Origin: a bacterium | GTDB lineage: Bacteria; Actinomycetota; Acidimicrobiia; Spongiisociales; Spongiisociaceae | Assembly (NCBI GenBank): GCA_028820935.1 | Contig: JAPPHZ010000029.1 | Location: forward strand, 151,437-215,436 | Reading direction: 5' to 3' | DNA: 64,000 nt | In this document: piece by piece, positions 1 to 64,000 of the stretch | Layout of the letters: the number at the start of each line of letters is the position of its first letter | Numbering within the stretch: position 1 is the first letter of the stretch | Position numbers and translations under genes: made by a program | The notes under the pieces: generated by a model | Told to the model about the DNA's origin: nothing | Database searches by the model: none | What the model saw: the letters and a program-made list of their open reading frames with translations, nothing else

Positions 1-268
1 AGGCGGCGCACTTTGGCCCTCGGGGTCTGGTCCACCCGGATGCCATCGAAGTCGACCTCACCTGAGGTCGGGTCTACGAGCCTGAGGATGCTGCGGGCCG
101 TGGTCGTCTTGCCGGAGCCGCTCTCACCGACCAACCCGACACTCTCGCCTATCCCGACCTGGAGGTCGATGTTGTCGACCGCGACGATGGTCTGGCGGCG
201 GGGCCAGAAACCGCGGTGGAAGTGCTTCGTGAGGCCTCGTACGGTGAGAAGGCTGGCGCCGTAGCCGG
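1..268 (-). CDS. Peptide ABC transporter ATP-binding protein (DppF/OppF-like). 3'-partial at the window start. N-terminus at 268 with a GTG start overlapping the upstream stop (GTGA).
   Basis: Minus-strand frame is open to position 1. Translation reads VTSGYGASLLTVRGLTKHF...VGLVGESGSGKTT (Walker A). It is the last gene of the dpp-like operon. Confidence 0.7.
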
Positions 269-271
269 ATG

Positions 272-1297
272 TCACTCCGGCTCTCCCTCCGCTCCGGCGC
301 CCTTGGTGATGTGGAGGGGTCCCGGCATTGAGTGATAGCGCTCGGCGAAGTGGCACATCGAGACATGGCCAGGCTCCACTTCGACCACCGGGGGAACGGT
401 CCGGCACACGTCCGCAGCTGACGGGCAGCGATCCTGGAAGAAGCATCCCTGCGGCAGGTTGCGGAGATCGGGCGGGGCGCCGGGGATGCTGTACAGGTCA
501 CCGACCCCTCCCTCCACGCTCTCCGTGGAGCGGAGGAGTTCACGGGTGTAGGGATTCGCCGGTCTCTCGAAGACCTGGCTGATGTCACCGAACTCCATGG
601 TCCGACCGGCATACATGACCGCCACGTTGTCGCAGAGTTCGCCGACCACACCCAGGTCGTGCGTGATCAGCAGCACCGTGAGGCCCATCGACTCGACCAG
701 ATCGCGGAGCATCGAGATGATCTCGGCCTGGACGGTCACATCGAGCCCGGTGGTCGGCTCGTCCAGGATCAGGAGGGTGGGGGGATGGATCACGGCCAGC
801 GCAACCATGACCCGCTGCGCCATACCGCCGCTCAGTTCGTGTGCATACTGGCGGATGGTGCGGTCCGGGTCGGTGATCTTGACCCGCTCCAGGATCCGGA
901 GGACCGCCTGCCTGGCTTCGTCCTTGGTGGCGTCCGTGTGGGTCCGTAGGGCACGACCGAGTTGCTCCCCGACAGTGAACACCGGGTTCAGGGCGGCCTT
1001 GGGGTCCTGGAATGCGATACCCACCCCGTCGCCGCGGAAGAGTTCCATCCGGTCCTCCGACCAGGAGAGAACATCCTCACCCCGGAAGAGCACCCGGCCG
1101 GACACGTAGCGGAAGTTCTCGGGCATGAGCCTGGGGATGTTGAGGGCGGTCATGGTCTTCCCCGAGCCGGTCTCTCCCACCAGACCGGTCACCTTTCCTT
1201 CCTCGATCACCACGTTGACGCTGTTGATAGCTCGGACATCACCGCCGATGGTGTCGAAGTAACCCTCGAGGTTTTGGATCTCTACCAGGGCGGCCAT
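272..1297 (-). CDS. Peptide/nickel ABC transporter ATP-binding protein (DppD/OppD-like).
   Basis: Walker A GETGSGKT and ABC signature LSGGMAQRV are present. A Cys-rich oligopeptide C-terminal domain (CFFQDRCPSAADVC) is present. Confidence 0.88.
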   Translation of the reverse strand: MAALVEIQNLEGYFDTIGGDVRAINSVNVVIEEGKVTGLVGETGSGKTMTALNIPRLMPENFRYVSGRVLFRGEDVLSWSEDRMELFRGDGVGIAFQDPKAALNPVFTVGEQLGRALRTHTDATKDEARQAVLRILERVKITDPDRTIRQYAHELSGGMAQRVMVALAVIHPPTLLILDEPTTGLDVTVQAEIISMLRDLVESMGLTVLLITHDLGVVGELCDNVAVMYAGRTMEFGDISQVFERPANPYTRELLRSTESVEGGVGDLYSIPGAPPDLRNLPQGCFFQDRCPSAADVCRTVPPVVEVEPGHVSMCHFAERYHSMPGPLHITKGAGAEGEPE

Positions 1298-1313
1298 CAG
1301 GGCTTCGCCGCTC

Positions 1314-2219
1314 TCACTTGCGGGACCTCGGGTCCATCACGTCGCGGACACCGTCTCCGAGCAGGTAGAACCCGGTCGTGAGGGTGAGGACGAACAATCC
1401 GGGGAACACCGACACCCACCACTCGCCGGTGATGATCTCCGTCTGGCCGCGGGCGATCATAGATCCCCACTCGGCGGTGCCCGGTTCGATGCCGATACCC
1501 AGGAATCCCAGGGCGGCGGTAACCAGCACCACCCACGCCGCATTGACCGAGGCGTAAGCCAATACGGGCGAGAGGCTGTTGGGCAACAGGTGGCGGAAGG
1601 CCACCCGTGTAGCCGATCCACCCACCATGCGGGCCGCCTCGGCGAACTCCCACGTGCGTTTGGTGAGGATCTCGGCCCGTACCAGACGGGCGTAGTAGGG
1701 CATGCCGATGAAAGCCATCACCACCACGACGTTGAGTTCACCGGGCCCGATCGCGACGACCACCATCATCGCCAGCAGCAACGTCGGGATCGACTGAAGG
1801 ATCTCGAGGAGGCGCAGGAGGATGAGGTCCACTATCCCGGCGTAGTAGCCGGCGATGGTACCGAGAGCCACCCCGGCCACCAGGGCTGACACCACCGCCG
1901 ACGCGGTGATCCGCAGATCGAGCGCGGTGGCCTCGATCGTCTTGGAGAAAACGTCCGAGCCCACCTTGTCGGTGCCGAACCAATGCTCGGCGCTGACACC
2001 GGTCAACGGATCCCCCACCAGTACCGCACTCGGGTCGTGGGTGGTGATGAACCTGGCGAATAGCGCGATCAGGATGAAGATTCCCACAAGGATGGTTCCG
2101 GCCGTCAGGCTCTTGCTCTGGCCGAACACGTACCTGATCTTCCCCCACCTGCTGCGTCCCGGCGCGATGACGTCGAGCGAACCGCCTTCCGGAGCATGGT
2201 CGGCTGTCATATCGATCAC
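1314..2219 (-). CDS. ABC transporter permease (DppC/OppC-like).
   Basis: Multi-TM hydrophobic protein. Carries an EAA-like motif (AARMVGGSATRVAFRHLLP). Sits in the permease position of the operon. Confidence 0.85.
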   Translation of the reverse strand: MIDMTADHAPEGGSLDVIAPGRSRWGKIRYVFGQSKSLTAGTILVGIFILIALFARFITTHDPSAVLVGDPLTGVSAEHWFGTDKVGSDVFSKTIEATALDLRITASAVVSALVAGVALGTIAGYYAGIVDLILLRLLEILQSIPTLLLAMMVVVAIGPGELNVVVVMAFIGMPYYARLVRAEILTKRTWEFAEAARMVGGSATRVAFRHLLPNSLSPVLAYASVNAAWVVLVTAALGFLGIGIEPGTAEWGSMIARGQTEIITGEWWVSVFPGLFVLTLTTGFYLLGDGVRDVMDPRSRK

Positions 2220-2229
2220 GACTTCCTCC

Positions 2230-3246
2230 TCATCTCGTCCTCGGGTCGATCAGCATGTAAACGATGTCCACCAGGAAGAACGCCACGATGTAGGTGACCG
2301 ACGCCACCACGACGAAGCCCTGGAGGGCGGTGAAATCCGACTTGAGGATGGCATCGAGCCCATACTTGCCCATTCCGGGCCAGTTGAAGACCGCTTCCAC
2401 CAGCACGGCGCCGGTGAAGACGAAACCCACGATCGTTCCGATCATGGTGACGATCGGGAGCAGGGCGTTCTTCAGGGCGTAACGGAAGTAGATGACCTGC
2501 TTGCGGATGCCCAACGCCTTGGGCGTACGGATGTACTCGGAGCGCATCACCTCCACCATCGAGGCGCGAGCCACCCTCGTTATGGGGGCCACGATGACCA
2601 CGCCGAGCGTCAAGCCGGGGAGTATGAGGTGGCGAACGGACTCCCACCAGAGCGTCAAGTCCCCCCGAATGAGGCTGTCGAGCGTATACAGCCCGGTGAT
2701 CTTCTCGGGCGCCTCCGCACCGAGGGGCAGCCGGCCTACCGGCCCGGGCAGCCAGCCGAGGATGACGAAGAAGATCAGGATGAGCACCAGACCGAGCCAG
2801 AAGGACGGAAGCGCCATCCCGATGAGGGTGATGCCTCGCACCGAGAAGTCCAAGGGACCGTCGCGCCTCGCCCCTGCCAGCACGCCCAAGGGGACGCCGA
2901 TCAAGATGGCAAAGGTGAGGGACACCAGGGCAAGCTCCACGGTCGCGGGAAGCCGGTCCCACAAGTCGCTCGTGACGGGCCGGCCGGTGATGGTCGATTC
3001 ACCCAGGTCGCCTTGGGCCAGGTCGGCCAGGAAGACCCCGTATTGCTCAGGGATCGACTTGTCCAGGCCCAACTCGACTCTGATCTTGTGGCGGAGTTCC
3101 TCGTCGGCCTGCGGGGGAATGTACAGCGCTACCGGGTCGGGCGCGAACACCCTCGCCACCAGGAAGGTGAGCGTCACGACGCCGAAGACTACCGGCGCTA
3201 CCAGCAGGAGCCGGGTGAACAGTTGGCGGGACAGCCCGGAGTCCAT
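2230..3246 (-). CDS. ABC transporter permease (DppB/OppB-like).
   Basis: Hydrophobic N-terminus and a binding-protein-dependent transport inner-membrane pattern. Adjacent to the DppC-like gene. Confidence 0.85.
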   Translation of the reverse strand: MDSGLSRQLFTRLLLVAPVVFGVVTLTFLVARVFAPDPVALYIPPQADEELRHKIRVELGLDKSIPEQYGVFLADLAQGDLGESTITGRPVTSDLWDRLPATVELALVSLTFAILIGVPLGVLAGARRDGPLDFSVRGITLIGMALPSFWLGLVLILIFFVILGWLPGPVGRLPLGAEAPEKITGLYTLDSLIRGDLTLWWESVRHLILPGLTLGVVIVAPITRVARASMVEVMRSEYIRTPKALGIRKQVIYFRYALKNALLPIVTMIGTIVGFVFTGAVLVEAVFNWPGMGKYGLDAILKSDFTALQGFVVVASVTYIVAFFLVDIVYMLIDPRTR

Positions 3247-3350
3247 CCCCGACCAGTCCTACAACGGGTCGCCCGGCCAGAGCCTGAGGGTTGCGACCGC
3301 GGCGTGATGGATCAACGCGCCGCGGTCACATGACCGGAGAGCCGCTCGGA

Positions 3351-5210
3351 TCACCCGGACGGCCTCAACAGGTACTGGCGCAGATGCGGGTCGGCAGTGA
3401 AGGCCACACCGGTGATCTCCGGATGCACGGCGCCGGGGAATCCGCGCACCGCAAGCATGATCATCGGGAGGTCGCGAGCCGCGATCCTCTGGGCCTCACG
3501 GTACGCCTCGGCCCGCGCTTCGAAGTCCGGGTTGAACCGGTTTTCGAAGTGCAACTTGTCGATCTCGATATTCGAGTAGTGGGTTGCGTTCGAGAATCCG
3601 CCCACACCGACCGGCCCCGGGAACCCGCGGGTTACCAGCCAGAGACCGACATTCGGATCGGCGTCGTCCAGCCAGATCAGCCCGCTGCGCATCTGGATGC
3701 CGGCCATCAACGTGTCATCGTCGTACCGGGCCGTTGTCTGCTCCTGGTATTCAGTCGTCGGTAGTGGCCGGAGAGCGACGTCGATCCCCACCTGCGAGAG
3801 GCTGGCCTGGAGGAACAGGGCGATGTCCTCCCACTCCTGCCGCTCTTGGGTGTAGAACAGCTCGGTGGAGAACCCGTCCGGGTAACCGGCCTCCGCCAGC
3901 AACTGGCGGGCCCTGTCAAGGTCGGTGTCGTAGTCCCACGCCGGTATGTACGAGGGCGATGCCGGATTGACGATCGAATAGGAGCGGGTCGCGTTGGTGA
4001 ACGCGTTCTCCACGATCGTGTCGTAGGGCACCGCGTGCGCGATCGCCTGGCGCACTGCCAGGTTGTCGAACGGCGGTGTGGTCAGCGGGAGGTCGAGGCG
4101 CCAGATATCGGGGATCTCGGCGTTGACGATGGTGAAGCCGGCCTCACCGAGGGCATTGAGCTCCCTGGTACCCAGAGCGAAGGCCACGTCCACCTCCCCC
4201 CCGAGCATTAGTGCCGTGATGTCCGCCGGGCTGCTGAGCGTCCGGTAGATCACCCGGTCGAAACCGTTGTAGGCCTCGCCGAGCTGGTTCTGGTCCCCCT
4301 CGGTCCAATGGCCCGGGACACGGCGCAGGATCATCTCGGTGCCGGGCGTCGCCGACTCGATCACGTACGGGCCCGACCCCTCGGGGTTCTCCTTGACCCA
4401 CTCGTGACCCCAGGGATCCTCGTCCGTGGCGCGGGCCTGTAACTCGACCGAGTCCACGATCCCGAAGATCGGGAACCTCATGCTCGGCAGCGAAGCCTTG
4501 AGAAGGAACGGGGTCCCGTCGGCCAACTCGTAGTCGAAACGGATCGTGTAGTCATCTATGACCGTGACCTGGCGAGACGGCTCGAAGATACCGGCCAGGT
4601 TGGAGTTGAACGTTCCGAAGCCCGGAACCTCGATCGCTCGCACGAAGGAGTACCGGATGTCGTGGGCAGTCAGGGGGTTACCGGTCTTGTTGAACGTCAC
4701 GCCCTGGCGGATCGTGAACGTCACCGATCCTCCGTCGATCTCCCAGCTCTCGGCCAGGCCCGGCGCCACGCCGAGGCCGTCCCACACGAAGGTGCCATCC
4801 TCGCGCTCGGTGAGCGAGTAGGTGAGGAGCCGGTCGTAAAGGCCTACGCCGGCCTCACGGTTGAAGTTGAGGAGGCTGTCCGGTGGATCGAGACTGTTGG
4901 GGTACCCGGTCCAGGCGATCACCACCGTCTCGGCGTCCTGCACGCGGTCCGGAGCCCGCATCACATCACCTTCATCGATCTGAGGCGGTTGGGTGGTAGG
5001 TGGTGTGGTGGTTGTCGCCTCTGCCGTCGTCGAAGCTTCTGTGTCAGCGGTCGTAGGCGCCGCGGTGGTGGTGGGTGCGGCTGTAGTGGTGGGTGCGGCT
5101 GTGGTGGCGGGTGCGGCTGTGGTCGCCGGCTCGTCGTCACCGCACGCGGCAGCCACGATTGCAAGAACCGCCATCAGTATGAATGGGTAGTAGAACCGCT
5201 TGCGAGTCAT
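3351..5210 (-). CDS. ABC transporter substrate-binding lipoprotein, family 5 (peptide/nickel), with a Thr/Ala/Pro-rich linker.
   Basis: Signal peptide plus lipobox (LAIVAAACG). TTAAPTTTAAP low-complexity linker. Size and domain order match a family-5 substrate-binding protein. An AAGGGAGG RBS sits upstream. Confidence 0.85.
   Translation of the reverse strand: MTRKRFYYPFILMAVLAIVAAACGDDEPATTAAPATTAAPTTTAAPTTTAAPTTADTEASTTAEATTTTPPTTQPPQIDEGDVMRAPDRVQDAETVVIAWTGYPNSLDPPDSLLNFNREAGVGLYDRLLTYSLTEREDGTFVWDGLGVAPGLAESWEIDGGSVTFTIRQGVTFNKTGNPLTAHDIRYSFVRAIEVPGFGTFNSNLAGIFEPSRQVTVIDDYTIRFDYELADGTPFLLKASLPSMRFPIFGIVDSVELQARATDEDPWGHEWVKENPEGSGPYVIESATPGTEMILRRVPGHWTEGDQNQLGEAYNGFDRVIYRTLSSPADITALMLGGEVDVAFALGTRELNALGEAGFTIVNAEIPDIWRLDLPLTTPPFDNLAVRQAIAHAVPYDTIVENAFTNATRSYSIVNPASPSYIPAWDYDTDLDRARQLLAEAGYPDGFSTELFYTQERQEWEDIALFLQASLSQVGIDVALRPLPTTEYQEQTTARYDDDTLMAGIQMRSGLIWLDDADPNVGLWLVTRGFPGPVGVGGFSNATHYSNIEIDKLHFENRFNPDFEARAEAYREAQRIAARDLPMIMLAVRGFPGAVHPEITGVAFTADPHLRQYLLRPSG
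5060..5140. repeat. 18-21-bp tandem repeats (about 4 units) encoding the TTAAP linker of the substrate-binding lipoprotein.
   Basis: Repeated ggtgggtgcggctgtRgtggt units are visible in the sequence. Confidence 0.6.
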
Positions 5211-5339
5211 TGTGCCTCCCTTTAGGGCGATTCGATGCTCAGCCCTCAGCCATTCGAACCGGGGCCGCGAAACCTCCGTGTTGCTGGATCATACCCATCG
5301 GCTTTGAGGCGCGTCACGCGAAAGCGCGACTAGATGGGT

Positions 5340-6002
5340 TTAGACCGGCCAGCTCCGCATGTGATAGGCGTCGTCCCAGAACATCCACTCGTAGCGCATG
5401 CCGAGGCGCCACTTCTCGAGGAGCCCATCGAGGTCGTCCTGTTCGAGGCCGACGGTAAGCCGGTCGACGGCGGCGCGGAAGTCGTCCATCAGGTCGTGGT
5501 GGATCTTGCTGCCGTAGTACTCCATCCAGGACTCGCGGCGCTCTTCGCCGATGTTCCCCGATACCTGCTCGCCGATGAGGTCGTATGTCCAGGGGCAGGC
5601 TACGAAACTGGCCAGCCAGTCAATCGTGCGCCCGTCGAGCGCGTTGTACCACATGTGGTACGTGTACCCCCTGCAGGCCGGCGCCATGGGCGGCAGGTTG
5701 TCCGGGTCGCCTCCGAAGCTCTTCAGCAGGTCGCCCTGCCGTTCGTCGCTCGGCTCGAGGTTCCAGTCGCGGGTGAGCAGGTCGAAAGTCTCCTTGTCGG
5801 GCGCCTTTGCCGCTGCAACCAGCCGGCACCTGTAAACGGCGTCGACATACTGGAGGTTCTGTTCGAAGCAGAAGCGGAGCACCTCGTCCGGGAGAGTCCC
5901 CGCTTCGAGTTCAACGAGGAAGGGATGGCTCAAGATGGCGTCCCAAACGTCGCCGGTGTTATCCCAAAACCACTGTGCCCGGCTTGATGCCTGATCACCC
6001 AT
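5340..6002 (-). CDS. tenA: TenA/THI-4/PqqC-family protein (thiaminase II-like aminopyrimidine aminohydrolase).
   Basis: C-terminal 220 aa of the long ORF: MGDQASSRAQWFWD...HPFLVELEAGTLPDEVLRFCFEQNLQYV. The N-terminal 247 aa of the ORF is antisense of the SDR gene and was trimmed to the ATG at 6002. Confidence 0.75.
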   Translation of the reverse strand: MGDQASSRAQWFWDNTGDVWDAILSHPFLVELEAGTLPDEVLRFCFEQNLQYVDAVYRCRLVAAAKAPDKETFDLLTRDWNLEPSDERQGDLLKSFGGDPDNLPPMAPACRGYTYHMWYNALDGRTIDWLASFVACPWTYDLIGEQVSGNIGEERRESWMEYYGSKIHHDLMDDFRAAVDRLTVGLEQDDLDGLLEKWRLGMRYEWMFWDDAYHMRSWPV

Positions 6003-6080
6003 GGGCCTCTCCTCTCGTGTACCCGGTGTGAATCGTAGCTGGTAGGTTGCCACGTTGAGAGTCAGGACGGGAGGGCTCGG

Positions 6081-6842
6081 ATGTCCGTGCTTCCGGGAAG
6101 GAGGGCGGTGGTCACCGGAGCCGCGTCGGGCATCGGTGCGGCGACAAGCCGACGGTTCGCCCGCGAGGGAGCCTCCGTTGCTCTGGTGGATCGCAATGTG
6201 GATGGCGTGGCTCGTGTAGCCGACGAGATTCGTTCGGCAGGGGCGACCGCTGTTCCCGTTCCAGCTGATCTGGCTGTGGACGCAGATGTGGACCGTGCGA
6301 TTGAGGAGTCGGTGCGCGGCCTCGGCGGGATCGACATCCTGGTGAACTGTGCCGGGGTGGGTCAGCATCCCAAGCCCATCGAGGAGACAGATGATGCCGA
6401 ATTCGACCTCATCTTCTCCGTGAATGTTCGGAGCGTGTTCCTCATGATCCGGGCGGCGCTTCCCCATCTGGCGCAGGCGAGCGAGGCGGTCATCGTCAAC
6501 ATCGCGTCGAACATCTCGATCCGGCCCCGTCCCGGATACGCGGCCTACACGGCGAGCAAGGGAGCGGTGGCGTCGCTCACCCGGAGCCTGGCACTCGAGC
6601 TCGCCCCAAGGAACATCCGGGTCGTGGCGCTGTGCCCGGCGGCTTCGGATACCCCGATGCTGGTGGAGTTCATGGGCGGTCAGAACACCACCGAGAGCCG
6701 GGAGGCGATCGCCGAGGCGATCCCGATGGGGCGCCTGGTGCAACCGGACGAGGTGGCCGCCGTGGCCGCGTGGGCGGCGTCGGAGGATGCCCGGATGGTC
6801 ACCGGAGAGCTGATCTCCGTGGACGGCGGCCGGGGCCTCTGA
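6081..6842 (+). CDS. SDR-family oxidoreductase (FabG-like).
   Basis: Glycine-rich NAD(P) motif VVTGAASGIGAA. Classical SDR length of 253 aa. Confidence 0.85.
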   Translation: MSVLPGRRAVVTGAASGIGAATSRRFAREGASVALVDRNVDGVARVADEIRSAGATAVPVPADLAVDADVDRAIEESVRGLGGIDILVNCAGVGQHPKPIEETDDAEFDLIFSVNVRSVFLMIRAALPHLAQASEAVIVNIASNISIRPRPGYAAYTASKGAVASLTRSLALELAPRNIRVVALCPAASDTPMLVEFMGGQNTTESREAIAEAIPMGRLVQPDEVAAVAAWAASEDARMVTGELISVDGGRGL

Positions 6843-7214
6843 CGACTAACCCAGTTGCGGCGCGCCGACCGAGTGAGGCGAACAGGCCACCCCCACGGTT
6901 GAGAAACCGCCCAGATCCACCGGGGGTCTTAGGGACCGTCCCGATCCTCCGCAGATACCAATCCATCGGGAGCCGCTCACGGCGCAAGCCTGGTTTCTCC
7001 ATGAGGCCGGGGCGACTCCCAAGCTGCATTCGGCGGATGGTGTCTTCCTGAAGGTCGTGGTCCGTTGGCAGGCGGTGCCGGTGTCAACGACCAACGCCGC
7101 CTCGGCATCGATCCCTCCGCGGTCCTCACCGTCCATGCGCGATGGGTTCCCGCGCCTGATGTGCTGGCCGGGCCGGCCGCCCGTGTTCGCCGGCCCGGAG
7201 CACGACCTCCGCCG

Positions 7215-8297
7215 CTACGACTCCCTATCGAACGTGATGACCGAGCGGGCCACGGTTCCGCGGTCGAGGTCGTCCATGGCGATCCCGATGTCCTCGAAGG
7301 GTCGGGTCCGTCCGACGAGTTCGTCCAGCTTGAGCATGCCCCGGCGGTAGAGGTCCAGGTACCTGGGAATGTCGGTCCGGGTCCGGGTCGATCCCATGTT
7401 CGAGCCCTTCACCGTCTTCTCGTATAGGAAGTCAACGCCCGGCAGTGAGATGTCGACTCCCTCGGGGATCATCCCGATCAGCACGGCCGTACCCCCGGGC
7501 CGCAGCGACGCGAACGCATGCTCGGCGGTCGTCTTCTGCCCTATGGCGTCGAACGCATAGTCGACGCCCCCGTGCGTGATCTCCATCAACTCGTCCATCG
7601 GGTCACGCGAGATGATCACGTCGGTGGCGCCGAACTTCCGGGCAAAGTCCGCCTTGTCCGGGAACACGTCGATGGCGACGATCCGGCTCGCTCGCGCGAC
7701 CGCGCTTCCCTGGATCACGTTCAGCCCGACCCCTCCGGCTCCTATCACCGCCACGGTGGCGCCGGGCGGCACGCCGGCGGTGCTAAAGACTGAGCCCAGG
7801 CCGGTGATCACCGCACAACCGACAATCGACGCGCTGAGCAAGGGTATGTCCCGATCGACCCTTGTCACGGCGTGTTCGTGGACGAGCATCATCTCCGCGA
7901 ATGCCCCCACACCCCAGTAGGCATGGATCTCCTCCCCGGACCGCGACAGGCGTGGGCGGCCGCCATCGCGCGTCGTGCCCTCCCGGGCGCAGAGAGCCAT
8001 CCTGCCGGTCAGGCACCACTCGCAATGTCCGCAGAAGACAATTAGGCAGGCCACGACATGATCCCCCGGAGCCACGTACCTCACGTCCTCACCGACGGCT
8101 TCCACGATCCCCGAAGCTTCGTGACCCATCACGGTGGGCAGCGGCGTCGTGTGGTGGCCCACGAGATAGTGGTGATCCGATCGACAGACACCGGCGGCGA
8201 CGGTCCTGACCAGTACCTCACGCGGAGCCGGGGTGTCGACCGCGACATCTTCAATTTCGAGCCGGCCCGGGATGGACCTGAGAACTGCTGCTTTCAC
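7215..8297 (-). CDS. Zn-dependent alcohol dehydrogenase.
   Basis: GVCRSDHH catalytic-Zn motif and structural-Zn cysteines (CGHCEWC). A GxGxxG Rossmann motif is present. Confidence 0.85.
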   Translation of the reverse strand: MKAAVLRSIPGRLEIEDVAVDTPAPREVLVRTVAAGVCRSDHHYLVGHHTTPLPTVMGHEASGIVEAVGEDVRYVAPGDHVVACLIVFCGHCEWCLTGRMALCAREGTTRDGGRPRLSRSGEEIHAYWGVGAFAEMMLVHEHAVTRVDRDIPLLSASIVGCAVITGLGSVFSTAGVPPGATVAVIGAGGVGLNVIQGSAVARASRIVAIDVFPDKADFARKFGATDVIISRDPMDELMEITHGGVDYAFDAIGQKTTAEHAFASLRPGGTAVLIGMIPEGVDISLPGVDFLYEKTVKGSNMGSTRTRTDIPRYLDLYRRGMLKLDELVGRTRPFEDIGIAMDDLDRGTVARSVITFDRES

Positions 8298-8315
8298 CGA
8301 TTCGTTCCTTTCGAG

Positions 8316-10685
8316 CTACGGCGCCCGCTTGCCCGCAGGGGGAGATGCGAGGTGGGCCACCAGGCCGGGGGTGAGAGGGAGGCGGTCGACTATCGGATGG
8401 CCGGGGAGGGCGTCGGCGACCGCATTGGCTATGGCCCCCGGCACGGCGATCATCCCCGATTCCCCCATCCCCTTCACGCCCAATACCGTGTTGGGCGAGG
8501 GAGACTCGATGTGGCCGATCCGGATGGTCGGCACCTCGGCACAAGTGGGGATCAGATAGTCCATGAGGCTGCTGGTCAGGATCTGCCCGTCGGCGCTGTA
8601 GGCCACTGTTTCGTGCAAGGTGTATCCCAGGGCCTGCGCCGCGGCGCCGTGAAGTTGGCCCTCCACGATCAATGGGTTGATCACCCGGCCGCAGTCCTCG
8701 ACCGCGACCAGGTCGACGACCGTTACGGCGCCGGTCTCCAGATCGAGTTCCACCGTGGCCACCACGCAGCCGTTCGAGTAGGTGGCGCCAGGGTCGTGGA
8801 AGCGTTGCGAGCTGAGCAGCGGCTCGGGTTCTACGACGCGCACCGCAGGGTCGAAATAGGCGGCCGCAGCCACGCGCTCCACGGCGATCCCGGCAGACGG
8901 GTCACCGGCCACGTGCACGATCCCATCACTGATGTCGAGATCGCGTGCGGACGCCTCCAGCAGATGGCCGGCGATCCGCAACAGCTTGGACCGCACGTCC
9001 TCAGATGCGAGCACCACCGCTCCGCCCGTTACGACGGCAGTGCGCGAGGCACGCGTGCCGGCGATGCTTGGTGGGGTGGCGTCGGTGTCGTCACTCCTTA
9101 CCTCGATGGTCTCCGGGGGGACACCCAGGGCGGCGGACGCCAGCTGGACCAGCGTCGTCTCGTGGCCCTGGCCCTGGGTGGGTGTCCCGACCGCCACGGT
9201 CACATGTCCGGTGGAGTCCATCGTGACGCGAGCGGCATCGTGGGAGGCGAAGACCCAGTGGGACTGGGCCGCGCCGGCGCTTCCCCATCCGTTAGGTTCG
9301 ACGTACGGGCTGATGCCGATCCCGCGCCGGCGCGGGTACATGTCGTTTTCCTGCTGCTGACGGAACGAGTGGTAGCAGGCCATCTCCAGGGCCTCGTGCA
9401 TGGATTCGAGAAACGATCCGCTGTCATAGACCATGCCCGTGACGTTGGTGTAGGGCGTCTCCTCCGATCGGATCATGTTCAGGCGCCGCAGCTCCGCCCG
9501 ATCCCGTCCTTCCTCGCGCGCTATGTGATCTATGAGGAGCTCGCGGGCGGTGTGGGAGGCGGTCCATCCCACCCCTCTGTACGGTGAGGCCGGCGCCTTG
9601 TTGGTGAGGACGGCCTGGATCTCGCACTCGAAGTGGTCGATCCTGTACAGGCTCGGGACGAGTAGCGCCGACAGGTACGGTTCGATGAGCGCGCTGGCGC
9701 TGTTGTGAGAGTAGGCGCCGGCGTCCCCGATGACCTTGGCGCGCATGGCCCGGAACCGGCCGGTCTCGTCGACGCTCATCTCCAGGGAGACGATCTGTTC
9801 CTTGGCCTGCGGGGCAGCGACCAGATTCTCCCGCCGGTCCTCGATCCACCTCACGGGGCGCTCGAGCGCCATCGACGCGAGAGCCACCGCAACCTCCTCC
9901 GGCGCCGCCGGGATCTTCTGGCCGAAGCCGCCTCCCACGTCGGGGACGATCACCCGCACTCTCGACTCGGGGAGGCCGGTGCTGACGGCCAGGCGACGGC
10001 GTAAGAGGTGATGCCCCTGGGTCGAGGACCACACGGTCAGCCGCCCCCGGTCGGCGTCGTAGGAGGCCAGGCAGCCGCGTGTCTCCACGGGAACCGCCGT
10101 TGCCCGTCCTCCATGGAACTCGGATCTGTACACCCGGTGGCCGGATGCGGGTTCCTTCGCCGGGTCCCCGAACCTCTTCACCTCGCTGAAGACGACGTTC
10201 GAGCCGAGTTCGGGGAAGAGGAGCGGAGCGCCGCTACGGGCTGCGGATCGCGCGTCGGTTACGGCAGGAAGCTCCTCGAAGTCGACGAAGACGAGGTCCG
10301 CGCCGTCCTCGGCGGCGTAGCGGTCGTCCGCAACGACGAGGGCGACCGGCTCACCGACGTAGCGGACCCGGTCCCCGGCTAGGGGTGGCTGCGGGGTCTT
10401 GGAGAGTCCTTCGATGGCGACGGCATCCACCAGCGGAGCGTGATCCGGGAGCGTGGCCGCCGTCAGCACGGCTCGAACGCCGTCCAGCCCGACCGCTCCC
10501 TGCGGATCGACCCCACGCCGGATGGCATGTGCGAACGGCGACCTCACGAAGGCTGCCTCGAGGGTCCCCGGGAGTCGAACATCGGCCAGGTACTCACCCG
10601 ATCCGGTGAGAAGACGAGGATCCTCTCTGCGGGTAAGCGGCGCGCCGATCAGGGAGGCCATCCGGTCCCGGTGGCCACCCATCAT
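8316..10685 (-). CDS. Molybdopterin-dependent oxidoreductase large subunit (xanthine dehydrogenase / CoxL / aldehyde oxidase family).
   Basis: 789 aa. N-terminus LTRREDPRLLTGSGEYLADV (a/b hammerhead). Length and internal motifs are typical of the Mo-binding subunit. Confidence 0.8.
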   Translation of the reverse strand: MMGGHRDRMASLIGAPLTRREDPRLLTGSGEYLADVRLPGTLEAAFVRSPFAHAIRRGVDPQGAVGLDGVRAVLTAATLPDHAPLVDAVAIEGLSKTPQPPLAGDRVRYVGEPVALVVADDRYAAEDGADLVFVDFEELPAVTDARSAARSGAPLLFPELGSNVVFSEVKRFGDPAKEPASGHRVYRSEFHGGRATAVPVETRGCLASYDADRGRLTVWSSTQGHHLLRRRLAVSTGLPESRVRVIVPDVGGGFGQKIPAAPEEVAVALASMALERPVRWIEDRRENLVAAPQAKEQIVSLEMSVDETGRFRAMRAKVIGDAGAYSHNSASALIEPYLSALLVPSLYRIDHFECEIQAVLTNKAPASPYRGVGWTASHTARELLIDHIAREEGRDRAELRRLNMIRSEETPYTNVTGMVYDSGSFLESMHEALEMACYHSFRQQQENDMYPRRRGIGISPYVEPNGWGSAGAAQSHWVFASHDAARVTMDSTGHVTVAVGTPTQGQGHETTLVQLASAALGVPPETIEVRSDDTDATPPSIAGTRASRTAVVTGGAVVLASEDVRSKLLRIAGHLLEASARDLDISDGIVHVAGDPSAGIAVERVAAAAYFDPAVRVVEPEPLLSSQRFHDPGATYSNGCVVATVELDLETGAVTVVDLVAVEDCGRVINPLIVEGQLHGAAAQALGYTLHETVAYSADGQILTSSLMDYLIPTCAEVPTIRIGHIESPSPNTVLGVKGMGESGMIAVPGAIANAVADALPGHPIVDRLPLTPGLVAHLASPPAGKRAP

Positions 10686-10860
10686 CGGCGTCCCGGGAAG
10701 CCGATCACTATGTGGTGCCGGCTGGGCCTGTGCGTCCGCTCCATCCGGAAGGTTGGTGACGGGCGTCGCGGCCGCGCTGGACGCGGCAAGTTAGGTTGCA
10801 GGCAGACCATCGCATAAACCCGCGCGGTGGGTAGTCGACCCCGATGGTACAGGGAGACAC

Positions 10861-10938
10861 ATGTCCCGGACCCTCATAGCGGGAAGCACCGTGCTGGCGA
10901 ACGGAGACCTGGGGACCATTACGGGCGGCGTCTACCTC
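10861..10938 (+). pseudogene. Relic of a TRZ/ATZ-type amidohydrolase N-terminus (about 26 codons).
   Basis: MSRTLIAGSTVLANGDLGTITGGVYL matches the N-termini of the intact paralogs (MSRYLIVGNPVVTLADEAFITDGALIV, MSDRIIIENAAIVTMNEE). The frame then degenerates. A GGGAG RBS sits upstream. Confidence 0.45.
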
Positions 10939-11078
10939 AGGTTTCGTTACCGATTAGCGGGCCAACTGGATATTCTTCAGCACACTCCTAGGTACACTGC
11001 GCGACCGACCGTTCATGTGACCCGCCGGCGCTGTCACACCCCGGCTTGTCACAGGCCGCGTCAGAGTGACGAGAGGGG

Positions 11079-12086
11079 ATGACCATGGAGCCGATCCGGT
11101 GCGCCCTGGTCGGGCACGGCATGATCGGCAGGGAACACGCTCGGATCATCGCCGCGCATCCGGCGGCGGAGTTGGTCGCCGTCTGCGATACCGACCCCGA
11201 TGCCGGCGCCACTGTCCCGGAGGGAACCCTCTTCACGACCGATCTGGATACTGCCCTGGGTGTCGAGGGCCTCGAAGCGCTGTGGGTATGCACGCCCCAG
11301 CACCTGCACCTGCCTGTCGTCGAGGCCGGTTTGACGCGCGGCCTGCATGTCTTCTGCGAGAAACCGTTCGCGTCCTCGCTGGATGACGCTGATCGCATGA
11401 TGGAGCTCGATGCATCGACCACCGGCGATCTGGTGATCGGCCATACATTGCGTTTCGACCCGAACTACGTCGCCATACACCAGGCCGTGACGGAAGGGCG
11501 GCTGGGTGACATAGTCCATATCTCGGCGCGCTGGAACGCGCCCGACTACGAGGGCAGGATCATCTCGGGCCGTACCACCATTCCCCAGGAAATGGCCATC
11601 CACGATCTCGATGTGATGCGCTGGATGGTCGGGGACATCGAACACGTCTACGCAGAGGCTGCCGCACACGCGGTGGTGGGACCGGGGCCGGATGCGGCGG
11701 TCGGCACCGTGCGGTTCCGGTCCGGCGCGGTCGGTGCCCTGGATCACAACTGGATTCTTCCCTTCGAATCCGGGCTGCGCTCTGACCACCGGTTGGCCGT
11801 CTTCGGAACCCGCGGGAGCGCGTATATCGAGACCCGCGACTCACCGGCGGTCGTCTTCAGCCTGGACGGTCTACAGCATGTTCATTCGGGCTACTACTCC
11901 TACCCGAACGACGTACCGTTCGGCGCCCTTCCCTCGGAGGACGCTTTCTTCCTCGGCCGGGTGCGCGACGGTCGGGACTGGCCCCTCACGCTGCACGACG
12001 CCCGGGCCGCTCTCGTGGCGGCCCTGGCGATGGACCGGTCGATAGCAGAGGGGCGCGTAGTCTCGATTGCCGAGGTCGGTGGCTGA
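11079..12086 (+). CDS. Gfo/Idh/MocA-family NAD(P)-dependent oxidoreductase.
   Basis: N-terminal Rossmann IRCALVGHGMIGREH and the EKP motif (VFCEKPFA). Paralog of 27659..28651. Confidence 0.85.
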   Translation: MTMEPIRCALVGHGMIGREHARIIAAHPAAELVAVCDTDPDAGATVPEGTLFTTDLDTALGVEGLEALWVCTPQHLHLPVVEAGLTRGLHVFCEKPFASSLDDADRMMELDASTTGDLVIGHTLRFDPNYVAIHQAVTEGRLGDIVHISARWNAPDYEGRIISGRTTIPQEMAIHDLDVMRWMVGDIEHVYAEAAAHAVVGPGPDAAVGTVRFRSGAVGALDHNWILPFESGLRSDHRLAVFGTRGSAYIETRDSPAVVFSLDGLQHVHSGYYSYPNDVPFGALPSEDAFFLGRVRDGRDWPLTLHDARAALVAALAMDRSIAEGRVVSIAEVGG

Positions 12087-12240
12087 CAACCGACGGGGTG
12101 ACGGCATCGCGTAGCCGGTAGCAGGCCTTCTCGGAGGGTGCGCGGATAGGTCCTCACCAGGGATACCTCCGGATCAAGCCAGCTGGCGGGAACGCCTCAC
12201 GGTATGGGGTTCCTTTGCCCGGAACCGGTACCATCCGGTC

Positions 12241-13152
12241 ATGCCCGACGAACTCGCCGGGGTCTTTCCCGTTTTCCAGACCCCCTTCCTGGACGACGAC
12301 ACGATCGATTGGGATTGCCTCGGAAACGAGATCCGCTGGATGCACGATCACGGCGTGGACGGCATCGTCATGGCCATGGTGTCCGAAACACTGAGGCTGT
12401 CCGGGAAGGAACGGCGGGACCTCGCGGAGGCGGCGGGCGAGATCGGCCTGGCGTACGGGCCGGTCATCGTCAGCGTCGGAGCGGAGAGCACGAATGTGGC
12501 TGTCGACTACGCGCTCCATGCCGAGCGTTCCGGGGCTTCCGCCCTCATGGCCATCCCACCAACGACCGTTCCAAGCCTCGACGACGAACTCGCCGTCTAC
12601 TACGGCGCGCTGCTGGATGCCACCGCCGCGCCGGTCGTGATCCAGGATGCCAGTGGTTACGTGGGCGCGCCGATGTCGATCGGCCTGCAGGCCCAACTTC
12701 TCCATGAATACCCGGGACGGGTCCTGTTCAAGCCGGAGGCAGAACCGATCGGCCCGCGGCTGACCGAACTGCAGGAGGCCACCGGGGGAGCGGCCCGCGT
12801 GTTCGAGGGTTCCGGAGGGATCGCACTGGTGGATAGCTACCGCCGGGGCGTCGTCAGGACCATGCCGGGAGCCGAGGTCTGCTGGGCTCTGGTCGCCCTG
12901 TGGGATGCGCTCGCGCGTGACGATCGGCCGCGGATCGACGCGATCAACGGACCGCTCACGGCCCTGATCTCCTTGCAGACCGGGCTGGACGGCTTCATCG
13001 CCGTCGAGAAGCACCTGCTGGTCCGGCAAGGTGTTTTCAGGAGCGCCCGGGTCCGCCGGCCGGTGGGCTACCGGCTCGACCCGGAAACCCGGCTCGAGGT
13101 GGACCGTCGCTTCGACCTGCTTCGTGAAGCGGTCGGCGGCCCGCTCTTGTAA
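12241..13152 (+). CDS. Dihydrodipicolinate synthase / N-acetylneuraminate lyase family aldolase (DapA-like).
   Basis: VFPVFQTPFLDDDTIDWD...GVDGIVMAMVSETLRLS and a class I aldolase lysine region. Confidence 0.8.
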   Translation: MPDELAGVFPVFQTPFLDDDTIDWDCLGNEIRWMHDHGVDGIVMAMVSETLRLSGKERRDLAEAAGEIGLAYGPVIVSVGAESTNVAVDYALHAERSGASALMAIPPTTVPSLDDELAVYYGALLDATAAPVVIQDASGYVGAPMSIGLQAQLLHEYPGRVLFKPEAEPIGPRLTELQEATGGAARVFEGSGGIALVDSYRRGVVRTMPGAEVCWALVALWDALARDDRPRIDAINGPLTALISLQTGLDGFIAVEKHLLVRQGVFRSARVRRPVGYRLDPETRLEVDRRFDLLREAVGGPLL

Positions 13153-13246
13153 CGACGCTCCCATGGGTTCACGCCGGTACCAACCGACGGAGCAGACGCT
13201 GGTCACGGACGCGGTTCACGATCGCGATCGAAGCCGGGAGAACCAA

Positions 13247-14359
13247 ATGCAGATAATTGACCTGGTGGTGGATATCGTCGAGTGGGACGTGGCGACCATC
13301 CCGGTAGTCGACGAACGTGGTTACATCGGCGGCCGGCTCCGCTACGGGGTAGTTCGCGTACGGACCGACCCGGACCTCGGTGCCACCGGGCTGATCGGCC
13401 CGCTCGACGGTGAACTTGCACCGTGCCTGGCGCAACTAACCGACGTGATCAAGCCCCGGCTGGTGGGTCGCCGACTCACCGAACCGGACCAGATCTGGAC
13501 CCGATTGGACCGATGGGCAGGGCACGGGTTCCCCCTCCAACCTGCGATGGCGGCCGTCGACATCGCTCTCTGGGATGCTGTCGCCAGAGCGAGGGGCCTA
13601 CCTCTCTTCGCACTGCTGGGAGGGCACAGCCGGGAGATTCCCGCGGTGGCCACCTCTCCTCCAGTGCACGCGCGGCCGGAGTTGGTGGTCGAGCAGGTCC
13701 TCGAGGCTGTCGAGAGGGGTTTCCGGGCCTACAAGATCCATCCCGGCGCGGTGCCCGAGTCCGACGCCATCCGGCTGGCCGGCATGGCGCGTGAAGCGGT
13801 CGGGTCGACCGTCGCCTTGGTGTTCGACCCCAACAATTCCTACGACCTGACCAAGGCTCTGGCCGTCGGCATGGCGCTCGACGAGGCCGGATTCGCGTGG
13901 TACGAGGACCCGGTTGCGCCGGACGACTGGACCGGCATCCTACGGCTGGCCGATGCGCTCCGGACGCCCCTCGCGATGAGCGATGCGATCGGGTTCCTCG
14001 CTCACCAAGCCCGCCTGGCCTTACGGTTGGGAGCGCCCCAGATCGTCCGGGTGAGTGCCCGCAAACTGGGCGTCACCGGGTTGAAGGAGCTCTGTGACGA
14101 ACTCTCGGCGGCCGGGATGCCGTTCGAGATCGGGTTCGGGGGCAACCCGCTGGCCAACGCGGCCAACCTGCACGTCGCTTCCAGCGTTGCGGGGCGCACC
14201 TACTATGAACACATGCTCCCGGCCGGGTACCACGAGACAGGCGTGTTATCGCCGGTCCAGGTGAACAACGGCGCCGCCCTAGCCTCGCCGCGGCCCGGGC
14301 TTGGTGTCGAGCTGGATCCGGACCTGGTCGCCCGGCACACGATCACGAGGCTCGGCTGA
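13247..14359 (+). CDS. Enolase-superfamily enzyme (mandelate racemase / muconate lactonizing family).
   Basis: MQIIDLVV... start with a GGGAG RBS 6 nt upstream. MR/MLE N- and C-domain pattern (AAVDIALWDAVARARGLPLFALLGG). The upstream 72 codons of the long ORF overlap the DapA-like gene and were trimmed. Confidence 0.8.
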   Translation: MQIIDLVVDIVEWDVATIPVVDERGYIGGRLRYGVVRVRTDPDLGATGLIGPLDGELAPCLAQLTDVIKPRLVGRRLTEPDQIWTRLDRWAGHGFPLQPAMAAVDIALWDAVARARGLPLFALLGGHSREIPAVATSPPVHARPELVVEQVLEAVERGFRAYKIHPGAVPESDAIRLAGMAREAVGSTVALVFDPNNSYDLTKALAVGMALDEAGFAWYEDPVAPDDWTGILRLADALRTPLAMSDAIGFLAHQARLALRLGAPQIVRVSARKLGVTGLKELCDELSAAGMPFEIGFGGNPLANAANLHVASSVAGRTYYEHMLPAGYHETGVLSPVQVNNGAALASPRPGLGVELDPDLVARHTITRLG

Positions 14360-14386
14360 GAGGCTGGTCGAGAAGGAGGGCACGGA

Positions 14387-15256
14387 ATGAGAGCCGGCGT
14401 GCTGGTCCCGCAGGGGTGGTTGGGCGAGTACTCGGGGTGGGCGACGCCGAGAGCCTTCCGGCGAGCCATCGAGGTGGCAACCCGGGCCGAGGAACTGGGA
14501 TTCGAATCGGTCTGGGTCAACGATCATCTCACGCCCGAGGAACCCCTCCGCCAAGCTTCGCTCCTCGAGTCCTTCGTACTGCTCGCCGGTGTGGCATCCG
14601 CCACGAGGACCATCCGGATGGGCCACCTGGTCCTCTGCGCCGGGTATCGCAATCCGGGCATGATGCTGAAGATGATCACCACCCTGGACGCCGCCAGCGG
14701 GGGCCGGGTGGACCTCGGGCTTGGCGCCGGTTGGAAACGCGAAGATTGGGTCGACTACGGCTACGGGGATCCGGGCGTCCGGGCCCGTCTGCGGATTCTC
14801 GAAAGTCATCTGGAGATGGCGGTGGCGCTCCGCGGGCCTCCGCCCGGCGAGGAGCCCGCTCGCGGCCTTGTTCGGTCCAATCCGGCTCCGGCGCAGGAGG
14901 CAATACCGATCATCGTGGGGGGCAACGGAACCGAGGTCACATGGAGGCTGGCGGCCAGGTACGCCGACGAGCTGAACGTCGACGGGCTGCTGCCTCATGA
15001 GCTGGAGCCCCTGCTCCCGGTGGTCCGATCGAGATGCGAGGAGGTCGGGCGTGACCCCGACTCGCTGCGAGTTTCGGCTCATTACTGGTACGGGAACGCC
15101 GCACCACCCGGGCCGGAGCGTGTCGAGCACCTGGCCGCCTACCGGGCTCTGGGTGTCCACCGCGTGATGACCCTTCCCCTGGGCGCGGCGCTCGCCGACG
15201 AGCCCTTGGAGGCGTACGCCGACGACGCACGGTCGGCGGGCGTCGAGTTGGGCTGA
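14387..15256 (+). CDS. LLM-class flavin/F420-dependent oxidoreductase (luciferase-like monooxygenase).
   Basis: LGFESVWVNDHL and a TIM-barrel LLM pattern. 289 aa. Confidence 0.8.
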   Translation: MRAGVLVPQGWLGEYSGWATPRAFRRAIEVATRAEELGFESVWVNDHLTPEEPLRQASLLESFVLLAGVASATRTIRMGHLVLCAGYRNPGMMLKMITTLDAASGGRVDLGLGAGWKREDWVDYGYGDPGVRARLRILESHLEMAVALRGPPPGEEPARGLVRSNPAPAQEAIPIIVGGNGTEVTWRLAARYADELNVDGLLPHELEPLLPVVRSRCEEVGRDPDSLRVSAHYWYGNAAPPGPERVEHLAAYRALGVHRVMTLPLGAALADEPLEAYADDARSAGVELG

Positions 15257-15278
15257 GCACGTCGGCACCGCCGTCGGG

Positions 15279-16184
15279 CTATGCGGGAACGATCCCCAGT
15301 GATCGCGGCATCTCGAGCCGCAGGGTCATTTCCATGGCCCCGAAGGCTTGGCCGATCCGGAGGTTCCCTGCCACCGAGATCAGGGCGATGGCGTCCCCCG
15401 GCTCCAATCCCAGTTGCGTCTCCAGTACTTGCAGCATCTCTTCGACCGCTTCTTCGCGGGCACGCTCGAACTCGAGATGCGCGGTCATGACCATCACGGC
15501 GTCCTCGGTCACAGCCCAGGGCCATCGGAGCAGGGCTCCCTTCCAGAGGTCAACCTTCACGGTCACCTCAGCCGGGATCTCCACACCGACGCCGGACAAC
15601 TCCCCGTCGCCCTGAGTGGCGTGGACGTCGCCCAGATAGAGCAGGGCGCTCTTCGAGAAGACCGGAAGCATGACGGTGGTTCCCTCGGCGATCACCGGGT
15701 GGTCGAGATTGCCGCCGTGCCGTCCTGGAATCCCGGCCTGGGGAGCGTCGCCCGGGACGGCGGTGCCGATGCAGCCAACCATCGGTTCCACCGGTAGGAG
15801 CACGCCGTCCGAATACCGGATGGCACCTTCCTCGATCGCGCATACCCGGCCCACCGGACGCGGAACGCGACCCTCGGGGAACGGTCCGACATGGGCGTGG
15901 CCGCCGCACCAACCGGGGGAGAGGCACTCGATGCGATCGATACGGACCACGAGGGCGTCGCCCGGCTCGGCTCCGCGCACCGCGAGCGGCCCGGTCAGGG
16001 GGTTGCCGCGGCCGGGAGTCGGCCGGGGTAACTCGAAGGGGATGCCCGGCGGGCGGTCGAGCAAGGCGCCCGCCCTGGCGTCCCAGGTCTCGAAGATCAC
16101 TGTCTCGCCGGGCGGGACATCGAGCCGCGGGGGATCGGCGACCTCGTAGTAGTAGGAGACGATGTCGCGGGTGATGCGCCGCAT
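15279..16184 (-). CDS. Acetamidase/formamidase-family protein (FmdA/AmdA).
   Basis: NPLTGPLAVRGAEPGDALVV...HGGNLD...LYLGDVHATQGDGE, characteristic of the FmdA_AmdA family. Confidence 0.8.
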   Translation of the reverse strand: MRRITRDIVSYYYEVADPPRLDVPPGETVIFETWDARAGALLDRPPGIPFELPRPTPGRGNPLTGPLAVRGAEPGDALVVRIDRIECLSPGWCGGHAHVGPFPEGRVPRPVGRVCAIEEGAIRYSDGVLLPVEPMVGCIGTAVPGDAPQAGIPGRHGGNLDHPVIAEGTTVMLPVFSKSALLYLGDVHATQGDGELSGVGVEIPAEVTVKVDLWKGALLRWPWAVTEDAVMVMTAHLEFERAREEAVEEMLQVLETQLGLEPGDAIALISVAGNLRIGQAFGAMEMTLRLEMPRSLGIVPA

Positions 16185-16192
16185 GGAGCCTG

Positions 16193-17335
16193 CTACGTGG
16201 TCGGGGCTTCGACGGGATCCCGGTCGCTGAGGGGGAACGCCGCGTCTACTCCCCAGGTCACCGCTACTTCCAGGCCGGGCGTGATAAGGGTCGCCTCCTC
16301 GTTGCTCACCCTCTGGCTGACAACCCGCCCGAGCATTCCCGTGTCGACGAGGTACTGGGTGAACGGTCCCATGTAGATGACGTCCTGAACCCGGCCGAGG
16401 AGTCTGTTGCCGAGTTGACTGGAGTCGGCTTCCTCGGCACGAGGGGTTACGAGTATCCGCTCCGGTCGGACCGCTATCCGGAGGGTGTCTCCCGCCCTGC
16501 AGGAGTGACCGGCCATCACGACGATCCGGTCGCCGTCGCCGTTCTCCGCCACCGCCAGGTCACCATCCGTGCGGGTCACGGTGACGGCGAAGTCGTTGAG
16601 CGTACCCACGAAGTCCGCCACGAACTCGTTCCTGGGTTGTTCGTAGATGGAGCGCGGCGCCCCGATCTGCAAGAGGCGTCCGTGGTCCATGATCCCTACC
16701 CGATCCGACATCAGCAGCGCCTCCTCCTGATCGTGGGTCACGTAGACGAACGTGGTCCCGAGCGAGTGCTGGATCGACTTCAGTTCGAGCTGCATTCGCT
16801 TGCGGAGCTTGACGTCCAGAGCGCTGAGCGGTTCGTCGAGAAGCAGCACTGCCGGCCGGTTGATGAGGGCCCGGGCGAGGGCTACGCGCTGCTGCTGGCC
16901 TCCCGACAACTGGTCCGCCGCCCTGGCGCCGAGACCCCCGACCCCGACCACCTCGAGCATCTCGTTCACCCGCTGCTCGATCTCGTTCCTGGGTACCTTC
17001 TTCAGCTTGAGGCCGTATGCCACGTTGTTGAACACCGTCATGTGCGGGAACAACTCGTAGTTCTGGAAGACCATGTTGGTGGCCCGCTTGTTGGGTTGCA
17101 CCAGCGTCACGTCCTCGCCCCGGAGGTATACAGACCCGTCGTCGGGCGTCTCGAAGCCGGCCAGCATCCTCAACAGCGTGGTCTTCCCACAGCCACTGGG
17201 CCCTAGGAGGGAGAAGAACTCGCCCTCCTCCACAGCCAGCGTCACGTTGTCGACTGCCACGACGCTGCCGAAGCGCTTGGTGACACCTTCCAAGAGGATG
17301 GCGGGCTGGAAGTGTTGTCCGGAACCGTCGGTCAT
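16193..17335 (-). CDS. Spermidine/putrescine-type ABC transporter ATP-binding protein (PotA-like).
   Basis: Walker A GPSGCGKTT, LSGGQQQRVALARAL, and a C-terminal TOBE-like domain. Confidence 0.85.
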   Translation of the reverse strand: MTDGSGQHFQPAILLEGVTKRFGSVVAVDNVTLAVEEGEFFSLLGPSGCGKTTLLRMLAGFETPDDGSVYLRGEDVTLVQPNKRATNMVFQNYELFPHMTVFNNVAYGLKLKKVPRNEIEQRVNEMLEVVGVGGLGARAADQLSGGQQQRVALARALINRPAVLLLDEPLSALDVKLRKRMQLELKSIQHSLGTTFVYVTHDQEEALLMSDRVGIMDHGRLLQIGAPRSIYEQPRNEFVADFVGTLNDFAVTVTRTDGDLAVAENGDGDRIVVMAGHSCRAGDTLRIAVRPERILVTPRAEEADSSQLGNRLLGRVQDVIYMGPFTQYLVDTGMLGRVVSQRVSNEEATLITPGLEVAVTWGVDAAFPLSDRDPVEAPTT

Positions 17336-18144
17336 CGTTCGCCAATCGTGGTTCTGCTGGCGGCCATGAAGGCCAGACTCGTCGTAAGTATCAGCATCAC
17401 TGTACCGATAGCGTTCAGCGTCGGGTCGATGCCTTTCAGCACCCTTCCGTACATCACGAGCGGCAACGTCTTGTCCTGCCCGGCTGTGAAGAAGGCGATC
17501 ACGAAGTCATCCACCGAGATCGCCGCCGCCAGGAGCATGGCGCCTATGACGGCCGGCAGGATCAGGGGGAGCGTGACGGTACGGAACGCGTACCAGCGTG
17601 TGGCCCCGAGGTCCTGGGCCGCTTCCAGAAGGCCGAACCGGAAGCGTTCGAGAGAGGCGCCGATGATCAGGAATACGAACGGCAGCGCGATGAGAGCATG
17701 GCCGAGGTTGGCGCTCCAGATGGAACGCCCCACGCCGATTTGCCTGTAGAAGACCGCCAGCCCGATCGCGTAGAGCAGTCCCGGGATGGCGAGCGGGCCC
17801 AGGGCCGTGGTGAGGAAAACGGTCCTCCAGCGGGCCGCCACCTTCAGTATTCCCAGGGCGGCGAGGAGTCCGAGCACTCCGGTGATGCCGGCGGTCACCA
17901 CCGCCGCCTGGACGCTGCGTCGGAAAGCCCTCAATACCAGGGTGTCGGTGAAGATCTCCTGGTACCAGCGGATCGAGATTCCGGCGAATGGGAAGCTCAG
18001 GCGGGGAGATGAGTTGAAGGAGAACGCGACCATGACCACCAGCGGCGAGAACAGGAAGACGAACACCAGCACCATGAAGGCGGCCGATCCCAGAGGACGC
18101 CGCCGCAAGCGCACCAACGTCCGGCGCCAATCCGGCGCGGTCAT
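17332..18144 (-). CDS. ABC transporter permease (PotC-like).
   Basis: Hydrophobic multi-TM protein. Start trimmed to MTAPDWRR... (ATGA overlap with the upstream permease stop). Confidence 0.75.
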   Translation of the reverse strand: MTAPDWRRTLVRLRRRPLGSAAFMVLVFVFLFSPLVVMVAFSFNSSPRLSFPFAGISIRWYQEIFTDTLVLRAFRRSVQAAVVTAGITGVLGLLAALGILKVAARWRTVFLTTALGPLAIPGLLYAIGLAVFYRQIGVGRSIWSANLGHALIALPFVFLIIGASLERFRFGLLEAAQDLGATRWYAFRTVTLPLILPAVIGAMLLAAAISVDDFVIAFFTAGQDKTLPLVMYGRVLKGIDPTLNAIGTVMLILTTSLAFMAASRTTIGER

Positions 18145-19067
18145 CGCGTGAGCCGCTTCATCAGCGAGATGATGATGTAGGCGAACACGCCCATCGCCAC
18201 CATCAAGGTCATGGCCAGGGCCGCTCCCTGCGGCCATTCCAGGCTCTGGCCGAAGTAGAACTCGATCCGGTTACCTATCAGCAGGTCCTTGGTCCCGCCG
18301 AGAAGCCGCGGCGTCACCCATTCACCCAGTGTTGCTATGAAAACGAACGCAGTGGCCGCCCGCACCCCCCGCATCGACAGCGGCAGGACGATCTGGCGGG
18401 CCGCCCGGATTCTCGAAGCGCCCAGGTCCCGAGCCGCCTCGATCACGTGCGGTGACACGTTCTGCATCGCCGCATAGATCGGGAGCACACCCAGGGGAAT
18501 CAGGAAGTTCACGAGCGAGGCCCCCACCGCGAACATGCTGTTCAGGAGGTAGCGGATCGGCTCCTCGATGATGCCCATCCCGATGAGGGTCTGATTGATG
18601 ACGCCCTGGCGGCCCAGGATGCTCCGCCAGGCGTAGATGCGAACGATGTAGCCGCCGAAGAGGCTTACAAGGATCAGAAAGTAGAGGAGCTGTCGCTTCG
18701 CCCGGAAGACGAAGTTGAGGACGTAGGCACACGGGAAGCTGACGAGGAGAACGATGACCGTCAGGATGCCCGCCACCTGGATGGTCCGCAGTCCGAGCCG
18801 GGCGTGGATGGAGGTTGTCAGGACTTCGGCGTAGTTCGACAGCACGAAAGCGGGCACCGGATCGAAGTCGACCAGCCGGAAGAAGCTCATGGCCAGCAGG
18901 CCGGCCAGGGGAACGAGGAACAGCAGCGCGAAGTACGCTGACCCCGGGAACAGCTGCAACCAGGCGGCCACTCTCCGGCGGCGATCGATCGCGACGAGGA
19001 CCTCGCCGGATGTTCCCCGTCGGGAACGCTTCCTGCGAGGTCCTCGCCTCGTGACGCTCTCCGTCAT
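18141..19067 (-). CDS. ABC transporter permease (PotB-like).
   Basis: Multi-TM protein with an EAA-type loop (IEAARDLGASRIRAARQIVLP). Confidence 0.8.
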   Translation of the reverse strand: MTESVTRRGPRRKRSRRGTSGEVLVAIDRRRRVAAWLQLFPGSAYFALLFLVPLAGLLAMSFFRLVDFDPVPAFVLSNYAEVLTTSIHARLGLRTIQVAGILTVIVLLVSFPCAYVLNFVFRAKRQLLYFLILVSLFGGYIVRIYAWRSILGRQGVINQTLIGMGIIEEPIRYLLNSMFAVGASLVNFLIPLGVLPIYAAMQNVSPHVIEAARDLGASRIRAARQIVLPLSMRGVRAATAFVFIATLGEWVTPRLLGGTKDLLIGNRIEFYFGQSLEWPQGAALAMTLMVAMGVFAYIIISLMKRLTR

Positions 19068-19103
19068 CCTTTGCCGCTGGGCGATGCCGTCAGGCGCTGA
19101 CCC

Positions 19104-20300
19104 TTATGCCTCGGCCTTGATCTCCTCCCAGGCGTCAAGCCAGTCGGAGATCGAGGTGATTCCCTCGGGCGCCTCGTCATCTTCCGGTGGCTGAGCATTG
19201 CGGAAGGAGACGGCCGAAGTATCGGTGCGGACCAGGTCGTAGTCGTATATCTGAGCGCCCGGACCGGCTATCTCCGCCGAGTTGGAATTGACCACGCCGG
19301 ACACCAGGTTCTCGCCCACTTGGGCGTTGATCTCGTCCGAGATCATCAGGTCGATGTACTCGTAGGCGCAGTCCACGTCGTCGGCCGTGACCGGGATGGC
19401 GAGTCCGTCCCACCAGCCGCCGCCGCCCGACTCCTCGAAGAAGGCGAAGTCCAGGGTTTCGCCCTGCTCCTCTGCCCAGGTGAGCATGGCCTCCCAGCCG
19501 TTGACGTTCAGGTCCGAGTCACCCGCCACCATGATGTCGGTAGCGTCCCGGTAGCCGTTGGCGAACGCCGATGCGTTGCGGAGGATCTGCAGTGCCTGAT
19601 CCTTCACCACCTCGAGTTGATCGGCGTTTATGTTGGTGCGGTCGCCCACGCCGTCATCGAACCCGTTCGCAATCGCCAGCATCGAGAAGACGAGAGTCGG
19701 CGAGTCGAAGATGGTGAAGCGGCCCTCCCACTCCGGCTCCATGAGCTCGGTGATGGACTTGGGGGGGTTGGCCACCCGTCCGGGATGGTAGATGTAGGGC
19801 CCGTCACCCCAGGCGATCGGCACGCCATACACCTGCCCGTCGGCACCCCTCAGCGAGGAGTTCTCCCTGAGACCCGGGAACATCTTGTCCCAGTTCTCCA
19901 GCCTCGAAGTGTCGATCGGCTGGAAGAGGCCTGCCTCGATGTGCCGGGGACCGACGTGGTAGGCGATCGTGGCTAGGTCGTATACGTCACCCACCTTGAT
20001 GGCCGCGACGAACTGGGGCCAGCTACCCGGCCAGTTGGTTTCCAGAGCGACGCCGTTCTCGTCGCGCCAGGCCTGAAGTTCCGTTTCGCCCGCTTCGCCG
20101 TCGAGACCGATGAAGCTCAGGGTTGCGCCCTCACAAGCGCTCATGGCCTCGGCCATTGCTTCCGTGGTCGTGGGTGCCGCGGTCGTGGGCGCGGCCGTGG
20201 TGGCAGCCGCGGTCGTCGCTGCAGGCTCGTCCTCGCCGCAGGCCGCCACCATAAGGGCGAGCGCCGCGAGCGTGACCAAAACGCGTCCTCGAATAGTCAT
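19104..20300 (-). CDS. Polyamine-type ABC transporter substrate-binding lipoprotein (PotD/PotF family) with a Thr/Ala-rich linker.
   Basis: MTIRGRVLVTLAALALMVAACG lipobox and AATTAAATTAAPTTAAPTTT linker. A GGAGGAGG RBS precedes the ATG at 20300. Confidence 0.75.
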   Translation of the reverse strand: MTIRGRVLVTLAALALMVAACGEDEPAATTAAATTAAPTTAAPTTTEAMAEAMSACEGATLSFIGLDGEAGETELQAWRDENGVALETNWPGSWPQFVAAIKVGDVYDLATIAYHVGPRHIEAGLFQPIDTSRLENWDKMFPGLRENSSLRGADGQVYGVPIAWGDGPYIYHPGRVANPPKSITELMEPEWEGRFTIFDSPTLVFSMLAIANGFDDGVGDRTNINADQLEVVKDQALQILRNASAFANGYRDATDIMVAGDSDLNVNGWEAMLTWAEEQGETLDFAFFEESGGGGWWDGLAIPVTADDVDCAYEYIDLMISDEINAQVGENLVSGVVNSNSAEIAGPGAQIYDYDLVRTDTSAVSFRNAQPPEDDEAPEGITSISDWLDAWEEIKAEA

Positions 20301-20343
20301 CGAGTCCTCCTCCGTGAAGGGTTCCGTCTCCACATGGTCAACT

Positions 20344-20375
20344 CCGTTGCGTTCTGCGCAACGGTCTTGCGTTGC
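20344..20375. promoter_or_regulatory. Palindromic candidate operator CCGTTGCG-ttctg-CGCAACGG followed by TCTTGCGTTGC, in the divergent iclR / pot-like promoter region.
   Basis: Perfect 8-bp inverted repeat with a 5-bp spacer. The same composite motif recurs at 27516-27545. Confidence 0.5.
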
Positions 20376-20489
20376 TGATTCTGGTGCCCCCCTCTCGAAC
20401 GTGTCAAGTGGTTACGCAGGTCGCCGCGGCGGGGTTTTCCCCGGCGATTCCATCGGTTACTGTTCTGGATTCGTTGTCGGGGAGGAACA

Positions 20490-21272
20490 GTGGTCTTGAT
20501 GGAGACGGTGGCGCGCGCTGTCCGTACGGTCGAGTTCGTGGCCCGGGAAGGCAGCGTGAGGCTCGACGACGTGGCATCGGAAATCGGCGTCCACAAGTCC
20601 AACGCCCTGCGGCTGCTGAACACCCTGTGCGAGCTTGACTGGATCGTGCTCGACGACCGGCGGTCGTACACGGTCAGTCCCCATCTCGTTGCACTCGGGC
20701 AGGCCGCCGCGGCGGGCACGTCGTTCCGGCAGGCGCTCCAGCTTGCCGAGACACTCCGTGACCTGTCGGGGGAGACGGTGCATGTCGCGGTACCGCATCG
20801 CCGTCGAATGCTCATCGTCGGACGCGTGGACAGCCGCGACCCGCTGCGCGTTTCCTGCCAGTTGGGAACCCAGGACGCCCTGCATACCTCGGCGCTCGGT
20901 AAGGCCTACCTAGCGGTCCTTTCCGAGCCTGAGGCGGAATCCTTGATAACCGACCTCGATCTGGTGGGTCTGACGCCGTTCTCCATCACGTCCCGCAGCA
21001 CCCTGGCGGCCGAGGTGCGCCGCACTCGGGACCGCGGATACAGCCTTGATTTCGAGGAGGGCCGGCTGGGCGTCTGCTGCATGGGCTTCGCCCTCCGTCT
21101 CGGGAGCAACCTGGACCCGGTAGCCATCTCGATCACCGGGCCGTCCGATCGCTGGACCAAGGACAGGATGAGCGGGCTGGCGCCACGACTGCTCGAACAT
21201 GTCCGGGCGTTCAAAGCGGTCCCGCTCGCCGGGAGCGCCCCGGGTCAGACCGCGCCGTCCGGGATCCGGTAA
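20490..21272 (+). CDS. IclR-family transcriptional regulator.
   Basis: N-terminal HTH (VASEIGVHKSNALRLLNTL) and a C-terminal IclR effector domain. 260 aa. Confidence 0.85.
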   Translation: MVLMETVARAVRTVEFVAREGSVRLDDVASEIGVHKSNALRLLNTLCELDWIVLDDRRSYTVSPHLVALGQAAAAGTSFRQALQLAETLRDLSGETVHVAVPHRRRMLIVGRVDSRDPLRVSCQLGTQDALHTSALGKAYLAVLSEPEAESLITDLDLVGLTPFSITSRSTLAAEVRRTRDRGYSLDFEEGRLGVCCMGFALRLGSNLDPVAISITGPSDRWTKDRMSGLAPRLLEHVRAFKAVPLAGSAPGQTAPSGIR

Positions 21273-22369
21273 GCGTCCAGAGCCCCCCGGTCGAGCCGCA
21301 CGCCGAGGCCGGCGCCCGGCGGGACCGTGGCTGATCGCCACCCCACGAAACGGGCGTTCTCGACCATGGTCGCCTCGAAGTAGAGGGGCCCGATCAGGTC
21401 GCTCGGCACCGTCGGGCTCAGATACTTCGTGGCTGCCGCCGTATGGGCCATCGCCGCCGCGCCGACGCCGAGTTCGAGGTTCGAGCCGAACGACACGGCC
21501 AGCCCGACGGCACGGGCCAGACCGGCCATCCTGATAGTCCGCCTCAGCCCACCGCACTTACCTGGGTAGAGGTTGACGGTATCGAAGGAGCGGTGACGGG
21601 CCGCCTCGACCACATCTGCGGCGGTCCAGATCGACTCGTCACCCATGACCGCCATCGACGTCGACCGGAGGAGGGTGGCCGATGCTGCGGCTGACATCCT
21701 CGGGAGCGGCTGCTCGACCGCAACCACGCCGAGTGCCGCCAACCCCTCGAACGCGGTTGCCGCCTCCTCGGGGTTCCATCCCTCGTTGGCGTCGACGGTG
21801 ATCTGGACATCCGGTCCGGCGGCGCTGCGGACCGTGGCCACCCGGGCAATGTCCTCTTCAACCCCGAGCCCCACCTTCACCTTCAGCGTGGTGGCTCCCA
21901 GGCCGGCGGCGTCGGCCGCCATGGCCCCCACGGTCTCGACGTCCCGCGCCGGGAGCACCAGCTTGGTGGTGATCCCCGTGCGGTAAGCGCCCCCCAGGAA
22001 GGCATGGGCGGGTATTCCGAAGTGGCGTCCGGCCACATCCAGGCAGGCCATCTCGACAGCCGCCCGGAGAAATGGCCGGTTGCTGACCACCCCGTCGATC
22101 CGGGCGGATACGTCGGCCCACTGGAGGGGATCGGCGCCGAGGAGGGCCTCTCCCAGAGGACCTCTCAGCAACCTGGAGGTCTCCAGCGCTTCCTCCCCGT
22201 TCCATCGTGGGTCGCAGGTGATCTCGCCGAGTCCCGTCCTTCCCGGACTGCACTCGATCTCGAGCACGACATAGCGGCTCGCCTTCACCGATCCGTGCGC
22301 GGTCCTGGGCAGGAAGCGGGCCAGCCGGGGAACCTCGACGGGCGTGGCTGTGATCCCGGTTATGCGCAA
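21245..22369 (-). CDS. Enolase-superfamily enzyme (MR/MLE family). Probable TTG start at 22369. The longest ORF extends to a GTG at 22450, overlapping the upstream gene by 50 nt.
   Basis: N-terminus LRITGITATPVEVP aligns with MRIERIRSTAVAVP of the adjacent paralog. Confidence 0.65.
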   Translation of the reverse strand: MRITGITATPVEVPRLARFLPRTAHGSVKASRYVVLEIECSPGRTGLGEITCDPRWNGEEALETSRLLRGPLGEALLGADPLQWADVSARIDGVVSNRPFLRAAVEMACLDVAGRHFGIPAHAFLGGAYRTGITTKLVLPARDVETVGAMAADAAGLGATTLKVKVGLGVEEDIARVATVRSAAGPDVQITVDANEGWNPEEAATAFEGLAALGVVAVEQPLPRMSAAASATLLRSTSMAVMGDESIWTAADVVEAARHRSFDTVNLYPGKCGGLRRTIRMAGLARAVGLAVSFGSNLELGVGAAAMAHTAAATKYLSPTVPSDLIGPLYFEATMVENARFVGWRSATVPPGAGLGVRLDRGALDAYRIPDGAV

Positions 22370-22400
22370 GAAACCAGCTGTCCGATCCGCTCCGGCGGGC

Positions 22401-23519
22401 TCAACCGGTGTCTTTGTAACGTTCCAGGGCGTCCCGATCCAGGCGCACACCCAGCCCGGGGCCTTCAGGTGCCACAGCGACGCCCGCTCTCACGTCGAGA
22501 GGCTCGGCAATCACATCACCCTCGTAATAGAAGGGGCTGAGGATGTCCGCCGGTACGCGCCGGTCGAATCCGGGGGTCGAGGCTGCGATGTGGATGTGGG
22601 CCGCCAGCGCTATGCCGAGTTCCAGGTTGGATCCGATGGTCCACCCGAGACCGAATGACGTGGCCACGGCCGCCACCCGCCTGGCGGCGGCTATCCCGCC
22701 GGCCATACCGACATAAACGGACAGGATGTCGCATGACTCGTTCAGCGCGAGCAGCGCCGCGTCCTCCGGTGTACCGGCGGACTCGTCGGCGACCACCGGC
22801 ATCCTGACCTGCCGCCTTACCTCGGCCATGCCTGCCAGGTCCCGCGCCGGTACCGGCTGTTCCATGAACGAGACGCCCAGCGGGGCGATCTGACCGCCGG
22901 CCTGGATGGCCTCGCCGCGGTTCCACCCCCCGTTCGCGTCCACACCCAGTACCACGTCGTCACCGATCGCCGCCCGCACCGCCGCCACCCGGGCCACGTC
23001 AGCTCCGACACCGCCCCGCCCGACCTTGACCTTCATGGCCGTGAAGCCCTGCTCCACCGCCCAGGAGGCGACCTCGGCCGCGTGGTCCGGCTCTCGACCG
23101 GTCACCGAGAACTTGGTCGGAATCCGGGGCATGACCGGCCCGCCCAGCAACCGATGGACGGGTAGCCCTGCCGCCTTGCCGGCAATGTCCCACAGCGCCA
23201 TCTCGACCCCGGCTTTGGTGAAGTGATGGCCCGCTATGGCGCCGTCGATCACCGGGTGGAGCGCCTCTGGCGACCGGGGATCGAGGCCGGTGACCGCCGG
23301 TCCTATATATGTCTCGATCACGTGCCGGGCGGTTGACGAGTCCTCGCCGCTCCAGACCGGGGTGCAGGACACTTCTCCCAGCCCCACCAGGCCCTCGTCG
23401 GTCTCCACCTCGAGGATAAGGAAAGGCGAACGCTGGTGAGTCCCGCTGGCGCCGGCGATTATCCGCTCCTCGACCATAGGCACGGCCACCGCCGTGGAAC
23501 GTATCCGCTCGATTCTCAT
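22401..23519 (-). CDS. Enolase-superfamily enzyme (MR/MLE family).
   Basis: MRIERIRSTAVAVPMVEE...LILEVETDEGLVGLGE and the conserved metal-binding region. Confidence 0.8.
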   Translation of the reverse strand: MRIERIRSTAVAVPMVEERIIAGASGTHQRSPFLILEVETDEGLVGLGEVSCTPVWSGEDSSTARHVIETYIGPAVTGLDPRSPEALHPVIDGAIAGHHFTKAGVEMALWDIAGKAAGLPVHRLLGGPVMPRIPTKFSVTGREPDHAAEVASWAVEQGFTAMKVKVGRGGVGADVARVAAVRAAIGDDVVLGVDANGGWNRGEAIQAGGQIAPLGVSFMEQPVPARDLAGMAEVRRQVRMPVVADESAGTPEDAALLALNESCDILSVYVGMAGGIAAARRVAAVATSFGLGWTIGSNLELGIALAAHIHIAASTPGFDRRVPADILSPFYYEGDVIAEPLDVRAGVAVAPEGPGLGVRLDRDALERYKDTG

Positions 23520-24379
23520 ACAACGGCCTCCTGGTTCGACTCGTCCTCGAGCCCCAGCACCTGTAGCGCCGGGCGCCGGATGATCCCTTCGATGACCTCC
23601 TGAGGGATCGGTGGCCAGCCTGTTCCCGCCGAATCGTTGACCGCACGCAACGCCTCGGCGGTGCCGGACGGCGTGGCGAAAGGGAAGTCGCTTCCGAATA
23701 GGAGCTTGCCGGTGACCCGGTACTCCATCGCGGACCGCAACGCCATATACAGTTGGAAGGGCCTGGTGTGCAGGGCGGAGATATCAGCGTACAGGTTGGG
23801 GTGCTTGCGGATCACCGCCATCGTCTCCTCGCACCACGGGTGGCCGAGATGGGCGATGAACAGCCGCAGATCCGGACAGGCGCGGGCAACATCGTCTATC
23901 AGGAAAGGTCTGGCCCAACGCAGCGGCGCATCCGAGACGAAGGTGGTGCCCTGGTGGCACAGCACCGGCAGTTCGAGCTTCTCGGCGTGACGGAACAGGG
24001 CTATGGCTTGGGGGGAGGTGGGATCGAAGTGCTGGTATATGGGTCCCACCTTGAGACCTCTGAGACCCAGTTCCGAGACCGCGAAGGTCAACCGGTCCAA
24101 GGCGTCGGGCCGGTTGGGATCGACGCTTGCGAACCCGATCAGCTTGCCCGGCTGGGACGCCACGTACTCGCTGACGTACCGATCGGGCACCACCATCCCC
24201 ACCGCCGGGGCATCCATCGCCACCACTATCGCCCGGTCGACGTGTTCCATGGCCACCCGGTGCGCATCCAGGTCGTCCTGCGGCCAATTCATCTCGCCCC
24301 AGGCCCGGACCATCTCAGCCACGAATCTGGGGCTGAAGTGATCGCGGGAACCGACGTGGGTATGGGCGTCGACGATCAT
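23516..24379 (-). CDS. Amidohydrolase-2 family metal-dependent hydrolase (PF04909-like; ACMSD/LigI-type).
   Basis: MIVDAHTHVG start motif and HLGHPW...LFGSDFP C-terminal motifs. Paralog of 29503, 45417, 46468 and 49765. Confidence 0.8.
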   Translation of the reverse strand: MIVDAHTHVGSRDHFSPRFVAEMVRAWGEMNWPQDDLDAHRVAMEHVDRAIVVAMDAPAVGMVVPDRYVSEYVASQPGKLIGFASVDPNRPDALDRLTFAVSELGLRGLKVGPIYQHFDPTSPQAIALFRHAEKLELPVLCHQGTTFVSDAPLRWARPFLIDDVARACPDLRLFIAHLGHPWCEETMAVIRKHPNLYADISALHTRPFQLYMALRSAMEYRVTGKLLFGSDFPFATPSGTAEALRAVNDSAGTGWPPIPQEVIEGIIRRPALQVLGLEDESNQEAVV

Positions 24380-24431
24380 GTTGGGCGGACCTCAGGCAAG
24401 CGCGCCACGCCGTGCGGTCACGTATCTGCTC

Positions 24432-24538
24432 GGAGGGTGCTGAAAAAGGCGGGGATGGACCCTCGATGGCCCGTGGTGCCCTGGCATGCGGTCTTGTTGC
24501 CGAGTTTCGGGCCAACCGGACATTTTTCAGTACCCTCC
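24432..24538. repeat. Intergenic element copy C1: arms GGAGGGTGCTGAAAAAG(GCGGGGATGG) and GGACATTTTTCAGTACCCTCC, inverted around a 69-nt spacer.
   Basis: The right arm is identical over 21 of 21 nt and the left arm over 24 of 25 nt to copy C2 at 40755-40855, while the spacers have diverged. Confidence 0.6.
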
Positions 24539-25696
24539 CAGTGTCGCCGCCACGGCCAGGTACACGCGGGCGGAACCGGCCAGATGGTCGATCCAGACCC
24601 ACTCGTCCGGGGCGTAGTACCAGGCGCCCACGCCGTAGACGACCGTTTCCAATCCGGCCGCCGCCAGATCCGCCGCGTCGGTGACGAACGCCTGGCCGGG
24701 CAGTTCGTTGGTCACTCGCGGGGCATGGCCGACGATGGCGGTCTGCGCGGCCGATATGGCATCTACCAAGGCACCCGACGTGGCTCCCAGGAAAGGCTGG
24801 TGTAAACCGATGATCCGTACCCGGTGGCCTACGTCGTCCGGCACCACGCTCTGGACGATGTCCAGGATCTCCTGCCTGACCGTGGTCCGGTCCATCCCCG
24901 GGACATACCGGAGATCGCCGGTGATGGTCGCCGACTCTGCCACGGCCGCAGGCGAACTGCCGGCCTTGAGTTCCCCGATCAGCAGGCGGGGCAGGTCAGG
25001 TAGCCGGGGTTCCGGTTGGTGCGCGAACTCGTGGTCGACGAGCTTGTCGTAAATTGCCGCCGCAGGGCGGAGGGTATCGACGGCCGACTCCATGCGGGAC
25101 ACGTGCGCGGGAGACCCCGTCAGGGTAATCTCGAACTTGAATGCCCCCCCGTTGGCGGTGTGGATGTTCAGATCCGAGGGCTCCCCGCAGATGCCGTAAC
25201 CCTCGCCGGGTCCTTCGGTGGCCAGCGCGTACTTCGCGCCGAGCCCGATGCCGTCGTGATACATCGTCGCGTGCAGGATCAGGTCACCCGGAAGTCGGCG
25301 GAATCCGGCGGCGGCTTCCACGGCAGCCACCATCGCCGCTACCCCTCCGAGCATGTCCGTGATGCCTCCGCCGTACAACCTCCCGCCGGATTCCCAGGGG
25401 CTGTGGGCGCTGTGGGTCCAGTCGGAGGGGTACACCCCGGCATCGATGTGACCCTGCAAGACGAGAGGTGGCCTTCTCCCCTCGCCCCTTACCCGCGCTA
25501 TCACGTTGGGTCGGCCGGCTACGACATCCGCCACGTGAACGTCCGCCCCGGCGCGCTCGAGGGTCTCGGCGATGATCTCGGCTCGCGGACCCTCGGCCTG
25601 GGGATCATCCGACGGGACGCTGCACAGTGCTCGAGCGATCTCGACCACCCGCCGCGTCTCGACGGCGGCGGCGGCGCGTTCGAACCGGTGGTTCAT
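24527..25696 (-). CDS. M20-family metallopeptidase / deacylase (ArgE/DapE-like).
   Basis: M20 pattern: HID metal site (LVLQGHIDAGV) and a dimerisation domain. 389 aa. Confidence 0.75.
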   Translation of the reverse strand: MNHRFERAAAAVETRRVVEIARALCSVPSDDPQAEGPRAEIIAETLERAGADVHVADVVAGRPNVIARVRGEGRRPPLVLQGHIDAGVYPSDWTHSAHSPWESGGRLYGGGITDMLGGVAAMVAAVEAAAGFRRLPGDLILHATMYHDGIGLGAKYALATEGPGEGYGICGEPSDLNIHTANGGAFKFEITLTGSPAHVSRMESAVDTLRPAAAIYDKLVDHEFAHQPEPRLPDLPRLLIGELKAGSSPAAVAESATITGDLRYVPGMDRTTVRQEILDIVQSVVPDDVGHRVRIIGLHQPFLGATSGALVDAISAAQTAIVGHAPRVTNELPGQAFVTDAADLAAAGLETVVYGVGAWYYAPDEWVWIDHLAGSARVYLAVAATLGGY

Positions 25697-26484
25697 GTTC
25701 TCTCCCTTTCGTCCGGAGCGCTTGGCGCGCTCGGCGAGCCCTCGTAGAAGTCGATCATGGCAGCGGCCACCGCCTCGGTTCCGACCTTCAGGAATGTGTG
25801 GCCCAACTCCTCGGATGCGGCGGCCGGGCTGTCGGTGAATCCCTCGGTCTCCTGCCAGCTTCCCGGACGTTCGACCCGCACCGGCACGTCAATGGAGCCG
25901 ATCGAGGAGACCCAACCAGGCCGATGGGGTCGGGGTTCCCGCACCAGGGAAGGATCCAATGCCAGCATCAGCGACGTCTCGAAGGCGCCCGCATGGCCCG
26001 GCAGGCGTCCGATGTCGCGGGCGCCCGCCGCCGCGAGCTCCTCAGCCGCCAGCTGCCACCACGAGCACGCCGCCACTTCCATGCCCTCCTCCAGTGCGAG
26101 ATCGCGAGCGGCCAGACCGATTACCTCGTGGTTCCCGCCGTGGCCGTTGACTATGAAGAGGCGGCGGAAGGATGCGTGGGCGATGGACCGCCCGATGTCC
26201 ATAAGGACTGACAGGAATGTGGATGCCGTGAGCGACAGGGTGCCGCCGAACGGTATGTGGTGGGGAGAGGATCCGTACCAGAGGGTAGGGGCCACCGACA
26301 CGGGGAACCGGTCCGCCACCATCGCCGCCGCCGAGCGGGCCACGTATTCGGCGCCCATCGAGTCCGTGCCGACCGGCAGGTGTGGTCCGTGCTGCTCGGT
26401 GGCGCCCACCGGCAGGACCAGCACACCGTCCCGGGCAATCGTCCGCGACTCGACACGCGTCAACTCGGCGAAGAGCAGTTTCAC
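25693..26484 (-). CDS. Creatininase-family amidohydrolase (creatinine amidohydrolase / ArfB / MftE family).
   Basis: VLPVGATEQHGPHLPVGTD...FIVNGHGGN...GHAGAFETS, the signature of the family. Confidence 0.8.
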   Translation of the reverse strand: MKLLFAELTRVESRTIARDGVLVLPVGATEQHGPHLPVGTDSMGAEYVARSAAAMVADRFPVSVAPTLWYGSSPHHIPFGGTLSLTASTFLSVLMDIGRSIAHASFRRLFIVNGHGGNHEVIGLAARDLALEEGMEVAACSWWQLAAEELAAAGARDIGRLPGHAGAFETSLMLALDPSLVREPRPHRPGWVSSIGSIDVPVRVERPGSWQETEGFTDSPAAASEELGHTFLKVGTEAVAAAMIDFYEGSPSAPSAPDERERT

Positions 26485-26575
26485 CGGGAACTCTTAGCTT
26501 GGATGGTCAACGTTCGCACCGCTGCCACCCGGAATACTCGGAACGGGTGCATGCCCATCGACCTGGAGCACGCAC

Positions 26576-27499
26576 TCACGACACGACCGGGATACCGAGC
26601 CCGGCCGCATGAGGCTTCGACTGGACCGAGGCCGGTCTCTCCCGTTGTAGCCACTCCAGGGCGATGGCAGCCCGGCGTACCTTCTCGCGAGCGTTGGCGA
26701 TGGCGGTGCCCACGGTATGACCTCCGGATGGGTAGACGCCGCCGGCGTTGGCCAGGCCCATCTTTGCATGCAGCGGAGCCCCTACGGCCACGAAGTCGGC
26801 GATCTCGTGCCCGCGGACAACGGGTCCCATGCTGTCCGGGGTCTCTAGATAGAGGTCGATCGGTATGGATGCAGCCGACCTGATTTCCCAGAGTTGCTCC
26901 AGCGTCACGTCGGCGGGGATGTTGACCGACCCGGCGCCGATCTCCTCGAGCATGCGGATGGATGCCGGATTCGAGACTCCCATGTAGGCCGAGATCTTCC
27001 ATACCGTCTCGCTCGGGAGGTCGCCATCACGCTGCATCCGGGTGAGGACCGCCAGCAGGCCCAGGTCACCCACTAGAAAGCTGCGGATCCCGGCTTCGGT
27101 AGCCCTGAAGATGTCCGCCGCCGCGTACCGAAGCTGGCGCATGCCTCTGATCTGGGCGAACTGGCTGCGCCCGTCCTCCGACCGGCTGAAGGCCCCCACG
27201 TCATAGCCGGCTTTGGGTCCGGTGAACAGGCACACCTCGAGGCCCGTCTCGGCGCCGATTGCGGCCATTTCCCGGATTTCGCCCTCCTCCAGCAGCATGC
27301 CCCCGCTGCCCTGAGAGACGCGGTTGACGGTGAGGTCGTAGCGATCGGCCTGTTCAACGACTGCCGCTAGCACCCTGGGGCCCTCGACGCTCGGGATCTC
27401 GATCCGATACTCGGCGCCGTCGGGGAAACGGCGGTCACTGTCCACCGGCTTCCGTGCGGCGACCAGTCCCTGCCGGCGGAGCGCTTCTTGTATCTTCAT
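26576..27499 (-). CDS. Conserved hypothetical protein (307 aa), first gene of the creatininase/M20 operon.
   Basis: Long ORF with native codon bias and no clear motif. Only a possible TIM-barrel-like alternation is seen. Confidence 0.5.
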   Translation of the reverse strand: MKIQEALRRQGLVAARKPVDSDRRFPDGAEYRIEIPSVEGPRVLAAVVEQADRYDLTVNRVSQGSGGMLLEEGEIREMAAIGAETGLEVCLFTGPKAGYDVGAFSRSEDGRSQFAQIRGMRQLRYAAADIFRATEAGIRSFLVGDLGLLAVLTRMQRDGDLPSETVWKISAYMGVSNPASIRMLEEIGAGSVNIPADVTLEQLWEIRSAASIPIDLYLETPDSMGPVVRGHEIADFVAVGAPLHAKMGLANAGGVYPSGGHTVGTAIANAREKVRRAAIALEWLQRERPASVQSKPHAAGLGIPVVS

Positions 27500-27515
27500 T
27501 CAACCCTCCACAGGT

Positions 27516-27545
27516 GTTGCGCGCGTCGCAACGGCGTTGCGTGGC
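27516..27545. promoter_or_regulatory. Palindromic candidate operator GTTGCG-cgcgt-CGCAACGG followed by CGTTGCGTGGC in a divergent promoter region.
   Basis: Same composite motif as 20344-20375 (GTTGCG N5 CGCAACGG NN TTGCGT). Confidence 0.5.
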
Positions 27546-27658
27546 ATGATTATTGGAGAATTGCCTGGTGGCGTCAACCAGGCGCTTGTGAGGCATGCAC
27601 AGCACCCAACCGCCCGAGGCGTCTCAGGCGGAAGCGGCATGCCCGGAAGGAGGTACAC

Positions 27659-28651
27659 GTGGAGCCCGTCCGCTGTGGCGTGGTGGGTGTCGGGATGATG
27701 GGCTCGGTTCATGTCCAGGTCCTCGACGCGCTGCCCGACGCAGATCTGGTCGCATGTTGCGACCTGGATCCGGGCGTTACCGACAGGTTGCCTTCCGGGG
27801 TGCGTTTCTACACCGATCTGGATCATCTGCTGGGAGGCGAGAGTCTCGAAGCGGTCTTCGTCTGCACCCCTCAGGAGCATCACCTCGCGGTGGTAGGCCG
27901 CTGCCTGGAGGCCGGACTTCCGGTTTTCTGCGAGAAGCCGATCGCTCATGACCTGAACGACGCCGATGCCATAATCGGGATTGCCCGGAAGGCGGGCGGA
28001 CGGCTGGCGGTGGGACACACGATGCGTTTCGAGCCCGACTACGTCGCTCTGGCCAGGAGCGTGCACAGAGGGGACATCGGGGATCCGGTCAGCTTGAGCG
28101 CCCGGCGCAACGTGCCGGCATTCGAGGGGCGCCTCCTGGCACACCGGACGACGCTGCCCGTCGAGGTGGGCGTCCATGACCTCGACCTGCTCCGGTGGCT
28201 GGCGGGGGACATCGCTCGGGTTCAGGCCATGCCGGCGTCCACCGCCTCGCTGGGGGAGGGCGCGGTGGACGCGGTCGTGGCAACCCTGCGTTTCGCGGGC
28301 GGAGCGGTCGGGTCGGTGGAGTTCAACTGGGTCATGAACCACCGCTCCGGGCTGGCGGGGGACTACCGGCTGGCCGTCTTCGGCACACGCGGGGCCGGAT
28401 ACGTCGAGATGCGCGATCCGGTGACCAGGGTCTATTCCCTCGAGGAGAATAGGTGGCTCAGGACGCACGGTGCGTTCGACGTGGGTGGCACCGTGGCGGG
28501 TTCGGTCGCCATCGAAGACCGCCACTTCCTGGGCTGGGCCCGGGGCATCCGGGAGTGGCCGGTGTCCTTGGAGGACGCCAGGGCGGCGCTGGAGGTAGCA
28601 CTGGCGTTGGACGAGTCTTCACGGAGCGGTGAGCCGGTGGATGTTTCGTAA
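27659..28651 (+). CDS. Gfo/Idh/MocA-family oxidoreductase (paralog of 11079).
   Basis: GTG start with an AAGGAGG RBS 5 nt upstream. VRCGVVGVGMMGSVH Rossmann and VFCEKPIA motifs. The upstream 57 codons of the ORF were trimmed. Confidence 0.75.
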   Translation: MEPVRCGVVGVGMMGSVHVQVLDALPDADLVACCDLDPGVTDRLPSGVRFYTDLDHLLGGESLEAVFVCTPQEHHLAVVGRCLEAGLPVFCEKPIAHDLNDADAIIGIARKAGGRLAVGHTMRFEPDYVALARSVHRGDIGDPVSLSARRNVPAFEGRLLAHRTTLPVEVGVHDLDLLRWLAGDIARVQAMPASTASLGEGAVDAVVATLRFAGGAVGSVEFNWVMNHRSGLAGDYRLAVFGTRGAGYVEMRDPVTRVYSLEENRWLRTHGAFDVGGTVAGSVAIEDRHFLGWARGIREWPVSLEDARAALEVALALDESSRSGEPVDVS

Positions 28652-28676
28652 CAGTCGTCCCTGAAAGGAGAAAGCT

Positions 28677-29462
28677 GTGAACTACTCGGTGAGGGTCCTG
28701 AGCGTGGGCGAGTCGCTGATCGCGGGACCCGAGGTCTTCTGGATGAGCCACTGGGACAAGATGTACCCGCTGGGGTTCAACGTGACCTTGATACAAGGGG
28801 GAGGGATAACAGCTCTCGTCAACACATCGCCTCCGGACGACACCACGATGGTCGAGGAAGGTTGGCCGAAGATGCGGTACCTCCACGACGCTCCGAAGGG
28901 TGATCTGAAGAGGCAGCCGGAGCACTACATGACCGGTGCCCTCAAGACGGTCGGCCTGACGCCCGATGACATCACCCACGTCTTGCTGACCCCGTTGGAG
29001 CTCTATACCACCGGGACTCTCCACAAGTTCAGATCGGCCCGGATCTGCATCGCCAAGCGGGGCTGGATCCACTTCCACACCACCCATGACCACCCCCACG
29101 ACGACCGCTGGCGGTCGATTCCCAGGGACACCCTGGTGGATCTCGTGACCGACAGTTGGGACCGGGTGCGCCTGCTGGAGGACGAGGACCAGCTCGCTCC
29201 GGGCCTGCGCACCTGGTGGTCGGGGGCCCATCACCGGGAGTCGATCGTGGTGGAGGTGGACACGGCGGTCGGAATGGTCGCCATCTCCGACTCGTACTTC
29301 TTCTACGAGAACGTGGAGGATGGCGAGATGCTGGGGTTGAGCGAGAACATGTACGAGGCGCTCGACTGCTACGCGAGGGTCCGGGCGACGGCTCGGCACA
29401 TCGTCCCTATCCACGATGTGAAAGTCTTCGACCGCTATCCGGGCGGGGTGATCGCGCCATGA
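28677..29462 (+). CDS. Hypothetical protein (261 aa), possibly a metal-dependent hydrolase (His-rich HFHTTHDHPHDD segment).
   Basis: ORF with native composition in operon context. No confident family assignment. Confidence 0.45.
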   Translation: MNYSVRVLSVGESLIAGPEVFWMSHWDKMYPLGFNVTLIQGGGITALVNTSPPDDTTMVEEGWPKMRYLHDAPKGDLKRQPEHYMTGALKTVGLTPDDITHVLLTPLELYTTGTLHKFRSARICIAKRGWIHFHTTHDHPHDDRWRSIPRDTLVDLVTDSWDRVRLLEDEDQLAPGLRTWWSGAHHRESIVVEVDTAVGMVAISDSYFFYENVEDGEMLGLSENMYEALDCYARVRATARHIVPIHDVKVFDRYPGGVIAP

Positions 29463-29502
29463 ACCCGCCGACGTCCCGGCCGTTACACGGCATGGACCAT
29501 GG

Positions 29503-30417
29503 TTGATCGCAAGAGGAGGTGATTCCGTGATAGTCGATGTCCACACCCACATAGGCTGGTACCCGGATCACTGGTCGGAGGAGGCGGCCCAGGAGGCCCT
29601 GGCATCCAAGCTGGTCAAGATGAAGCAGTCCGGGGGTGAGGTCCACAGCGCCCACCTCGACCTGCATTCCTACGATTCGCGGCCCGCGGACCATTGGGAG
29701 GCTGCGGGACCGGCCGACAAGGTAGTGGTGTTCGGGATACAGGCGGAGCCCACGGGGATCGTCGTCCCCAACCGGCTGATCGCCGAATACGTGGCGACCC
29801 ATCCGGACAAGTTGATCGGCTGGGCGTCCGTGAACCCGACCGCGCCGGACGCCATCGACCAGTTGACCCACTGCGTGGAGGACCTAGGTTTGGAAGGCCT
29901 GAAGCTCGGTCCCACCTACCAGCATTTCGATCCGACCGATCGCGCCTACTGGGACTTCTTCCGCAAGTGTGCGGGATACGGCATCCCGATCATATGGCAT
30001 CAGGGCACTACCTTTCCCAGCCGCGCCAGGCTCCGTTGGGCCTTGCCCCTTCAGCTGGAGGACGTGGCCATGGCGTTTCCCGAACTGAGGATGATCATCG
30101 CCCATCTCGGCCATCCTTGGGAGGAGGATGTCGTCGCCCTGATCCGCAAGTCGCCCAACATGTACGCGGACATCTCGGCTGTCCACTACCGGCCGTGGCG
30201 TTACTGGCAGGCGATGGTCACCGCCATGGAGTACGGAGTCGACCACAAGCTGCTACTTGCCTCCGATTACCCCTCCGGCACCATCAACAACGTGATCAAC
30301 GGCCTCAGACATATCAACGACATCGTCGAAGGCACCCGGCTCCCGACCATTCCCGAGGAGATCCAGGACGCGATCATCTACGAGAACTGGCGACGGCCCT
30401 TCCCGGACTGGGAGTGA
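29503..30417 (+). CDS. Amidohydrolase-2 family metal-dependent hydrolase.
   Basis: VIVDVHTHIG, IIAHLGHPWEED and LLASDYP motifs. Paralog of 23516..24379. Confidence 0.8.
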   Translation: MIARGGDSVIVDVHTHIGWYPDHWSEEAAQEALASKLVKMKQSGGEVHSAHLDLHSYDSRPADHWEAAGPADKVVVFGIQAEPTGIVVPNRLIAEYVATHPDKLIGWASVNPTAPDAIDQLTHCVEDLGLEGLKLGPTYQHFDPTDRAYWDFFRKCAGYGIPIIWHQGTTFPSRARLRWALPLQLEDVAMAFPELRMIIAHLGHPWEEDVVALIRKSPNMYADISAVHYRPWRYWQAMVTAMEYGVDHKLLLASDYPSGTINNVINGLRHINDIVEGTRLPTIPEEIQDAIIYENWRRPFPDWE

Positions 30418-30435
30418 CCGGCCCGAAGGCCGGAT

Positions 30436-32454
30436 TCAACCTTCTGCCGCTGGGGTATCGAGGATCGAGAAGTCGTACATGCCGACCTGGGCATCCTTGA
30501 CGTCCCTCGGTATCTGGTAGTGCGAGGGTGGGTTCCCGTCCCGCTCCATGGTTCCGGGATCCCGGCCCAGGAAGTCGTGCAGGACGCCGCCCGAACTATG
30601 GCGGGGTGGGGGGATGCCGAGCACGTGCGCGATGGTCGGGGCGATGTCCTTGAGCCAGGCGGGACCCAACAGATCCGGATCCCTCCGGTACCCGCGGCCG
30701 GCGGGACCTCCCACCATCGCCAGGATCGCCATGTTCGACGAAAGAGAAGTGGAGGCGGTGGGGAGGACGTGGCCGTGGGCGGCGGTCTCCGGTGGGGGAT
30801 GGTCCGAGAACACCGGCGATGGCGCGTCGCCGTGCCAGTGGGGCGCCACGTCGCTCTCTATCGCCGCGTCGATGATCTCGGAGTCGATGTGGGCTTCCGT
30901 GTCCCATACGTAGCCGGATTCCAGGATGACCAGGATGTCACCCGCGTCGGGACCGTACCACCCGAGCAGCGCGGCCTCCCGCTTCGGTAGCGCCAGCGCG
31001 ATCGGGGTCTTGCCGGTACCGGGATCGACCAGGGTGCGAAGATCCCGGATCACCTCTGCCATCACCGCCCCGGCCTGCTCGGGCTCAAGCGCCGGGTTGA
31101 GGCGTATCTCCGGTGCGTTGAGGCGGTCGGGGACGTAGACCTGGGTCCGGTCCCAGTCAGTGTTGCCCTCGTCGATGGAGCCATCCGCGTCCACGAGCAC
31201 CGTCCGTCCGGTCTCCACGAAGTAGCGGCGGAAGTTGATCATCCGGTCCACGGGCAGGTTGCCGTGGTCGGCAACCAGGATGAGCAGGTCGTCGCCTTGG
31301 AGGCCTTCGAGGACGATGCCGAGCGCCTCGTCGATCATGTCCAGAGCGTCGTGGATCACCTCCAGGTGTTCTTCCGCTCCGTCTGCCCGGTAGTGGGGCC
31401 ACTCGGGGTCCACGTGCCCGAGGTGCAGGTGGTTGACCCAGTCCAGCCAGTGCCAGTGGAATCCCACCAGCGAGCACCCGTGGCGGTCCAGCAGCTCGAG
31501 CATGGCGCGGGCGAACCAGCGGATCTGGTAGCGGGCCTCGTCGGCCATGGTTTCGTAGTCGGCCGCGCCCCCGAGCGCGGCGATCTCGCTGACGTGTTCC
31601 TGGTAGGGCCCGAGCTGCCGGGTGAGGGCGTCGAGAATCCAACCGGGTTCGGAAGGTCCGTTGACCGGCAGCACCTGGCTGCGCCACAGGTGGAACTCTC
31701 CGGTGCGTGGGTCGCAGCGGATCAGCCGTATCCGCGTCCGTCCGTCAACGGAGGCGACCGGGACCACGAACCAGTCGCTCCATTCTCCCGCGGAGGTGGC
31801 GGCCAGCAGGTCGTTCCCGTCGCGGGAGAGGCTGAGCACGATGCGGTCGTACCGGTCATCGCCGGTGACGGCGAACGGCACCTCGGTGACGGCGGCGCCC
31901 ACCTTGGCGACTATCTCCAGCGTGCCGGTCCGGGGCTCCAGACCGCCTCCGAGATTGGTCCATCGGGACTGGGACTCGAAATCGACCCGGCGGGAGATGG
32001 GGAGGTAGGCGTCGGTGCAGTATCCCTGACCCGACACCAGTTCGAAGGGGGTCTGGCCGTAGTCGGGCAAAGCGCAGCCGTCGATCACGAAGCCGTTCTC
32101 CAGGCGGGACGGCCACGATGCCGGGTAGTGCACCAGCCCGACCTTCAAGCCGGCCCGGTCGGCGGCCTCCCACAAGGTCTCGCTCTTCAGCGCCGAGGAG
32201 TGGAAGCTGGTAAGCCATCGGCCATCGGGCAGGGACACCTCCCAGCTGATCACTCCGTGCGCGCCGGGATCCGCCCCAGTGGCGATGGTGGCCCAATTGG
32301 TGGGTGTCCAGGCGGGCCAGCAGGGGATGGCTTCTGACACCGCACCTTCACCGTGGAGGACCCGCTCCAGGTTCGGGTAGGTACGCAGGCCCATCAAGTG
32401 CTCGGTGAGGGGCAGGATCATCTGGTCGATCCCGAAGAGCAGCACCCGCGTCAT
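30436..32454 (-). CDS. Alkaline-phosphatase-superfamily protein (type I phosphodiesterase / nucleotide pyrophosphatase-like).
   Basis: N-terminal LLFGIDQM...AWTPTNWATIATGADPGAHGV resembles the NPP metal-site region. 672 aa. Confidence 0.55.
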   Translation of the reverse strand: MTRVLLFGIDQMILPLTEHLMGLRTYPNLERVLHGEGAVSEAIPCWPAWTPTNWATIATGADPGAHGVISWEVSLPDGRWLTSFHSSALKSETLWEAADRAGLKVGLVHYPASWPSRLENGFVIDGCALPDYGQTPFELVSGQGYCTDAYLPISRRVDFESQSRWTNLGGGLEPRTGTLEIVAKVGAAVTEVPFAVTGDDRYDRIVLSLSRDGNDLLAATSAGEWSDWFVVPVASVDGRTRIRLIRCDPRTGEFHLWRSQVLPVNGPSEPGWILDALTRQLGPYQEHVSEIAALGGAADYETMADEARYQIRWFARAMLELLDRHGCSLVGFHWHWLDWVNHLHLGHVDPEWPHYRADGAEEHLEVIHDALDMIDEALGIVLEGLQGDDLLILVADHGNLPVDRMINFRRYFVETGRTVLVDADGSIDEGNTDWDRTQVYVPDRLNAPEIRLNPALEPEQAGAVMAEVIRDLRTLVDPGTGKTPIALALPKREAALLGWYGPDAGDILVILESGYVWDTEAHIDSEIIDAAIESDVAPHWHGDAPSPVFSDHPPPETAAHGHVLPTASTSLSSNMAILAMVGGPAGRGYRRDPDLLGPAWLKDIAPTIAHVLGIPPPRHSSGGVLHDFLGRDPGTMERDGNPPSHYQIPRDVKDAQVGMYDFSILDTPAAEG

Positions 32455-32485
32455 CGCACGGCCCGGCGGGCGCGGGAAGGTGAGG

Positions 32486-34072
32486 TCACGAGAGGAGCCG
32501 TTCGAGGACGTTCCGGGTCACCTTCGAGACCTGGTCGTCGACCGCGATCGAGCAGGTGTAGGAGATCGAACCCACCGAGAAGACCTCCCCACCGCTCGCC
32601 GTCCGATGATGGACCATCTCCGCTCCGCCGCCGTCGGGATTGGTTCCCTTGGCGATCAGCCTGATTCCGGGCGGGGACGAGGGTGTCCGCTTGTCGGTCT
32701 CGTGCCCGGACGCGCCGCCGGGCGCCCGCCGGTCGAGCGACTCCGTGCCGAAAAGGTCACCTTCGGCGAGGCCGGTACCTGCCAGGGCCCAGTGCGACGG
32801 GTCGATCACCTGGTAGGGGGCGCCCGTCTCGTAGCCCGTGTGGGTGGTCACCACGCCGGTCAGGTGGGCTTCTGACTCGTGCCGGGTCCCGAACCGGCTC
32901 TCGTAACCGGGCGGGCGCTTGCGGTGGTCGTTGTTCCGCACGGTGATCGTTGTCCGGTCCAGGAACTCCACCTCGCAATTGAGGCTGTTGCCCCCCAGCA
33001 CCATCAGCTTCCCGCCGCCGTCAAACACCCACGACTTCACCTGGTAGTACATCTTGGCCGACCAGTACTCGGGATGGGTGCTGACGATCAGCACCTCGTA
33101 ATCCTCAAGGGGCATCTCGTCGAAATGCAGCTGCGTCTCGGCGTAGTAGTCGTAGCCGAACCCTTCCCGCTCGAGCCATCCGAGCAGGCGCCATTCGGCG
33201 GGCGCGACGTGTTCCTCGCCCCGGCGTTCCATGGGATCGGTGATGGAACCGTGCTCGGATGTCATGTTGAGCGGCTCCGGGCGGTCGAACGACAGCGGGT
33301 CGTACTCATCCGCTATCCACGGCTGGAGGGCAGGGTCCGTGTAGTACACCTCCTCCTGGCGGAAGTTGTAGTGAGGCCGGGGAGAGAGCTTGATGGCGGA
33401 TACGTAGTTGCTGCGCCCGCCGTAGTGGTTGTAGCAGTTCCAGTTGATGTTGGACGCGAGGACGGCGAGCGGGTGCCGCGGTTTCCGGGGGGCCACTATC
33501 CACGGGAACGAGAAGAAGGCGCCGGTCGCGTCCTTGGCGTGGAAGTAGTAGAGACCCGATCGCTCGGGCGCCTCCACGTACACCCTGGGGTCGACCTCGG
33601 GGAACGAGTAACCGTGGTCGCTCCACTTCACGCCCTTCTGGGTCAGGTCGCCGTCCGGGAGTATCTGGGCATAGGCGCCGCGAGGCTCGTCATCGAAGTG
33701 ACCCAGCTTCGAGATGAACTCACGCTCCCACCCGTACCGCCAGAGGCTCACCACCGAGTTGTACGGCGAGTGGAGGCGGACCTGACCCACCTCCCCGGAT
33801 CTCGTCCACTTGGGCCACACGTAACCGCTGAGGTTGTCCGACAGCAGCCGGAAGTGGTGGATCCGGCCCTCCACGACCTCCATGTCGACCCACTTGGGTG
33901 TGAAGCCCGGGCAGGTCAGGTAGACGCGGTAGGCGCCGGGTTCCACGCCGGCATGAATCGATCCGGATGCGCGGGAGCGGGCCCTGACCGAGGTCTTACC
34001 CCTCGTGAACTCCACATCGACGTTCGGGATCGCGACGTAGAACTCGTCGCTCACGTATCCGACCAGCACCAT
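32486..34072 (-). CDS. Hypothetical protein (528 aa), possibly N,N-dimethylformamidase large-subunit-like.
   Basis: Long ORF with native composition. Only a weak recollection of the DMFase beta-subunit family supports the call. Confidence 0.35.
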   Translation of the reverse strand: MVLVGYVSDEFYVAIPNVDVEFTRGKTSVRARSRASGSIHAGVEPGAYRVYLTCPGFTPKWVDMEVVEGRIHHFRLLSDNLSGYVWPKWTRSGEVGQVRLHSPYNSVVSLWRYGWEREFISKLGHFDDEPRGAYAQILPDGDLTQKGVKWSDHGYSFPEVDPRVYVEAPERSGLYYFHAKDATGAFFSFPWIVAPRKPRHPLAVLASNINWNCYNHYGGRSNYVSAIKLSPRPHYNFRQEEVYYTDPALQPWIADEYDPLSFDRPEPLNMTSEHGSITDPMERRGEEHVAPAEWRLLGWLEREGFGYDYYAETQLHFDEMPLEDYEVLIVSTHPEYWSAKMYYQVKSWVFDGGGKLMVLGGNSLNCEVEFLDRTTITVRNNDHRKRPPGYESRFGTRHESEAHLTGVVTTHTGYETGAPYQVIDPSHWALAGTGLAEGDLFGTESLDRRAPGGASGHETDKRTPSSPPGIRLIAKGTNPDGGGAEMVHHRTASGGEVFSVGSISYTCSIAVDDQVSKVTRNVLERLLS

Positions 34073-34164
34073 CCACCTCCGCGGCTCCCACCGGAGCGCC
34101 GGCTCCGAGCCCTTCTCATTATGGCGGACAGCGCGCCGGCGGACCCGTCCGGAACGGTCCGGTA

Positions 34165-35220
34165 TTACTGGACAGCTTCGTGTTTCCTGGTCAGGAGTCG
34201 GGCCGGGTTGGTGACCAGCAGCTTGTCGATCAACTGGTCGCCGACCTCGTAGGTCAGCTTCATCCTCGGTACGACCCGGGCGAGGACGTGGTTGTAGCCG
34301 AACCCGCCATAGCGGAGCAGGTAATGCTTCTTATGCATGTCCTGGGCCATGATCAACTGATCCTCGAAACCGTCCTCGGCCAGGGCGAGCATGGTCTCGA
34401 GCTTGGCCTGGTCGCTCTTGGACTTCCAAGTGGGTTCGAAGTAGCCGTCCTGGCCGAAACTGTCGAACCCCACCAGCGGTCCGCGCTCCAAGACGGCCCT
34501 GTGGTAGTCGAGATCGGTGATCTCGTCGAGGTGGGAGAGAGAGGTCCGGTCGAGGGGTTGCCCCTCCTCCTCGAGTATGTCGAGGATGCGCAGCACGACC
34601 TCCAGCGCAGGAGGGTGGCAGTGCACGTTGATCGCCGTGTCCGTCTCGACCGCGACGCGGGCGGAAGCCCGCAGGACCCGCTCCTCCACGTCGAACAGCG
34701 TCTCCGACGTGCCTATCTCTCCGATGATTCCCGGACGGATCGATGTACCTCCTATGCCTTCTGTCACCTCGCGCCGGAGGAACTCGGTCAGGTCGGACAC
34801 GCTCATATTCTCCACCCACGGGGGATGCAGTGCTCGGACATAGAAGCCGGTACCGGCCACGATGTGGAGATCGAGGTCGGCGGACAACCGGGCCAGGGCC
34901 TCGGGCGCCGGGCTGAGGCCGATGGTCGTCAACTCCACGATCGTGCCACCACCCGCCCGCACGTACTCACCGACCTCCTCGGAGATCAACTCGTAGTCGT
35001 CATCGGGGCTCTGGACCAGATTCTGCCGGTAGGCCGACTGGTTCCAGCGGCTGATCCCGGCCAGACGCACCTCGAAGGGCCGGTCGGCGGCCTCGGAATC
35101 GATTATTTCAGGGGACGGACTCCAGGCATGGCGGGAGTCGACGAAGATGTGCTCGTGGGTCATGGTCGGGCCCAGCCCCGACGGGCTGATGGGCCCCCGG
35201 ACTGTCATCACGTGCGGCAT
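34165..35220 (-). CDS. Phosphotriesterase-family protein (PTE homology; amidohydrolase superfamily).
   Basis: GPTMTHEHIF signature and TIM-barrel metal ligands. Start set at MPHVMTV because a GGAGG RBS sits 5 nt upstream. Confidence 0.75.
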   Translation of the reverse strand: MPHVMTVRGPISPSGLGPTMTHEHIFVDSRHAWSPSPEIIDSEAADRPFEVRLAGISRWNQSAYRQNLVQSPDDDYELISEEVGEYVRAGGGTIVELTTIGLSPAPEALARLSADLDLHIVAGTGFYVRALHPPWVENMSVSDLTEFLRREVTEGIGGTSIRPGIIGEIGTSETLFDVEERVLRASARVAVETDTAINVHCHPPALEVVLRILDILEEEGQPLDRTSLSHLDEITDLDYHRAVLERGPLVGFDSFGQDGYFEPTWKSKSDQAKLETMLALAEDGFEDQLIMAQDMHKKHYLLRYGGFGYNHVLARVVPRMKLTYEVGDQLIDKLLVTNPARLLTRKHEAVQ

Positions 35221-35369
35221 GGGCACCTCCGACACGGCCATCGTCCGCGCCATCCTATCCGGGGGCGCTCCATCTATGCCGAGGACGATCCTGTCCCGTG
35301 GATCGGCGGGCCCGGACATCCGAGCCTCTCAACTCGCGGAGGGTGATGTGAACCCGATGACCGTCCTAG

Positions 35370-36473
35370 CTAGTAGCGGACCAGGCTCCGGATGCCTTCT
35401 CCGATTTCGAACTGGTGGAGAGCGCCGTTGATGTCCTCCTGGTCGATCTCGGCGGTGATCAGTTCGTCCAGCAGGAGTTTGCCGGCCTTGTACAACTCGA
35501 CATAGCGGGGGATGTCGAAGGCGGGCCGCAGCGAGCCGTAGTAGCAGCCCAAGAGCTTGCGCTCGTCGATCAGAAGGCCCATGTCGACGGTGAGTTCGGA
35601 CCCGTACGGTGCGACGCCCACCTGCACGGCCGTGCCTCCCCGGCAGAGCGAACGGACCGCAGTGGCCACGGTCTCGGGATCGCCGATCGCCTCCACCGCC
35701 AGGTCCACCCCGAGTCCGCCGGTCATGGCGATGAGGGTCTCGGCCGTCTCCACTTCGGAGGCGTTCACCGTATGGGTGGCGCCGAAGCGTCGGGCGGCTT
35801 CGAGCTTGTGCTCGGCGATGTCGACTCCGATTATCTTCCCGGCGCCCCGCAGCCGCGCTCCCTGGATGGCGTTGAGTCCGATGCCCCCGCAGCCGATGAC
35901 GGCGACGCTGTCGCCGAGTTGCACGTTGCCCGTGTTGACGACAGCTCCGACCCCGGTGGAGACGGCGCAGCCGATCACGGCGAGGGGCTCGAGGGGAACA
36001 CCGTCCGGGACCGGGATCGCTGCCGGAGCCGGCACGGTCACCTCCCGAGAGTAGGTGGACAACATCATGCTGTGGCTGATCGTCTCGCCGTTGCTGCCCG
36101 TGAACCGGCTGGTCCAGTCTTGCAACCGCCCCTCCCAGGAGGGTCCGATCGCGGTCATGCACAGCGCAGGGCGTCCTGTGGCGCAGTACCTGCATGTGCC
36201 GCACGGCGCAACCCACGAAAGGACCACACGGTCGCCGACCTGGACGGTCGAGGGGCCGGGTCCGACGGCGGCCACGATGCCGGCTCCCTCGTGGCCGCAG
36301 ATGAGCGGCAGGTTGACGGGAATGTGACCCTGCACCAGATGCAGATCGCTGTGGCACACGCCGCTTGACACCATCCGGACGAGAACCTCGTTGGCCTTGG
36401 GTTCTTCCAGTTCGACCTCTTCGACGACCAGCGGAGTGTTGAACTCGCGCAGCACCGCTGCTCTTGTCCTCAT
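35370..36473 (-). CDS. Zn-dependent alcohol dehydrogenase (copy 1 of a tandem pair).
   Basis: GVCHSDLH motif and structural-Zn cysteines (CGTCRYC). About 88% amino-acid identity to 37098..38201. Confidence 0.85.
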   Translation of the reverse strand: MRTRAAVLREFNTPLVVEEVELEEPKANEVLVRMVSSGVCHSDLHLVQGHIPVNLPLICGHEGAGIVAAVGPGPSTVQVGDRVVLSWVAPCGTCRYCATGRPALCMTAIGPSWEGRLQDWTSRFTGSNGETISHSMMLSTYSREVTVPAPAAIPVPDGVPLEPLAVIGCAVSTGVGAVVNTGNVQLGDSVAVIGCGGIGLNAIQGARLRGAGKIIGVDIAEHKLEAARRFGATHTVNASEVETAETLIAMTGGLGVDLAVEAIGDPETVATAVRSLCRGGTAVQVGVAPYGSELTVDMGLLIDERKLLGCYYGSLRPAFDIPRYVELYKAGKLLLDELITAEIDQEDINGALHQFEIGEGIRSLVRY

Positions 36474-36753
36474 CCAGATCCTCCTTGCACGGAGCGCTGC
36501 CTGGGGCGTACCTCACGCCGCTGCTTGCGGACCTGAGTGGTCTGTCTGGCAAACGACTTGGCGTGCTCTGCTTGCCATCGACGTCCCTCGCTGCGTTCCG
36601 CCTCCTTGACGTACCGCTGCGGGTACGCCTTCGTCGGCGGGCCTTGCGAGGAACGCCGCTGCCGTCGCATTTCGCGCCGCCGCTCACCCGGCAGACCACC
36701 GGATAGCCTCCCGCAAGCGTAGGCGATGTCGCATAGCGAGGGAGGACTACTGA

Positions 36754-36855
36754 ATGAGATACGGGATCGGCGCCGTCAACTCACTCCTGATCGATGACTC
36801 CACCGCCATGCCCGACATCTACCGGCTGCGGAAGACCGCGGCTACGACTTGCTGA
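36754..36855 (+). pseudogene. Truncated relic of an LLM-oxidoreductase 5' end (MRYGIGAVNSLLIDDSTAM...), duplicated from 38286.
   Basis: About 85% nt identity to the start of the intact LLM gene. An internal deletion creates a premature stop. Confidence 0.6.
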
Positions 36856-37097
36856 CCCTGATCGATCACGTCCTGCTCGCCGACCCGGCCGCTAGCCCCG
36901 ATTATTCATGGATGGGGGTTTGTGGGGGAGCTCGGAATGGGTGCTTCGTGGTCCTGACCGGGGGCTATAGCCATTTGACAGCCCCATCTTCCGGCCGGGT
37001 GTGGAATCAACCGCCGGGTGAAGGGTGGCTGCTCGCGAACGATGTCGTTGAAGTGGCCTGAATCGGGTTGGTGTGCTGGGAACAGGAATAATCAGGA

Positions 37098-38201
37098 CTA
37101 GTAAAGGACCAGGCTCCGGATGCCTTCTCCACGGTCGAACTGGTTGAGCGCGTCGTTGATGCCGTCCTGGCCGATCTCGGCGGTGATCAGTTCGTCTACC
37201 AGGAGTTTGCCGGCCTGGTACAACTCGACATAGCGGGGGATGTCGAAGGTAGGCCGCAGCGAGCCGTAGTAGCACCCGAGGAGCTTGCGCTCGTCGAGCA
37301 GCAGGGTCATGTCGACGGAGACCTCGGTTCCGTATGGCGCTATCCCGACCTGCACGGCCGTGCCGCCCCGGCGAAGCGAACGGACCGCAGTGGCCACGGT
37401 CTCGGGATGGCCGATCGCCTCTACCGCCAGGTCCACCCCGAGTCCGCCGGTCATGGCGATGAGCGTTTCCGAGGCCTCCACCTCCGAAGCGTTCACGGTA
37501 TGGGTGGCGCCGAAACGTCGGGCCGCTTCGAGCTTTTCCTCGCTGATGTCGACTCCGATTATCTTCCCGGCGCCCCGCAGCCGCGCTCCCTGGATGGCGT
37601 TGAGTCCGACACCCCCGCAGCCGATGACGGCAACGCTGTCGCCGAGTTGCACATCGCCGGTGTTGACGACAGCTCCGACCCCGGTGGAGACGGCGCATCC
37701 GATCACGGCGAGGGGCTCCAGCGGAACATCGTCCGGAACCCTGATCGCGGCCGAAGCCGGCACGGTCACCTCCCGGGAGAAGGTCGACAGCATCAGGTGG
37801 TGGCTGATGGTTGTCCCGTCGGGGGCTGTGAAGCGGCTCGTTCCGTCGTAGAGTTGGCCCTCGTAGGAGGGTCCGATGGCGGTCATGCACAGGGCCGGGT
37901 TTCCTGTGGCGCAATAGTTGCAGTTGCCGCACGGCGAGACCCAGGAGAGGACCACCCGGTCGCCGACCTGCACGGTGGACGGTCCGGGCCCTACCGCGGT
38001 CACGATCCCGGCGCCCTCGTGGCCGCAAATGATCGGCAGGTTCACGGGGATATGGCCCTGCACGATATGCAGATCACTGTGGCATACCCCGCTCGACACC
38101 ATCTCCACCGAGACCTCGTTGGCCTTGGGTGCTTGCAGCTCGACCTCCTCGACCACCAACGGGGTGTTGAACTCGTGAAGTACCGCCGCTCTCGTTCTCA
38201 T
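37098..38201 (-). CDS. Zn-dependent alcohol dehydrogenase (copy 2).
   Basis: Same motifs as copy 1. Confidence 0.85.
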   Translation of the reverse strand: MRTRAAVLHEFNTPLVVEEVELQAPKANEVSVEMVSSGVCHSDLHIVQGHIPVNLPIICGHEGAGIVTAVGPGPSTVQVGDRVVLSWVSPCGNCNYCATGNPALCMTAIGPSYEGQLYDGTSRFTAPDGTTISHHLMLSTFSREVTVPASAAIRVPDDVPLEPLAVIGCAVSTGVGAVVNTGDVQLGDSVAVIGCGGVGLNAIQGARLRGAGKIIGVDISEEKLEAARRFGATHTVNASEVEASETLIAMTGGLGVDLAVEAIGHPETVATAVRSLRRGGTAVQVGIAPYGTEVSVDMTLLLDERKLLGCYYGSLRPTFDIPRYVELYQAGKLLVDELITAEIGQDGINDALNQFDRGEGIRSLVLY

Positions 38202-38285
38202 TCCCGATCCTCCGTCTCCAGTGGTACCCGTACCGGAAGGTAGCCTCCTTAAGGCTACGGGATGCGGACTGGAGGAGCATGCAAA

Positions 38286-39182
38286 ATGAAGTACGGGATA
38301 GGCGCCGTCAACTCACTTCTCATCGACGATCCCACCGCCATGCGTGATGTCGCCCAGGCAGCCGAAGGTCTCGGCTACGACTTCCTTACGCTGATCGATC
38401 ACGTCCTGCTCGCTTACCCGGCCGCGGACGGGACGCCCCGGGCGCACTATCCGGCCCGGACCCCCTACCACGACATCCTGGTTGCTCTCGGGTATCTAGG
38501 GGGTGTCACGACCCGGATCGCGCTGCGTTCCGCAGTGGTGATCATGCCTCAGCGGGGTCCCGCGGTCGTCGCCAAGCAGGCGGCCGCTGCGGACAGCCTC
38601 TCCGGAGGGCGTCTCGAGCTGGGGCTCGGGATCGGATGGCACCTGGAGGAATACGACGCCCTGGAGGTTCCCTTCACGGAGCGGGGCCGGCGGATGGACG
38701 AGGGAATCGAGTTGATGAAGCTGCTCTGGACCCGGGACCGGGTCGACTTCGACGGGCGCTTCTACCGGGTTGACGGCATGGGAATGGAGCCGAAGCCGGT
38801 GACCCGGCCTCACCCGCCGTTGTGGTTCGGCGGCACGACCCCACCGGTTTTCCGGCGGGTCGTGGATCACGGTGTGGGCTGGTTGTCGAGGCCTGTCCAG
38901 ACGGTGGAGGAGATCGGCGCCTGCTGGAAGGAGATCCGGCGTCTCGCCGGCGAGGCGGGTCGGGACGCGGACGCGCTCCGCCTCCACGTCTCGGTGGGCC
39001 TGGGTCCGGAGGAGACCACCGATCAGATAGTCGGCAACGTGCGCAGGATGATCTCGGTGGGAGCGACGGATGTCTCGTTCTTCACCAGCTACATGCCCGG
39101 CATCGAGTCCGCCGGTGACCACATCGCTCAGCTTGAGCGGGCCATGTCCGACGTTGTGCCGGCGGTGGACGCCGGCCCGTAG
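38286..39182 (+). CDS. LLM-class flavin/F420-dependent oxidoreductase.
   Basis: MKYGIGAV start with a GGAGGAG RBS upstream. LGYDFLTLIDHV and LLM barrel motifs. The 3' end converges on and overlaps hyuB by 55 nt. Confidence 0.75.
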   Translation: MKYGIGAVNSLLIDDPTAMRDVAQAAEGLGYDFLTLIDHVLLAYPAADGTPRAHYPARTPYHDILVALGYLGGVTTRIALRSAVVIMPQRGPAVVAKQAAAADSLSGGRLELGLGIGWHLEEYDALEVPFTERGRRMDEGIELMKLLWTRDRVDFDGRFYRVDGMGMEPKPVTRPHPPLWFGGTTPPVFRRVVDHGVGWLSRPVQTVEEIGACWKEIRRLAGEAGRDADALRLHVSVGLGPEETTDQIVGNVRRMISVGATDVSFFTSYMPGIESAGDHIAQLERAMSDVVPAVDAGP

Positions 39183-40777
39183 CCGCCTCCTCCACTGGTC
39201 TCCACCCTGATGATCGACCCGGGTTCCAGAGAGGAGGAGGTCTTCGAGGCTGTCGATACGACCTGCCCATCGGGCCCGAGGATCGTCACCCTGGTGGGGC
39301 GGGCGTCATCGCCCCCTCCCACCCCCTCCGGCCGGTGCTCCTCGATGGCCTGCTCGCAGTAGAGGGTGGCGATCTGGGGGACGTCGAGGATCTGGTACTC
39401 GCGACAGATCCCCAGGCCGCCGGGCAGCAGGCCCTCTCCGGACGAGTCCTCGACGAGTTCGCTCTTGAGTATGCGGACCGAGTACTCGGTCTCGGCCACC
39501 TCGACCGGTAGCAGCGCCACGTTGGACATGTAGGTGTCCACCCCGTCGATTCCCCTTCCGTGGTCATGCGCGCCGGTCCCGCCGCCCACCACCTCCATGA
39601 GCACCGCGGTCTCGCCGGTCTGGGGGGATCTGCTGCCGATCTGCAAGCCGAAGAAGGTGACGCTGCTGCTGGCCACTGCCCGGGCCGGCCACAGATCCGA
39701 GGCTGTCCGGATGAGGGTGTCGGCGACCACCTGGCAGGTGTTGTGCCGCACGGAGACCGCCGCTGGGAACCGCGGATTCAGGATGGTTCCCGACGGGCAC
39801 GTGATGGTGACGGGCGCCAGCAAGCCGTCGTTGGAGGGGATGTCCAACCCCACCATGGTGCGGACCAGGTAGGCCACGCATGCCCGGGTGCTAGCCCAGG
39901 GCACGTTGAGCGCGCCGTCCACCTGGGGGGACGACCCGGTGAAATCCACGTGCAGCGCCCGGCCGGTCTTGGCGAGCCGCACGCGGATCGGTACGGGGGC
40001 GCTGCCGAGTCCGTCATCGTCGAGATGGCCGGTGCGTACGGCTTCTCCATCGTCGAGGTCAGCCAAGGCAGAGGCGGTCTGCCGGGCGGTCCGGTCGAGA
40101 ATCTCGGCGAACGCGGCGCCCACCTGGTCGGGTCCGTACCGTTCCATCGTGCGCAATAGCGCCCTCTCTCCTGTGAGACAGGAGGCGTGCTGGGCCCGCA
40201 GGTCGGCCACCAACCCGCGGGGTTCCCGCACGTTGGCGGCGATCATCCGGACCAGGTCCCGGTTCTCCTCGCCCCCTTGGTAGAGCTTGATGGGCGGGAA
40301 GATCAGACCCTCGGCGAACAATTCCCGGTGGTGGGGCGCCAGCGTGCCGGGTGTGGGGCCGCCCAGGTCGACGTGGTGGGCCGTCGATCCGGCCCACCCG
40401 ACCACCCGGCCGTCCGAGAAGACCGGCATGACCAGGTTCAGGTCCGGCGTATGCATGCATCCCATGTACGGATGGTTGAGCAGGAAGGCGTCGCCCGGCT
40501 GCACGTCGCCGGGGTCCGGATACTCGGCTCTGCAGGTCTGGACGGCTAGCGACATCGCTCCCAACTGGGCGGGAATCCGCTCGTCCTGAGCCACCGATTC
40601 GCCTCCGGGAGCGAAGATGGCGCAGCTGAAGTCCTCCATCTCCCTGATGATGGGGCTGTGGCTGGAACGCTTGAGGATCATCGCCATCTCGCGAGCGGCG
40701 TGGCGGAGCCGGCTGTGGATCAACTCGTAGGTGACCGGATCGAGGTTCTTGCTAGGAGGGTACTGAAAAATGTCCAT
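39128..40777 (-). CDS. hyuB: Hydantoinase B / oxoprolinase-family protein (HyuB).
   Basis: MDIFQYPPSKNLDPVTYELIHSRL N-terminus and the conserved HyuB core. 549 aa. Confidence 0.85.
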   Translation of the reverse strand: MDIFQYPPSKNLDPVTYELIHSRLRHAAREMAMILKRSSHSPIIREMEDFSCAIFAPGGESVAQDERIPAQLGAMSLAVQTCRAEYPDPGDVQPGDAFLLNHPYMGCMHTPDLNLVMPVFSDGRVVGWAGSTAHHVDLGGPTPGTLAPHHRELFAEGLIFPPIKLYQGGEENRDLVRMIAANVREPRGLVADLRAQHASCLTGERALLRTMERYGPDQVGAAFAEILDRTARQTASALADLDDGEAVRTGHLDDDGLGSAPVPIRVRLAKTGRALHVDFTGSSPQVDGALNVPWASTRACVAYLVRTMVGLDIPSNDGLLAPVTITCPSGTILNPRFPAAVSVRHNTCQVVADTLIRTASDLWPARAVASSSVTFFGLQIGSRSPQTGETAVLMEVVGGGTGAHDHGRGIDGVDTYMSNVALLPVEVAETEYSVRILKSELVEDSSGEGLLPGGLGICREYQILDVPQIATLYCEQAIEEHRPEGVGGGDDARPTRVTILGPDGQVVSTASKTSSSLEPGSIIRVETSGGGGYGPASTAGTTSDMARSS

Positions 40778-40855
40778 CTGGCCTGATAGTAGGTAATGAA
40801 GACCCAGTTCAGGGGATCACGCGCCAACCTATCCCCGTCTTTTTCAGCACCCTCC
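40755..40855. repeat. Intergenic element copy C2 at the hyuA-hyuB junction.
   Basis: In the minus-strand mRNA, the arms GGAGGGUGCUGAAAAAG and CAUUUUUCAGUACCCUCC pair over about 15 bp (one G-U wobble). The 3' arm encodes hyuB codons 2-8. hyuB has no evident Shine-Dalgarno sequence. Confidence 0.6.
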
Positions 40856-42885
40856 TAATCGGCCGCCTCCCGGATGATCAGGTTCTGGTATCGGTCCACG
40901 CGGGTGGACTGCCCGTCGAGCACGACGGTCGTGGCGTCCGGTTGCTCGACTACGCACGGCCCCGCCAGCCGGGCGCCGGGACCTAGATCATCGCGCCGGT
41001 AGACGGGAACTTCGGCGGGACGAGGCATCTCGCGCAGCTTCATAAGGCGTTTCGCGACCGGCGTGGGGCTGCGGAAGGACTCGCCGGTGGGCCGGTCGGC
41101 GCCGACGGCGAGGGATCCGAAGGCGGACATCCGCAGGGTCACGGCCACCACGGGCTCATCCGATGTATGGCCATAAAGCGAGCCGTGGATGTTACGGAAC
41201 TCCGCGCACACCCCTTCGGGGCTGAGCTCGGTGGACGCGACCGGGACGTTCAACTCGAAGCCCTGCCCCCGGTAGCGGCAGTCGATGGATGGCTCCACGC
41301 GGACTTGACGGTCCTCTATCCCGTCCGCCCGGAGCCGGGCACGTAGTGACTCCCCGGTCGTTTCGAACCACCGGGCGATGTCACCGATGGAGGAATTGTC
41401 GACGGTGGTCAGCACCGTGGCCGACTCGTCGATCCTGAGGTCCGTCGCCAGCAGGCCCGCCGCGGAGAAGAGGCCGGGGTGCCGTGGGATGACCGCCTCC
41501 GGCATGGACAGGTCCCTGATCAGCCGGCCGGCATGGAGCGGCCCGGCCCCGCCGAATGCCACCAGGGCGTACCGCCTGGGATCCTCACCTCGATCTATCG
41601 AAACTCTCCGGATGGCGGCCTCGAGATGGGCATTGGCGATGGCCAGCACGCCTTCGGCCGTGGCCTGCGGGTTCAGCCCCAGACCGGCGCCCACTCCGGC
41701 GATCGCATCGAGGGCCGCTCCCCGGTCCAGGGTGAGGCTGCCGCCCAGAGCGGTCAGCTCGCCGAGGGTGCCGGCCACCAGGTGCGCGTCGGTGAGGGTG
41801 GCGTTCCGACCCCCTCGCCCGTACGCGGCAGGTCCGGGATCCGCTCCGGCGCTCGCCGGACCGACCTTGAGGGCGCCCGACCGGTCGACCGCGACGATGC
41901 TCCCGCCTCCGGCTCCAGCCGAATGGATGTCGAGGGACGGGGACAGTATCGGGTGGGATTCGATGTGCCGCATCGGGGACACGGAAGCCAGCCCGTTCCG
42001 GATCAGGCAGACATCCGCCGACGTACCACCGATGTCGAGGGACAGCAGGTGCGTCCGCCCGGTGGCCGCTCCCAGGGCCACCGCTCCCGCGACGCCGGCC
42101 GCAGGTCCGGAGACCAGGAGCTTGTGAGCCTCGCCCTCCGCCCGCGCCGCCGGCACGCCTCCCCCGTTGGACTGCATAACCAGGAAAGTCCCGGGGATTC
42201 CGAGGTCCCGTATCCCATCCTCGGCTCGCTGCAGGTAGTCCCGGACCACCGGACGGAGCCCGGCGTTGACGGCCGTCGTTACGGTCCGGGGATACTCCCG
42301 GAACTCGTTTGCCACCTCGGAGGATCGGGAGACCGCCAGGCCCGGACACGCGGCCTCGAGGGCGTCGGCGAGCGTGCGCTCGTGGCTGTCGTCCAGGTAG
42401 CTGAACAGGAAGGAGATGGCGACCGCCTCCGGATCCCGTGACGCGACCTCGTTGACGGCTCTGCCGGTCTCCGATGCCGTGAGGGCCCGGACGGTTCCGG
42501 TTGCGGTGACACGTTCGTCCACCTCGATCCGATCACCGCGCGGAATGAACTCCCTCGGGCGGCTCTGGCGCAGGTCGTACGCGTCGGGACGGGAACCCGA
42601 GCGATAGGTCAATATGTCGCGGAATCCCTTGGTCGTGAGGAGGACAACCCGGGCCAGCATGTCGTTGATGACCGCGTTGGTGGCGATGGTGGTGCCGTGG
42701 AACACCAGGGACACCTCCTCGAACGCCATCCCGCGACGGCCGAGAGCCGAGAGGGCGTCGAGCAGGCCCAGTGCCGGATCGGCGGGGACGGTGGGCACCT
42801 TGGCCGTGAGCCGCTGCCCGATCCCGTCGTCTGCGACCACGTCGGTGAATGTGCCACCGATGTCGATGGCGACGGTCCATGTCAT
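40855..42885 (-). CDS. hyuA: Hydantoinase A / oxoprolinase-family protein (HyuA).
   Basis: MTWTVAIDIGGTFTDVV N-terminal motif. 676 aa, typical of HyuA. Confidence 0.85.
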   Translation of the reverse strand: MTWTVAIDIGGTFTDVVADDGIGQRLTAKVPTVPADPALGLLDALSALGRRGMAFEEVSLVFHGTTIATNAVINDMLARVVLLTTKGFRDILTYRSGSRPDAYDLRQSRPREFIPRGDRIEVDERVTATGTVRALTASETGRAVNEVASRDPEAVAISFLFSYLDDSHERTLADALEAACPGLAVSRSSEVANEFREYPRTVTTAVNAGLRPVVRDYLQRAEDGIRDLGIPGTFLVMQSNGGGVPAARAEGEAHKLLVSGPAAGVAGAVALGAATGRTHLLSLDIGGTSADVCLIRNGLASVSPMRHIESHPILSPSLDIHSAGAGGGSIVAVDRSGALKVGPASAGADPGPAAYGRGGRNATLTDAHLVAGTLGELTALGGSLTLDRGAALDAIAGVGAGLGLNPQATAEGVLAIANAHLEAAIRRVSIDRGEDPRRYALVAFGGAGPLHAGRLIRDLSMPEAVIPRHPGLFSAAGLLATDLRIDESATVLTTVDNSSIGDIARWFETTGESLRARLRADGIEDRQVRVEPSIDCRYRGQGFELNVPVASTELSPEGVCAEFRNIHGSLYGHTSDEPVVAVTLRMSAFGSLAVGADRPTGESFRSPTPVAKRLMKLREMPRPAEVPVYRRDDLGPGARLAGPCVVEQPDATTVVLDGQSTRVDRYQNLIIREAAD

Positions 42886-42895
42886 CCGCAGGAAC

Positions 42896-43564
42896 TCAGA
42901 CCGGCCAGGCCCTCTCGTTGTAGGCCATGTCCCAGAACATCTGCTCCAGGCGGCTGCTGGTGCGGAAGATGTCCTCGATCCTTGCCAGGTCCGAACTGCT
43001 CATGCCCTCGCAGAGTCGTTCGAGCTTGTCCTTGACCTCTTCGAGCGTGTCCCAGTACTCCTGCCCTCCGAAGAACTCGATCCAGGTGCGGTAGACCTGG
43101 TGATCCGGAGCATCGGCCAGCCGTTCCCTGCCGATCTCCCCGTAGCTCCAGGCGCAGGGTGTCAGCGAGGCCATGATGTCGGCGGCTCGACCCTCGTAGG
43201 CCACGGTCAGCAGGTGGCGGGTGTAGGCCAACGTCCCGGGCTCCATCACCACCTCTTCGGTCGCCCCCGGAACCATCTGGCGGACCTCGTCGAGCAGCTG
43301 GCGGTTCTTGGGTAGCTCGAAGTCGACGATGTTGCTCACGATGGCGGCGAAGTCCCGCATGGTGTCCTCATCATCGGCCTTCGCCACACCGAGGGCCATC
43401 GCCCTCGCCAGCTCCCTGAGGAAGACGATGTTCTGGCCGATGTAGAAGGCGAACTTCCGCTCCGGAAGGGTGCCGGCGGTCAGTTCATCCACGAACGGAT
43501 GGCTGTGCAGCTCGTGCCAGATGTCCCTGCAGCTGTCTCGGAGCTTTTCGCAAACGCTGCTCAT
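42896..43564 (-). CDS. tenA: TenA/THI-4/PqqC-family protein (second paralog).
   Basis: MSSVCEKLRDSCRDIWHELHSHPFVDELTAGTLPERKFAFYIGQN. Start trimmed to 43564 (ATGA overlap with the upstream stop). Confidence 0.75.
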   Translation of the reverse strand: MSSVCEKLRDSCRDIWHELHSHPFVDELTAGTLPERKFAFYIGQNIVFLRELARAMALGVAKADDEDTMRDFAAIVSNIVDFELPKNRQLLDEVRQMVPGATEEVVMEPGTLAYTRHLLTVAYEGRAADIMASLTPCAWSYGEIGRERLADAPDHQVYRTWIEFFGGQEYWDTLEEVKDKLERLCEGMSSSDLARIEDIFRTSSRLEQMFWDMAYNERAWPV

Positions 43565-45159
43565 CGACCGGCACCTCCTCCGATGCGCCGGCCGCCGCCG
43601 AAGCCTGCCGGACCGGTCGTGGTGTTGTACTCGTATCCAAGGGCCATGGGCTCCTCCGCCCACGGGCGGTAGAAGTCGAACAGGTACGGCTCGACCTCGA
43701 ACGCCAACTCGGCCCACCGGGCCCATGGCTCCTCCAGATCGAACAGCCCCCTCGCTATCGCCTCGTTGTACTCGTCCCGGATCTGCTGCTCGTTGATCGT
43801 GGTAATCACGCCGTTGTCGAGGACCACCTTCCCGGCGACCAGCACCGTCTCGATGTCCGTGCCGTCGGCCCGGTCCAGGATCACGTCGAGCACCGGGCTC
43901 ACGTAGAACCGCGCCGGTCTCTCGAACACCCGCTTGCGGTCGAGGATGAGCAGGTCGGCGTCCTTACCCACCGCCAGGCTGCCGATGCGGTCCTCGGCGC
44001 GGGCGGCCCGCGCCCCGGACGTGGCCGCGGATCGCAGGAGCGCCTCGGAGTTGAGCCGGCCGTGCTCGGGTTCCGGCCCTCGGGGCAGCCGCTGGAGATA
44101 AGCGCCCAGGCGAACCTCCTGGAGCATGTCGTCCCGCTCGGAGAAGGAGATGGCATCGGTACCGAACGCCAGCCCTCCACCTGCGTCAAGGATGTCGCGG
44201 ACGCGGCACACCCCGGTGCTCAGCCGGAGGTTCGAGCCGGGGTTGCTCGCCGCCACGGCGCCGCTGTCGGCCAGGATCTCGATGTCACGGTCGGTGGCCC
44301 ACACGAAGTGTGATAGCGACACATCCGGCCCGAGGAGGCCGATGTCATCCAGCCGTTGCATGGCCGTGACGCCGAAGCGCCGGATGTTGTACTGCATCTC
44401 CGACCGGGTCTCCAGGCAATGGGTCATGATCCCCGTGTCGTAGTCGGTGGCGATGGCCCGGCAACGGCGGTAGAGGTCGTCGGACACCGCCGGGGTCCAG
44501 TCCGGCGCCAGCAGGACGCGAAGCCTGTCGTCCCGGCGGTCCCAGGTCGCGGCTGCATCCTCATAAGCGGCTATGACGTCGTCGCTCGGCAGGGCGTAAC
44601 CCATCGGTGAGTTACGCACCTCCTCGGCCAGCCCTTCGGGCAGTCGGGCCAGGAAGTCGTCGTTGGCCTCGTGGACGTAGAGGTTCTCATCGCGCAGGGT
44701 GATCCCGAGCCCGGTACGCATTCCCAGGTCCTCGTACGCCTGCAGGGCGTTGTCCATGCCGAAGTTCTTAGGACCGGGGCGGCCGTAGAAGGCATCGACC
44801 GTGGTCGTGATTCCTCCCCGGACCGCGGTCATGAGCGTGACAAGGATCGCCTTGTACATGATTTCCTCGTCCATCGGCTTGAAGACCGGATGGACGTAGA
44901 TGTTGGCCCGCTCGAAGAGCATCTCCCAGAGCCCGGGGCCCAGCGCCGACTCGGAGTGGTAGTGGGAGGCCACGAAGCCGGGCATCACGAAGTGGTCCTG
45001 CGAGCCGAGGATGCGGTCGAACGGCCCCTTGGTCTCGAGTTCGGCCCTCGGTCCGGACTCCACGATCTTCTTGCCCTCGACGATCAATGCGCCATCGGTG
45101 ATGAACGCTTCGTCGGCCAGCGTGACCACCGGGTTGCCCACGATGAGATATCGCGACAT
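43561..45159 (-). CDS. TRZ/ATZ-type amidohydrolase (amidohydrolase-1 superfamily; chlorohydrolase / aminohydrolase-like).
   Basis: PGFVASHYHSE metal-binding HxH region. 532 aa. Confidence 0.75.
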   Translation of the reverse strand: MSRYLIVGNPVVTLADEAFITDGALIVEGKKIVESGPRAELETKGPFDRILGSQDHFVMPGFVASHYHSESALGPGLWEMLFERANIYVHPVFKPMDEEIMYKAILVTLMTAVRGGITTTVDAFYGRPGPKNFGMDNALQAYEDLGMRTGLGITLRDENLYVHEANDDFLARLPEGLAEEVRNSPMGYALPSDDVIAAYEDAAATWDRRDDRLRVLLAPDWTPAVSDDLYRRCRAIATDYDTGIMTHCLETRSEMQYNIRRFGVTAMQRLDDIGLLGPDVSLSHFVWATDRDIEILADSGAVAASNPGSNLRLSTGVCRVRDILDAGGGLAFGTDAISFSERDDMLQEVRLGAYLQRLPRGPEPEHGRLNSEALLRSAATSGARAARAEDRIGSLAVGKDADLLILDRKRVFERPARFYVSPVLDVILDRADGTDIETVLVAGKVVLDNGVITTINEQQIRDEYNEAIARGLFDLEEPWARWAELAFEVEPYLFDFYRPWAEEPMALGYEYNTTTGPAGFGGGRRIGGGAGR

Positions 45160-45283
45160 ATGTCCCGTCCTTTCGGCTCGTGCCTCCCCGGGCCTGCACC
45201 GGTGAAGCGCTGACGTCTCTCCCGGACCTGCCGATATGGTCCGTCATGGCGAGCTTACTTCGGGCTTGGGAACGGCGTCTTGA

Positions 45284-45370
45284 GGAGGGTGCCGGAAAAG
45301 ACGAGCAGGGGTTGGCCCGCGATCCCGCGACCTGGGTTTCGTTGCCGGTGTCGGGCATGGCGGACGGTGC
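45284..45370. repeat. Diverged third copy (C3) of the intergenic element (GGAGGGTGCCGGAAAAGACGAGCAGGGGTTGGCCCGCGATCCCGCGACCTGGGT...).
   Basis: About 75% identity to the left arm plus spacer of C2. The right arm is not recognisable. Confidence 0.45.
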
Positions 45371-45416
45371 TCGGGTTAGGGTATCGACGTTGCCCGGAGT
45401 CCAGAGGAGGGCGCCA

Positions 45417-46418
45417 ATGCAGATCGATATGCACACCCATGTGCTCGCATTGGCGGCCGATCCCGAGTTCTCGGTGGAATACGGCCGGGAGGGTTCGCTC
45501 TGCATATACCGCAGTGCGGGGTCCGTGCCGGCGCATCGCATGCCCACGGAGGACGAGTGGGAGGAGAGTGGCTTCTCCCGAAAGGGTTGGCCGATCATCG
45601 GTGGCGCCGAATCCATGCGGGACCACCCCGGATTCGACAGGATCGTCCTGCTGTCCGTGTCGCCGCAGTGGCTCGACGGCCGTTTGATAGGAACGGTCGA
45701 CCCGACGGGCATCAGCGGCGTCGAGGGTCCGCCTCACCCCGAGAAGTGCAACGACTACATAGCCGGGCTCGTGCGGCAGGACCCGGAGACCCTGGTCGGC
45801 TTCGCTTCGGTGAACCCCGCCTACCAGGGACCGGAGGCGGCGGTGGAGGAACTCACGCGGGCGGTCCGCGAGCTGGGATTGTCCGGAGTGAAGCTCTACC
45901 CGATGTACCAGCACTGGTCGCCCGACGATCGCGAGCTGGCATTTCCCGTCTACCAGTGCGCTCTCGACCTGGGGATCCCGGTGATGTTCCACCAGGCCGG
46001 ATCAACGCGTATCGACGCCTCCCTCGGCCTGGGGCGGCCCGCGCTCCTCGACGATGTCGGCCGGGAGTTCCGCGACCTGGTGGTGATAATCGCCCACATG
46101 GGAATCCCGTGGCAGGACGAGGCGCTCTTCCTGCTCACCAAGCACCCCAACTTCTACGGCGAGCTCTCCTACCTGATCGCGGCCCTCAGCCCGAGGGAGC
46201 TGTTCACGTTCCTACACAAGGCAGAGCCCTTCTTCGTTCCCCTGGAGAAGCTGTTCTTCGGATCGGACTATCCCGGGTTCCTCTACGACCCGGTGGTACT
46301 GCGCGACAAGCTCCTCACCATCAACGACCATGCCGAACCGCTGGGACTCGATCCCATACCCCGGTACAAGCTCGAGGGCATCATGGGAGACCACGCGGCC
46401 GCAGTCCTCGGCTGGTGA
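45417..46418 (+). CDS. Amidohydrolase-2 family metal-dependent hydrolase.
   Basis: MQIDMHTHV start with a GAGGAGG RBS 7 nt upstream. IIAHMGIPWQDE and FFGSDYP motifs. 79 upstream codons were trimmed. Confidence 0.75.
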   Translation: MQIDMHTHVLALAADPEFSVEYGREGSLCIYRSAGSVPAHRMPTEDEWEESGFSRKGWPIIGGAESMRDHPGFDRIVLLSVSPQWLDGRLIGTVDPTGISGVEGPPHPEKCNDYIAGLVRQDPETLVGFASVNPAYQGPEAAVEELTRAVRELGLSGVKLYPMYQHWSPDDRELAFPVYQCALDLGIPVMFHQAGSTRIDASLGLGRPALLDDVGREFRDLVVIIAHMGIPWQDEALFLLTKHPNFYGELSYLIAALSPRELFTFLHKAEPFFVPLEKLFFGSDYPGFLYDPVVLRDKLLTINDHAEPLGLDPIPRYKLEGIMGDHAAAVLGW

Positions 46419-46467
46419 CGCAGCAGGTACAGCCGGTGGCTCCTCCTGGTTCCTGGCCGTCCGCCGG

Positions 46468-47442
46468 CTACTTGCTACTGGGTCGGTGGTGGTGTAGTCG
46501 GTAGACGCGGCGGGTGTTCTCTCCGAGTATTTGGTCGATTTCGTGTTGGGGGATGCGGTAGCCCAGTTGTTTGGCCCATTCGGGGAGCATGCGGAATTGG
46601 TCTACCCATTGTTTGAGGGTTAGGGAGACTTCTATGCCGGCCATGTCGGAGCCGAAGAGGATGCGGTCGGGTCCGATGCGGTCTCTCATCCATACGATTT
46701 TGCGGACTAGTTCGTCGGGGGAGATCCAGTGTTGCCATAGGCTCATGTCGAGGTGGACGTTGGTTTTGTAGATGGCGACGGAGATGGCTTCATGCGCCCA
46801 GGTTTCGTAGCGGGCGGAGTGGCCGAGGATGAAGCGTAGGTCGGGGAAGTCGGCGGCGGCTGAGTCGACGTAGATGGGGTGTCCGTATTTTGATTTGTGT
46901 CGTCCTGCGGAGTGTCCTTGGTGGAGGAGTACGGGTAGGTCTCTTTCGAGGAGGAACCGGTAGAGGGGGTAGACGACGTTTTCGTCGTCGGGGTAGAAGC
47001 CGTTGGTGGGATACAGTTTGAGGCCTATGGCGCCCCATTGGTCTACTGCGGTGGTGAGTATTTCGAGGGCGTCGGGGCGTCGGGGGTCTACTCCGCAGAA
47101 GGTGTAGAGGCGTCCGGGGTGTCTTTTGGTGGCTTCGGCGCAGAGCCGGTTCTTTTCTGCGATGGGGATGACGCCTTCTTCGCCCAGGCCGACACCGTGG
47201 TCCATGGGCATCATCACCGACGCGTCGACCCCGGCCTCGTCCATGCGAGCAACCGCCTTATCACCCGTGATGTCCGTAGCCTCCGCAACCCTCGCATGCA
47301 GGTAGGAGGGATCCGACTTGGGCGGGTCGTACCAGCGCACCTGCCTCGCCCATGAGGCATCCATGCCGGACCTCAGGTTGACAGGGTTCCAATCATCACC
47401 CCGGATGTGCATGTGGCAATCCACCACGAGAGCCCCGCTCAT
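46468..47442 (-). CDS. Amidohydrolase-2 family hydrolase (copy A). The C-terminal 260 aa are encoded by an identical 783-bp block shared with copy B.
   Basis: VVDCHMHI motif. ATGA overlap with the upstream SDR stop. Confidence 0.75.
   Translation of the reverse strand: MSGALVVDCHMHIRGDDWNPVNLRSGMDASWARQVRWYDPPKSDPSYLHARVAEATDITGDKAVARMDEAGVDASVMMPMDHGVGLGEEGVIPIAEKNRLCAEATKRHPGRLYTFCGVDPRRPDALEILTTAVDQWGAIGLKLYPTNGFYPDDENVVYPLYRFLLERDLPVLLHQGHSAGRHKSKYGHPIYVDSAAADFPDLRFILGHSARYETWAHEAISVAIYKTNVHLDMSLWQHWISPDELVRKIVWMRDRIGPDRILFGSDMAGIEVSLTLKQWVDQFRMLPEWAKQLGYRIPQHEIDQILGENTRRVYRLHHHRPSSK
46483..47265. repeat. 783-bp block that is 100% identical to 49780..50562 (direct repeat, offset 3297 bp).
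   Basis: Line-by-line identity was checked at several points. The block has lower GC and A/T-ending codons. Confidence 0.85.
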
Positions 47443-48215
47443 GCTGTCCATCCACCGTCGACGAGGAGGTTCTGCCCGGTCAGGTAGGAACTCATACCCG
47501 ATACGAGGAACAGGGCCGCGCCGACCATCTCCTCCGGCCGGGCGATGCGTCCCATGGGCGTCCGCTGGAGGATGGCCGACACGTTGTCCTCGACGGCGAG
47601 ATAGTCACGGGTCATTTCGGTTCTCACCCAAGCAGGACTGATGCAGTTGAGCCGCACCTTGGGCGCCCAATGGTCGGCGAGCACGGCGCTCATGTGGATC
47701 ATGGCCGCCTTGCTCGCGCTGTAGGCGACCTGGGCGCCGTCGCTCACCACCCCTGACAGCGATGCAATGTTGACGATCGAGCCTCCATTCCCATCCAGCA
47801 TGCGGCGACCGACCTCCCTGGTCAGGAAGAAGGCGCCCCGGAGGTTCACGTCGAACAACGCATCCCATTCCGCCGGACTGATCTCCAGCGCGGAGGAGCG
47901 GTTCGTGGCCCCGGCGGAGTTGACCAGGCTGTCCAGCCCGCCCTTCCACCGCCACGCCGCCGCTACCGCCGCCGCCGTGGCCTCGAGATCGGCGATGTCC
48001 GCAACGAGCGGAAGAAACTCGCCCCCTCCGGCGCGTATCTCGTCCCCGAGATCGTCAAGGGCGTCGGCGGAGCGGGCCAGGCCCACCACAGAGGCGCCGG
48101 CCGCGGCCAGACCGATGGCTATGGATCGCCCGATTCCCCTGCTGGCGCCGGCCACCAGCGAGGTGGCCCCCGCTTGATCGGGCCGCAGGGTCTCGAATTG
48201 CCCCCAATCCGCCAC
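47439..48215 (-). CDS. SDR-family oxidoreductase.
   Basis: LVAGASRGIGRSIA glycine motif and a YxxxK region (YSASK). Confidence 0.85.
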   Translation of the reverse strand: MADWGQFETLRPDQAGATSLVAGASRGIGRSIAIGLAAAGASVVGLARSADALDDLGDEIRAGGGEFLPLVADIADLEATAAAVAAAWRWKGGLDSLVNSAGATNRSSALEISPAEWDALFDVNLRGAFFLTREVGRRMLDGNGGSIVNIASLSGVVSDGAQVAYSASKAAMIHMSAVLADHWAPKVRLNCISPAWVRTEMTRDYLAVEDNVSAILQRTPMGRIARPEEMVGAALFLVSGMSSYLTGQNLLVDGGWTA

Positions 48216-48276
48216 GAGCGCCCTCCCTGACCTCCGATAAGCTGGGATCGGATCTCAACCAGCGAGGAAAACCCTA

Positions 48277-49719
48277 ATGGCCTTGTTCGACGAGTATGAA
48301 GACTACGACGCGCTCGGCCTGGCCGCCCTCATCCGCGACCGCCGGACCACGCCCGGAGAGTTGCTCGACGTGGCGCTGGATCGGGTAGCGACCAGGAATC
48401 CCGGCGTCAACGCGGTCATACACCTCATGGAGGACGCGGCCAGGGAGACCATCTCCCGCGGACTTCCTCCCGGGCCGGTATCGGGGGTTCCCTTCATGCT
48501 CAAGGATCTTCACGCGCTCTGCGCCGGCGAACCCACTAGCAACGGATCCCGCCTCTACCAGGGGAACGTCGCGGACCATGACAGCACCATCATCGCCCGG
48601 TACCGAGAGGCCGGCCTACTCCTCTTCGCCAAGACCAACACGCCCGAGGTCGGGATCAGCGGCACCACCGAGCCGGTTCTGCACGGGCCGACGCTAAACC
48701 CATGGGACAGGTCCCGCAGCGCCGGAGGGTCGAGCGGCGGAGGCGCGGCGGCGGTGATCACCGGCATGGTGCCCGTCGCGCAGGCAACCGACGGGGGCGG
48801 CTCGATCCGCAGTCCGGCCGCCAACTGCGGGCTGTTCGGTCTGAAACCGACCAAAGCACGGACACCGGCCGGTCCCGACGCGGGGGAGGGATGGAGCGGC
48901 CTTGCCACGTACCATGTCGTCTCCCGCACGGTGCGGGACAGTGCCGCCTTCCTCGACGTGGCCCACGGACCGGAACCCGGCGACCCCTACACCGCGCCCG
49001 TACCCGATCGCGACTTCCTGGCCGAGGTCGGCAGGGACCCGGGCAGGCTCCGCATCGCTCTGTGGACCGAGGGCCTCTGCGGGGAACCCGTCGACCCGGA
49101 GTGCGTGCTGGCTACGGAACGGGTCGCCGGCCAGCTGGCGGAACTCGGTCACACGGTCACCCCCGCCGTGCCTCCGGTCTCGGGGGCCGAATCCCGCCGA
49201 GCGATAACCACGATCCTCGTGGGGCATACCGCCAACCACGTCACGCTACGGCTGAATGCGCTGGGCCGTGCCCTCCGGAGCGACGATCTGGAGAACATAA
49301 CCCGGCTGGCCGCCGAGGAGGGGAACCGTCTGTCGGCGCGTGACTACGCCAACGCCTTGGTGATGGCTCATCGCACCGGCCGTCAGATGGCCGGGTTCTT
49401 CGACGAGTACGACATCATCCTGAGCCCCACCCTCGCCGATCCCCCCCTCCCGCTCCGCGGCCTCGACATGATGGGGGACGATCTGGACGTCTACATGGAC
49501 AGGCTGTGGGGGCACATGGCCTTCACCCCGCTCTACAACCTGAGCGGTTGCCCCGCCGCGAGCCTTCCGATGCATATGACACCTGACGGTCTCCCCGTAG
49601 GCGTCCAGATCGGCGCCGCCTTCGGCAACGAGGCCCTACTGTTCCGCCTCGCCGCCCAACTCGAAGAGGCCGACCCGTGGTGGGATCGCCGGCCCCCACC
49701 GCTGAACACGGAAAACTGA
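48277..49719 (+). CDS. Amidase-signature-family amidase (GatA/AtzE/AtzF-like).
   Basis: The GGSSGG amidase-signature motif and the Ser-cisSer-Lys region are present. 480 aa. Confidence 0.85.
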   Translation: MALFDEYEDYDALGLAALIRDRRTTPGELLDVALDRVATRNPGVNAVIHLMEDAARETISRGLPPGPVSGVPFMLKDLHALCAGEPTSNGSRLYQGNVADHDSTIIARYREAGLLLFAKTNTPEVGISGTTEPVLHGPTLNPWDRSRSAGGSSGGGAAAVITGMVPVAQATDGGGSIRSPAANCGLFGLKPTKARTPAGPDAGEGWSGLATYHVVSRTVRDSAAFLDVAHGPEPGDPYTAPVPDRDFLAEVGRDPGRLRIALWTEGLCGEPVDPECVLATERVAGQLAELGHTVTPAVPPVSGAESRRAITTILVGHTANHVTLRLNALGRALRSDDLENITRLAAEEGNRLSARDYANALVMAHRTGRQMAGFFDEYDIILSPTLADPPLPLRGLDMMGDDLDVYMDRLWGHMAFTPLYNLSGCPAASLPMHMTPDGLPVGVQIGAAFGNEALLFRLAAQLEEADPWWDRRPPPLNTEN

Positions 49720-49764
49720 CTCTCCGATCACGGGTAGCCGGTTCTCACCGGCCACCGTTTCTGG

Positions 49765-50733
49765 TCACCGTCCGCTGTTTCGGTGGTGGTGTAGTCGGTA
49801 GACGCGGCGGGTGTTCTCTCCGAGTATTTGGTCGATTTCGTGTTGGGGGATGCGGTAGCCCAGTTGTTTGGCCCATTCGGGGAGCATGCGGAATTGGTCT
49901 ACCCATTGTTTGAGGGTTAGGGAGACTTCTATGCCGGCCATGTCGGAGCCGAAGAGGATGCGGTCGGGTCCGATGCGGTCTCTCATCCATACGATTTTGC
50001 GGACTAGTTCGTCGGGGGAGATCCAGTGTTGCCATAGGCTCATGTCGAGGTGGACGTTGGTTTTGTAGATGGCGACGGAGATGGCTTCATGCGCCCAGGT
50101 TTCGTAGCGGGCGGAGTGGCCGAGGATGAAGCGTAGGTCGGGGAAGTCGGCGGCGGCTGAGTCGACGTAGATGGGGTGTCCGTATTTTGATTTGTGTCGT
50201 CCTGCGGAGTGTCCTTGGTGGAGGAGTACGGGTAGGTCTCTTTCGAGGAGGAACCGGTAGAGGGGGTAGACGACGTTTTCGTCGTCGGGGTAGAAGCCGT
50301 TGGTGGGATACAGTTTGAGGCCTATGGCGCCCCATTGGTCTACTGCGGTGGTGAGTATTTCGAGGGCGTCGGGGCGTCGGGGGTCTACTCCGCAGAAGGT
50401 GTAGAGGCGTCCGGGGTGTCTTTTGGTGGCTTCGGCGCAGAGCCGGTTCTTTTCTGCGATGGGGATGACGCCTTCTTCGCCCAGGCCGACACCGTGGTCC
50501 ATGGGCATCATCACCGACGCGTCGACCCCGGCCTCGTCCATGCGAGCAACCGCCTTATCACCGTTACCGTCGGCGGCCACACTCCAAGCCTTCGCGAAGT
50601 ACTCGGGGTCGGACTTGGGAGGGTCGTACCAGCGCACCTGCCTAGCCCAGGATTCGGCCATACCCGAGGACACGTTCATCGGGTTCCAATCGGGTTCCAT
50701 GATGTGCATATGGCAGTCCACCACCAAGGGCAT
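49765..50733 (-). CDS. Amidohydrolase-2 family hydrolase (copy B).
   Basis: MPLVVDCHMHI start with an AGAGGAG RBS upstream. The C-terminal 260 aa are identical to copy A. Confidence 0.75.
   Translation of the reverse strand: MPLVVDCHMHIMEPDWNPMNVSSGMAESWARQVRWYDPPKSDPEYFAKAWSVAADGNGDKAVARMDEAGVDASVMMPMDHGVGLGEEGVIPIAEKNRLCAEATKRHPGRLYTFCGVDPRRPDALEILTTAVDQWGAIGLKLYPTNGFYPDDENVVYPLYRFLLERDLPVLLHQGHSAGRHKSKYGHPIYVDSAAADFPDLRFILGHSARYETWAHEAISVAIYKTNVHLDMSLWQHWISPDELVRKIVWMRDRIGPDRILFGSDMAGIEVSLTLKQWVDQFRMLPEWAKQLGYRIPQHEIDQILGENTRRVYRLHHHRNSGR
49780..50562. repeat. Second copy of the identical 783-bp block.
   Basis: See 46483..47265. Confidence 0.85.
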
Positions 50734-50735
50734 GG

Positions 50736-52292
50736 TCACTCCTCTCTTGAACCGCTCCCCGTCAGGGGCGGATGCTTGGCGTTGTATACGGCCGCCGGCT
50801 CCAACGGTGTCCGGGCCCACGGGCGGTAGAAGTCGAGGACGTAGGGGTCCACCTCCCATCCCAGGCGCACCGACTCCGGGTCTGGGTCGCCTCCCATGAT
50901 GCGCGCAGCCGCTTCGGTGACGTAGTCATGCACCCGGCTGTGCGGAATGCGGGTGAACTCGCCGTCGTCGAACACGATCTCTCCGGCGACCATGACCGAG
51001 GCCACGTCGGCGGAAGAGGCTCGGTCGAGGATCACGTCCAGGGGCGGGGTGGACGCGTAGCGTTCCTCCGGCCAGAACAAGCGGTCGCGGCTCAATACGA
51101 CCAGGTCGGCTTCCTTGCCGACGCCGAGCGAGCCGAGTTCGGACTCGAAGCGGATCGCCCGGGCGCCGTTCTCCGCCGCGGCTCGCAGGACGGCTTCCGA
51201 ATCGAGGCGCCCGACCTCGAGCAATCCCGGCGTTCTCTGCAGGTAGGCGGCGAGGCGGAGCTCCTGCAAGAAGTCGCCGGAGTCGGAGAAGGAGATGTTG
51301 TCGGTGCCGAAGCACACCCGCCCGCCGCGGTCCATGATGTCCCTCACCCGCGCTATCCCGGTGCTGAGCCGGAGGTTGGAGCCGGGATTGTTGACGGCCA
51401 CCGCTCCCGTATCGGCGAGTATCGAGATGTCCTCGTCGGTCGCCCAGACGAAATGGGAACACGACACGTCGGGCCCCAGCACCCCGAGATCCGCCAGGCG
51501 GCGCATGGCGGTCTTGCCGTCGCTCTCCAGCGCGTACATCATCTCGGAGCGGGTCTCGAGCACGTGCGTCATGATCCCCGTTCCGAACTCATCGGCGAGG
51601 CGGCGGTTCCGGACGTAGAGCTCGTCCGAGCACGCCGGCGTCCAGTCCGGGGCGAGCAGTATCCGGATGCGGCCGTCCCGGTGATCCCACCGCGAGACCA
51701 GGTCCCGGTAGGTGGCGAACACCTCTCCGGTCGGCCACGCATAACCCATCGCCGATGCGCGCACGCGGGCAGCCAGATCCTCCGGGAGCATGGCGAGGAA
51801 CGACTCGTCGTCGGCGTGGACCAGGGTGTTCCGGTCCCTCGTCACCACACCGAGGGCCACCCGAACTCCGAGGTCCCGGTAGGCGGCCAGTATGGCGTCG
51901 TACCCGAAGTTGGGCAGACCGGACCGGCCGTAGTTGAGGTCGACGAACCCGGTCTGGCCTCCCCGCACGTCGTTCATGACGTTGGCCAGCACCGCGTGGT
52001 AGAGGTCCTCCTCGGTGACAGGGGTCCACATGCCATGCAAGTGGACGTTGGCCCGCTCGAAGATGTACTGGGCCATGCCCCTGCTCAGGGCCGAGCCCGA
52101 GTGATAATGACCGTTGATGAAGCCCGGAAGGACGGCATGGCGGGGCGATCCGACCCGCCGGTCGAAGGGACCGAGGCCCTCCAGATCGCGCCTCTTCCCG
52201 ATCCCTACGACGGTCCGATCCTCGACGACGAGCGCGCCGTCCCGGACATAACCCGGGGAAGCATCACCGAGGACGACGAGGGGATCTCCCAT
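50736..52292 (-). CDS. TRZ/ATZ-type amidohydrolase (paralog of 43561..45159).
   Basis: LPGFINGHYHSGS. Start trimmed to MGDPLVVLG (52292) by alignment to the paralog N-terminus. Confidence 0.7.
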   Translation of the reverse strand: MGDPLVVLGDASPGYVRDGALVVEDRTVVGIGKRRDLEGLGPFDRRVGSPRHAVLPGFINGHYHSGSALSRGMAQYIFERANVHLHGMWTPVTEEDLYHAVLANVMNDVRGGQTGFVDLNYGRSGLPNFGYDAILAAYRDLGVRVALGVVTRDRNTLVHADDESFLAMLPEDLAARVRASAMGYAWPTGEVFATYRDLVSRWDHRDGRIRILLAPDWTPACSDELYVRNRRLADEFGTGIMTHVLETRSEMMYALESDGKTAMRRLADLGVLGPDVSCSHFVWATDEDISILADTGAVAVNNPGSNLRLSTGIARVRDIMDRGGRVCFGTDNISFSDSGDFLQELRLAAYLQRTPGLLEVGRLDSEAVLRAAAENGARAIRFESELGSLGVGKEADLVVLSRDRLFWPEERYASTPPLDVILDRASSADVASVMVAGEIVFDDGEFTRIPHSRVHDYVTEAAARIMGGDPDPESVRLGWEVDPYVLDFYRPWARTPLEPAAVYNAKHPPLTGSGSREE

Positions 52293-52364
52293 CACCAGCG
52301 TCCGGCTCACCGTGGTCCTCCCACCCTGGTCCTCCTTGGGTGACCTGACCATAATGCCACCAGA

Positions 52365-53513
52365 GTGAGGTTGCTGGAACACGAGTCCAAGGCCCGCCTG
52401 GCCAGGGCCGGGGTGAGGGTTCCACGGGGCGCCGTCGCCACCACCCCGGAACAGGCCGGGTCTGCCGCGCCGGCTCTGGGCCGCGAGGTCTTCGTCAAGG
52501 CGTTGGTCCCGGCGAACCGGCGGTCGAAGAACAACGGCGTGATCGGCCCCATCGGGCCGGACGGCGTGGCGCGAGCGGCGCATGAGCTGCTCGCCTCCCG
52601 GATCCTGGGCCATCGGTGCCGGTCGGTATACGTGGAGGAGGCTGTCGCCGTGGCCGGAGAGCTCTATGCCGCCTTCTCGTGGAGTCCTCGCGGCCCCAGG
52701 GCCACCGCATCCGCCGCAGGAGGTGTGGACATCGAGAACTCGGGCGGTGCGATGGTCCATCTTGACCTGGAGGGGTTGGCGGACCTACCCCGAGGCGGGG
52801 CGGAGCGTCTCTGGGGGCGGGCGCTGGGCGACTCCCGGGTCCCGACTGCGCTGGTCGACCTGACCGTGTCCGCAGCCGGCGTCTTCTTCGACGACGCGCT
52901 GCTGGTGGAGCTGAACCCGCTGGCCAGGTCGGCCGACGGGTCGTTCACCGCAGTCGGCGCGCTGATCGAAATGGACGGCAGCGCCCTCTTCAGGCATCCG
53001 GAACTCCGATGGCGTCCCGACGGACTCAGCGAGCGGGAGGCCGTCGTGGCAGAGGCCGACCGCCGGCTTCCGGGCGCCTCGGTACGTTACGTGGAGCTCG
53101 ACGGTGATACGGGGCTGCTGGTGGGCGGCGGCGGCGCCGGGCTGTACCAGCACGATCTGCTGGTCCGAGCGGGGGTGCGACCGGCCAACCACAGCGACCT
53201 GGGCGCCGGGGTATCGGCCGAGAAGCTGGACGTGCTGATCGGGGCCGTGCTCGGCCACCCGAACCTCTCGCGCCTGCTGGTCAGCTTCAACATCCTCCAG
53301 CTGGCCCCGTGCGACCTCATCATGGAGAGACTCCTGGCGGGCCTGGACAGGATGCGAGGCCGGGACGGCCCGATCCCGGTGGTGGTCCGGCTCGAGGGCC
53401 TCAACGCCGAGCGGGCCCGGAGGCTGGCGGCAGGACGCGCCGGTTTGCGGTACCTTCCCTCCGGAGCGAGCCTGGGAGAGGCCGTGGACACCCTGGTCAG
53501 GATCAGCCGGTGA
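52365..53513 (+). CDS. Succinyl-CoA synthetase beta-subunit-like ADP-forming CoA ligase (ATP-grasp plus ligase-CoA domain).
   Basis: LLEHESKARLARAG, LVELNPLARSADGSFTAVGALIEMDGSALFRHPEL and VVVRLEGLNAERARRLA align with SucC. Confidence 0.75.
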   Translation: MRLLEHESKARLARAGVRVPRGAVATTPEQAGSAAPALGREVFVKALVPANRRSKNNGVIGPIGPDGVARAAHELLASRILGHRCRSVYVEEAVAVAGELYAAFSWSPRGPRATASAAGGVDIENSGGAMVHLDLEGLADLPRGGAERLWGRALGDSRVPTALVDLTVSAAGVFFDDALLVELNPLARSADGSFTAVGALIEMDGSALFRHPELRWRPDGLSEREAVVAEADRRLPGASVRYVELDGDTGLLVGGGGAGLYQHDLLVRAGVRPANHSDLGAGVSAEKLDVLIGAVLGHPNLSRLLVSFNILQLAPCDLIMERLLAGLDRMRGRDGPIPVVVRLEGLNAERARRLAAGRAGLRYLPSGASLGEAVDTLVRISR

Positions 53514-53728
53514 TCGTCCGAGCCGACATGGCGTCGATCGTCTGGCGGATAACCGTCGGCGAAGGCGAACGGGTGCGAGCCGGGCAGGAGCTCCTCATCC
53601 TCGAGTCGATGAAGATGGAGATGCCCGTCCTCGCTCCGGTGGCCGGGATGGTGGCCGATATCCCGGTGGCTGAGGGCGACGTCATCGAGGCCGGTGACGA
53701 GCTGGTGCGGATCGAACGCAGCCGGTGA
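53510..53728 (+). CDS. Small biotinyl-domain carrier protein (BCCP / 1.3S-like, about 72 aa).
   Basis: ITVGEGERVRAGQELLILESMKMEMPVLAPVAGMVADIPVAEGDVIEAGDELVRIE: a biotin-attachment MKM hammerhead. GTGA overlaps at both ends. Confidence 0.7.
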   Translation: MIVRADMASIVWRITVGEGERVRAGQELLILESMKMEMPVLAPVAGMVADIPVAEGDVIEAGDELVRIERSR

Positions 53729-54621
53729 GCATCCTGGTCGACGAGCGGACCCGGATCCTGGTCCAGGGCATAACCGGCTCCGTAGGCCGGGTGGATACCC
53801 GGCTATGCCTCGACTACGGATCCCGGATCGTGGCCGGCGTCACGCCCGGACGGGGTGGGGAATCGGTCTCGGGGGTTCCGGTCTTCGATACGGTGGCCGA
53901 AGCAGTCGAGCGGACCGGGGCCACCGCGGCGGTTCAGTACGTGCCGGCCCGCCATGCGGCCGACGCGGTGGTGGAGGCGGCCGCATCCGGCCTGTCGCCG
54001 ATCGTGGCCATTGCGGAGAACCTGCCCCGGCATGATGCCTGGCGGGCCGCCGTGGCCGCCAGGGGCGCCGGTTCGGTCCTGATCGGGTTCAATACCAACG
54101 GCATCATCTCACCGGGAAGGACGAAGCTGGGGGGTATCGGCGGGCCGAGGCCCGACGACCTGTTCCGCGCCGGAACCGTGGGTGTCTGCTCCCGGTCGGG
54201 GGGAATGTCCGCCGAGATCGCCCGCTCGCTGGCCAGGGCCGGCAGCGGCGTCTCGACCTGCGTCTCGATGGGAGGGGAGTCGATCACCGGAAGAACCATG
54301 GCCGAGTACGCCCGCTGGTTCGAGGCGGACGAAGCCACCCGCAGCATCGTGGTCTTCGGAGAGCCGGGATCGGAGCATGAGGCACTGCTGGCCGCGGCCA
54401 TGGAGCGCGGCGAGGTCACCAAACCGGTCGTGGCGATGATCGTGGGCCAGTTCCAGGATGCCTACCCGGCCGGATCCTCGTTCGGCCATCTATCGGCGAT
54501 GGTGCGGCTCGAGACCGACCGTGCGGTGGTGAAGCGTGACATGCTGGCCGCTGCCGGAGCGCTTATAGCGGAGCGCGTCGAGGACATCCCCGACCTGATT
54601 ACCGTCATGGATGCGGGATGA
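53725..54621 (+). CDS. Succinyl-CoA synthetase alpha-subunit-like CoA-binding protein.
   Basis: MSILVDERTRILVQGITGSVG...GVTPGRGG...PVFDTVAEAV...VCSRSGGMS...FGH aligns along the full length with SucD. Confidence 0.75.
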   Translation: MSILVDERTRILVQGITGSVGRVDTRLCLDYGSRIVAGVTPGRGGESVSGVPVFDTVAEAVERTGATAAVQYVPARHAADAVVEAAASGLSPIVAIAENLPRHDAWRAAVAARGAGSVLIGFNTNGIISPGRTKLGGIGGPRPDDLFRAGTVGVCSRSGGMSAEIARSLARAGSGVSTCVSMGGESITGRTMAEYARWFEADEATRSIVVFGEPGSEHEALLAAAMERGEVTKPVVAMIVGQFQDAYPAGSSFGHLSAMVRLETDRAVVKRDMLAAAGALIAERVEDIPDLITVMDAG

Positions 54622-56174
54622 TCTGGGACCCAGAACTCGAGGAGATGGAGCGCCGGAAGGCGTTCGCGCTCTCGATGGGCGGGGACGAGGCCGTGGCGCG
54701 CCAGCACGACGCCGGCCGGCTCACCGCCAGGGACAGGATCGCTCTCCTGCTCGACGAGGGCACCTGGCAGGAGATCGGGACCTACACCGGTGCGGCCACC
54801 TATGACGCGGAGGGCCGGCTCGTCAGCGTGAAGCCGGCCAACACCATCATCGGAACAGGCCGGGTCCGCGGCCGTCGGGTGGCCGTCGAAGCCGACGATT
54901 ACACGATCAGGGGAGGCTCGACGGAAGCGCAGATCTCGGAGAAGTGGGAGTTCATCAACCGGTACGCGCTGGAGATGCGGATGCCGATGATCCGTCTCGT
55001 GGAGAACGTCGGGGGAAGTGTCCGCCTGCTCGAGAAGATGGGGCGGACCAAGATCCCCGGATACCGCATGTGGCCCCTCGCCGGGATGCTCGGCTACGTG
55101 CCCGTAGTGGCCTTGGTGCTGGGTCCGTCAGCGGGTCTCGGTCCTATGAAGGCCGCCAGCAGCCACTTCTCGGTGATGGTCCGCGGTACCAGCCAGGTGT
55201 TCGCCGCCGGCCCTCCGGTGGCGCGGGTCGCCCTGGGCAGGGACATCGACAAGGAGGAGCTGGGAGGCGCCCACATCCACACCGAGCAGAGCGGAGTGAT
55301 CGACAACGCGGCCGACTCGGAGGAGGAGGCGATCTGCCTGGCGCGCCGGTTCCTGTCCTACCTTCCGCAGAGCGTGTTCGAGATGCCTCTCCACCGCCCG
55401 TCCGACGATGCGCCCGACCGCGCCGAGGAGGAGTTGGCTTCGATCATCCCGCGTAACCAGCGCCGGGTCTACGACTCGCGGAGGCTCCTGGCGCTGGTCT
55501 TCGACCGTGGCACGCTCTTCGAGATCGCGCCGGCCTACGGTCCCTCATCTATCACGATGCTGGCCCGCCTCAACGGTTACCCGGTTGGGGTGATCGCCAA
55601 CGATCCCTACCGGTTCGGGGGCGGTCTGACCCGCGCCGCCGCCGAGAAGGTCGAGACGTTCGTGGATCTGTGCGACACCTTCCACGTTCCGATCGTGAAC
55701 TTCGTGGACCAGCCCGGCACCGTGATCGGGCTGGAAGCCGAGCGCGAAGGAGCTGTGCGGGGGACCATCCGCCTCATCTCCGCCATCGAGCAGTCGAGGG
55801 TTCCGTGGTGCGGCATGATCGTGCGGCGGCTCTTCGGTCTGGCGGGCACCAGCTACGGCCGGCTGCAGGGGCTGAACCTTCACTATGCCTGGCCGTCTGC
55901 CCGGTGGGGTTCGATCCCGATCCAGGGAGGGGTGAGAGCCGCCTTCCGCCGGGAACTCGACGCCCTGCCCCCCGACGAGGCGGCGGAAAGGCTGGCACGG
56001 CTGGAGGAGCAATACGACGGGCTGTCGTCACCCTTCCGGACGGCGGAGGCCTTCGGGGTTCCGGAGATCATCGATCCCCGCCGGACCAGACCCGTCCTGT
56101 GCCAGTGGATCGAGGACGCCTATGCCGTGCTCCCCGAGCAACTGGGGCCGACAGCCCGTACCATGCGCAGGTAG
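54618..56174 (+). CDS. Acyl-CoA carboxylase carboxyltransferase subunit (PccB/AccD-like; methylmalonyl-CoA decarboxylase alpha-like).
   Basis: Carboxyl-transferase-domain architecture. 518 aa. ATGA overlap with the upstream gene. Confidence 0.75.
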   Translation: MIWDPELEEMERRKAFALSMGGDEAVARQHDAGRLTARDRIALLLDEGTWQEIGTYTGAATYDAEGRLVSVKPANTIIGTGRVRGRRVAVEADDYTIRGGSTEAQISEKWEFINRYALEMRMPMIRLVENVGGSVRLLEKMGRTKIPGYRMWPLAGMLGYVPVVALVLGPSAGLGPMKAASSHFSVMVRGTSQVFAAGPPVARVALGRDIDKEELGGAHIHTEQSGVIDNAADSEEEAICLARRFLSYLPQSVFEMPLHRPSDDAPDRAEEELASIIPRNQRRVYDSRRLLALVFDRGTLFEIAPAYGPSSITMLARLNGYPVGVIANDPYRFGGGLTRAAAEKVETFVDLCDTFHVPIVNFVDQPGTVIGLEAEREGAVRGTIRLISAIEQSRVPWCGMIVRRLFGLAGTSYGRLQGLNLHYAWPSARWGSIPIQGGVRAAFRRELDALPPDEAAERLARLEEQYDGLSSPFRTAEAFGVPEIIDPRRTRPVLCQWIEDAYAVLPEQLGPTARTMRR

Positions 56175-56261
56175 CCGGAACGAGGAGATGCTCCGGCGCC
56201 GACCGCGCCATCCACCGATTACCCGAGACCTGGAAGCGCCCACTGCGAAAGCGAGGAGAAA

Positions 56262-57611
56262 GTGTCTGATCGGATCATCATCGAGAACGCTGCCATCGTG
56301 ACGATGAACGAAGAGGACGATGTGATCTTCGACGGGTCGATGGTCATCGAGGGCAACCGGATCGTCGCCGTCGGGGGCTCGGAGGCGGTGTCCGGATACG
56401 ACCGCGCCGGTGCGAAGGTCATCGACGCCGGCGGGAAGGCGGCCCTACCGGGGTTCGTCGACCTCCACTACCACACCGCCATAGGTAAGGGATACTGCGA
56501 CCATCTGGATCTGTGGGAGATCCTGCAGGCGTTCTGGTATCCGATGATCCGGGCCCTCAATCCCGAAGAGGCCTACTGGGCGGCCATGGCCAGCTACAGC
56601 GAGTCGTTGAAGGCCGGCGTCACCACCGCCAACGACATGTTCCGCCAACTCCCGGCCCTGGCGCGGGCGGCGGTCGACAGCGGGATCCGGGTGGTTCTCT
56701 CCAACGACATAGCCGACCCGGAGCACGATCTCGACCTGATCGAGGACAACGAGTCGGCCTACCACGAGTGCCACGGGATGGGCGACGGGCGGGTGGAGGT
56801 CTACGTGGGTATCGAGTGGCTACCCCTCGCCTCCGAGCAACTGCTGGTGGACTGCCGGGCGCTGGCCGACCAGTTGGGGACCGGTATCCACATCCACCTG
56901 AACGAGTCCCTCGGCGAGGTCGAGATATCTAAGCAGGCCTTCGGCGGGCGTCGGCCCACCGAGGTGGCTTACGACACCGGGATCCTGGGACCTGATTGCG
57001 TGGCCGCCCACTGCGTGCATCTGTCGGACCGGGAGATCGGGCTCATGAGCGAGACAGGAACCCACATCTCCCACAATCCCACCTCCAACGCCAAGCTCGG
57101 CAACGGTATCGCCCGGCTGCCCGAGATTCTGGAGGCGGGGATCAATGTCGGTCTGGGCCATGACTCGGCGGAAGGAACCAACAGCTGCGACCTGTTCCAG
57201 GTGATGAAGTGGGCGTCGCTGGTGCATCGGGCCGAGCGCAAGGACGCCACGATCCTTCAGGCGCCAACCATCCTGCGAATGGCGACCAGGAACGGCGCGC
57301 GTGCCCTAGGCCACGAGACGGGCGAGTTGAGCGTCGGGAAGGTGGCGGACGTGATCCTGGTCAACCTCCAGAACCACCATTTCACTCCTTTCGTGCCGGG
57401 TAACAAGATCCATCTCATGTCACATCTGGTCTACAGCGCGGAGAGCGCCGCGGTCGACACCACCATCGTGGACGGCACGATCGTGATGGAAGGGCGCGAG
57501 TTCGTGGCCTTCGACGAGGAGGAAGTGCTGGCGAAGGCGACCGAGAGCTTCTTCACCTGCACCGACCGGATGGAGGTCCCCGAGGAATACGCCGGGCTTC
57601 TCGACCGCTAG
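56262..57611 (+). CDS. TRZ/ATZ-type amidohydrolase (third paralog).
   Basis: PGFVDLHYHTA HxH motif. GTG start with a GAGGAG RBS upstream. Confidence 0.75.
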   Translation: MSDRIIIENAAIVTMNEEDDVIFDGSMVIEGNRIVAVGGSEAVSGYDRAGAKVIDAGGKAALPGFVDLHYHTAIGKGYCDHLDLWEILQAFWYPMIRALNPEEAYWAAMASYSESLKAGVTTANDMFRQLPALARAAVDSGIRVVLSNDIADPEHDLDLIEDNESAYHECHGMGDGRVEVYVGIEWLPLASEQLLVDCRALADQLGTGIHIHLNESLGEVEISKQAFGGRRPTEVAYDTGILGPDCVAAHCVHLSDREIGLMSETGTHISHNPTSNAKLGNGIARLPEILEAGINVGLGHDSAEGTNSCDLFQVMKWASLVHRAERKDATILQAPTILRMATRNGARALGHETGELSVGKVADVILVNLQNHHFTPFVPGNKIHLMSHLVYSAESAAVDTTIVDGTIVMEGREFVAFDEEEVLAKATESFFTCTDRMEVPEEYAGLLDR

Positions 57612-57616
57612 GTCAT

Positions 57617-57650
57617 TAGTTGCTAGTTGCTAGTTGCTAGTTGCTAGTTG
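57617..57650. repeat. Tandem 7-bp repeat TAGTTGC, about 4.9 copies, in a convergent intergenic region.
   Basis: The tagttgctagttgctagttgctagttgctagttg run is read directly from the sequence. Confidence 0.9.
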
Positions 57651-57683
57651 TATTGGGTGATCATTGACAACAAACCCTTGGAA

Positions 57684-58115
57684 CTAGCTATCTCGCGTCT
57701 CCACGAGTTCTACGAGCAGGCCGTCGAACTCGCGGGGATGGACGAATGCGATCATGGTGCCCATCCCGCCGGGGCGGGGCTGCTCGTCGATGAGTTGAAC
57801 GCCCAGGCTGCGGAGCCGCCGGAGATACTCCCCGATGTCCTGCACCTCGAAGGCGATGTGGTGTAGGGCCGAGCCACGCTTGTCCACGAACTTGCCGACC
57901 ACCCCGGGTCCGGTCGCCTCGAGGGTCTGGACGAAGCCGTCCCCGACAGGGAGCATCCTCTCGGTGAATCCCGGTCCGCCCTCCTCGTGGCAGACCGGGA
58001 CGCCCAGCAACTCGGCGAACCGGTCGTGCGGCGCGGACGTAGGGGTATGCGCGAAGGCGACGTGGTGGATCCTGAGCGGGGGTGGCCACGCGGGAGGGAT
58101 CGGTTCCTGGACCAT
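57684..58115 (-). CDS. Methylmalonyl-CoA epimerase-like VOC-family protein.
   Basis: ALHHIAFEVQDIGEYLRRLRSLGVQLIDEQPRPGGMGTMIAFVHPREFDGLLVELVE closely matches the MCE C-terminal half. TAATG overlap with the upstream LLM stop. Confidence 0.7.
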   Translation of the reverse strand: MVQEPIPPAWPPPLRIHHVAFAHTPTSAPHDRFAELLGVPVCHEEGGPGFTERMLPVGDGFVQTLEATGPGVVGKFVDKRGSALHHIAFEVQDIGEYLRRLRSLGVQLIDEQPRPGGMGTMIAFVHPREFDGLLVELVETRDS

Positions 58116-59098
58116 TACAGACGGGAGAAGACCCTCGCGAACGCCTCGACCGTTTCCCGGCGCCGGGAACCGAGCGGGAACACGGTCACCGAATCCACTC
58201 CCAGATCGGCCAGGGTCCGGAGATGGGCCAGGGCTTGGTCGCTGTCGCCGGCGAAGGCCATCTTCTCCACGAACTCCCTGGGCATGATCGAGGCCGCGGC
58301 GAGTGCCTCCTGGAACTCGCCTCCCGCGTAACGAGCCTTGACGTCGGCCGAAATGGCGGGGTCCAGGCCGGCCAGTTCGCAGTAGACCGGCGCGGTCTGC
58401 GGAAACCAGGCGGCGATGGAGCGGGCGGCCTGCAAGGCGCCGGCGGGATCATCGTCGTCGATCACGCCGTAGCCGAACACCGACACGTGGGGGCGGGACC
58501 GCCCTGCCCGCTCGGCGCCCCGGTCGATGTGCTCCAACCCGTAGGCGACCCCGTCCCGGAACAGGCCGCCCAGGAAAATGACCCCGTCCGCTATCTCGCC
58601 GGCCAACTCCAGGGTCTTGGGCCCGCTCGCCGAGATGAACACGGGAATCCGGTAGGAGGCTTCGAACCGCAGATGGGCGTCGTCCATCGTGAATCCTGCC
58701 CCTTCGTAGGTCACATGTTCGCCAGCAAGTAGCCGCCTGATCACCTCTATCGACTGCCGCATCTCCAGGAGCCGGGCCGGCCGCAGGCCGAGCGAGCGGA
58801 GCGGACGATCACCGGCGCCGATACCGAGAACGGTCCTTCCGGGCGCCAGCTCCTCGAGGCTGGCCGCGTTGACGGCGACGATGCCGGGATGGCGGGTCTG
58901 CGGGTTGGTCACCGCGGTTCCCAGCACCATGCGGGTGGTCAACCGGGCGGCCAGGGTGAGGTGCATGTAGGGGTTCCGGGTGTGGAGGGAGGAGTCGGTG
59001 AGCCAGAGGTAGTCGTACCCGCACCGGTCCACCACCCGGACCATGTCCTCGAATACGTGGGGAGGGTAACGACCCTGTAGGGCTACACCGGTCTGCAT
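58115..59098 (-). CDS. LLM-class flavin/F420-dependent oxidoreductase.
   Basis: CGYDYLWLTDS and LLM barrel pattern. Start trimmed to MQTGVALQ (59098). Confidence 0.7.
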   Translation of the reverse strand: MQTGVALQGRYPPHVFEDMVRVVDRCGYDYLWLTDSSLHTRNPYMHLTLAARLTTRMVLGTAVTNPQTRHPGIVAVNAASLEELAPGRTVLGIGAGDRPLRSLGLRPARLLEMRQSIEVIRRLLAGEHVTYEGAGFTMDDAHLRFEASYRIPVFISASGPKTLELAGEIADGVIFLGGLFRDGVAYGLEHIDRGAERAGRSRPHVSVFGYGVIDDDDPAGALQAARSIAAWFPQTAPVYCELAGLDPAISADVKARYAGGEFQEALAAASIMPREFVEKMAFAGDSDQALAHLRTLADLGVDSVTVFPLGSRRRETVEAFARVFSRL

Positions 59099-59102
59099 AC
59101 GA

Positions 59103-60191
59103 TCATCCTGCCTTCCTGTCGTACCGGACGATGGTATCGGCCAGGGCTGCGAGCCCGGTTCCGATCGGTTCGGTCTCAATCCATTCCCCGGGGGTGTGCT
59201 CGCCGGATCCGAAGGTGATGCCGATAGTGACCGCCGGGATCCCCGCCGCGTAGGCGGCGTTGGCGTCGGTACTGGCTGCGACGTGTTCCGGATCGATCCC
59301 GACGGCGGCCAGGGCGGCGTCGGCGGCCGCCACCAGAGGATGCGTCTCCGCGATCGATCCCGCAGGTCGCTTGCCCAGTTCCTTGCAGGTGGTCGCCAGT
59401 TGTGTTTCGGAGTCCACCACGCGGCGCGCCGCGGAATCGAGATCGACGAGGACCGTCGGGTCGGCGGACCGGATGTCGACCCGAAGGGCGGCGCGGCGGG
59501 CGCGGGCGTTGATCGACTCGCCGCCCTCGATGTGTCCTACGTTGAGGGAACACCGCGCCCGGCTCCTGGCGCCCGGTAGCAGGCGTTCCAGACCCACGAT
59601 GATCCTCGCCAGGTCGTGGATGGCGCTGGGAGCGTCGGCGGCCTCCCAGGAGTGCCCTCCCGGACCCTCGAGCTCGACCAGGTGGCGGACCGATCCGACA
59701 CCGACGGTCACCACCCGTCCGAGGTAGTTGCCCTCCAGGGCGATGAGAGCGCCCATCCCGGCGGGAGGATGCTCCACTAGGTGGAGCGCTCCGGCGAGGT
59801 TGCCCAGGCCCTCCTCGGCGGTGGTGGCCGCTATCCACACCGGCCGCGACAGGTCCTTCGGAAGGAGGCGGTCGAGCAGGGACAGGGCTGCGACGGCCAC
59901 GGTGTTATCACCGACCCCGACGCCATAGAGCCGGCCGCCCCGCTGCTCGGTTCCATGGGGGATGTCCCGGCCGAAGACCGTGTCGAGGTGGGCGGCTACG
60001 AACGTTGCCGGACCTTCGCCCATCCGGAGCCGGGCGACAACGTTCCCCACCCCGTCAACCCGCGGTCGCAGCCCGTCCGCGCGCCACCATCCGGCCACGA
60101 CCTCCGCCCGGTCGGCCTCGTCGAGGGGAGGCGCCGGGACCGCCGCCAACTCGACGGTACGCGCTAGCACGACCGCAGCTGCATCGGTCAT
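59103..60191 (-). CDS. M20-family metallopeptidase / deacylase.
   Basis: FVAAHLDTV and GVGDNTVAVA M20 motifs. Start trimmed to MTDAAAVV (ATGA overlap with the upstream stop). Confidence 0.7.
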   Translation of the reverse strand: MTDAAAVVLARTVELAAVPAPPLDEADRAEVVAGWWRADGLRPRVDGVGNVVARLRMGEGPATFVAAHLDTVFGRDIPHGTEQRGGRLYGVGVGDNTVAVAALSLLDRLLPKDLSRPVWIAATTAEEGLGNLAGALHLVEHPPAGMGALIALEGNYLGRVVTVGVGSVRHLVELEGPGGHSWEAADAPSAIHDLARIIVGLERLLPGARSRARCSLNVGHIEGGESINARARRAALRVDIRSADPTVLVDLDSAARRVVDSETQLATTCKELGKRPAGSIAETHPLVAAADAALAAVGIDPEHVAASTDANAAYAAGIPAVTIGITFGSGEHTPGEWIETEPIGTGLAALADTIVRYDRKAG

Positions 60192-61396
60192 CCCGGCTCG
60201 GCCGCTATCCCGCCTGCGATGAGGGCATCGACGTCGGCCGGCTCCATTCCGGCCTGGAGGAGCGAATCCCGCGTGTGCTGGCCGAGGAGGGGCGCAGGCC
60301 CGGGGATCGGCAGGGGTTCGCGGTCGATCCGGAGCGGCAGGCCGATCGCAGGGTAGGCGCCCGCCAAGTCGTGCACCAGCGTCTGGACCGAGCCGAGCGC
60401 CCGCGCCTGGGACCCGTCCAGCACTCCGCCGATGTCGTTGATGCGGTCCGCGGGCACCTGAGCTTCTGCGAACAGGGCCAGCCACTCCGCGACGTCCTTC
60501 CGGGTGGTGATCGACTCGATCTCGGCGGTCAGTTCATCACGAGCCGCCACCCGGGAGGCGTTGTCGGCGAAGCGGGGGTCTTCTAGCAGGTGCGCGGCAC
60601 CGAGCGTCTCGCAGAAGCGGCGCCACAGCGCCTCCGATCCGGCGCCGGCTGCCACGAAGTGTCCGTCGCGGGCACGGAATGCTCCGTAGGGAGCGAAGGT
60701 GGGGGAGTGGCTGCCCAGCAGGCCCGGCAGCTCGCCGTTCACGAGGTACGCCGTCGCAACCGTGGCCAGCGCGGCCAGCGAGAACTCGAGCAGCGACGTG
60801 GAGACCTGGCGCCCGCGGCCGGTTCGTTCCCGTTCCGCCAGCGCGGCGAGCACCCCGACGACGCAGGCGAGACCGGCGCCGATGTCGGTGACCGGGACCC
60901 CGATCTTGGCGGGGCCGGTGGATTGATGGCCGGTGACGCTCATCAGGCCGCCGGACGCCTGGAGAATGAGATCGAACCCACCCTTCCCGGCGTCGGGACC
61001 CACGTCCCCGAAGCCGGAGACCGACCCGTAGACGAGGGAGGGGAAACGGGCGTGGACAGATGGGTAGTCGAGCCCGTACTTGGCGAGGCTGCCCGGCCGT
61101 CCGTTCTCCAGCAGGACATCCGCGGAGGCCAGCAGCGCATCCATGGCGGGCCGGGCATCCTCCGCCCGGAAGTCGAGAGCGATGCTCTTCTTGGCGCTGT
61201 TGAGGGTCATGAACAGCACCGACTCGTCCCCCACGCGTGCCGTTCCCTGGTTCCGGTAGGGGTCGCCCCCGGACGGGCCCTCGATCTTGAGAACCTCCGC
61301 GCCCAGGGTCGCCAGGATGAAGGAGGCGTACGCCCCCGAGACGAATCTGGTCAGGTCCACCACCCGGAGACCGTCCAGCATGCCCCCTCCGCTCAC
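60188..61396 (-). CDS. CoA-transferase family III protein (CaiB/BaiF/Frc-like).
   Basis: LDGLRVVDLTRFVSGAYASFILATLGAEVLKIE N-terminal signature. 402 aa. Confidence 0.8.
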   Translation of the reverse strand: MSGGGMLDGLRVVDLTRFVSGAYASFILATLGAEVLKIEGPSGGDPYRNQGTARVGDESVLFMTLNSAKKSIALDFRAEDARPAMDALLASADVLLENGRPGSLAKYGLDYPSVHARFPSLVYGSVSGFGDVGPDAGKGGFDLILQASGGLMSVTGHQSTGPAKIGVPVTDIGAGLACVVGVLAALAERERTGRGRQVSTSLLEFSLAALATVATAYLVNGELPGLLGSHSPTFAPYGAFRARDGHFVAAGAGSEALWRRFCETLGAAHLLEDPRFADNASRVAARDELTAEIESITTRKDVAEWLALFAEAQVPADRINDIGGVLDGSQARALGSVQTLVHDLAGAYPAIGLPLRIDREPLPIPGPAPLLGQHTRDSLLQAGMEPADVDALIAGGIAAEPG

Positions 61397-62985
61397 CAGG
61401 GGCTCGGTTCCCGGAACTCGCCGAACTCGTCCCGCATCACGTCGCTCATCTCACCCAGCGTCACTCCGCCCCGCGCGCAGTCCAAGATCGGGGGCATGAC
61501 GTTGGTTCCATTGCGCAGAGCCTTCCGCAGGGCCGCGAGCGTCGCCGCGGCCGCCGGCTCGTCCCGGGCGGCCTTTCTCCGTTCCGTCCGAGCGATCTGG
61601 AGATCCCCGATCTCGGGATCCAGCGTGAACAGGCGGGGCTCGTGCTGTGTCTGCGAGTCGTCCACGTAACGGTTCACGCCCACCCGTACCCTGGATCCGT
61701 CGGCGATCTCCCTCTCCGTCCGGTAGGCCTCCGCCGCTATCCACCGTTGGGGTGTTCCCGACTCCAGTGCCTTGACCGCTCCTCCCAGTTGCTCGACGGC
61801 CGTCATGACCTCGCGGGCGCGGCGCTCCACCTCGTCGGTGAGAGACTCGACGTAATAGGAACCCGCCAAGGCGTCGACCGTATCGGCGACACCGGACTCG
61901 TGCGCCACGATCTGCTGCGTCCGCAGGGAGAGCGTGACGGCCTCCTCGGTGGGTAGTTCGTAGGCCTCGTCATAGCCCATCACGTGTATGGACTGGGCGC
62001 CCCCCAGCACCGCGCCCAGGCATTGGATGGTCGAGCGGATGATGTTGTTGAGAGGCTGCGCGGCGGTGAGAGTGGTACCCGAGTTCCCGGAGAAGAAGCG
62101 AAGCCGTGCCGAGCGGGGGTCCGTGGCGCCGAAGCGGATGGTGGCCGTGTCGTGCCAGAGTCGCCGGGCCGCCCTCAGCTTGGCGACTTCCTCGAACAGG
62201 TTCATGGTGGTGGCGAAGTGGAACGAGAACCGGGGCGCGAAGGAGTCGAACGGGAGTCCTCGGGCCTGCAGTTCCTCGGCGTAGGCGATGGCGGATGACA
62301 TGGTCAGGCCCAGTTCCTGGACGGCATTGCAACCGGCCTCCCTGGCGTGATACCCGGTCACGGAGATCGGGTTGAAGCGGGGCAGGTGTTCGGACGACCA
62401 TTCGACGATGTCCGCCACCAGGCGCATGGACGCTGCCGGTGGAAAGATGAATGCCTTGCGGGCCAGGAACTCCTTGAGCAGGTCGTTCTGGAGCGTTCCC
62501 GACAGGTCCGCATAGGATGCGCCCTGGCGCTCGGCCGTCACCAGGTAGAAGGCCAGGATGATCGGCGCCGTGGCGTTGATGGTGAAGTTCACCGAGAGCT
62601 TGTCGAGGGGCAGACCTTCGAACAACCCCGCCATGTCGTCGGCGGTGTCGATGGCCACTCCCACCCGGCCGACCTCGGCGCGGGCCATGGGATGCGAGGA
62701 GTCGTAGCCGAGTTGGGTCGGGAGGTCGAAGGCGACCGAGAGCGCGGTCTGGCCCTGTTCCAGCAGGAAGCGGAAGCGATCGTTGGCGTCCTCGGCGCTG
62801 CCGTAGCCGGCGAACTGGCGCATCGTCCAGAGGCGCCCCCGGTACATCGTCTCGTACGGCCCCCTGGTGAAGGGCGGGTGGCCCGGGAGCCCCAGATGTT
62901 CACCGGGCCGGAATCCCTCCAGATCGTCCTGCGTGTAGACGGGAGCGACCGGGATGCCCGAGTCGGTACGGCGCTCGCCTGTCAT
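61393..62985 (-). CDS. Acyl-CoA mutase large (substrate-binding TIM-barrel) subunit, methylmalonyl-/isobutyryl-CoA mutase family, split type.
   Basis: GHPPFTRGPYETMYRGRLWTMRQFAGYGSAEDANDRFRFLLEQGQTALSVAFDLPTQ, a classical mutase motif run. 530 aa with no B12 domain. Confidence 0.85.
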   Translation of the reverse strand: MTGERRTDSGIPVAPVYTQDDLEGFRPGEHLGLPGHPPFTRGPYETMYRGRLWTMRQFAGYGSAEDANDRFRFLLEQGQTALSVAFDLPTQLGYDSSHPMARAEVGRVGVAIDTADDMAGLFEGLPLDKLSVNFTINATAPIILAFYLVTAERQGASYADLSGTLQNDLLKEFLARKAFIFPPAASMRLVADIVEWSSEHLPRFNPISVTGYHAREAGCNAVQELGLTMSSAIAYAEELQARGLPFDSFAPRFSFHFATTMNLFEEVAKLRAARRLWHDTATIRFGATDPRSARLRFFSGNSGTTLTAAQPLNNIIRSTIQCLGAVLGGAQSIHVMGYDEAYELPTEEAVTLSLRTQQIVAHESGVADTVDALAGSYYVESLTDEVERRAREVMTAVEQLGGAVKALESGTPQRWIAAEAYRTEREIADGSRVRVGVNRYVDDSQTQHEPRLFTLDPEIGDLQIARTERRKAARDEPAAAATLAALRKALRNGTNVMPPILDCARGGVTLGEMSDVMRDEFGEFREPSPW

Positions 62986-63386
62986 GGCGCGACGGCGGCG
63001 GAGGCCTCGCGGAATATCCCGTCCACCACCTCATCCAGGGGGGATCCGACCGGGAAGACCCGGGAGATCCCGATCTCCCTCAGGGCGTCGGCGTCGGCCT
63101 CGGGAATGGTCCCGCCGATGACGATCGGGACATCAGCAAAGCCGGCCTTGCCTCGTTCCTCCACCAGCTGGCGGCCTAGAGCGAGGTGGGCTCCGGAGAG
63201 CACCGAGATGCCGATTACGTCGGCGCTCTCCTCGATCGCCGCGGTGATAATCCGCTCCGGTGATTGCCGGAGGCCGAGAAAGATCACCTCGGCGCCGGCA
63301 TCCCGGAGGGCCATCGCGATGACCTTCACGCCGCGGTCGTGGCCGTCGAGACCGGGCTTGGCCAGGAGGATCCGGGGCCGGCTCAT
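62982..63386 (-). CDS. Cobalamin (B12)-binding small subunit of the split acyl-CoA mutase.
   Basis: ILLAKPGLDGHDRGVKV (DxHxxG B12 motif). Start trimmed to MSRPRILLAK. ATGA overlaps on both sides. Confidence 0.8.
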   Translation of the reverse strand: MSRPRILLAKPGLDGHDRGVKVIAMALRDAGAEVIFLGLRQSPERIITAAIEESADVIGISVLSGAHLALGRQLVEERGKAGFADVPIVIGGTIPEADADALREIGISRVFPVGSPLDEVVDGIFREASAAVAP

Positions 63387-64000
63387 CCCGGCAACTCTCC
63401 ATCGCTGATCACCACCTCGCCGTCGATCTCGAGTGTGGCGGCGGCCATCACGCAGTCCAGATGGGCGGTTGCGTCGACCGTCCCCCCGTAGGCGATGGAG
63501 TTGCCGAGGGCAATGTGGGCCGTCCCCAGCGCCGACTCGGTCTCCATGGGGACCCCGCAAATGGTTCCCAGCGGGTTGAGACCCATGGACACCTCGGCCA
63601 GGTTGCTCATCCGGTCGTCGTCACAGCGGGCGATCATCTCGAGGAGCCGGTTCCTGTGGGTGCCGTCGGTGCCCACCATCCGTCCGTTCTCGAAGTGCAT
63701 CACGACCGGCTCGGGGAGGGGTCCCCTGCCCATGAAGAGCAGGTCACCGTCGATCACGGCGGTTCCCGAGGTGGTCTCCTCGACCGGCGCGGTGCCGGCC
63801 TCGATGTCGGGCGGCGCCATGTACTGGCCGTCGGCCCTGGCTATCCCGTCCAGCACCCGCCCGGCCCGGTTCTCGATCGAGCCTTGCAGATCGGTCCCGG
63901 CAGGGCTGGTGAGCCTGAACCCGGAACCGCGGTCCCAAGCGGTTCCCACCTTGACGGCGACGGCGCGCTGGGAGTCGAAGTCGACCGTTAGGGGGCCACC
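63383..64000 (-). CDS. Possible M29-type aminopeptidase-like protein, C-terminal part (5'-partial; the frame is open to the window end).
   Basis: GTAHIALGNSIAYGGTVDATAHLDCV resembles the aminopeptidase T/S C-terminus. No stop in frame up to 64000. Confidence 0.35.
   Translation of the reverse strand, partial: GGPLTVDFDSQRAVAVKVGTAWDRGSGFRLTSPAGTDLQGSIENRAGRVLDGIARADGQYMAPPDIEAGTAPVEETTSGTAVIDGDLLFMGRGPLPEPVVMHFENGRMVGTDGTHRNRLLEMIARCDDDRMSNLAEVSMGLNPLGTICGVPMETESALGTAHIALGNSIAYGGTVDATAHLDCVMAAATLEIDGEVVISDGELPG

Follow-up and report, generated by a model that had tools for sequence, protein, structure and literature searches.

[quoted passage not shown] The skew of the repeat falls almost entirely on silent sites, alongside a slight change in amino acid composition, and the paralogs evolve in concert in four genomes. 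The description of GRINS dates from 2021 and concerns mainly the polyketide synthases (PKS) of Streptomyces (PMC8256042). The kind of element is already known, and what is new is an example in a non-PKS gene of sponge-associated Acidimicrobiia. The window, i.e., the whole stretch of DNA analyzed here, comprises 64,000 nt (GCA_028820935.1 JAPPHZ010000029.1:151437-215436; positions are counted from its first letter), has a GC content of about 66.6%, and shows a high coding density. The locus contains the following features:

43561..45159, neighboring gene, Amidohydro_1 (Pfam)
45180..46418, neighboring gene, Amidohydro_2, a more distant relative of genes A and B (Pfam)
46468..47451, minus strand, gene A, Amidohydro_2 (PF04909) TIM-barrel metal-dependent hydrolase of 327 aa (ORF; Pfam E = 2e-32, residues 10-319)
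46483..47265, minus strand, probable GRINS copy 1, the 783-nt block, gene A codons 63-323 (exact identity run with copy 2; mean absolute GC skew 0.304 and TA skew 0.254 in 150-nt windows)
46483..47184, minus strand, intensely skewed part of copy 1, codons 90-323 (change point after codon 89; third-position counts; codon tables)
47185..47265 (copy 2: 50482-50562), minus strand, 5' end of the block (codons 63-89), shared by both copies but without skew (of the 24 free codons in 63-90, 13 end in G or T)
47266..47451 (gene B: 50563-50733), minus strand, diverged N-terminal 62 codons of gene A, with normal codon usage (65.5% nucleotide identity between A and B)
47439..48215, neighboring gene, SDR (Pfam)
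48277..49719, neighboring gene, amidase (Pfam)
49765..50733, minus strand, gene B, paralog of gene A, 322 aa from the ATG at 50733 (ORF; Pfam E = 2.8e-34)
49780..50562, minus strand, probable GRINS copy 2, the 783-nt block in gene B (exact identity run with copy 1; mean absolute GC skew 0.302 and TA skew 0.250)
49780..50481, minus strand, intensely skewed part of copy 2 (same sequence at an offset of 3297; the scan found a skewed stretch at 49741-50490)
50736..52760, neighboring gene upstream of gene B, Amidohydro_1 (Pfam)

Genes A and B are both full-length matches to the Pfam family Amidohydro_2 (PF04909), and the homologs of gene A in Acidimicrobiia MAGs have 80-98% identity. The mechanical ORF of gene B extends to 50859, where it would overlap the 3' end of the upstream gene (ORF ending at 50736). 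The ATG at 50733 is the likely start, and orthologs such as L003 (322 aa) begin at the equivalent MPLVVDCHMH methionine. The original prediction had reported the two copies as identical and the genes as mosaics, and both statements hold: the copies, 3,297 nt (~3.3 kb) apart, are 100% identical, a value that assembly or polishing could have slightly inflated, and each gene joins a diverged N-terminus to the identical C-terminal three-quarters. A diversity-generating retroelement target, which would show a template/variable repeat pair differing at adenines and a nearby reverse transcriptase, is not supported: the copies are identical, each encodes a complete portion of a conserved enzyme, and the intervening and adjacent genes encode an SDR, an amidase, and amidohydrolases.

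The block had been noted for its unusual codon usage, and it is indeed unlike every other gene in the window, with a GC content of 59.8% (66.6% for the window as a whole). The nature of the anomaly is different from the one first described. It is a strand skew, with A and C on the sense strand and G and T on the complementary plus strand, and not a drop in GC3. The latter is 0.73 in the block, 0.81 in the N-terminus of gene A, 0.71 in the N-terminus of the gene B ORF, and 0.77 to 0.88 in the other genes. Hence, the contrast with G/C-ending surroundings that the original prediction drew is only modest in a sliding GC3 analysis (0.73 versus ~0.8-0.88), and the signal emerges from separate counts of the four bases. 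The third positions of the block are A 0.24, C 0.62, G 0.11, and T 0.03, while the other genes of the window have A3 of 0.05-0.11 and G3 of 0.29-0.43. Among the 222 non-forced codons of gene A codons 91-323, 9 end in G or T, for a background of 0.436 computed from 18,573 codons of the 49 other window genes (binomial P = 1.8e-41). In any 100-codon window of these 49 genes the fraction is never below 0.27.

The codon tables separate what stands of the "A/T-ending codons" reported initially. The A-ending codons are confirmed, including the listed GAA, CAA, AAA, CTA, GTA, GGA, and AGA, whereas T-ending codons are depleted (7 of 261 in the block) and the listed TTG and TTT are absent. Over the whole block, GAA is used 13 times (GAG 2), CAA 8 times (CAG 0), and AAA 8 times (AAG 2), and CTA, GTA, GGA, AGA, CGA, and ATA are all present. 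From codon 90 onward the corresponding counts are 13 to 1, 8 to 0, and 8 to 1. In the same part, CCC (14 codons) is the sole proline codon and ACC (9) the sole threonine codon, leucine is encoded by CTC (16), CTA (6), and CTG (2) with no TTG, and there are three AGA codons. The residual G-ending codons are mainly ATG and TGG, and T-ending codons are nearly nil. The sense third positions of codons 90-323 thus amount to 18 G, 151 C, 63 A, and 2 T, which gives a GC3 skew of -0.79 and a TA3 skew of -0.94.

GRINS were defined by Nivina et al. (2021) as duplicated regions of more than 500 bp, with more than 80% identity and mean absolute GC and TA skews above 0.15, measured in 150-nt windows with a 30-nt step (PMC8256042). 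The block is an exact repeat of 783 nt with 100% identity between copies. The mean absolute GC and TA skews are 0.304 and 0.254 in one copy and 0.302 and 0.250 in the other, whereas the remainder of the window averages 0.083 and 0.112. Signed values for the plus strand in 150-nt windows are approximately +0.30 (GC) and +0.25 (TA). Only two stretches of the 64 kb have both skews above 0.15, and these are the two copies of the block. The GC and TA skews are coupled, with r = 0.61 over 45500-51500 versus 0.08 window-wide; within the block r is ~0 because the sign of the skew never changes there. Typical GRINS show coupled GC and TA skews that are strongest at third positions, a shift between Pro/Thr/His/Gln and Gly/Val/Cys/Trp, both polarities, a link with gene conversion, and, in occasional cases, skewed regions present in single copy (PMC8256042). 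The traits outside the definition are found here too, namely the coupled skews, the third-position maximum, the amino acid shift, and paralogs that are closer to each other than to orthologs. Although most GRINS host genes are actinobacterial PKS, the elements also occur in various phyla and gene families (PMC8256042).

Two further observations concern skews and repeats elsewhere in the window. A plus-strand AT skew without a matching GC skew is found at 18001-19000 (+0.27) and at 2001-3000 (+0.16), unlike the coupled skews of GRINS blocks. A second tandem pair of paralogs on the minus strand encodes zinc-type alcohol dehydrogenases (ADH_N plus ADH_zinc_N; 35370-36473 and 37098-38201). These are 85.7% identical over their full length and 0.89-0.93 mid-gene, with no intense skew (mean absolute GC skew of 0.05-0.11). 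Since this pair is 86% identical but unskewed, it is a duplicated region and not GRINS.

The skew is largest at third positions, and it is visible as well at synonymous first positions (CTN and AGA here; TTG in orthologs with the mirror pattern described below). Codon positions 1 and 2 are slightly shifted in the same direction as position 3. Proteins of the A/C type are enriched in Pro/Thr/His/Gln and depleted in Gly/Val/Cys/Trp, and those of the G/T type show the reverse: the two groups stand at 44 and 38 in the genes of the window and 32 and 47 in the mirror ortholog L010. The compositional boundary had been proposed to coincide exactly with the identity boundary, and this is the case at one end only. 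At the 3' end, skew and identity both stop within 5 codons of the stop codon. At the 5' end, the maximum-likelihood change point falls after codon 89, at position 47184, i.e., 81 nt inside the identical block. Codons 63-89 are therefore shared by both copies yet unskewed, and belong to a conversion tract that extends beyond the recoded zone.

The close homologs all belong to Acidimicrobiia, many of them labeled as sponge associated (Candidatus Spongiisociaceae and related MAGs), with further matches in marine and soil metagenomes. The A/C-only pattern, with the same starting codon, is found in at least 8 related genomes or contigs (L003-L006, L008, L015, L029, and L038) and is weaker in L007, L014, and L016. 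These carriers were assembled by different projects and with different technologies, so the skew is not an assembly artifact. Other orthologs are mirror images using only G and T (L009 and L010, which have 78-80% amino acid identity, L031, and L032): leucine is encoded by TTG, and GGG, GTG, CGG, and GAT are dominant. The G/T-type orthologs are seemingly single copy within the available 6-kb flanks, which suggests that a skewed gene can do without a partner close by. L030 and L001 combine the two polarities in a single gene, and L002 and L011-L013 are unskewed. In the two mosaics (L030:2419-3351 and L001:6001-6960), a G/T-type stretch of codons ~63-100 or longer is followed by an A/C-type stretch over the last 60-90 codons, so that the GC skew of one strand passes from +0.4 to -0.4. 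In a homolog from a soil metagenome (L043:3006-3940), the reading frame is lost after approximately codon 118, and both the third-position pattern and the translation break down, which suggests a frameshifted pseudogene or an assembly error. The genes flanking these orthologs are unskewed at every locus.

This diversity of states bears directly on the foreign origin that the original prediction had put forward, in which a C-terminal segment written in the codon dialect of a donor was recombined into a native gene and then copied to its paralog. The block is sharply unlike all 49 other genes of the window in composition and the genes are mosaic, as such an event would produce. Yet the bias is one between strands, leaving hardly any G or T at silent sites, and we found no donor with such genome-wide codon usage. 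A donor dialect also fits poorly with a pattern that is A/C-only here and in the related genomes, G/T-only in L009, L010, L031, and L032, and of both kinds in L030, always between unskewed neighbors. The closest relatives are Acidimicrobiia at both the DNA and the protein level, and the N- and C-terminal parts rank the same relatives by protein similarity, with no incongruence between them. The search for a donor lineage returned none, and the plasmid and phage collections searched gave no match. Given these results and the agreement with the GRINS definition, horizontal acquisition is highly improbable, and the idea does not survive beyond the copying between loci, which is well supported (see below).

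The two polarities also weigh on explanations based on the transcript. Selection might favor an unstructured, A/C-rich mRNA whose NNC and NNA codons form Watson-Crick pairs with G34 and U34 tRNAs and are efficiently expressed, and the skewed sense strand does fold weakly (-0.25 versus approximately -0.43 kcal/mol per nt in unskewed orthologs). On the other hand, orthologs with 78-80% amino acid identity show the reverse G/T preference, with mRNA no less stably folded than that of normal orthologs. Moreover, the bias begins at codon 90 rather than at the start codon, where structure matters most, and affects no other gene of the 64 kb. We consider this kind of selection very unlikely. The finding of either polarity in orthologs of one enzyme suggests a driver acting at the level of the DNA duplex rather than through the mRNA, the choice of tRNA, or an overlapping frame.

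The last of these, an overlapping gene, would require that third positions avoid T (and G) to keep sense frame +2 open for an Arg/Pro-rich peptide. With A or C at position 3, no codon of frame +2 begins with T, and this frame is open for ~260 codons in L004, L005, L006, and L015; in the window, it contains ORFs at 46475..46738 and 46790..47038. However, L003 and the two window copies have a stop in this frame at codon 220, and L008 has one at codon 200. The avoidance of stops needs no avoidance of G, the G/T-type orthologs open an antisense frame instead, with an unrelated peptide (L010), and the product is of low complexity, with no Rfam match or other signal. Such a gene is scarcely credible, and the openness of frame +2 is a by-product of the A/C third positions. 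The search for structured RNA over 44000-53000 gave no Rfam family at the gathering threshold. The Arg/Pro/Thr-rich shadow ORFs, all on the minus strand in frame +2, include, besides the two already mentioned, one at 49745-50035. In L010 the in-register antisense frame is entirely free of stops, and gene callers could misannotate such shadow ORFs.

The copying of the block to the second locus, part of the original prediction, is borne out by the four genomes in which both paralogs are available (the window, L005, L008, and L006 plus L015, which are on one contig). In the skewed part, identity is 99.7-100% between the paralogs of one genome but 90-97% between copies from different genomes. The N-termini, in contrast, cluster by paralog type across genomes (80-95% identity among A-type and 87-93% among B-type sequences), and those of A and B are 62-68% identical within a genome in three of the four; the value is 85.5% in L008, in which the tract reaches codon 34. 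The grouping of N-termini by type implies that the A/B duplication is older than these lineages. The 5' end of the identical tract varies, being at codon 34 in L008, 63 in the window, ~90 in L006/L015, and ~100 in L005, where, as in L006/L015, the equivalent of codons 63-89 still differs between paralogs. The 3' end is constant at approximately codon 323, where the homology between the loci ends. These sequence comparisons show that the paralogs undergo concerted evolution in the skewed part by repeated gene conversion. The L008 genes (2713-3672 and 6001-6972) have a hybrid N-terminus, A-type to approximately residue 33 and then B-type, and tract length thus varies by lineage.

The region of L005 syntenic with window 51135-44000 is 94% identical to it. 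The two differ by 6.0% in the skewed blocks and by 5.4% outside them, indicating that the block evolves neither unusually slowly nor unusually quickly. Recent substitutions point in no clear direction: parsimony in the A/C clade gave 12 K>M and 28 M>K changes, and in the comparison of the window with L005 by class of change, the enrichment of A<->C changes had a Fisher P of 0.07, with the copies counted twice. Contigs of short-read MAGs break at residues ~80-109 and start at residue 251, as expected from a collapsed repeat; those ending or starting at these residues are L018, L019, L020, L022, L023, and L026, and both ends of L018 lie at the repeat. A third, partial amidohydrolase copy was found in the CBDCOH010000002.1 genome (L015:7658-7861), ~700 nt downstream of the full gene. 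It covers residues 244-311 with 84% amino acid identity and may be what is left of a further copy or of a past recombination.

The skew lies inside the conversion tract and stops at the same 3' end, so it was most likely made by recombination or co-selected with it. In this clade, the converted but unskewed codons 63-89 count against this reading, as do the G/T-type orthologs that seem to have no partner nearby, and the link between skew and recombination may be one of either cause or consequence. The authors of the GRINS description proposed that the skew promotes conversion and that misincorporation driven by tautomers creates the skew; they called the origin and maintenance of GRINS unknown (PMC8256042). 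Later papers citing that description add no mechanism for the skew.

A purely replication- or transcription-linked deamination of single-stranded DNA, giving C>T and A>G changes as in mitochondria and with no role for recombination, would produce the observed keto/amino coupling, which is expected from the deamination of C and A. The polarity is also that of the weak replication-type skew seen across the window (GC3 +0.03 and TA3 +0.06 on the plus strand), although the skew of the block is 15 to 30 times stronger. The skews of the flanks have the same sign as that of the gene in most loci, with values that are tiny, phylogenetically nonindependent, and confounded by gene orientation. Three observations make this explanation unlikely. 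The skew is limited to ~700 nt of one gene with sharp edges, next to normal genes on the same strand. Both polarities are present inside one gene in L030 and L001, which argues against a simple cause in the direction of replication. Finally, C is preferred over A at four-fold sites, where the block has 14 CCC and no CCA, and 9 ACC and no ACA, in positions where unskewed orthologs use CCG and ACG, so that transitions alone cannot explain the end state.

The preferred reading of GRINS homogenized by conversion could operate as follows. The C-terminal ~260 codons of two old paralogs, 3.3 kb apart, are repeatedly homogenized by nonreciprocal homologous recombination (gene conversion), and within the tract a strand-asymmetric substitution bias would have recoded almost every synonymous site, to A/C on the sense strand and G/T on the plus strand. 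For the source of this bias we favor, at somewhat less than even odds, DNA synthesis or heteroduplex repair that is tied to recombination or replication and in which one and the same strand would always be handled differently. Repair would miss the transitions that stem from A.C mispairs but remove G.T mispairs, and one strand would shift from G/T to A/C. Fixation would be limited to silent sites by purifying selection on the enzyme.

The identity of such a repair system is open to a more speculative proposal. The actinobacterial NucS/EndoMS recognizes only G/T, G/G, and T/T mismatches (PMC6159521, PMC11551767), and a Streptomyces nucS mutant shows strand-biased C>T and A>G transitions (PMC11109965). 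The dichotomy is chemically that of the skew, as keto.keto mismatches are repaired and amino.amino mismatches ignored, and in nucS mutants, too, the changes are strand biased. Being blind to A/C, A/A, and C/C, NucS would leave only A.C-derived transitions after repeated strand-specific conversion; the copied strand would drift to A/C and its partner to G/T. It is conceivable, if rather unlikely, that the keto/amino polarity of GRINS is the footprint of repair by NucS/EndoMS, whose presence in this host is putative. The link to GRINS is hypothetical, and a scheme built on transitions leaves the strong preference for C at four-fold sites unaccounted for.

These results provide a compact GRINS example outside natural-product genes, in an uncultivated lineage of sponge-associated actinobacteria. 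With orthologs in every state (unskewed, A/C-type, G/T-type, and mixed) and conversion ongoing in four genomes, it is a convenient comparative system, suited to dating the recoding, to separating cause and effect between skew and conversion, and to evaluating explanations based on repair. If NucS were responsible, this two-copy amidohydrolase family would offer a simple natural test system for the origin of GRINS. There are also practical consequences: GRINS-like blocks mimic horizontal transfer in codon-usage screens, fragment short-read assemblies (including those of these symbionts), and yield long spurious ORFs in other frames.

Strand splits of this kind are familiar from the replication-associated GC and TA skews and from the heavy/light asymmetry of vertebrate mitochondria, in which one strand is rich in G+T and the other in A+C, most clearly at silent sites. 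The block resembles them in the G+T versus A+C split. It differs in scale, because the former span replichores or genomes and are far weaker in bacteria (here ~0.03-0.06 versus 0.8-0.9 at third positions), while the block covers ~700 nt with sharp edges. The tufA/tufB genes and the rRNA operons are bacterial paralogs in concerted evolution by gene conversion. As in these systems, the identity within genomes is higher than between genomes and the tract is bounded by the loss of homology, but the classical cases lack the strand-asymmetric recoding of silent sites. The closest counterparts are the GRINS of Nivina et al. (2021), with which the block shares a length above 500 bp, an identity above 80% within the genome, intense and coupled skews with a third-position maximum, a functional protein that is still encoded, the amino acid shift, paralogs closer than orthologs, an actinobacterial host, and relatives that include both polarities and single-copy skewed regions. 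It departs from them in residing in two copies of a small single-domain amidohydrolase (PF04909) rather than in assembly-line PKS, and in a host that is an uncultivated, sponge-associated member of the Acidimicrobiia and not Streptomyces. Moreover, most PKS GRINS looked recent and cluster specific, whereas this element has been kept and homogenized across several related genomes.

Follow-up and report, generated by a model that had tools for sequence, protein, structure and literature searches.

A conserved operon of a sponge-symbiont actinobacterium combines a SucCD-like CoA ligase with a biotin carrier and a carboxyltransferase

In archaeal-type acetyl/propionyl-CoA carboxylases, biotin carboxylase (BC), BCCP and carboxyltransferase (CT) are separate proteins, the CT being a single chain of ~520 aa of the PccB superfamily and the carrier small and free-standing. 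Actinobacterial shared-alpha carboxylases keep their beta (CT) genes away from the BC-containing alpha genes. In M. tuberculosis, six beta subunits exist alongside three alpha subunits that contain BC, and a putative BCCP of ~71 aa, Rv3221c/TB7.3, stands alone (PMC3048393). Na+-translocating methylmalonyl-CoA, glutaconyl-CoA and malonate decarboxylases, as well as transcarboxylase, combine a CT of the same superfamily with a small carrier in operons without BC. Succinyl-CoA synthetase (SCS), malate thiokinase, citryl-CoA synthetase and ACLY share a two-subunit architecture, with an ATP-grasp_2 beta fold and a CoA-binding alpha part that carries a conserved catalytic histidine loop. We know of no member of this ligase superfamily in which a gene for a biotin carrier separates the two subunit genes. 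Here, we analysed 64,000 nt of DNA (the window) from a sponge-symbiont actinobacterium, in which a conserved four-gene operon has this arrangement.

Operon layout, conservation and neighbouring genes

The operon lies on the + strand and comprises a SucC-like gene (52365-53513, 382 aa, GTG start), a biotin carrier gene (53510-53728, 72 aa, with its GTG start over the SucC-like stop), a SucD-like gene (53725-54621, 298 aa) and a CT gene (54618-56174, 518 aa). Direct reading of the junctions gave cgGTGAtc at 53510-53513, ccGGTGAgc at 53725-53728 and ggATGAtc at 54618-54621, which bears out the coupling by GTGA/ATGA overlaps reported in the initial annotation. That annotation also described the ligase as split around the carrier; SucC and SucD are separate genes as a rule, and what is seen is a carrier gene inserted between them.

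A gene-neighbourhood survey, which had been proposed at the same time, found the order SucC-carrier-SucD-CT at 13 further loci of sponge-associated Acidimicrobiia, with mostly identical overlaps and, where measured, 70-93% identity of the SucC-like protein. The recurrence of order and overlaps indicates that the arrangement is not due to chance. At one locus (L074), the four genes stand together as a self-contained unit in a different genomic context. Even where the CT gene is ~44 kb away (L005 and L038), the carrier gene still lies between the SucC-like and SucD-like genes, which ties the carrier more closely to the ligase than to the CT. The carrier gene of locus L016 has decayed while both ligase genes are intact, which suggests that the ligase is independent of the carrier.

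Downstream of the operon, the initial annotation had recognised a convergent epimerase, split B12 mutase and CoA transferase, and all were recovered on the - strand. A glyoxalase-fold, methylmalonyl-CoA epimerase-like gene lies at 57684-58115 (Glyoxalase_4, 3e-11; TIGR03081, 90.5 bits, below the cut-off of 115), and a family III CoA-transferase gene at 60188-61396 (CoA_transf_3, 7e-114; best NCBIfam model succinate--glutarate CoA-transferase, 280 bits against a cut-off of 750). The B12-dependent acyl-CoA mutase consists of a large (substrate) subunit of the MCM type (61393-62985; MM_CoA_mutase, 1.8e-196; TIGR00641, 645 bits against a cut-off of 304) and a B12-binding small subunit (62982-63560; B12-binding, 1.2e-25; TIGR00640, 141 bits against a cut-off of 57). 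The start codon of the latter is uncertain, and the B12-binding domain covers residues 60-186 of its ORF. Most relatives have an epimerase-like gene within or beside the operon. In L009-L011, L015 and L039, a second glyoxalase-fold gene immediately precedes the SucC-like gene, and in L037/L038 such a gene is placed upstream of the CT gene.

Identity of the ligase, carrier and carboxyltransferase

HMM searches, also called for earlier, assigned Pfam and NCBIfam domains to all four proteins. The SucC-like protein matched ATP-grasp_2 (2.9e-19) and scored 163 bits on the NCBIfam SucC model (cut-off 370). In the structure-prediction search that had been suggested for it, an AF2 model (pLDDT 86.5) matched SCS beta chains along its entire length (TM 0.73-0.80), and the top 50 structure matches were all SCS, CCS or ACLY; the protein is thus predicted to adopt a complete SCS-beta fold. 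It is ~28-34% identical to true SucC and forms a clade apart from it, and the loop aligned with FGGI(V/L)RCD of true SucC reads FNxLQ(L/M)A(P/R)CD. The altered loop and low identity count against succinate as the substrate. By its sequence, the SucC-like protein is the putative ATP-grasp chain of a distinct SucCD-like family of ADP-forming acid-CoA ligases.

The SucD-like protein contains CoA_binding (6e-22), Succ_CoA_lig and Ligase_CoA domains, scored 251 bits on the NCBIfam SCS alpha model (cut-off 336), and aligned with archaeal SCS alpha (2yv1, 216 bits) at every motif. Its GxTGxxG, TPGRGG, SRSGG, GGD/E, GEPG and FGH motifs are kept in 60 of 60 family loci, and the carrier-linked clade has no special divergence in the CoA-binding and phosphohistidine motifs. 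Since every one of these motifs is retained, the pair appears to be a genuine ADP-forming CoA ligase. The initial annotation had considered that it might be the housekeeping SCS, which it is not: both chains fall below every equivalog cut-off of the SCS superfamily, and the clade is distinct. The nearest ligase relatives are of the Lautropia type (47% and 61% identical). Other members of the family are adjoined by genes for MaoC enoyl-CoA hydratases, enzymes that use CoA esters.

The 72-aa protein proved to be a biotinyl-type carrier, as first annotated. It matched Biotin_lipoyl (1.2e-17), carries an ESMKME motif with Lys35, and passed the NCBIfam model NF004547 'biotin/lipoyl-binding carrier protein' (78.3 bits against a cut-off of 75), which we take to be built around the Rv3221c/TB7.3-type carrier class. 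It resembles Rv3221c/TB7.3 in size and in standing alone, but it is embedded in and translationally coupled to a ligase operon, and neither an epsilon nor an alpha subunit lies near that operon. Unlike the archaeal-type carriers, it has just 72 aa and no N-terminal extension.

The CT matched Carboxyl_trans (2.2e-87), and its best PDB matches were 1x0u, the Sulfolobus tokodaii CT (275 bits), and PccB structures (~270 bits). It scored ~270 bits against the PccB/AccD5 type and 160-180 bits against the MCC/GCC type, and on this similarity it groups with the alpha-carbon carboxylases. Its pocket reads FGLAGTSY where the archaeal-type enzymes have FGGAYDVM, and the residue aligned with the PccB specificity residue D422 is Thr. 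The likeness to PccB, which gave the CT its earlier label, is only distant. The protein is a single-chain member of the acyl-CoA carboxylase beta/PccB superfamily and belongs to a distinct orthologous family, with orthologues of 58-68% identity in cultured and uncultured Proteobacteria.

Biotin carboxylase and the proteobacterial orthologues

No Biotin_carb_N, CPSase_L_D2, HMGL-like, PYC_OADA or OAD_beta domain was found in the window by Pfam in 44 of the 48 long reading frames or genes considered, all but the four at 272-3258 and 6039-6842, and no BC was found by phmmer with a genuine BC query against every six-frame ORF of 50 aa or more. The reported lack of BC, 5S and Na+-pump subunits in the window was thereby confirmed. 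Likewise, no BC gene was present within 10 kb at any of 15 Acidimicrobiia loci or at any of the 13 further syntenic ones, which, like the dedicated SucCD-like ligase, sets them apart from archaeal-type carboxylases, and no 5S or pump subunit was present at any syntenic locus. The best 120 matches of a BC profile search were proteobacterial only.

Orthologues of the CT and carrier occur together with a stand-alone canonical BC in Ruegeria, Oceanibacterium, Lautropia and other Proteobacteria, and at least nine CT and BC database matches lie on contigs of equal size. Besides the CT, often joined by a second one of 511 aa, these clusters encode a 73-74-aa carrier, a BC of 452-476 aa (~455 aa, stand-alone as in archaeal-type carboxylases), a GntR regulator, a TRAP transporter, a lactonase-type enzyme and a CoA-activating enzyme. 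The carriers are 46-48% identical to the window carrier with E32-S-M-K-M-E37 invariant, and in Lautropia the BC gene is directly beside the carrier gene. In Ruegeria the CoA-activating enzyme is an AMP-forming ligase, in Oceanibacterium a CoA-transferase, and in Lautropia (L001+L035) and L076 a pair of the same SucCD-like family, which looks like non-orthologous displacement of one step.

By these homologies, the window CT and carrier belong to a widespread, uncharacterised orthologous acyl-CoA carboxylase system. Two proposals of the initial annotation, that the carrier has no known charging partner and that the operon marks an undescribed soluble route, are not supported in view of such clusters. 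The pairing of the orthologues with BC, the absence of a membrane beta or 5S subunit from the window and syntenic loci, and scores far below the cut-offs of the MmdA (CT, 300 against 999 bits) and MmdC (carrier, 36 against 200 bits) models also separate the locus from the Na+-translocating decarboxylases and transcarboxylase. Since the orthologues cluster with canonical BC, an ordinary BC-dependent carboxylase would be the parsimonious reading, and the absent BC is probably encoded elsewhere in the genome.

Proposed pathway and alternative readings

We give about an even chance to a system in which an ADP-forming ligase acts with an acyl-CoA carboxylase that depends on BC; the operon would supply the CT and carrier, and the BC would come in trans, as is usual in Actinobacteria. 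The SucCD-like pair would be a heteromeric, phosphohistidine-type ligase for a small acid, probably dicarboxylic, and would form acyl-CoA from acid, ATP and CoA with His~P and an acyl phosphate as intermediates. The carrier and CT would be parts of a multi-subunit carboxylase: the carrier biotin would be carboxylated with ATP and bicarbonate by a BC that either stands alone or is a domain of a housekeeping AccA-type alpha subunit, and the CT would shift CO2 onto the alpha-carbon of the acyl-CoA. The resulting 2-substituted malonyl-CoA probably feeds the neighbouring epimerase-like protein, split B12 mutase and CoA transferase. The lack of BC in the window and around the Acidimicrobiia loci weighs against this reading, as does the closer linkage of the carrier to the ligase than to the CT gene, and there would be no need for a separate carrier if the alpha subunit were a housekeeping one that has a BCCP domain itself. 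An AMP-forming ligase gene lies ahead of the operon in L039 and ahead of the CT gene in L037/L038, where a second activating enzyme looks redundant.

That AMP-forming ligase, or the family III CoA-transferase, could instead activate the substrate in a rather unlikely variant with BC in trans, in which carboxylation, epimerase and B12 mutase would lead from the acyl-CoA to succinyl-CoA or a close analogue, and the SucCD-like ligase would cleave the thioester to free acid and ATP. The epimerase, mutase and CoA-transferase genes adjoining the operon fit this route, and to our knowledge the characterised SucCD-family enzymes (SCS, malate thiokinase, citryl-CoA synthetase, ACLY) are all reversible and use di- or tricarboxylates. 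However, the SucC-like divergence described above speaks against succinate, the mutase genes are convergent rather than co-oriented, and no mutase gene was found near the ligase-bearing proteobacterial clusters. Chance juxtaposition of a housekeeping SCS, an unrelated PccB and a stray carrier, all from very common superfamilies, is extremely improbable and contradicted by synteny: the 4-nt overlaps, an order kept at 13 further loci with SucC-like identities, where measured, as low as 70%, and the recurrence of the ligase family with the same carboxylase system in Proteobacteria all oppose it, as do the low SCS and PccB/MmdA model scores.

We consider a BC-independent mechanism unlikely overall. 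In the main reading of the initial annotation, which seems distinctly improbable, the ligase would form a malonyl-type CoA ester, the CT would transfer its carboxyl group to the carrier, and discharge would proceed without BC, pump or 5S subunit. The absence of these subunits and the self-contained L074 unit are in its favour, and mutase and epimerase could yield (S)-methylmalonyl-CoA from succinyl-CoA. Against it stand the BC-containing orthologous clusters and the MmdA and MmdC scores; uncatalysed CO2 loss from carboxybiotin would be slow and conserve no energy, and we know of no soluble biotin decarboxylase without a carboxybiotin-decarboxylating subunit. Very unlikely is a replacement of BC by the SucCD-like enzyme, with SucD-like His~P converting bicarbonate to carboxyphosphate and the holo-carrier taking the place of CoA. 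The carrier gene is coupled between the ligase genes in every clade member, even with the CT 44 kb away, BC is consistently absent in cis, some loci have other potential activating enzymes (AMP-forming ligase or CoA-transferase), and the chemistry would be formally analogous to that of BC. But such an activity is without precedent, the carrier-linked clade has kept its CoA-binding motifs in full, and the L016 ligase genes have outlasted their carrier. Moreover, the Lautropia ligase shares one operon with BC and carrier, and that of L076 is likewise clustered with BC, so there the ligase is no BC substitute.

The operon is also flanked by two ATZ/TRZ-type amidohydrolase genes. One (50736-52301, - strand; Amidohydro_1, 1.4e-42) is divergent, 63 nt upstream, and a conserved neighbour, syntenic in L006-L014 and L075. 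The other (56262-57611, + strand; Amidohydro_1, 1.9e-61) follows the CT gene after an 87-nt gap, and all NCBIfam chlorohydrolase/deaminase models scored it below cut-off. An amidohydrolase gene of this type follows the CT gene at 10 of the 13 syntenic loci, and it is possibly the fifth gene of the transcription unit.

Architecture of the operon and its ligase

The window has about 66% G+C, and its interval 52365-56174 contains four plus-strand ORFs with a strong third-position GC bias. The operon opens with a SucC-like gene encoding 382 aa (52365-53513, GTG start; Pfam ATP-grasp_2), followed by genes for a 72-aa biotin carrier (53510-53728, GTG start; Biotin_lipoyl), a 298-aa SucD-like protein (53725-54621, GTG start; CoA_binding, Succ_CoA_lig and Ligase_CoA) and a 518-aa carboxyltransferase (CT) (54618-56174, ATG start; Carboxyl_trans). 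The junctions, read directly from the sequence, are in order GTGA, GTGA and ATGA overlaps. The ORFs, overlaps and Pfam domains all bore out the four overlapping genes of the initial annotation, and its account of the convergent genes downstream was also correct: these are an epimerase-like (MCE-like) glyoxalase-fold gene, a family III CoA-transferase and a split MCM-type B12 mutase, with an F420-type luciferase-like oxidoreductase and an M20 hydrolase interspersed. Promoter, terminator and Rfam scans of the window returned nothing informative.

The SucD-like protein could be aligned end to end with succinyl-CoA synthetase (SCS) alpha subunits of archaea and bacteria (216 bits to 2yv1), and all CoA-binding and phosphohistidine motifs were found in this alignment. 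The motifs FGH, SRSGG, TPGRGG and GxTGxxG were kept at each of the 60 loci of the family, and the carrier-linked clade showed no divergence of its own. With true SucC the SucC-like protein shares only ~28-34% identity. Its AlphaFold model (pLDDT 86.5) superposed over the whole length on SCS beta chains (TM 0.73-0.80); the other top structural matches were citryl-CoA synthetase or ATP-citrate lyase only, and no biotin carboxylase (BC) occurred among them. The pair thus has the features of the SucCD/ACLY superfamily, namely an ATP-grasp beta subunit and, in the alpha subunit, a Rossmann domain for CoA binding together with a catalytic His loop. The beta-subunit ATP-grasp residues K45, E99, N184-P185 and D204 are invariant, and a loop FNxLQ(L/M)A(P/R)CD aligns with the conserved FGGI(V/L)RCD of true SucC. 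Because of the intact motifs, the SCS-beta fold, the invariant ATP-grasp residues and the divergent loop, the SucCD-like pair is predicted to belong to a distinct family of ADP-forming acid-CoA ligases and probably acts on a substrate other than succinate. Housekeeping SucCD was excluded by scores below the model cut-offs (SucC-like, 163 bits against NF001913, cut-off 370, and far under the malate-thiokinase cut-off too; SucD-like, 251 against NF004230, cut-off 336) and by the placement of the SucCD-like proteins in a clade apart from true SucC.

Elsewhere in the ligase family, members with 38-44% identity lack biotin genes, and two MaoC hot-dog genes typically stand ahead of them. This second subfamily comprises locus L003 (9097-12093) and ~30 other proteobacterial loci, the two small MaoC/hot-dog genes usually lying upstream; neighbours were clustered on stop-to-stop ORFs, where spurious high-GC ORFs made heavy noise and the MaoC pair was the sole usable signal. 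MaoC hot-dog enzymes act on CoA esters, and the arrangement suggests that ligase and enoyl-CoA hydratase form a module acting on an unsaturated or hydroxy dicarboxylate.

The carrier and the carboxyltransferase

The 72-aa carrier contains the sequence ESMKME, an (A/S)MKM biotinylation motif with Lys35, and matched PF00364 with an E-value of 1.2e-17. It scored 78.3 bits (cut-off 75; residues 3-67 of 72) against NF004547, the NCBIfam model of stand-alone biotin/lipoyl carriers of ~70 aa, a class that we take to include Rv3221c/TB7.3, and only 36 bits (cut-off 200) against the MmdC model NF047903. The motif was unchanged in 9 carrier orthologues. A biotinyl-type carrier, as originally proposed, is thus supported by the MKM motif and the NF004547 score, and a lipoyl or unmodified (BADC-like) domain was rejected on the invariant MKM. 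One exception in the wider family was the most divergent member, L016, from the Acidimicrobiales MAG contig JASMKJ010000369.1. What is left there of the carrier gene is a decayed remnant of 56 codons (…AILVNEVKTPTLPPVDG…; truncated ORF, L016:3278-3526) between the SucC-like and SucD-like genes; MKM is lost and both ligase genes are intact, so that the ligase apparently survives without the carrier; this contig stops short of the possible CT position.

The CT matched PF01039 (Carboxyl_trans; 2.2e-87, residues 28-496) with the two-domain crotonase-like fold. It aligned full length to PccB and 1x0u, and the GG oxyanion pair of the N-domain was conserved. At ~270 bits it was equally far from the PccB-type subunits of Sulfolobus, Streptomyces, Methylorubrum and Thermotoga, and it was more distant from the MCC/GCC type. 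The 12S subunit 1on3 (244 bits) was just one of many CT matches, and the score against the MmdA model TIGR01117 was 300 (cut-off 999). The FGGAYDVM of Streptomyces PccB reads FGLAGTSY in the CT alignment, which indicates that the substrate pocket differs; PccB proper was therefore rejected in favour of a distinct orthologous family. This family is tight (58-68% identical in Alpha- and Betaproteobacteria), and its cultured members include Ruegeria pomeroyi strains and Oceanibacterium hippocampi. Within R. pomeroyi, only some strains have the CT, BC and lactonase. No DSS-3 accession appeared among the R. pomeroyi matches, and published DSS-3 fitness and expression data are therefore unusable for assigning the function.

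Related loci and the search for a biotin carboxylase

The initial annotation had stated that the window encodes none of the known partners of such a carrier. A Pfam scan of 44 of the 48 long ORFs or genes (the four left out lie at 272-3258 and 6039-6842), together with a phmmer search with a genuine BC as query against all six-frame window ORFs of at least 50 aa, detected no BC in the 64 kb. In the Pfam scans no HMGL-like or PYC_OADA protein, as expected of a transcarboxylase 5S subunit, occurred in the window, and no membrane carboxybiotin decarboxylase (Na+-translocating beta subunit) was found among the scanned window genes or the annotated neighbours of related loci. By these scans all three partners are missing from the window, as claimed.

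Relatives were collected by a scan of one genome per species, plus a metagenome scan and contig look-ups. In the one-genome-per-species scan the closest relatives occurred only in marine-sponge Acidimicrobiia MAGs of 'Ca. Spongiisociaceae' and relatives. The neighbourhood survey showed that the order SucC-like, carrier, SucD-like, CT recurs in 13 further loci (SucC-like identity 70-93% where measured), most of them with the same start/stop overlaps and none with a BC within 10 kb; across 15 related Acidimicrobiia loci, none had a BC within ±10 kb. At L074 the four genes sit amid housekeeping genes, and they therefore travel as one unit. In one organism, represented by L005 and L038, the trio of SucC-like, carrier and SucD-like genes is intact, and ~44 kb of the contig separate it from the CT (81% identical), which follows an AMP-forming ligase and a glyoxalase-fold gene. 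All carrier-containing loci formed one clade in a neighbour-joining tree, indicating that insertion of the carrier between the ligase genes was one event.

A second glyoxalase-fold gene, ~31% identical in product to the MCE-like protein of the window, was found in most relatives. In five loci (L009-L011, L015 and L039) it immediately precedes the SucC-like gene and is co-oriented with it, and in L037/L038 it is upstream of the CT instead; in some relatives an AMP-forming ligase stands ahead of it. The window has neither gene at that position.

In Proteobacteria the orthologous CT belongs to a recurrent cluster in which BC is present in cis. The cluster holds a GntR/FCD regulator, a 73-74-aa stand-alone carrier (46-48% identical to that of the window), the 518-aa CT, a stand-alone canonical BC of 452-476 aa, a TRAP transporter and a lactonase-type enzyme (Amidohydro_2 of fuconolactonase type, or SGL); a second CT of 511 aa, 32% identical, is often divergently transcribed from the first. 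The CoA-activating enzyme varies: Ruegeria has an AMP-forming ligase, Oceanibacterium a family III CoA-transferase, and Lautropia and L076 a member of the window's SucCD-like family. The Lautropia operon has the order carrier-BC-SDR-SucC-like-SucD-like. The cluster was seen at L034, L035+L001 (Lautropia), L036, L076, L042, L043 and L018, and at one locus BioY, an ECF biotin transporter, adjoins it. Full-text literature searching did not find the SucCD-like/BCCP/CT operon or the proteobacterial cluster described, yielding general background only, and the cluster appears to be uncharacterised.

A profile built from three cluster BCs gave at least 120 matches in the protein database, and those listed, down to 777 bits, were all proteobacterial stand-alone BCs, cultured Inquilinus included; no Acidimicrobiia BC was recognised among these best 120, which Proteobacteria saturated. 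This stand-alone BC family is large, and in at least 9 cases a member lies on one contig with a member of the CT family.

Candidate function and genomic setting

The proteobacterial relatives are mechanistically ordinary: BC charges a small free carrier, a CT of the PccB superfamily carboxylates an acyl-CoA, and a dedicated enzyme makes that acyl-CoA. The Acidimicrobiia operon is the same system with two changes, in that the BC gene has gone from the neighbourhood and the carrier lies between the ligase genes. The earlier view of a carrier without a known partner is supported in cis only, and the system is less strange than first proposed, since the missing partner is present in orthologous clusters. 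From this comparison, the simplest explanation would be that BC is supplied in trans, which is normal in Actinobacteria. Mycobacterium tuberculosis, for example, has six CT subunits alongside three alpha subunits that contain BC, as well as the stand-alone putative BCCP Rv3221c (PMC3048393). The operon is most readily placed among the multi-subunit biotin-dependent acyl-CoA carboxylases, as one that has its own dedicated SucCD-like ligase and an unusual order of genes. The product would be a 2-substituted malonyl-CoA, which would be epimerised and then rearranged towards succinyl-CoA; this is suggested by the grouping of the CT with alpha-carbon carboxylases, the recurring glyoxalase-fold genes and the adjacent MCM-type mutase and CoA-transferase. 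Since activating enzymes are interchangeable in Proteobacteria, we favour a role of the SucCD-like enzyme in activating the incoming acid; that it instead harvests the final thioester as ATP is less favoured.

The initial annotation had envisaged an undescribed soluble route, and two mechanisms would let the carrier work without a canonical BC in the Acidimicrobiia lineage. The SucCD-like phosphohistidine enzyme might charge biotin via carboxyphosphate, or ligase, carrier and CT might by themselves make up a soluble machine for activating a malonate-type acid and then decarboxylating or transcarboxylating it. The lack of a cis BC in the 15 loci leaves room for such readings, as does the position of the carrier gene, which is always between the two ligase genes even with the CT 44 kb off and is thus linked more tightly to them than to the CT. 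Moreover, a separate carrier would be needless if a fused housekeeping alpha subunit served the CT, and some relatives have an AMP-forming ligase in the same operon. This carrier redundancy, the carrier-ligase linkage and the extra ligase keep BC-independent mechanisms alive. However, proteobacterial relatives have BC as well as the SucCD-like ligase, the ligase has kept its machinery for CoA binding intact, and at L016 the ligase genes outlast the carrier; we regard these mechanisms, taken together, as improbable.

Biotin enzymes are a small, well-mapped set. A carboxylase family of free BC, 73-aa carrier, one or two CTs, TRAP transporter, lactonase and CoA-activating enzyme, conserved in sponge symbionts as well as in Alpha- and Betaproteobacteria from the sea and from soil, would extend it by a new catabolic carboxylation. 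The Acidimicrobiia version is the variant likeliest to reveal physical coupling of ligase and carboxylase, because its carrier is co-translated with the ligase subunits. Charging of biotin by a SucCD-like enzyme, if true, would give biotin carboxylation a second solution unrelated to the first, and a BC truly missing from these genomes would point to a new way to make or use carboxybiotin. The operon represents a conserved module in amidohydrolase-rich catabolic islands of sponge symbionts, through which an acid from the host or from seawater probably enters the methylmalonyl/succinyl-CoA pathway.

Positions 1-47000 of the window form a catabolic island with unusually many C-N bond hydrolases, among them three ATZ/TRZ amidohydrolases and six Amidohydro_2 proteins. 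The island also encodes a xanthine-dehydrogenase-type molybdoenzyme (8316-10790), a creatininase (25693-26493), an N,N-dimethylformamidase beta subunit-like protein (32486-34330), a phosphotriesterase-family protein (34165-35328), an ATP-dependent hydantoinase pair HyuA/HyuB (39128-42999) and several F420/LLM oxidoreductases. A direct repeat of ~780 nt, nearly all exact (46485-47265 and 49782-50562, spacing 3297), falls within two Amidohydro_2 paralogues (46471-47475 and 49765-50859) that share 90% aa identity and an identical C-terminal ~270 aa, with SDR and amidase genes between them; the repeat is a recent duplication, a gene conversion or an assembly artefact.

Follow-up and report, generated by a model that had tools for sequence, protein, structure and literature searches.

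A conserved, tightly coupled operon of Acidimicrobiia joins hydrolase genes to an apparently uncharacterised acyl-CoA mutase branch

The last part of the 64,000-nucleotide stretch of DNA analysed here (the window) carries seven minus-strand genes in series from 57684 to 64000, which, as read from their open reading frames and junctions, are coupled by ATGA, GTGA or TAATG overlaps or by a 4-nt gap (Table 1). ATGA overlaps join the NicX-like gene to the B12 subunit, the B12 subunit to the mutase and the CaiB gene to M20b; the 4-nt gap separates M20b from LLM, and LLM and VOC overlap by TAATG. CaiB starts either at the GTG at 61396, giving a GTGA overlap with the mutase gene, or at an ATG at 61381, which follows an 11-nt gap and is preceded by GGAGG. 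These junctions bear out the original prediction of one coupled unit convergent with the genes opposite, and its family-level assignments hold against Pfam and NCBIfam. The predicted extent stands for the seven genes in the window but not for the operon start, which lies outside it: in the source contig (L001), the rest of the NicX-like gene (complete at 8641-9603) is preceded by a 396-aa M20 gene (M20a, ArgE/DapE-like), and rhodanese, ALDH and ADH genes possibly belong to this leading part as well. No terminator-like hairpin was found in the convergent spacer, where Tandem Repeats Finder and reading of the sequence show a perfectly repeated heptamer (TAGTTGC x4.9) at 57617-57650.

Table 1. 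Features of the convergent region, in window coordinates
Feature	Position	Strand	Basis or remark
SCS-beta-like, 72-aa biotinyl carrier, SCS-alpha-like and PccB/MmdA-like carboxyltransferase genes, coupled	52365-56174	+	Pfam, NCBIfam
TRZ/ATZ-type aminohydrolase (deaminase), 449 aa	56262-57611	+	NCBIfam; last gene of plus-strand operon
Convergent intergenic spacer, 72 bp	57612-57683		Plus-strand gene ends at 57611
VOC-fold protein resembling methylmalonyl-CoA epimerase (MCE), 143 aa	57684-58115	-	NCBIfam, PDB matches
LLM, luciferase-like oxidoreductase of F420-dependent Mer-like type, 327 aa	58115-59098	-	Pfam, NCBIfam
M20 metallohydrolase (M20b), 362 aa	59103-60191	-	Pfam
CaiB/BaiF/Frc-type family III CoA-transferase	60188-61396	-	Pfam
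Acyl-CoA mutase large (substrate-binding) subunit, 530 aa	61393-62985	-	Pfam, PDB match
B12-binding small subunit of mutase, 134 aa	62982-63386	-	Pfam, NCBIfam
NicX/M29-like gene	63383 to beyond 64000	-	C-terminal 205 codons of a 320-aa protein in window

The same genes in the same order (M20a, NicX-like, B12 subunit, mutase, CaiB, in some cases M20b, LLM, VOC) recur in ten independent Acidimicrobiia/Actinomycetota loci with mutase identities of 65-89%. M20a, mutase and CaiB are present in all ten, the B12 subunit and VOC in nine each, LLM likewise in nine (tblastn detects it in eight, and L088 has a gene annotated Bac_luciferase), the NicX-like gene in eight and M20b in seven. Given this recurrence the arrangement is not due to chance: it is a tightly coupled operon, conserved in Acidimicrobiia, in which the CoA-transferase and MCE-like protein are constant partners of the mutase, as originally proposed, and to which the flanking hydrolases, syntenic over the ten loci, are not incidental. 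Recurrent neighbours are a TRZ/ATZ deaminase, TenA (one copy above the TIGR04306 cut-off, 135 against 130), Amidohydro_2, ADH, ALDH and a GntR/FCD regulator. In L007, L087 (two copies), L088 and L089 the operon adjoins homologues of the window's deaminase at 50-70% identity. Sulfur-related neighbours (rhodanese, an SsuA-like ABC transporter, alkyl sulfatase) also occur and fall outside the pathway model developed below.

The small mutase subunit matches Pfam B12-binding (E 4e-26) and TIGR00640 acid_CoA_mut_C (142 bits against a 57-bit cut-off), and its DxHxxG motif reads DGHDRG. The large subunit matches MM_CoA_mutase (654 bits, E 1.8e-196), with HcmA as its top PDB match (4R3U, 511 bits; human MCM, 432 bits). 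All 200 bootstraps recover its clade as monophyletic and separate from canonical MCM, ICM-like and HcmA sequences, and canonical MCM forms its own clade equally often; pairwise identity is at least 62.7% inside the clade, at most 55% to ICM-like proteins and 41-46% to MCMs and HcmA. The split Icm/Hcm/MCM-family mutase of the original prediction thus does not cluster with housekeeping MCM, and by sequence it appears to represent a so far uncharacterised acyl-CoA mutase branch. Its pocket signature is F89/A116/R207/H287/F328/G330/N331/M366. The carboxylate-binding Arg207 is invariant across 126 clade members, as are the H287, F328, G330 and M366 substitutions, with N331 in 123 of them; the same positions are invariant in the compared MCM, HcmA and ICM-like sequences, the sole exception being D for N366 in two of 75 ICM-like proteins. 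Proteins named 'protein meaA' by NCBI and UniRef depart from MCM at the same positions (N287, Y328, G330, S331, C366), a meaA/Ecm signature that reflects database names of MAG proteins and not the characterised Rhodobacter enzyme. The mutase keeps Arg207, but the side of the pocket that faces the migrating/methyl carbon has probably been rebuilt as in ethylmalonyl-CoA mutase, which makes plain methylmalonyl-CoA an unlikely substrate. Residues Q330 and N366 of MCM, however, are ones that we take to contact the adenosyl ribose; the substitutions at these two positions may thus alter how adenosine is bound instead of which substrate is chosen, and the enzyme may then still be a methylmalonyl-CoA mutase.

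CaiB (CoA_transf_3, 381 bits, E 7e-114) has as its nearest NCBIfam and PDB relatives succinate--glutarate (SUGCT 9BR7, 217 bits), succinyl-CoA:mesaconate and formyl-CoA transferases; it scores below the equivalog cut-off for every one of these NCBIfam classes, and its closest kin are dicarboxylate CoA-transferases. The VOC protein is Glyoxalase_4/MCE-like, with 90.5 bits to TIGR03081 (below its 115-bit cut-off); among its PDB matches are six entries for methylmalonyl-CoA epimerase (6WF6, for example) that score about 60-63 bits. Homologues of it were found only in loci of the window mutase clade and of a sister clade (P0241 type). The core of the sister clade is a GntR/FCD regulator, a fused B12-mutase, CaiB and an epimerase. 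A pyrimidine-type context is seen in one sister locus only, where the core is accompanied by a TRZ/ATZ deaminase, a PreT-like protein, PreA (379 bits against a 335-bit cut-off) and dihydropyrimidinase (468 against 393). In another sister locus a TAXI-TRAP acid transporter lies beside the core. Beta-oxidation genes surround other clades of this mutase radiation.

The remaining genes encode putative hydrolases and a reductase. The NicX-like protein, originally called M29-like, has a weak Pfam M29 match (E 1e-3), a precomputed PF26233 NicX assignment and a PDB sequence match to NicX (7CN3, E 5e-4). Its AlphaFold model (pLDDT 84.5) aligns in Foldseek with the ring-opening dioxygenase NicX at TM 0.80 and with the M29 aminopeptidases PepS/AmpT/AmpS at 0.60-0.70; E251, E268, E270, H277, H295 and D297 are invariant. 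The M29 label is thus poorly backed by sequence, but the predicted fold clearly suggests a NicX/M29-superfamily metalloenzyme. M20b matches Peptidase_M20 (E 9e-19) and M20_dimer, with a poly(aspartic acid) hydrolase as its top PDB match (7LJH, 148 bits). LLM (Bac_luciferase, 170 bits, E 7e-50) matches many F420-dependent classes, which include its best NCBIfam matches (Mer, 183 bits, below its 276-bit cut-off), and its top PDB matches are Mer structures (156 bits). The best NCBIfam matches of the deaminase (chlorohydrolase, 5'-deoxyadenosine deaminase and SsnA types) all lie below cut-off.

We propose, with about even confidence, a catabolic operon of two halves, in which a variable front end would make a branched dicarboxylic acid from a nitrogen-containing precursor and a constant three-enzyme back end would activate, epimerise and rearrange it, so that a nitrogen compound is probably broken down via a carbon-skeleton rearrangement. 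The front end (M20a, the NicX-fold metalloenzyme, M20b, the F420-type reductase and the adjoining TRZ/ATZ deaminase) would deaminate, reduce, open and deacylate an N-heterocyclic or N-acylated compound. CaiB would then convert the free acid, a 2-substituted malonate or succinate, to its CoA thioester with succinyl-CoA or the pathway's own product as the likely donor, the MCE-like protein would epimerise C2, and the split AdoCbl mutase would move the thioester carbon between 2-alkylmalonyl-CoA and 2-substituted succinyl-CoA skeletons. Step order, mutase direction and the identities of precursor and acid are those we infer for a candidate pathway. A substituted pyrimidine or pyridine ring is the most likely precursor. 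The absence of M20b and the NicX-like gene from some loci counts against the two-half model, as do the restriction of the pyrimidine-type context to a single sister locus and the lack of aminotransferase, dihydropyrimidinase and PreTA genes in the window clade.

The original prediction instead envisaged M20 and M29-like hydrolases cleaving an N-acyl compound to free its branched or dicarboxylic acyl group, with CoA activation, rearrangement and delivery of the product to the opposite-strand carboxyltransferase operon. The likeness of M20a to ArgE/DapE deacylases and of M20b to a poly(aspartate) exo-hydrolase agree with this, and the carboxyltransferase (best PDB matches 1X0U, 275 bits, and PccB, 270 bits), being PccB/MmdA-like, would act on the same 2-carboxyacyl-CoA class that the epimerase would deliver. 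Moreover, the last gene of that operon is the conserved deaminase partner, and the closest relative (L005) has carboxyltransferase, biotinyl carrier and SCS-alpha-like genes near its mutase operon. Such feeding is chemically plausible, and a functional link between the genes at 52365-56174 and the mutase operon is possible, but of nine related loci L005 alone keeps this neighbourhood, the other eight lacking the carboxyltransferase operon within 10 kb, and no biotin carboxylase gene accompanies it. L005 and L006, which are the closest relatives, both lack M20b, and no match to it was found in L088. The N-acyl precursor is not established, and the context favours an amino-N-heterocycle at least as strongly because the TRZ/ATZ deaminase, NicX fold, TenA, Amidohydro_2 and the sister locus with dihydropyrimidine dehydrogenase and dihydropyrimidinase suit ring chemistry over simple N-acyl hydrolysis; we consider the N-acyl route unlikely.

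An ordinary methylmalonyl-CoA pathway in a divergent actinobacterial lineage, taking propionate, odd-chain or thymine-derived methylmalonate to succinyl-CoA beside co-regulated but chemically unconnected hydrolases, seems to us improbable. Arg207, A116, Y243 and H244 of MCM are retained, seven of the 126 clade members have MCM-like Tyr89, as does the sister clade, whose VOC protein exceeds the MCE equivalog cut-off, and a methylmalonate-to-succinate route would be complete in the minimal sister locus (transporter, transferase, epimerase, mutase). The clade nevertheless lies outside canonical MCM, five positions conserved in the compared MCM, ICM-like and HcmA sequences are replaced, and translational coupling to the hydrolases is kept in ten loci. 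In addition, and as originally predicted, tblastn with E. coli ArgK found no MeaB in the whole window or within 10 kb in L001-L009, nor was one seen in the Pfam listings of L001, L086 and L087, whereas the same search placed MeaB within 10 kb in 16 ICM-like-group loci.

Equally doubtful in our judgement is a reverse route, akin to the E. coli Sbm-YgfG-YgfH or Propionigenium succinate pathways, in which CaiB or an SCS-like ligase activates a succinate-type acid, the mutase makes 2-alkylmalonyl-CoA and, once the epimerase has inverted C2, decarboxylation by the carboxyltransferase with the biotin carrier leaves a shorter acyl-CoA. The window holds the mutase, transferase, epimerase, MmdA/PccB-like carboxyltransferase and SCS alpha- and beta-like genes for this, the 72-aa biotinyl carrier without a biotin carboxylase would fit, and 1X0U carries the annotation methylmalonyl-CoA decarboxylase alpha subunit. 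The linkage is seen in the window and L005 only, however, no membrane decarboxylase subunit was seen, and the conserved M20a, NicX-like, LLM and deaminase genes are left unaccounted for. Finally, we regard as very improbable a biosynthetic role in which the operon would supply an alkylsuccinyl unit for natural-product assembly. Such a role has been proposed for ActD and MatB, split mutases of the HcmA-like subclass that act with an epimerase on 2-alkylmalonyl-CoA in the actinonin and matlystatin clusters (PMC5719088), but crotonyl-CoA carboxylase/reductase, NRPS, PKS and tailoring genes are absent from the window and related loci, and the hydrolase, deaminase, transporter and GntR/FCD regulator neighbours are typical of catabolism.

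The mutase encoded in the minus-strand operon falls outside each of the groups with which it could be identified, namely canonical methylmalonyl- (MCM), isobutyryl- (ICM) and 2-hydroxyisobutyryl-CoA mutase (HCM) and the MeaA type. It is best regarded as representing an uncharacterised acyl-CoA mutase clade found in a new operon context. The large subunit matches the substrate-binding TIM-barrel domain over its full length (PF01642, 654 bits), and the B12 subunit matches PF02310 (92 bits) and TIGR00640 (142 bits against a 57-bit cut-off) and carries the DxHxxG motif as DGHDRG; with both domains and the motif in place, the pair belongs to the adenosylcobalamin acyl-CoA mutase family. Its best solved relative is HcmA (4R3U, 511 bits); human MCM scores 432 bits. 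The original prediction had turned on the mutase not grouping with housekeeping MCMs, and a neighbour-joining tree bears this out: the window clade stands apart from canonical MCM, and these two clades and that of the MeaA-named proteins were each recovered in 100% of 200 bootstrap replicates. Deeper nodes are poorly supported, and the group that joins the window clade to its sister clade, to the MeaA type and to further lineages with G330 appears in only 52%. HMMER, run exhaustively against 1.84 billion cluster representatives, returned 21,741 family members and, fragments aside, no representative closer than ~50% to the window mutase.

The pocket was compared in an alignment of 205 large subunits, 126 of them from the window clade, against a set comprising the E. 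coli, human and P. shermanii MCMs, HcmA and 75 ICM-like proteins. The window protein itself has Phe at the Y89 position and Arg at R207. With the PDB alignments as a guide, we take Y89 and R207, which bind the substrate carboxylate in MCM, and I90, D117 and Q208 of HCM to be determinants of specificity. Q330 and N366 contact the adenosyl ribose in MCM structures, and changes at 330 and 366 could in part rewire cofactor binding rather than substrate choice. Many uncharacterised lineages among the HMMER matches keep Y-A-R and yet differ at 287, 328, 330, 331 and 366; dozens of the best 150 50%-identity cluster representatives have altered pockets. The best 120 cluster representatives share 70-95% identity with the window protein and are mostly metagenomic.

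Pocket residues of the mutase large subunit, in P. shermanii MCM numbering
Position	Window clade (n = 126)	Comparison set
Y89	F 119, Y 7	MCM Y, HcmA I, ICM-like F
A116	A	MCM and ICM-like A, HcmA D
R207	R 126/126	MCM R, HcmA and ICM-like Q
F287	H	F
H328	F	H
Q330	G	Q
T331	N 123, C 3	T
N366	M	N (D in 2/75 ICM-like)

Ecm/MeaA, which reportedly works with an ethylmalonyl-/methylmalonyl-CoA epimerase in the ethylmalonyl-CoA pathway, is likewise an AdoCbl acyl-CoA mutase with Y/F89, A116 and R207 and a VOC-fold epimerase partner. Proteins named 'protein meaA' in NCBI and UniRef carry Y89, A116, R207, S/A243, N287, Y328, G330, S331 and C366, a signature that comes from database-named MAG proteins and not from a characterised enzyme; like the window clade they depart from MCM at 287, 328, 330, 331 and 366. 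Of Y89/R207/N287/Y328/G330/S331/C366, however, the two groups share just R207 and G330, together with an aromatic side chain at 328. The window clade has H/N/M rather than N/S/C at 287/331/366, retains the Y243 that the MeaA type has lost, and shares only 45-47% identity with it. Moreover, MeaA-type proteins are single chains of 696-702 aa with a C-terminal B12 domain, whereas here the B12 subunit is a separate, upstream gene, and the Ccr, Mcd and Mch genes of the ethylmalonyl-CoA pathway are absent from the locus. A search of the plasmid collection for a cultured ECM reference gave no close or MeaA-annotated match. A family member taking a 2-alkylmalonyl-CoA one carbon larger would appear to differ from MCM at the very positions rebuilt here. 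Because the MeaA-named proteins depart from MCM at the same positions, the best available indication is that the substrate would keep the malonyl/succinyl carboxylate (Arg207) and differ from methylmalonyl-CoA on the methyl side.

The likeness to MCM, for which P. shermanii MutAB, human MMUT and the E. coli scpA-argK-scpB-scpC operon were compared, extends to family, fold and the retention of R207, A116, Y243, H244 and E370; as in succinate-propionate routes, a CoA-transferase and an epimerase-like protein are encoded alongside the mutase. Against an MCM assignment stand the replacement of Tyr89 by Phe in most members, the exchanges F287H, H328F, Q330G, T331N and N366M, and the separate clade. 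The subunits are also split, in small-then-large gene order, and the transferase is of family III where that of the E. coli operon (ScpC) is of family I. A MeaB/ArgK G-protein chaperone is usually, although not obligatorily, encoded with canonical MCM. The original prediction saw none near the mutase, and its absence extends further: there is no MeaB/ArgK homologue in the 64-kb window or in L001-L009, which include public contigs of the source organism and five related loci, and none in the Pfam listings of L001 and of two further relatives (L086, L087). Among the ICM-like loci used for comparison, on the other hand, 16 encode one within 10 kb. The IcmAB/IcmF type shares Phe at position 89, and the window mutase is ~50% identical to split mutases of this F/Q type (Gln at 207) from many phyla. 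ICM nevertheless has Gln207 where every window-clade member has Arg, keeps F287, H328, Q330, T331 and N366, forms a separate group at <=55% identity, and has the opposite gene order, large then small, often with MeaB nearby. An initial idea, that the ~50%-identity WTMRQFAG proteins of the genome scan are split MCMs with a housekeeping role and Phe89 thus the norm for such enzymes, was rejected, as these proteins are F/Q and so ICM-type rather than MCM. HcmAB, finally, is also split and gives the best solved-structure match, but its Ile90, Asp117 and Gln208 align with F, A and R here, and the substrate should, unlike that of HCM, carry a carboxylate.

The mutase genes lie among seven co-oriented ORFs between the spacer and the window end. 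The original family calls for them were all upheld by Pfam and NCBIfam, with qualifications for the M29-like and VOC proteins. The operon starts outside the window: contigs of the source organism (L001 and L002) continue it 5' and give the NicX-like gene a full length of 320 codons. Upstream of this, with a 4-nt overlap, is a 396-aa M20 protein of the ArgE/DapE type (M20a), and further upstream on the same strand are a rhodanese (33-nt gap), an aldehyde dehydrogenase and a zinc alcohol dehydrogenase. In L001 these are preceded, across a 527-nt gap, by an OsmC-family gene, 284 nt upstream of which is a SAM riboswitch (RF00162, 69.6 bits), ~7.5 kb past the window's right end and the sole riboswitch seen. 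No cobalamin riboswitch was found in the window, L001 or three related contigs (L086, L087, L091). Sigma-70 and terminator scans detected no internal promoters or terminators, which is weak evidence in an actinobacterium of 66% GC. At the other end, the position of the last plus-strand stop codon means that two operons converge on a 72-bp spacer. Between the converging stop codons is a perfect tandem heptamer, TAGTTGC, in 4.9 copies, which forms an AT-rich island amid sequence of 66% GC and in which no hairpin terminator was detected. Both public assemblies of the source organism break within the locus, one contig stopping inside the deaminase gene and the 8.7-kb contig L003 reaching from an upstream amidohydrolase to the LLM gene, so the window is more contiguous than either.

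Features of the locus, gene junctions (read from the sequence) and presence in ten loci
Feature	Position	Strand	Junction with next gene	Loci
M20a	beyond window end	minus		10/10
NicX-like	63383-64000+	minus	ATGA	8/10
B12 subunit	62982-63386	minus	ATGA	9/10
Mutase large subunit	61393-62985	minus	GTGA, or 11-nt gap to ATG at 61381 with GGAGG ahead	10/10
CaiB	60188-61396	minus	ATGA	10/10
M20b	59103-60191	minus	4-nt gap	7/10; missing from two closest relatives, no match in L088
LLM	58115-59098	minus	TAATG	9/10 (8 by tblastn, plus annotated Bac_luciferase gene in L088)
VOC	57684-58115	minus		9/10
TAGTTGC array	57617-57650			
TRZ/ATZ deaminase	56262-57611	plus		
SCS-beta-like ATP-grasp, 72-aa biotinyl carrier, SCS-alpha-like, PccB/MmdA-like carboxyltransferase (Pfam/NCBIfam)	52365-56174	plus		
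Whole plus-strand unit	52365-57611	plus		
Amide-/heterocycle-degrading island	30436-52310			
TenA-like protein	42899-43555			
Span of contig L003	~50200-58900			
SAM riboswitch	L001 2369-2451	as operon		
Rhodanese	L001 6560-7420	as operon		
CaiB-LLM interval lacking M20b	L005 12792-12926			
CaiB-LLM interval lacking M20b	L006 12776-12892			
SdsA-like alkyl sulfatase	L009 5184-7085			

The gene set was followed by genome scan and contig look-ups in nine further loci from Acidimicrobiia/Actinomycetota MAGs (L005-L009 and L086-L089; mutase identity 65-89%). Order and overlapping stop/start codons are kept for most genes, although L008 and L009 have an inverted VOC gene and a NicX-like gene shifted upstream by a few kb. 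Certain neighbours recur: a TRZ/ATZ-type aminohydrolase 50-70% identical to that of the window, GntR/FCD regulators, Amidohydro_2 proteins, alcohol and aldehyde dehydrogenases, TenA-like proteins (one above the thiaminase II equivalog cut-off), and a rhodanese or an NMT1/SsuA-type ABC importer. This conservation of genes, order and neighbours argues that the hydrolases are part of the unit and not bystanders, as had been proposed from the window alone. The second M20 gene (M20b) is missing between CaiB and LLM in L005 and L006, whose mutases are 89% and 84% identical to ours, and is present in more distant relatives (65-78%), which implies either recent loss or a dispensable gene. Sulfur-related genes adjoin the operon in different relatives and are accounted for by none of the explanations considered here: the rhodanese of L001 resembles 3-mercaptopyruvate sulfurtransferase, and rhodaneses also occur in L005, L006 and L086; L087-L089 have an NMT1/SsuA-type transporter with a sulfonate-type binding protein, and L009 an SdsA-like alkyl sulfatase.

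The partner enzymes suggest the chemistry on either side of the mutase. CaiB aligns with positions 1-366 of the 366 in CoA_transf_3 (381 bits), and the Asp of its GVPVTDIGAG motif aligns with that of 4ED9, a full-length domain and conserved active-site residue that mark it as a family III CoA-transferase. Its nearest relatives act on dicarboxylates (succinate--glutarate, SUGCT, succinyl-CoA:mesaconate and formyl-CoA/oxalate transferases), with all scores below equivalog cut-offs. The VOC protein, originally called methylmalonyl-CoA epimerase-like, reaches 90.5 bits against TIGR03081, short of the 114.95-bit cut-off. Its PDB hits are mostly solved epimerases, including six MCE entries at ~60-63 bits, but the single best is annotated only as a glyoxalase; HHVAF, Q..E, HHIAFE and VELVE motifs are visible in the sequence and may supply the His/Gln/His/Glu metal ligands expected of an epimerase. 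By analogy, the operon probably works like the transferase-epimerase-mutase cores of the methylmalonyl and ethylmalonyl routes. The LLM protein (PF00296, 170 bits) scores 183 bits against Mer (cut-off 276 bits) and 156 bits against Mer structures, and more than 15 F420 LLM families in NCBIfam outrank the FMN families, which suggests by similarity that it is of the F420/Mer type. M20a is ArgE/DapE/YgeY-like, and M20b is closest to poly(aspartic acid) exo-hydrolase (148 bits). The 'M29-like' call needs qualifying: the sequence match to M29 is weak (E 1e-3), and the predicted model (pLDDT 84.5) has the NicX-type fold within the NicX/M29 superfamily, with a Foldseek TM of 0.80 (E 5e-24) to NicX (7CN3) and 0.60-0.70 to the M29 aminopeptidases PepS, AmpT and AmpS; the precomputed annotation gives PF26233. 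The iron ligands of NicX are His265, His318 and Asp320. In the phmmer alignment H295 and D297 fall on the NicX HLD motif and a Glu where His265 would lie; the invariant residues E251, E268, E270, H277, H295 and D297 look more like an M29 dinuclear site.

The sister clade offers a hint as to where the substrate comes from. Its nearest full-length representative, P0241, is 49.5% identical to the window mutase and has the B12 domain fused at the N-terminus, which mirrors the small-then-large gene order of the window operon. Such fusions also occur in P0443, P0503 and P0102, that is, in the sister clade and a few window-clade members, whereas classical MCM and MeaA carry the domain at the C-terminus. 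The P0241 operon begins with GntR/FCD, mutase, CaiB and dihydropyrimidinase (468 bits, cut-off 393), and also encodes a PreT-like protein, PreA (379, cut-off 335), a methylmalonyl-CoA epimerase (132, cut-off 115) and a TRZ/ATZ deaminase. A 72%-identical sister-clade member has instead a TAXI-TRAP transporter downstream of GntR, mutase, CaiB and VOC, and database look-up of sister-cluster members gave generic names only. Together these loci define an invariant core of regulator, mutase, family III transferase and epimerase, which appears to be fed by free-acid uptake or by enzymes that degrade rings. Elsewhere in the radiation, clades have beta-oxidation-like or other surroundings, so gene context is clade-specific.

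Two kinds of heterocycle pathway resemble this arrangement. Reductive pyrimidine catabolism uses the PreTA dihydropyrimidine dehydrogenase, dihydropyrimidinase and beta-ureidopropionase, and M20 enzymes include known carbamoylases. The sister-clade operon of P0241 joins PreA, a PreT-like protein and dihydropyrimidinase to a mutase, CaiB and epimerase, and a deaminase is a constant neighbour. However, the window clade lacks PreTA and dihydropyrimidinase, and the F420-type LLM, the two M20s and the NicX-like protein would have to stand in for them. In aerobic nicotinate and picolinate clusters, the NicX/PicD dioxygenase cleaves the ring before a deformylase and an amidase act, and nicotinate fermentation has a B12-dependent 2-methyleneglutarate mutase step. 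Here too a NicX-fold enzyme adjoins amide hydrolases, Amidohydro_2 and xanthine-dehydrogenase-type genes occur in related loci, and an N-heterocycle pathway is proposed to end in a B12 carbon-skeleton rearrangement. Nevertheless, identity to NicX is only 18%, with Glu in place of a presumed iron ligand, the hydrolases are M20 and not NicD/NicF types, and the mutase substrate is by family a CoA ester, whereas the fermentation rearranges a free acid. Thiamine-pyrimidine salvage (ThiXYZ, YlmB, TenA) was rejected as the whole explanation because the NMT1 transporter and TenA occur in some loci only, and because salvage requires neither mutase, transferase nor epimerase.

The original prediction envisaged an N-acyl precursor. 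We propose a nitrogen-containing precursor, with a pyrimidine or pyridine bearing amino or oxo substituents as the likeliest candidate. The TRZ/ATZ enzyme would deaminate it, the F420-type LLM would reduce it, and the NicX-like enzyme and M20 hydrolases would open and deacylate it. CaiB would thioesterify the resulting branched dicarboxylic acid, the VOC protein would epimerise C2, and the mutase would rearrange the skeleton to a succinyl-type CoA ester able to give its CoA to the next acid molecule. We hold the general scheme, from nitrogen-containing precursor through branched dicarboxylic acid and CoA ester to B12 rearrangement, to be evenly poised between right and wrong; the back-end module by itself is more secure than the front end. 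A bolder and distinctly doubtful version is that the mutase performs an undescribed rearrangement of a hetero-substituted 2-(X-methyl)malonyl-CoA, X being amino, ureido or hydroxy, derived from heterocycle breakdown. The acid would then come from a C5-substituted pyrimidine (thymine-, 5-hydroxymethyluracil- or thiamine-pyrimidine-like) or a substituted pyridine after deamination, reduction, opening and deacylation by the co-encoded enzymes, and the mutase would yield a CoA ester of aspartyl, malyl or succinyl type that enters central metabolism directly. If true, nicotinate fermentation with its B12 step would have an aerobic, CoA-dependent counterpart, and the breakdown of N-heterocycles would be tied in a new way to B12 radical chemistry, in a form widespread in Acidimicrobiia.

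Few specificities are known for acyl-CoA mutases (MCM, ICM/IcmF, ECM, HCM/RCM and PCM). The window clade, abundant among Acidimicrobiia of soil and marine origin, offers a good way into the uncharacterised mutases: its compact, conserved operon points to likely partner enzymes, its sister clade's context suggests the origin of the substrate, and the lack of a nearby MeaB raises the issue of cofactor loading. Knowing the substrate would extend the list of B12-dependent reactions, probably reveal a new way of catabolising a nitrogen-containing compound, and correct the blanket annotation of these proteins as 'methylmalonyl-CoA mutase'.

The original prediction also had the rearranged product feed the plus-strand carboxyltransferase operon. 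The first four genes of that unit overlap their neighbours by 4 nt, and an 87-nt gap precedes the conserved deaminase gene with which the unit ends. The carboxyltransferase is closest to the methylmalonyl-CoA decarboxylase alpha subunit and PccB, and so would act on the very class, (2S)-2-carboxyacyl-CoA, that is the expected product or substrate of the epimerase. In chemical terms a functional link makes sense whichever way the flux runs, but we consider it only possible, because among the related loci the adjacency is kept only in L005 and because the plus-strand unit encodes no biotin carboxylase. The combination of SCS-beta, biotinyl carrier, SCS-alpha and carboxyltransferase matched no described system. 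Upstream of this unit, genes for amide and heterocycle degradation are densely packed in an island, where they encode hydantoinase A and B, dimethylformamidase-like, phosphotriesterase-family and TenA-like proteins, two ~525-aa TRZ/ATZ-type amidohydrolases, three Amidohydro_2 proteins, an amidase, a second LLM protein and two 367-aa zinc alcohol dehydrogenases.
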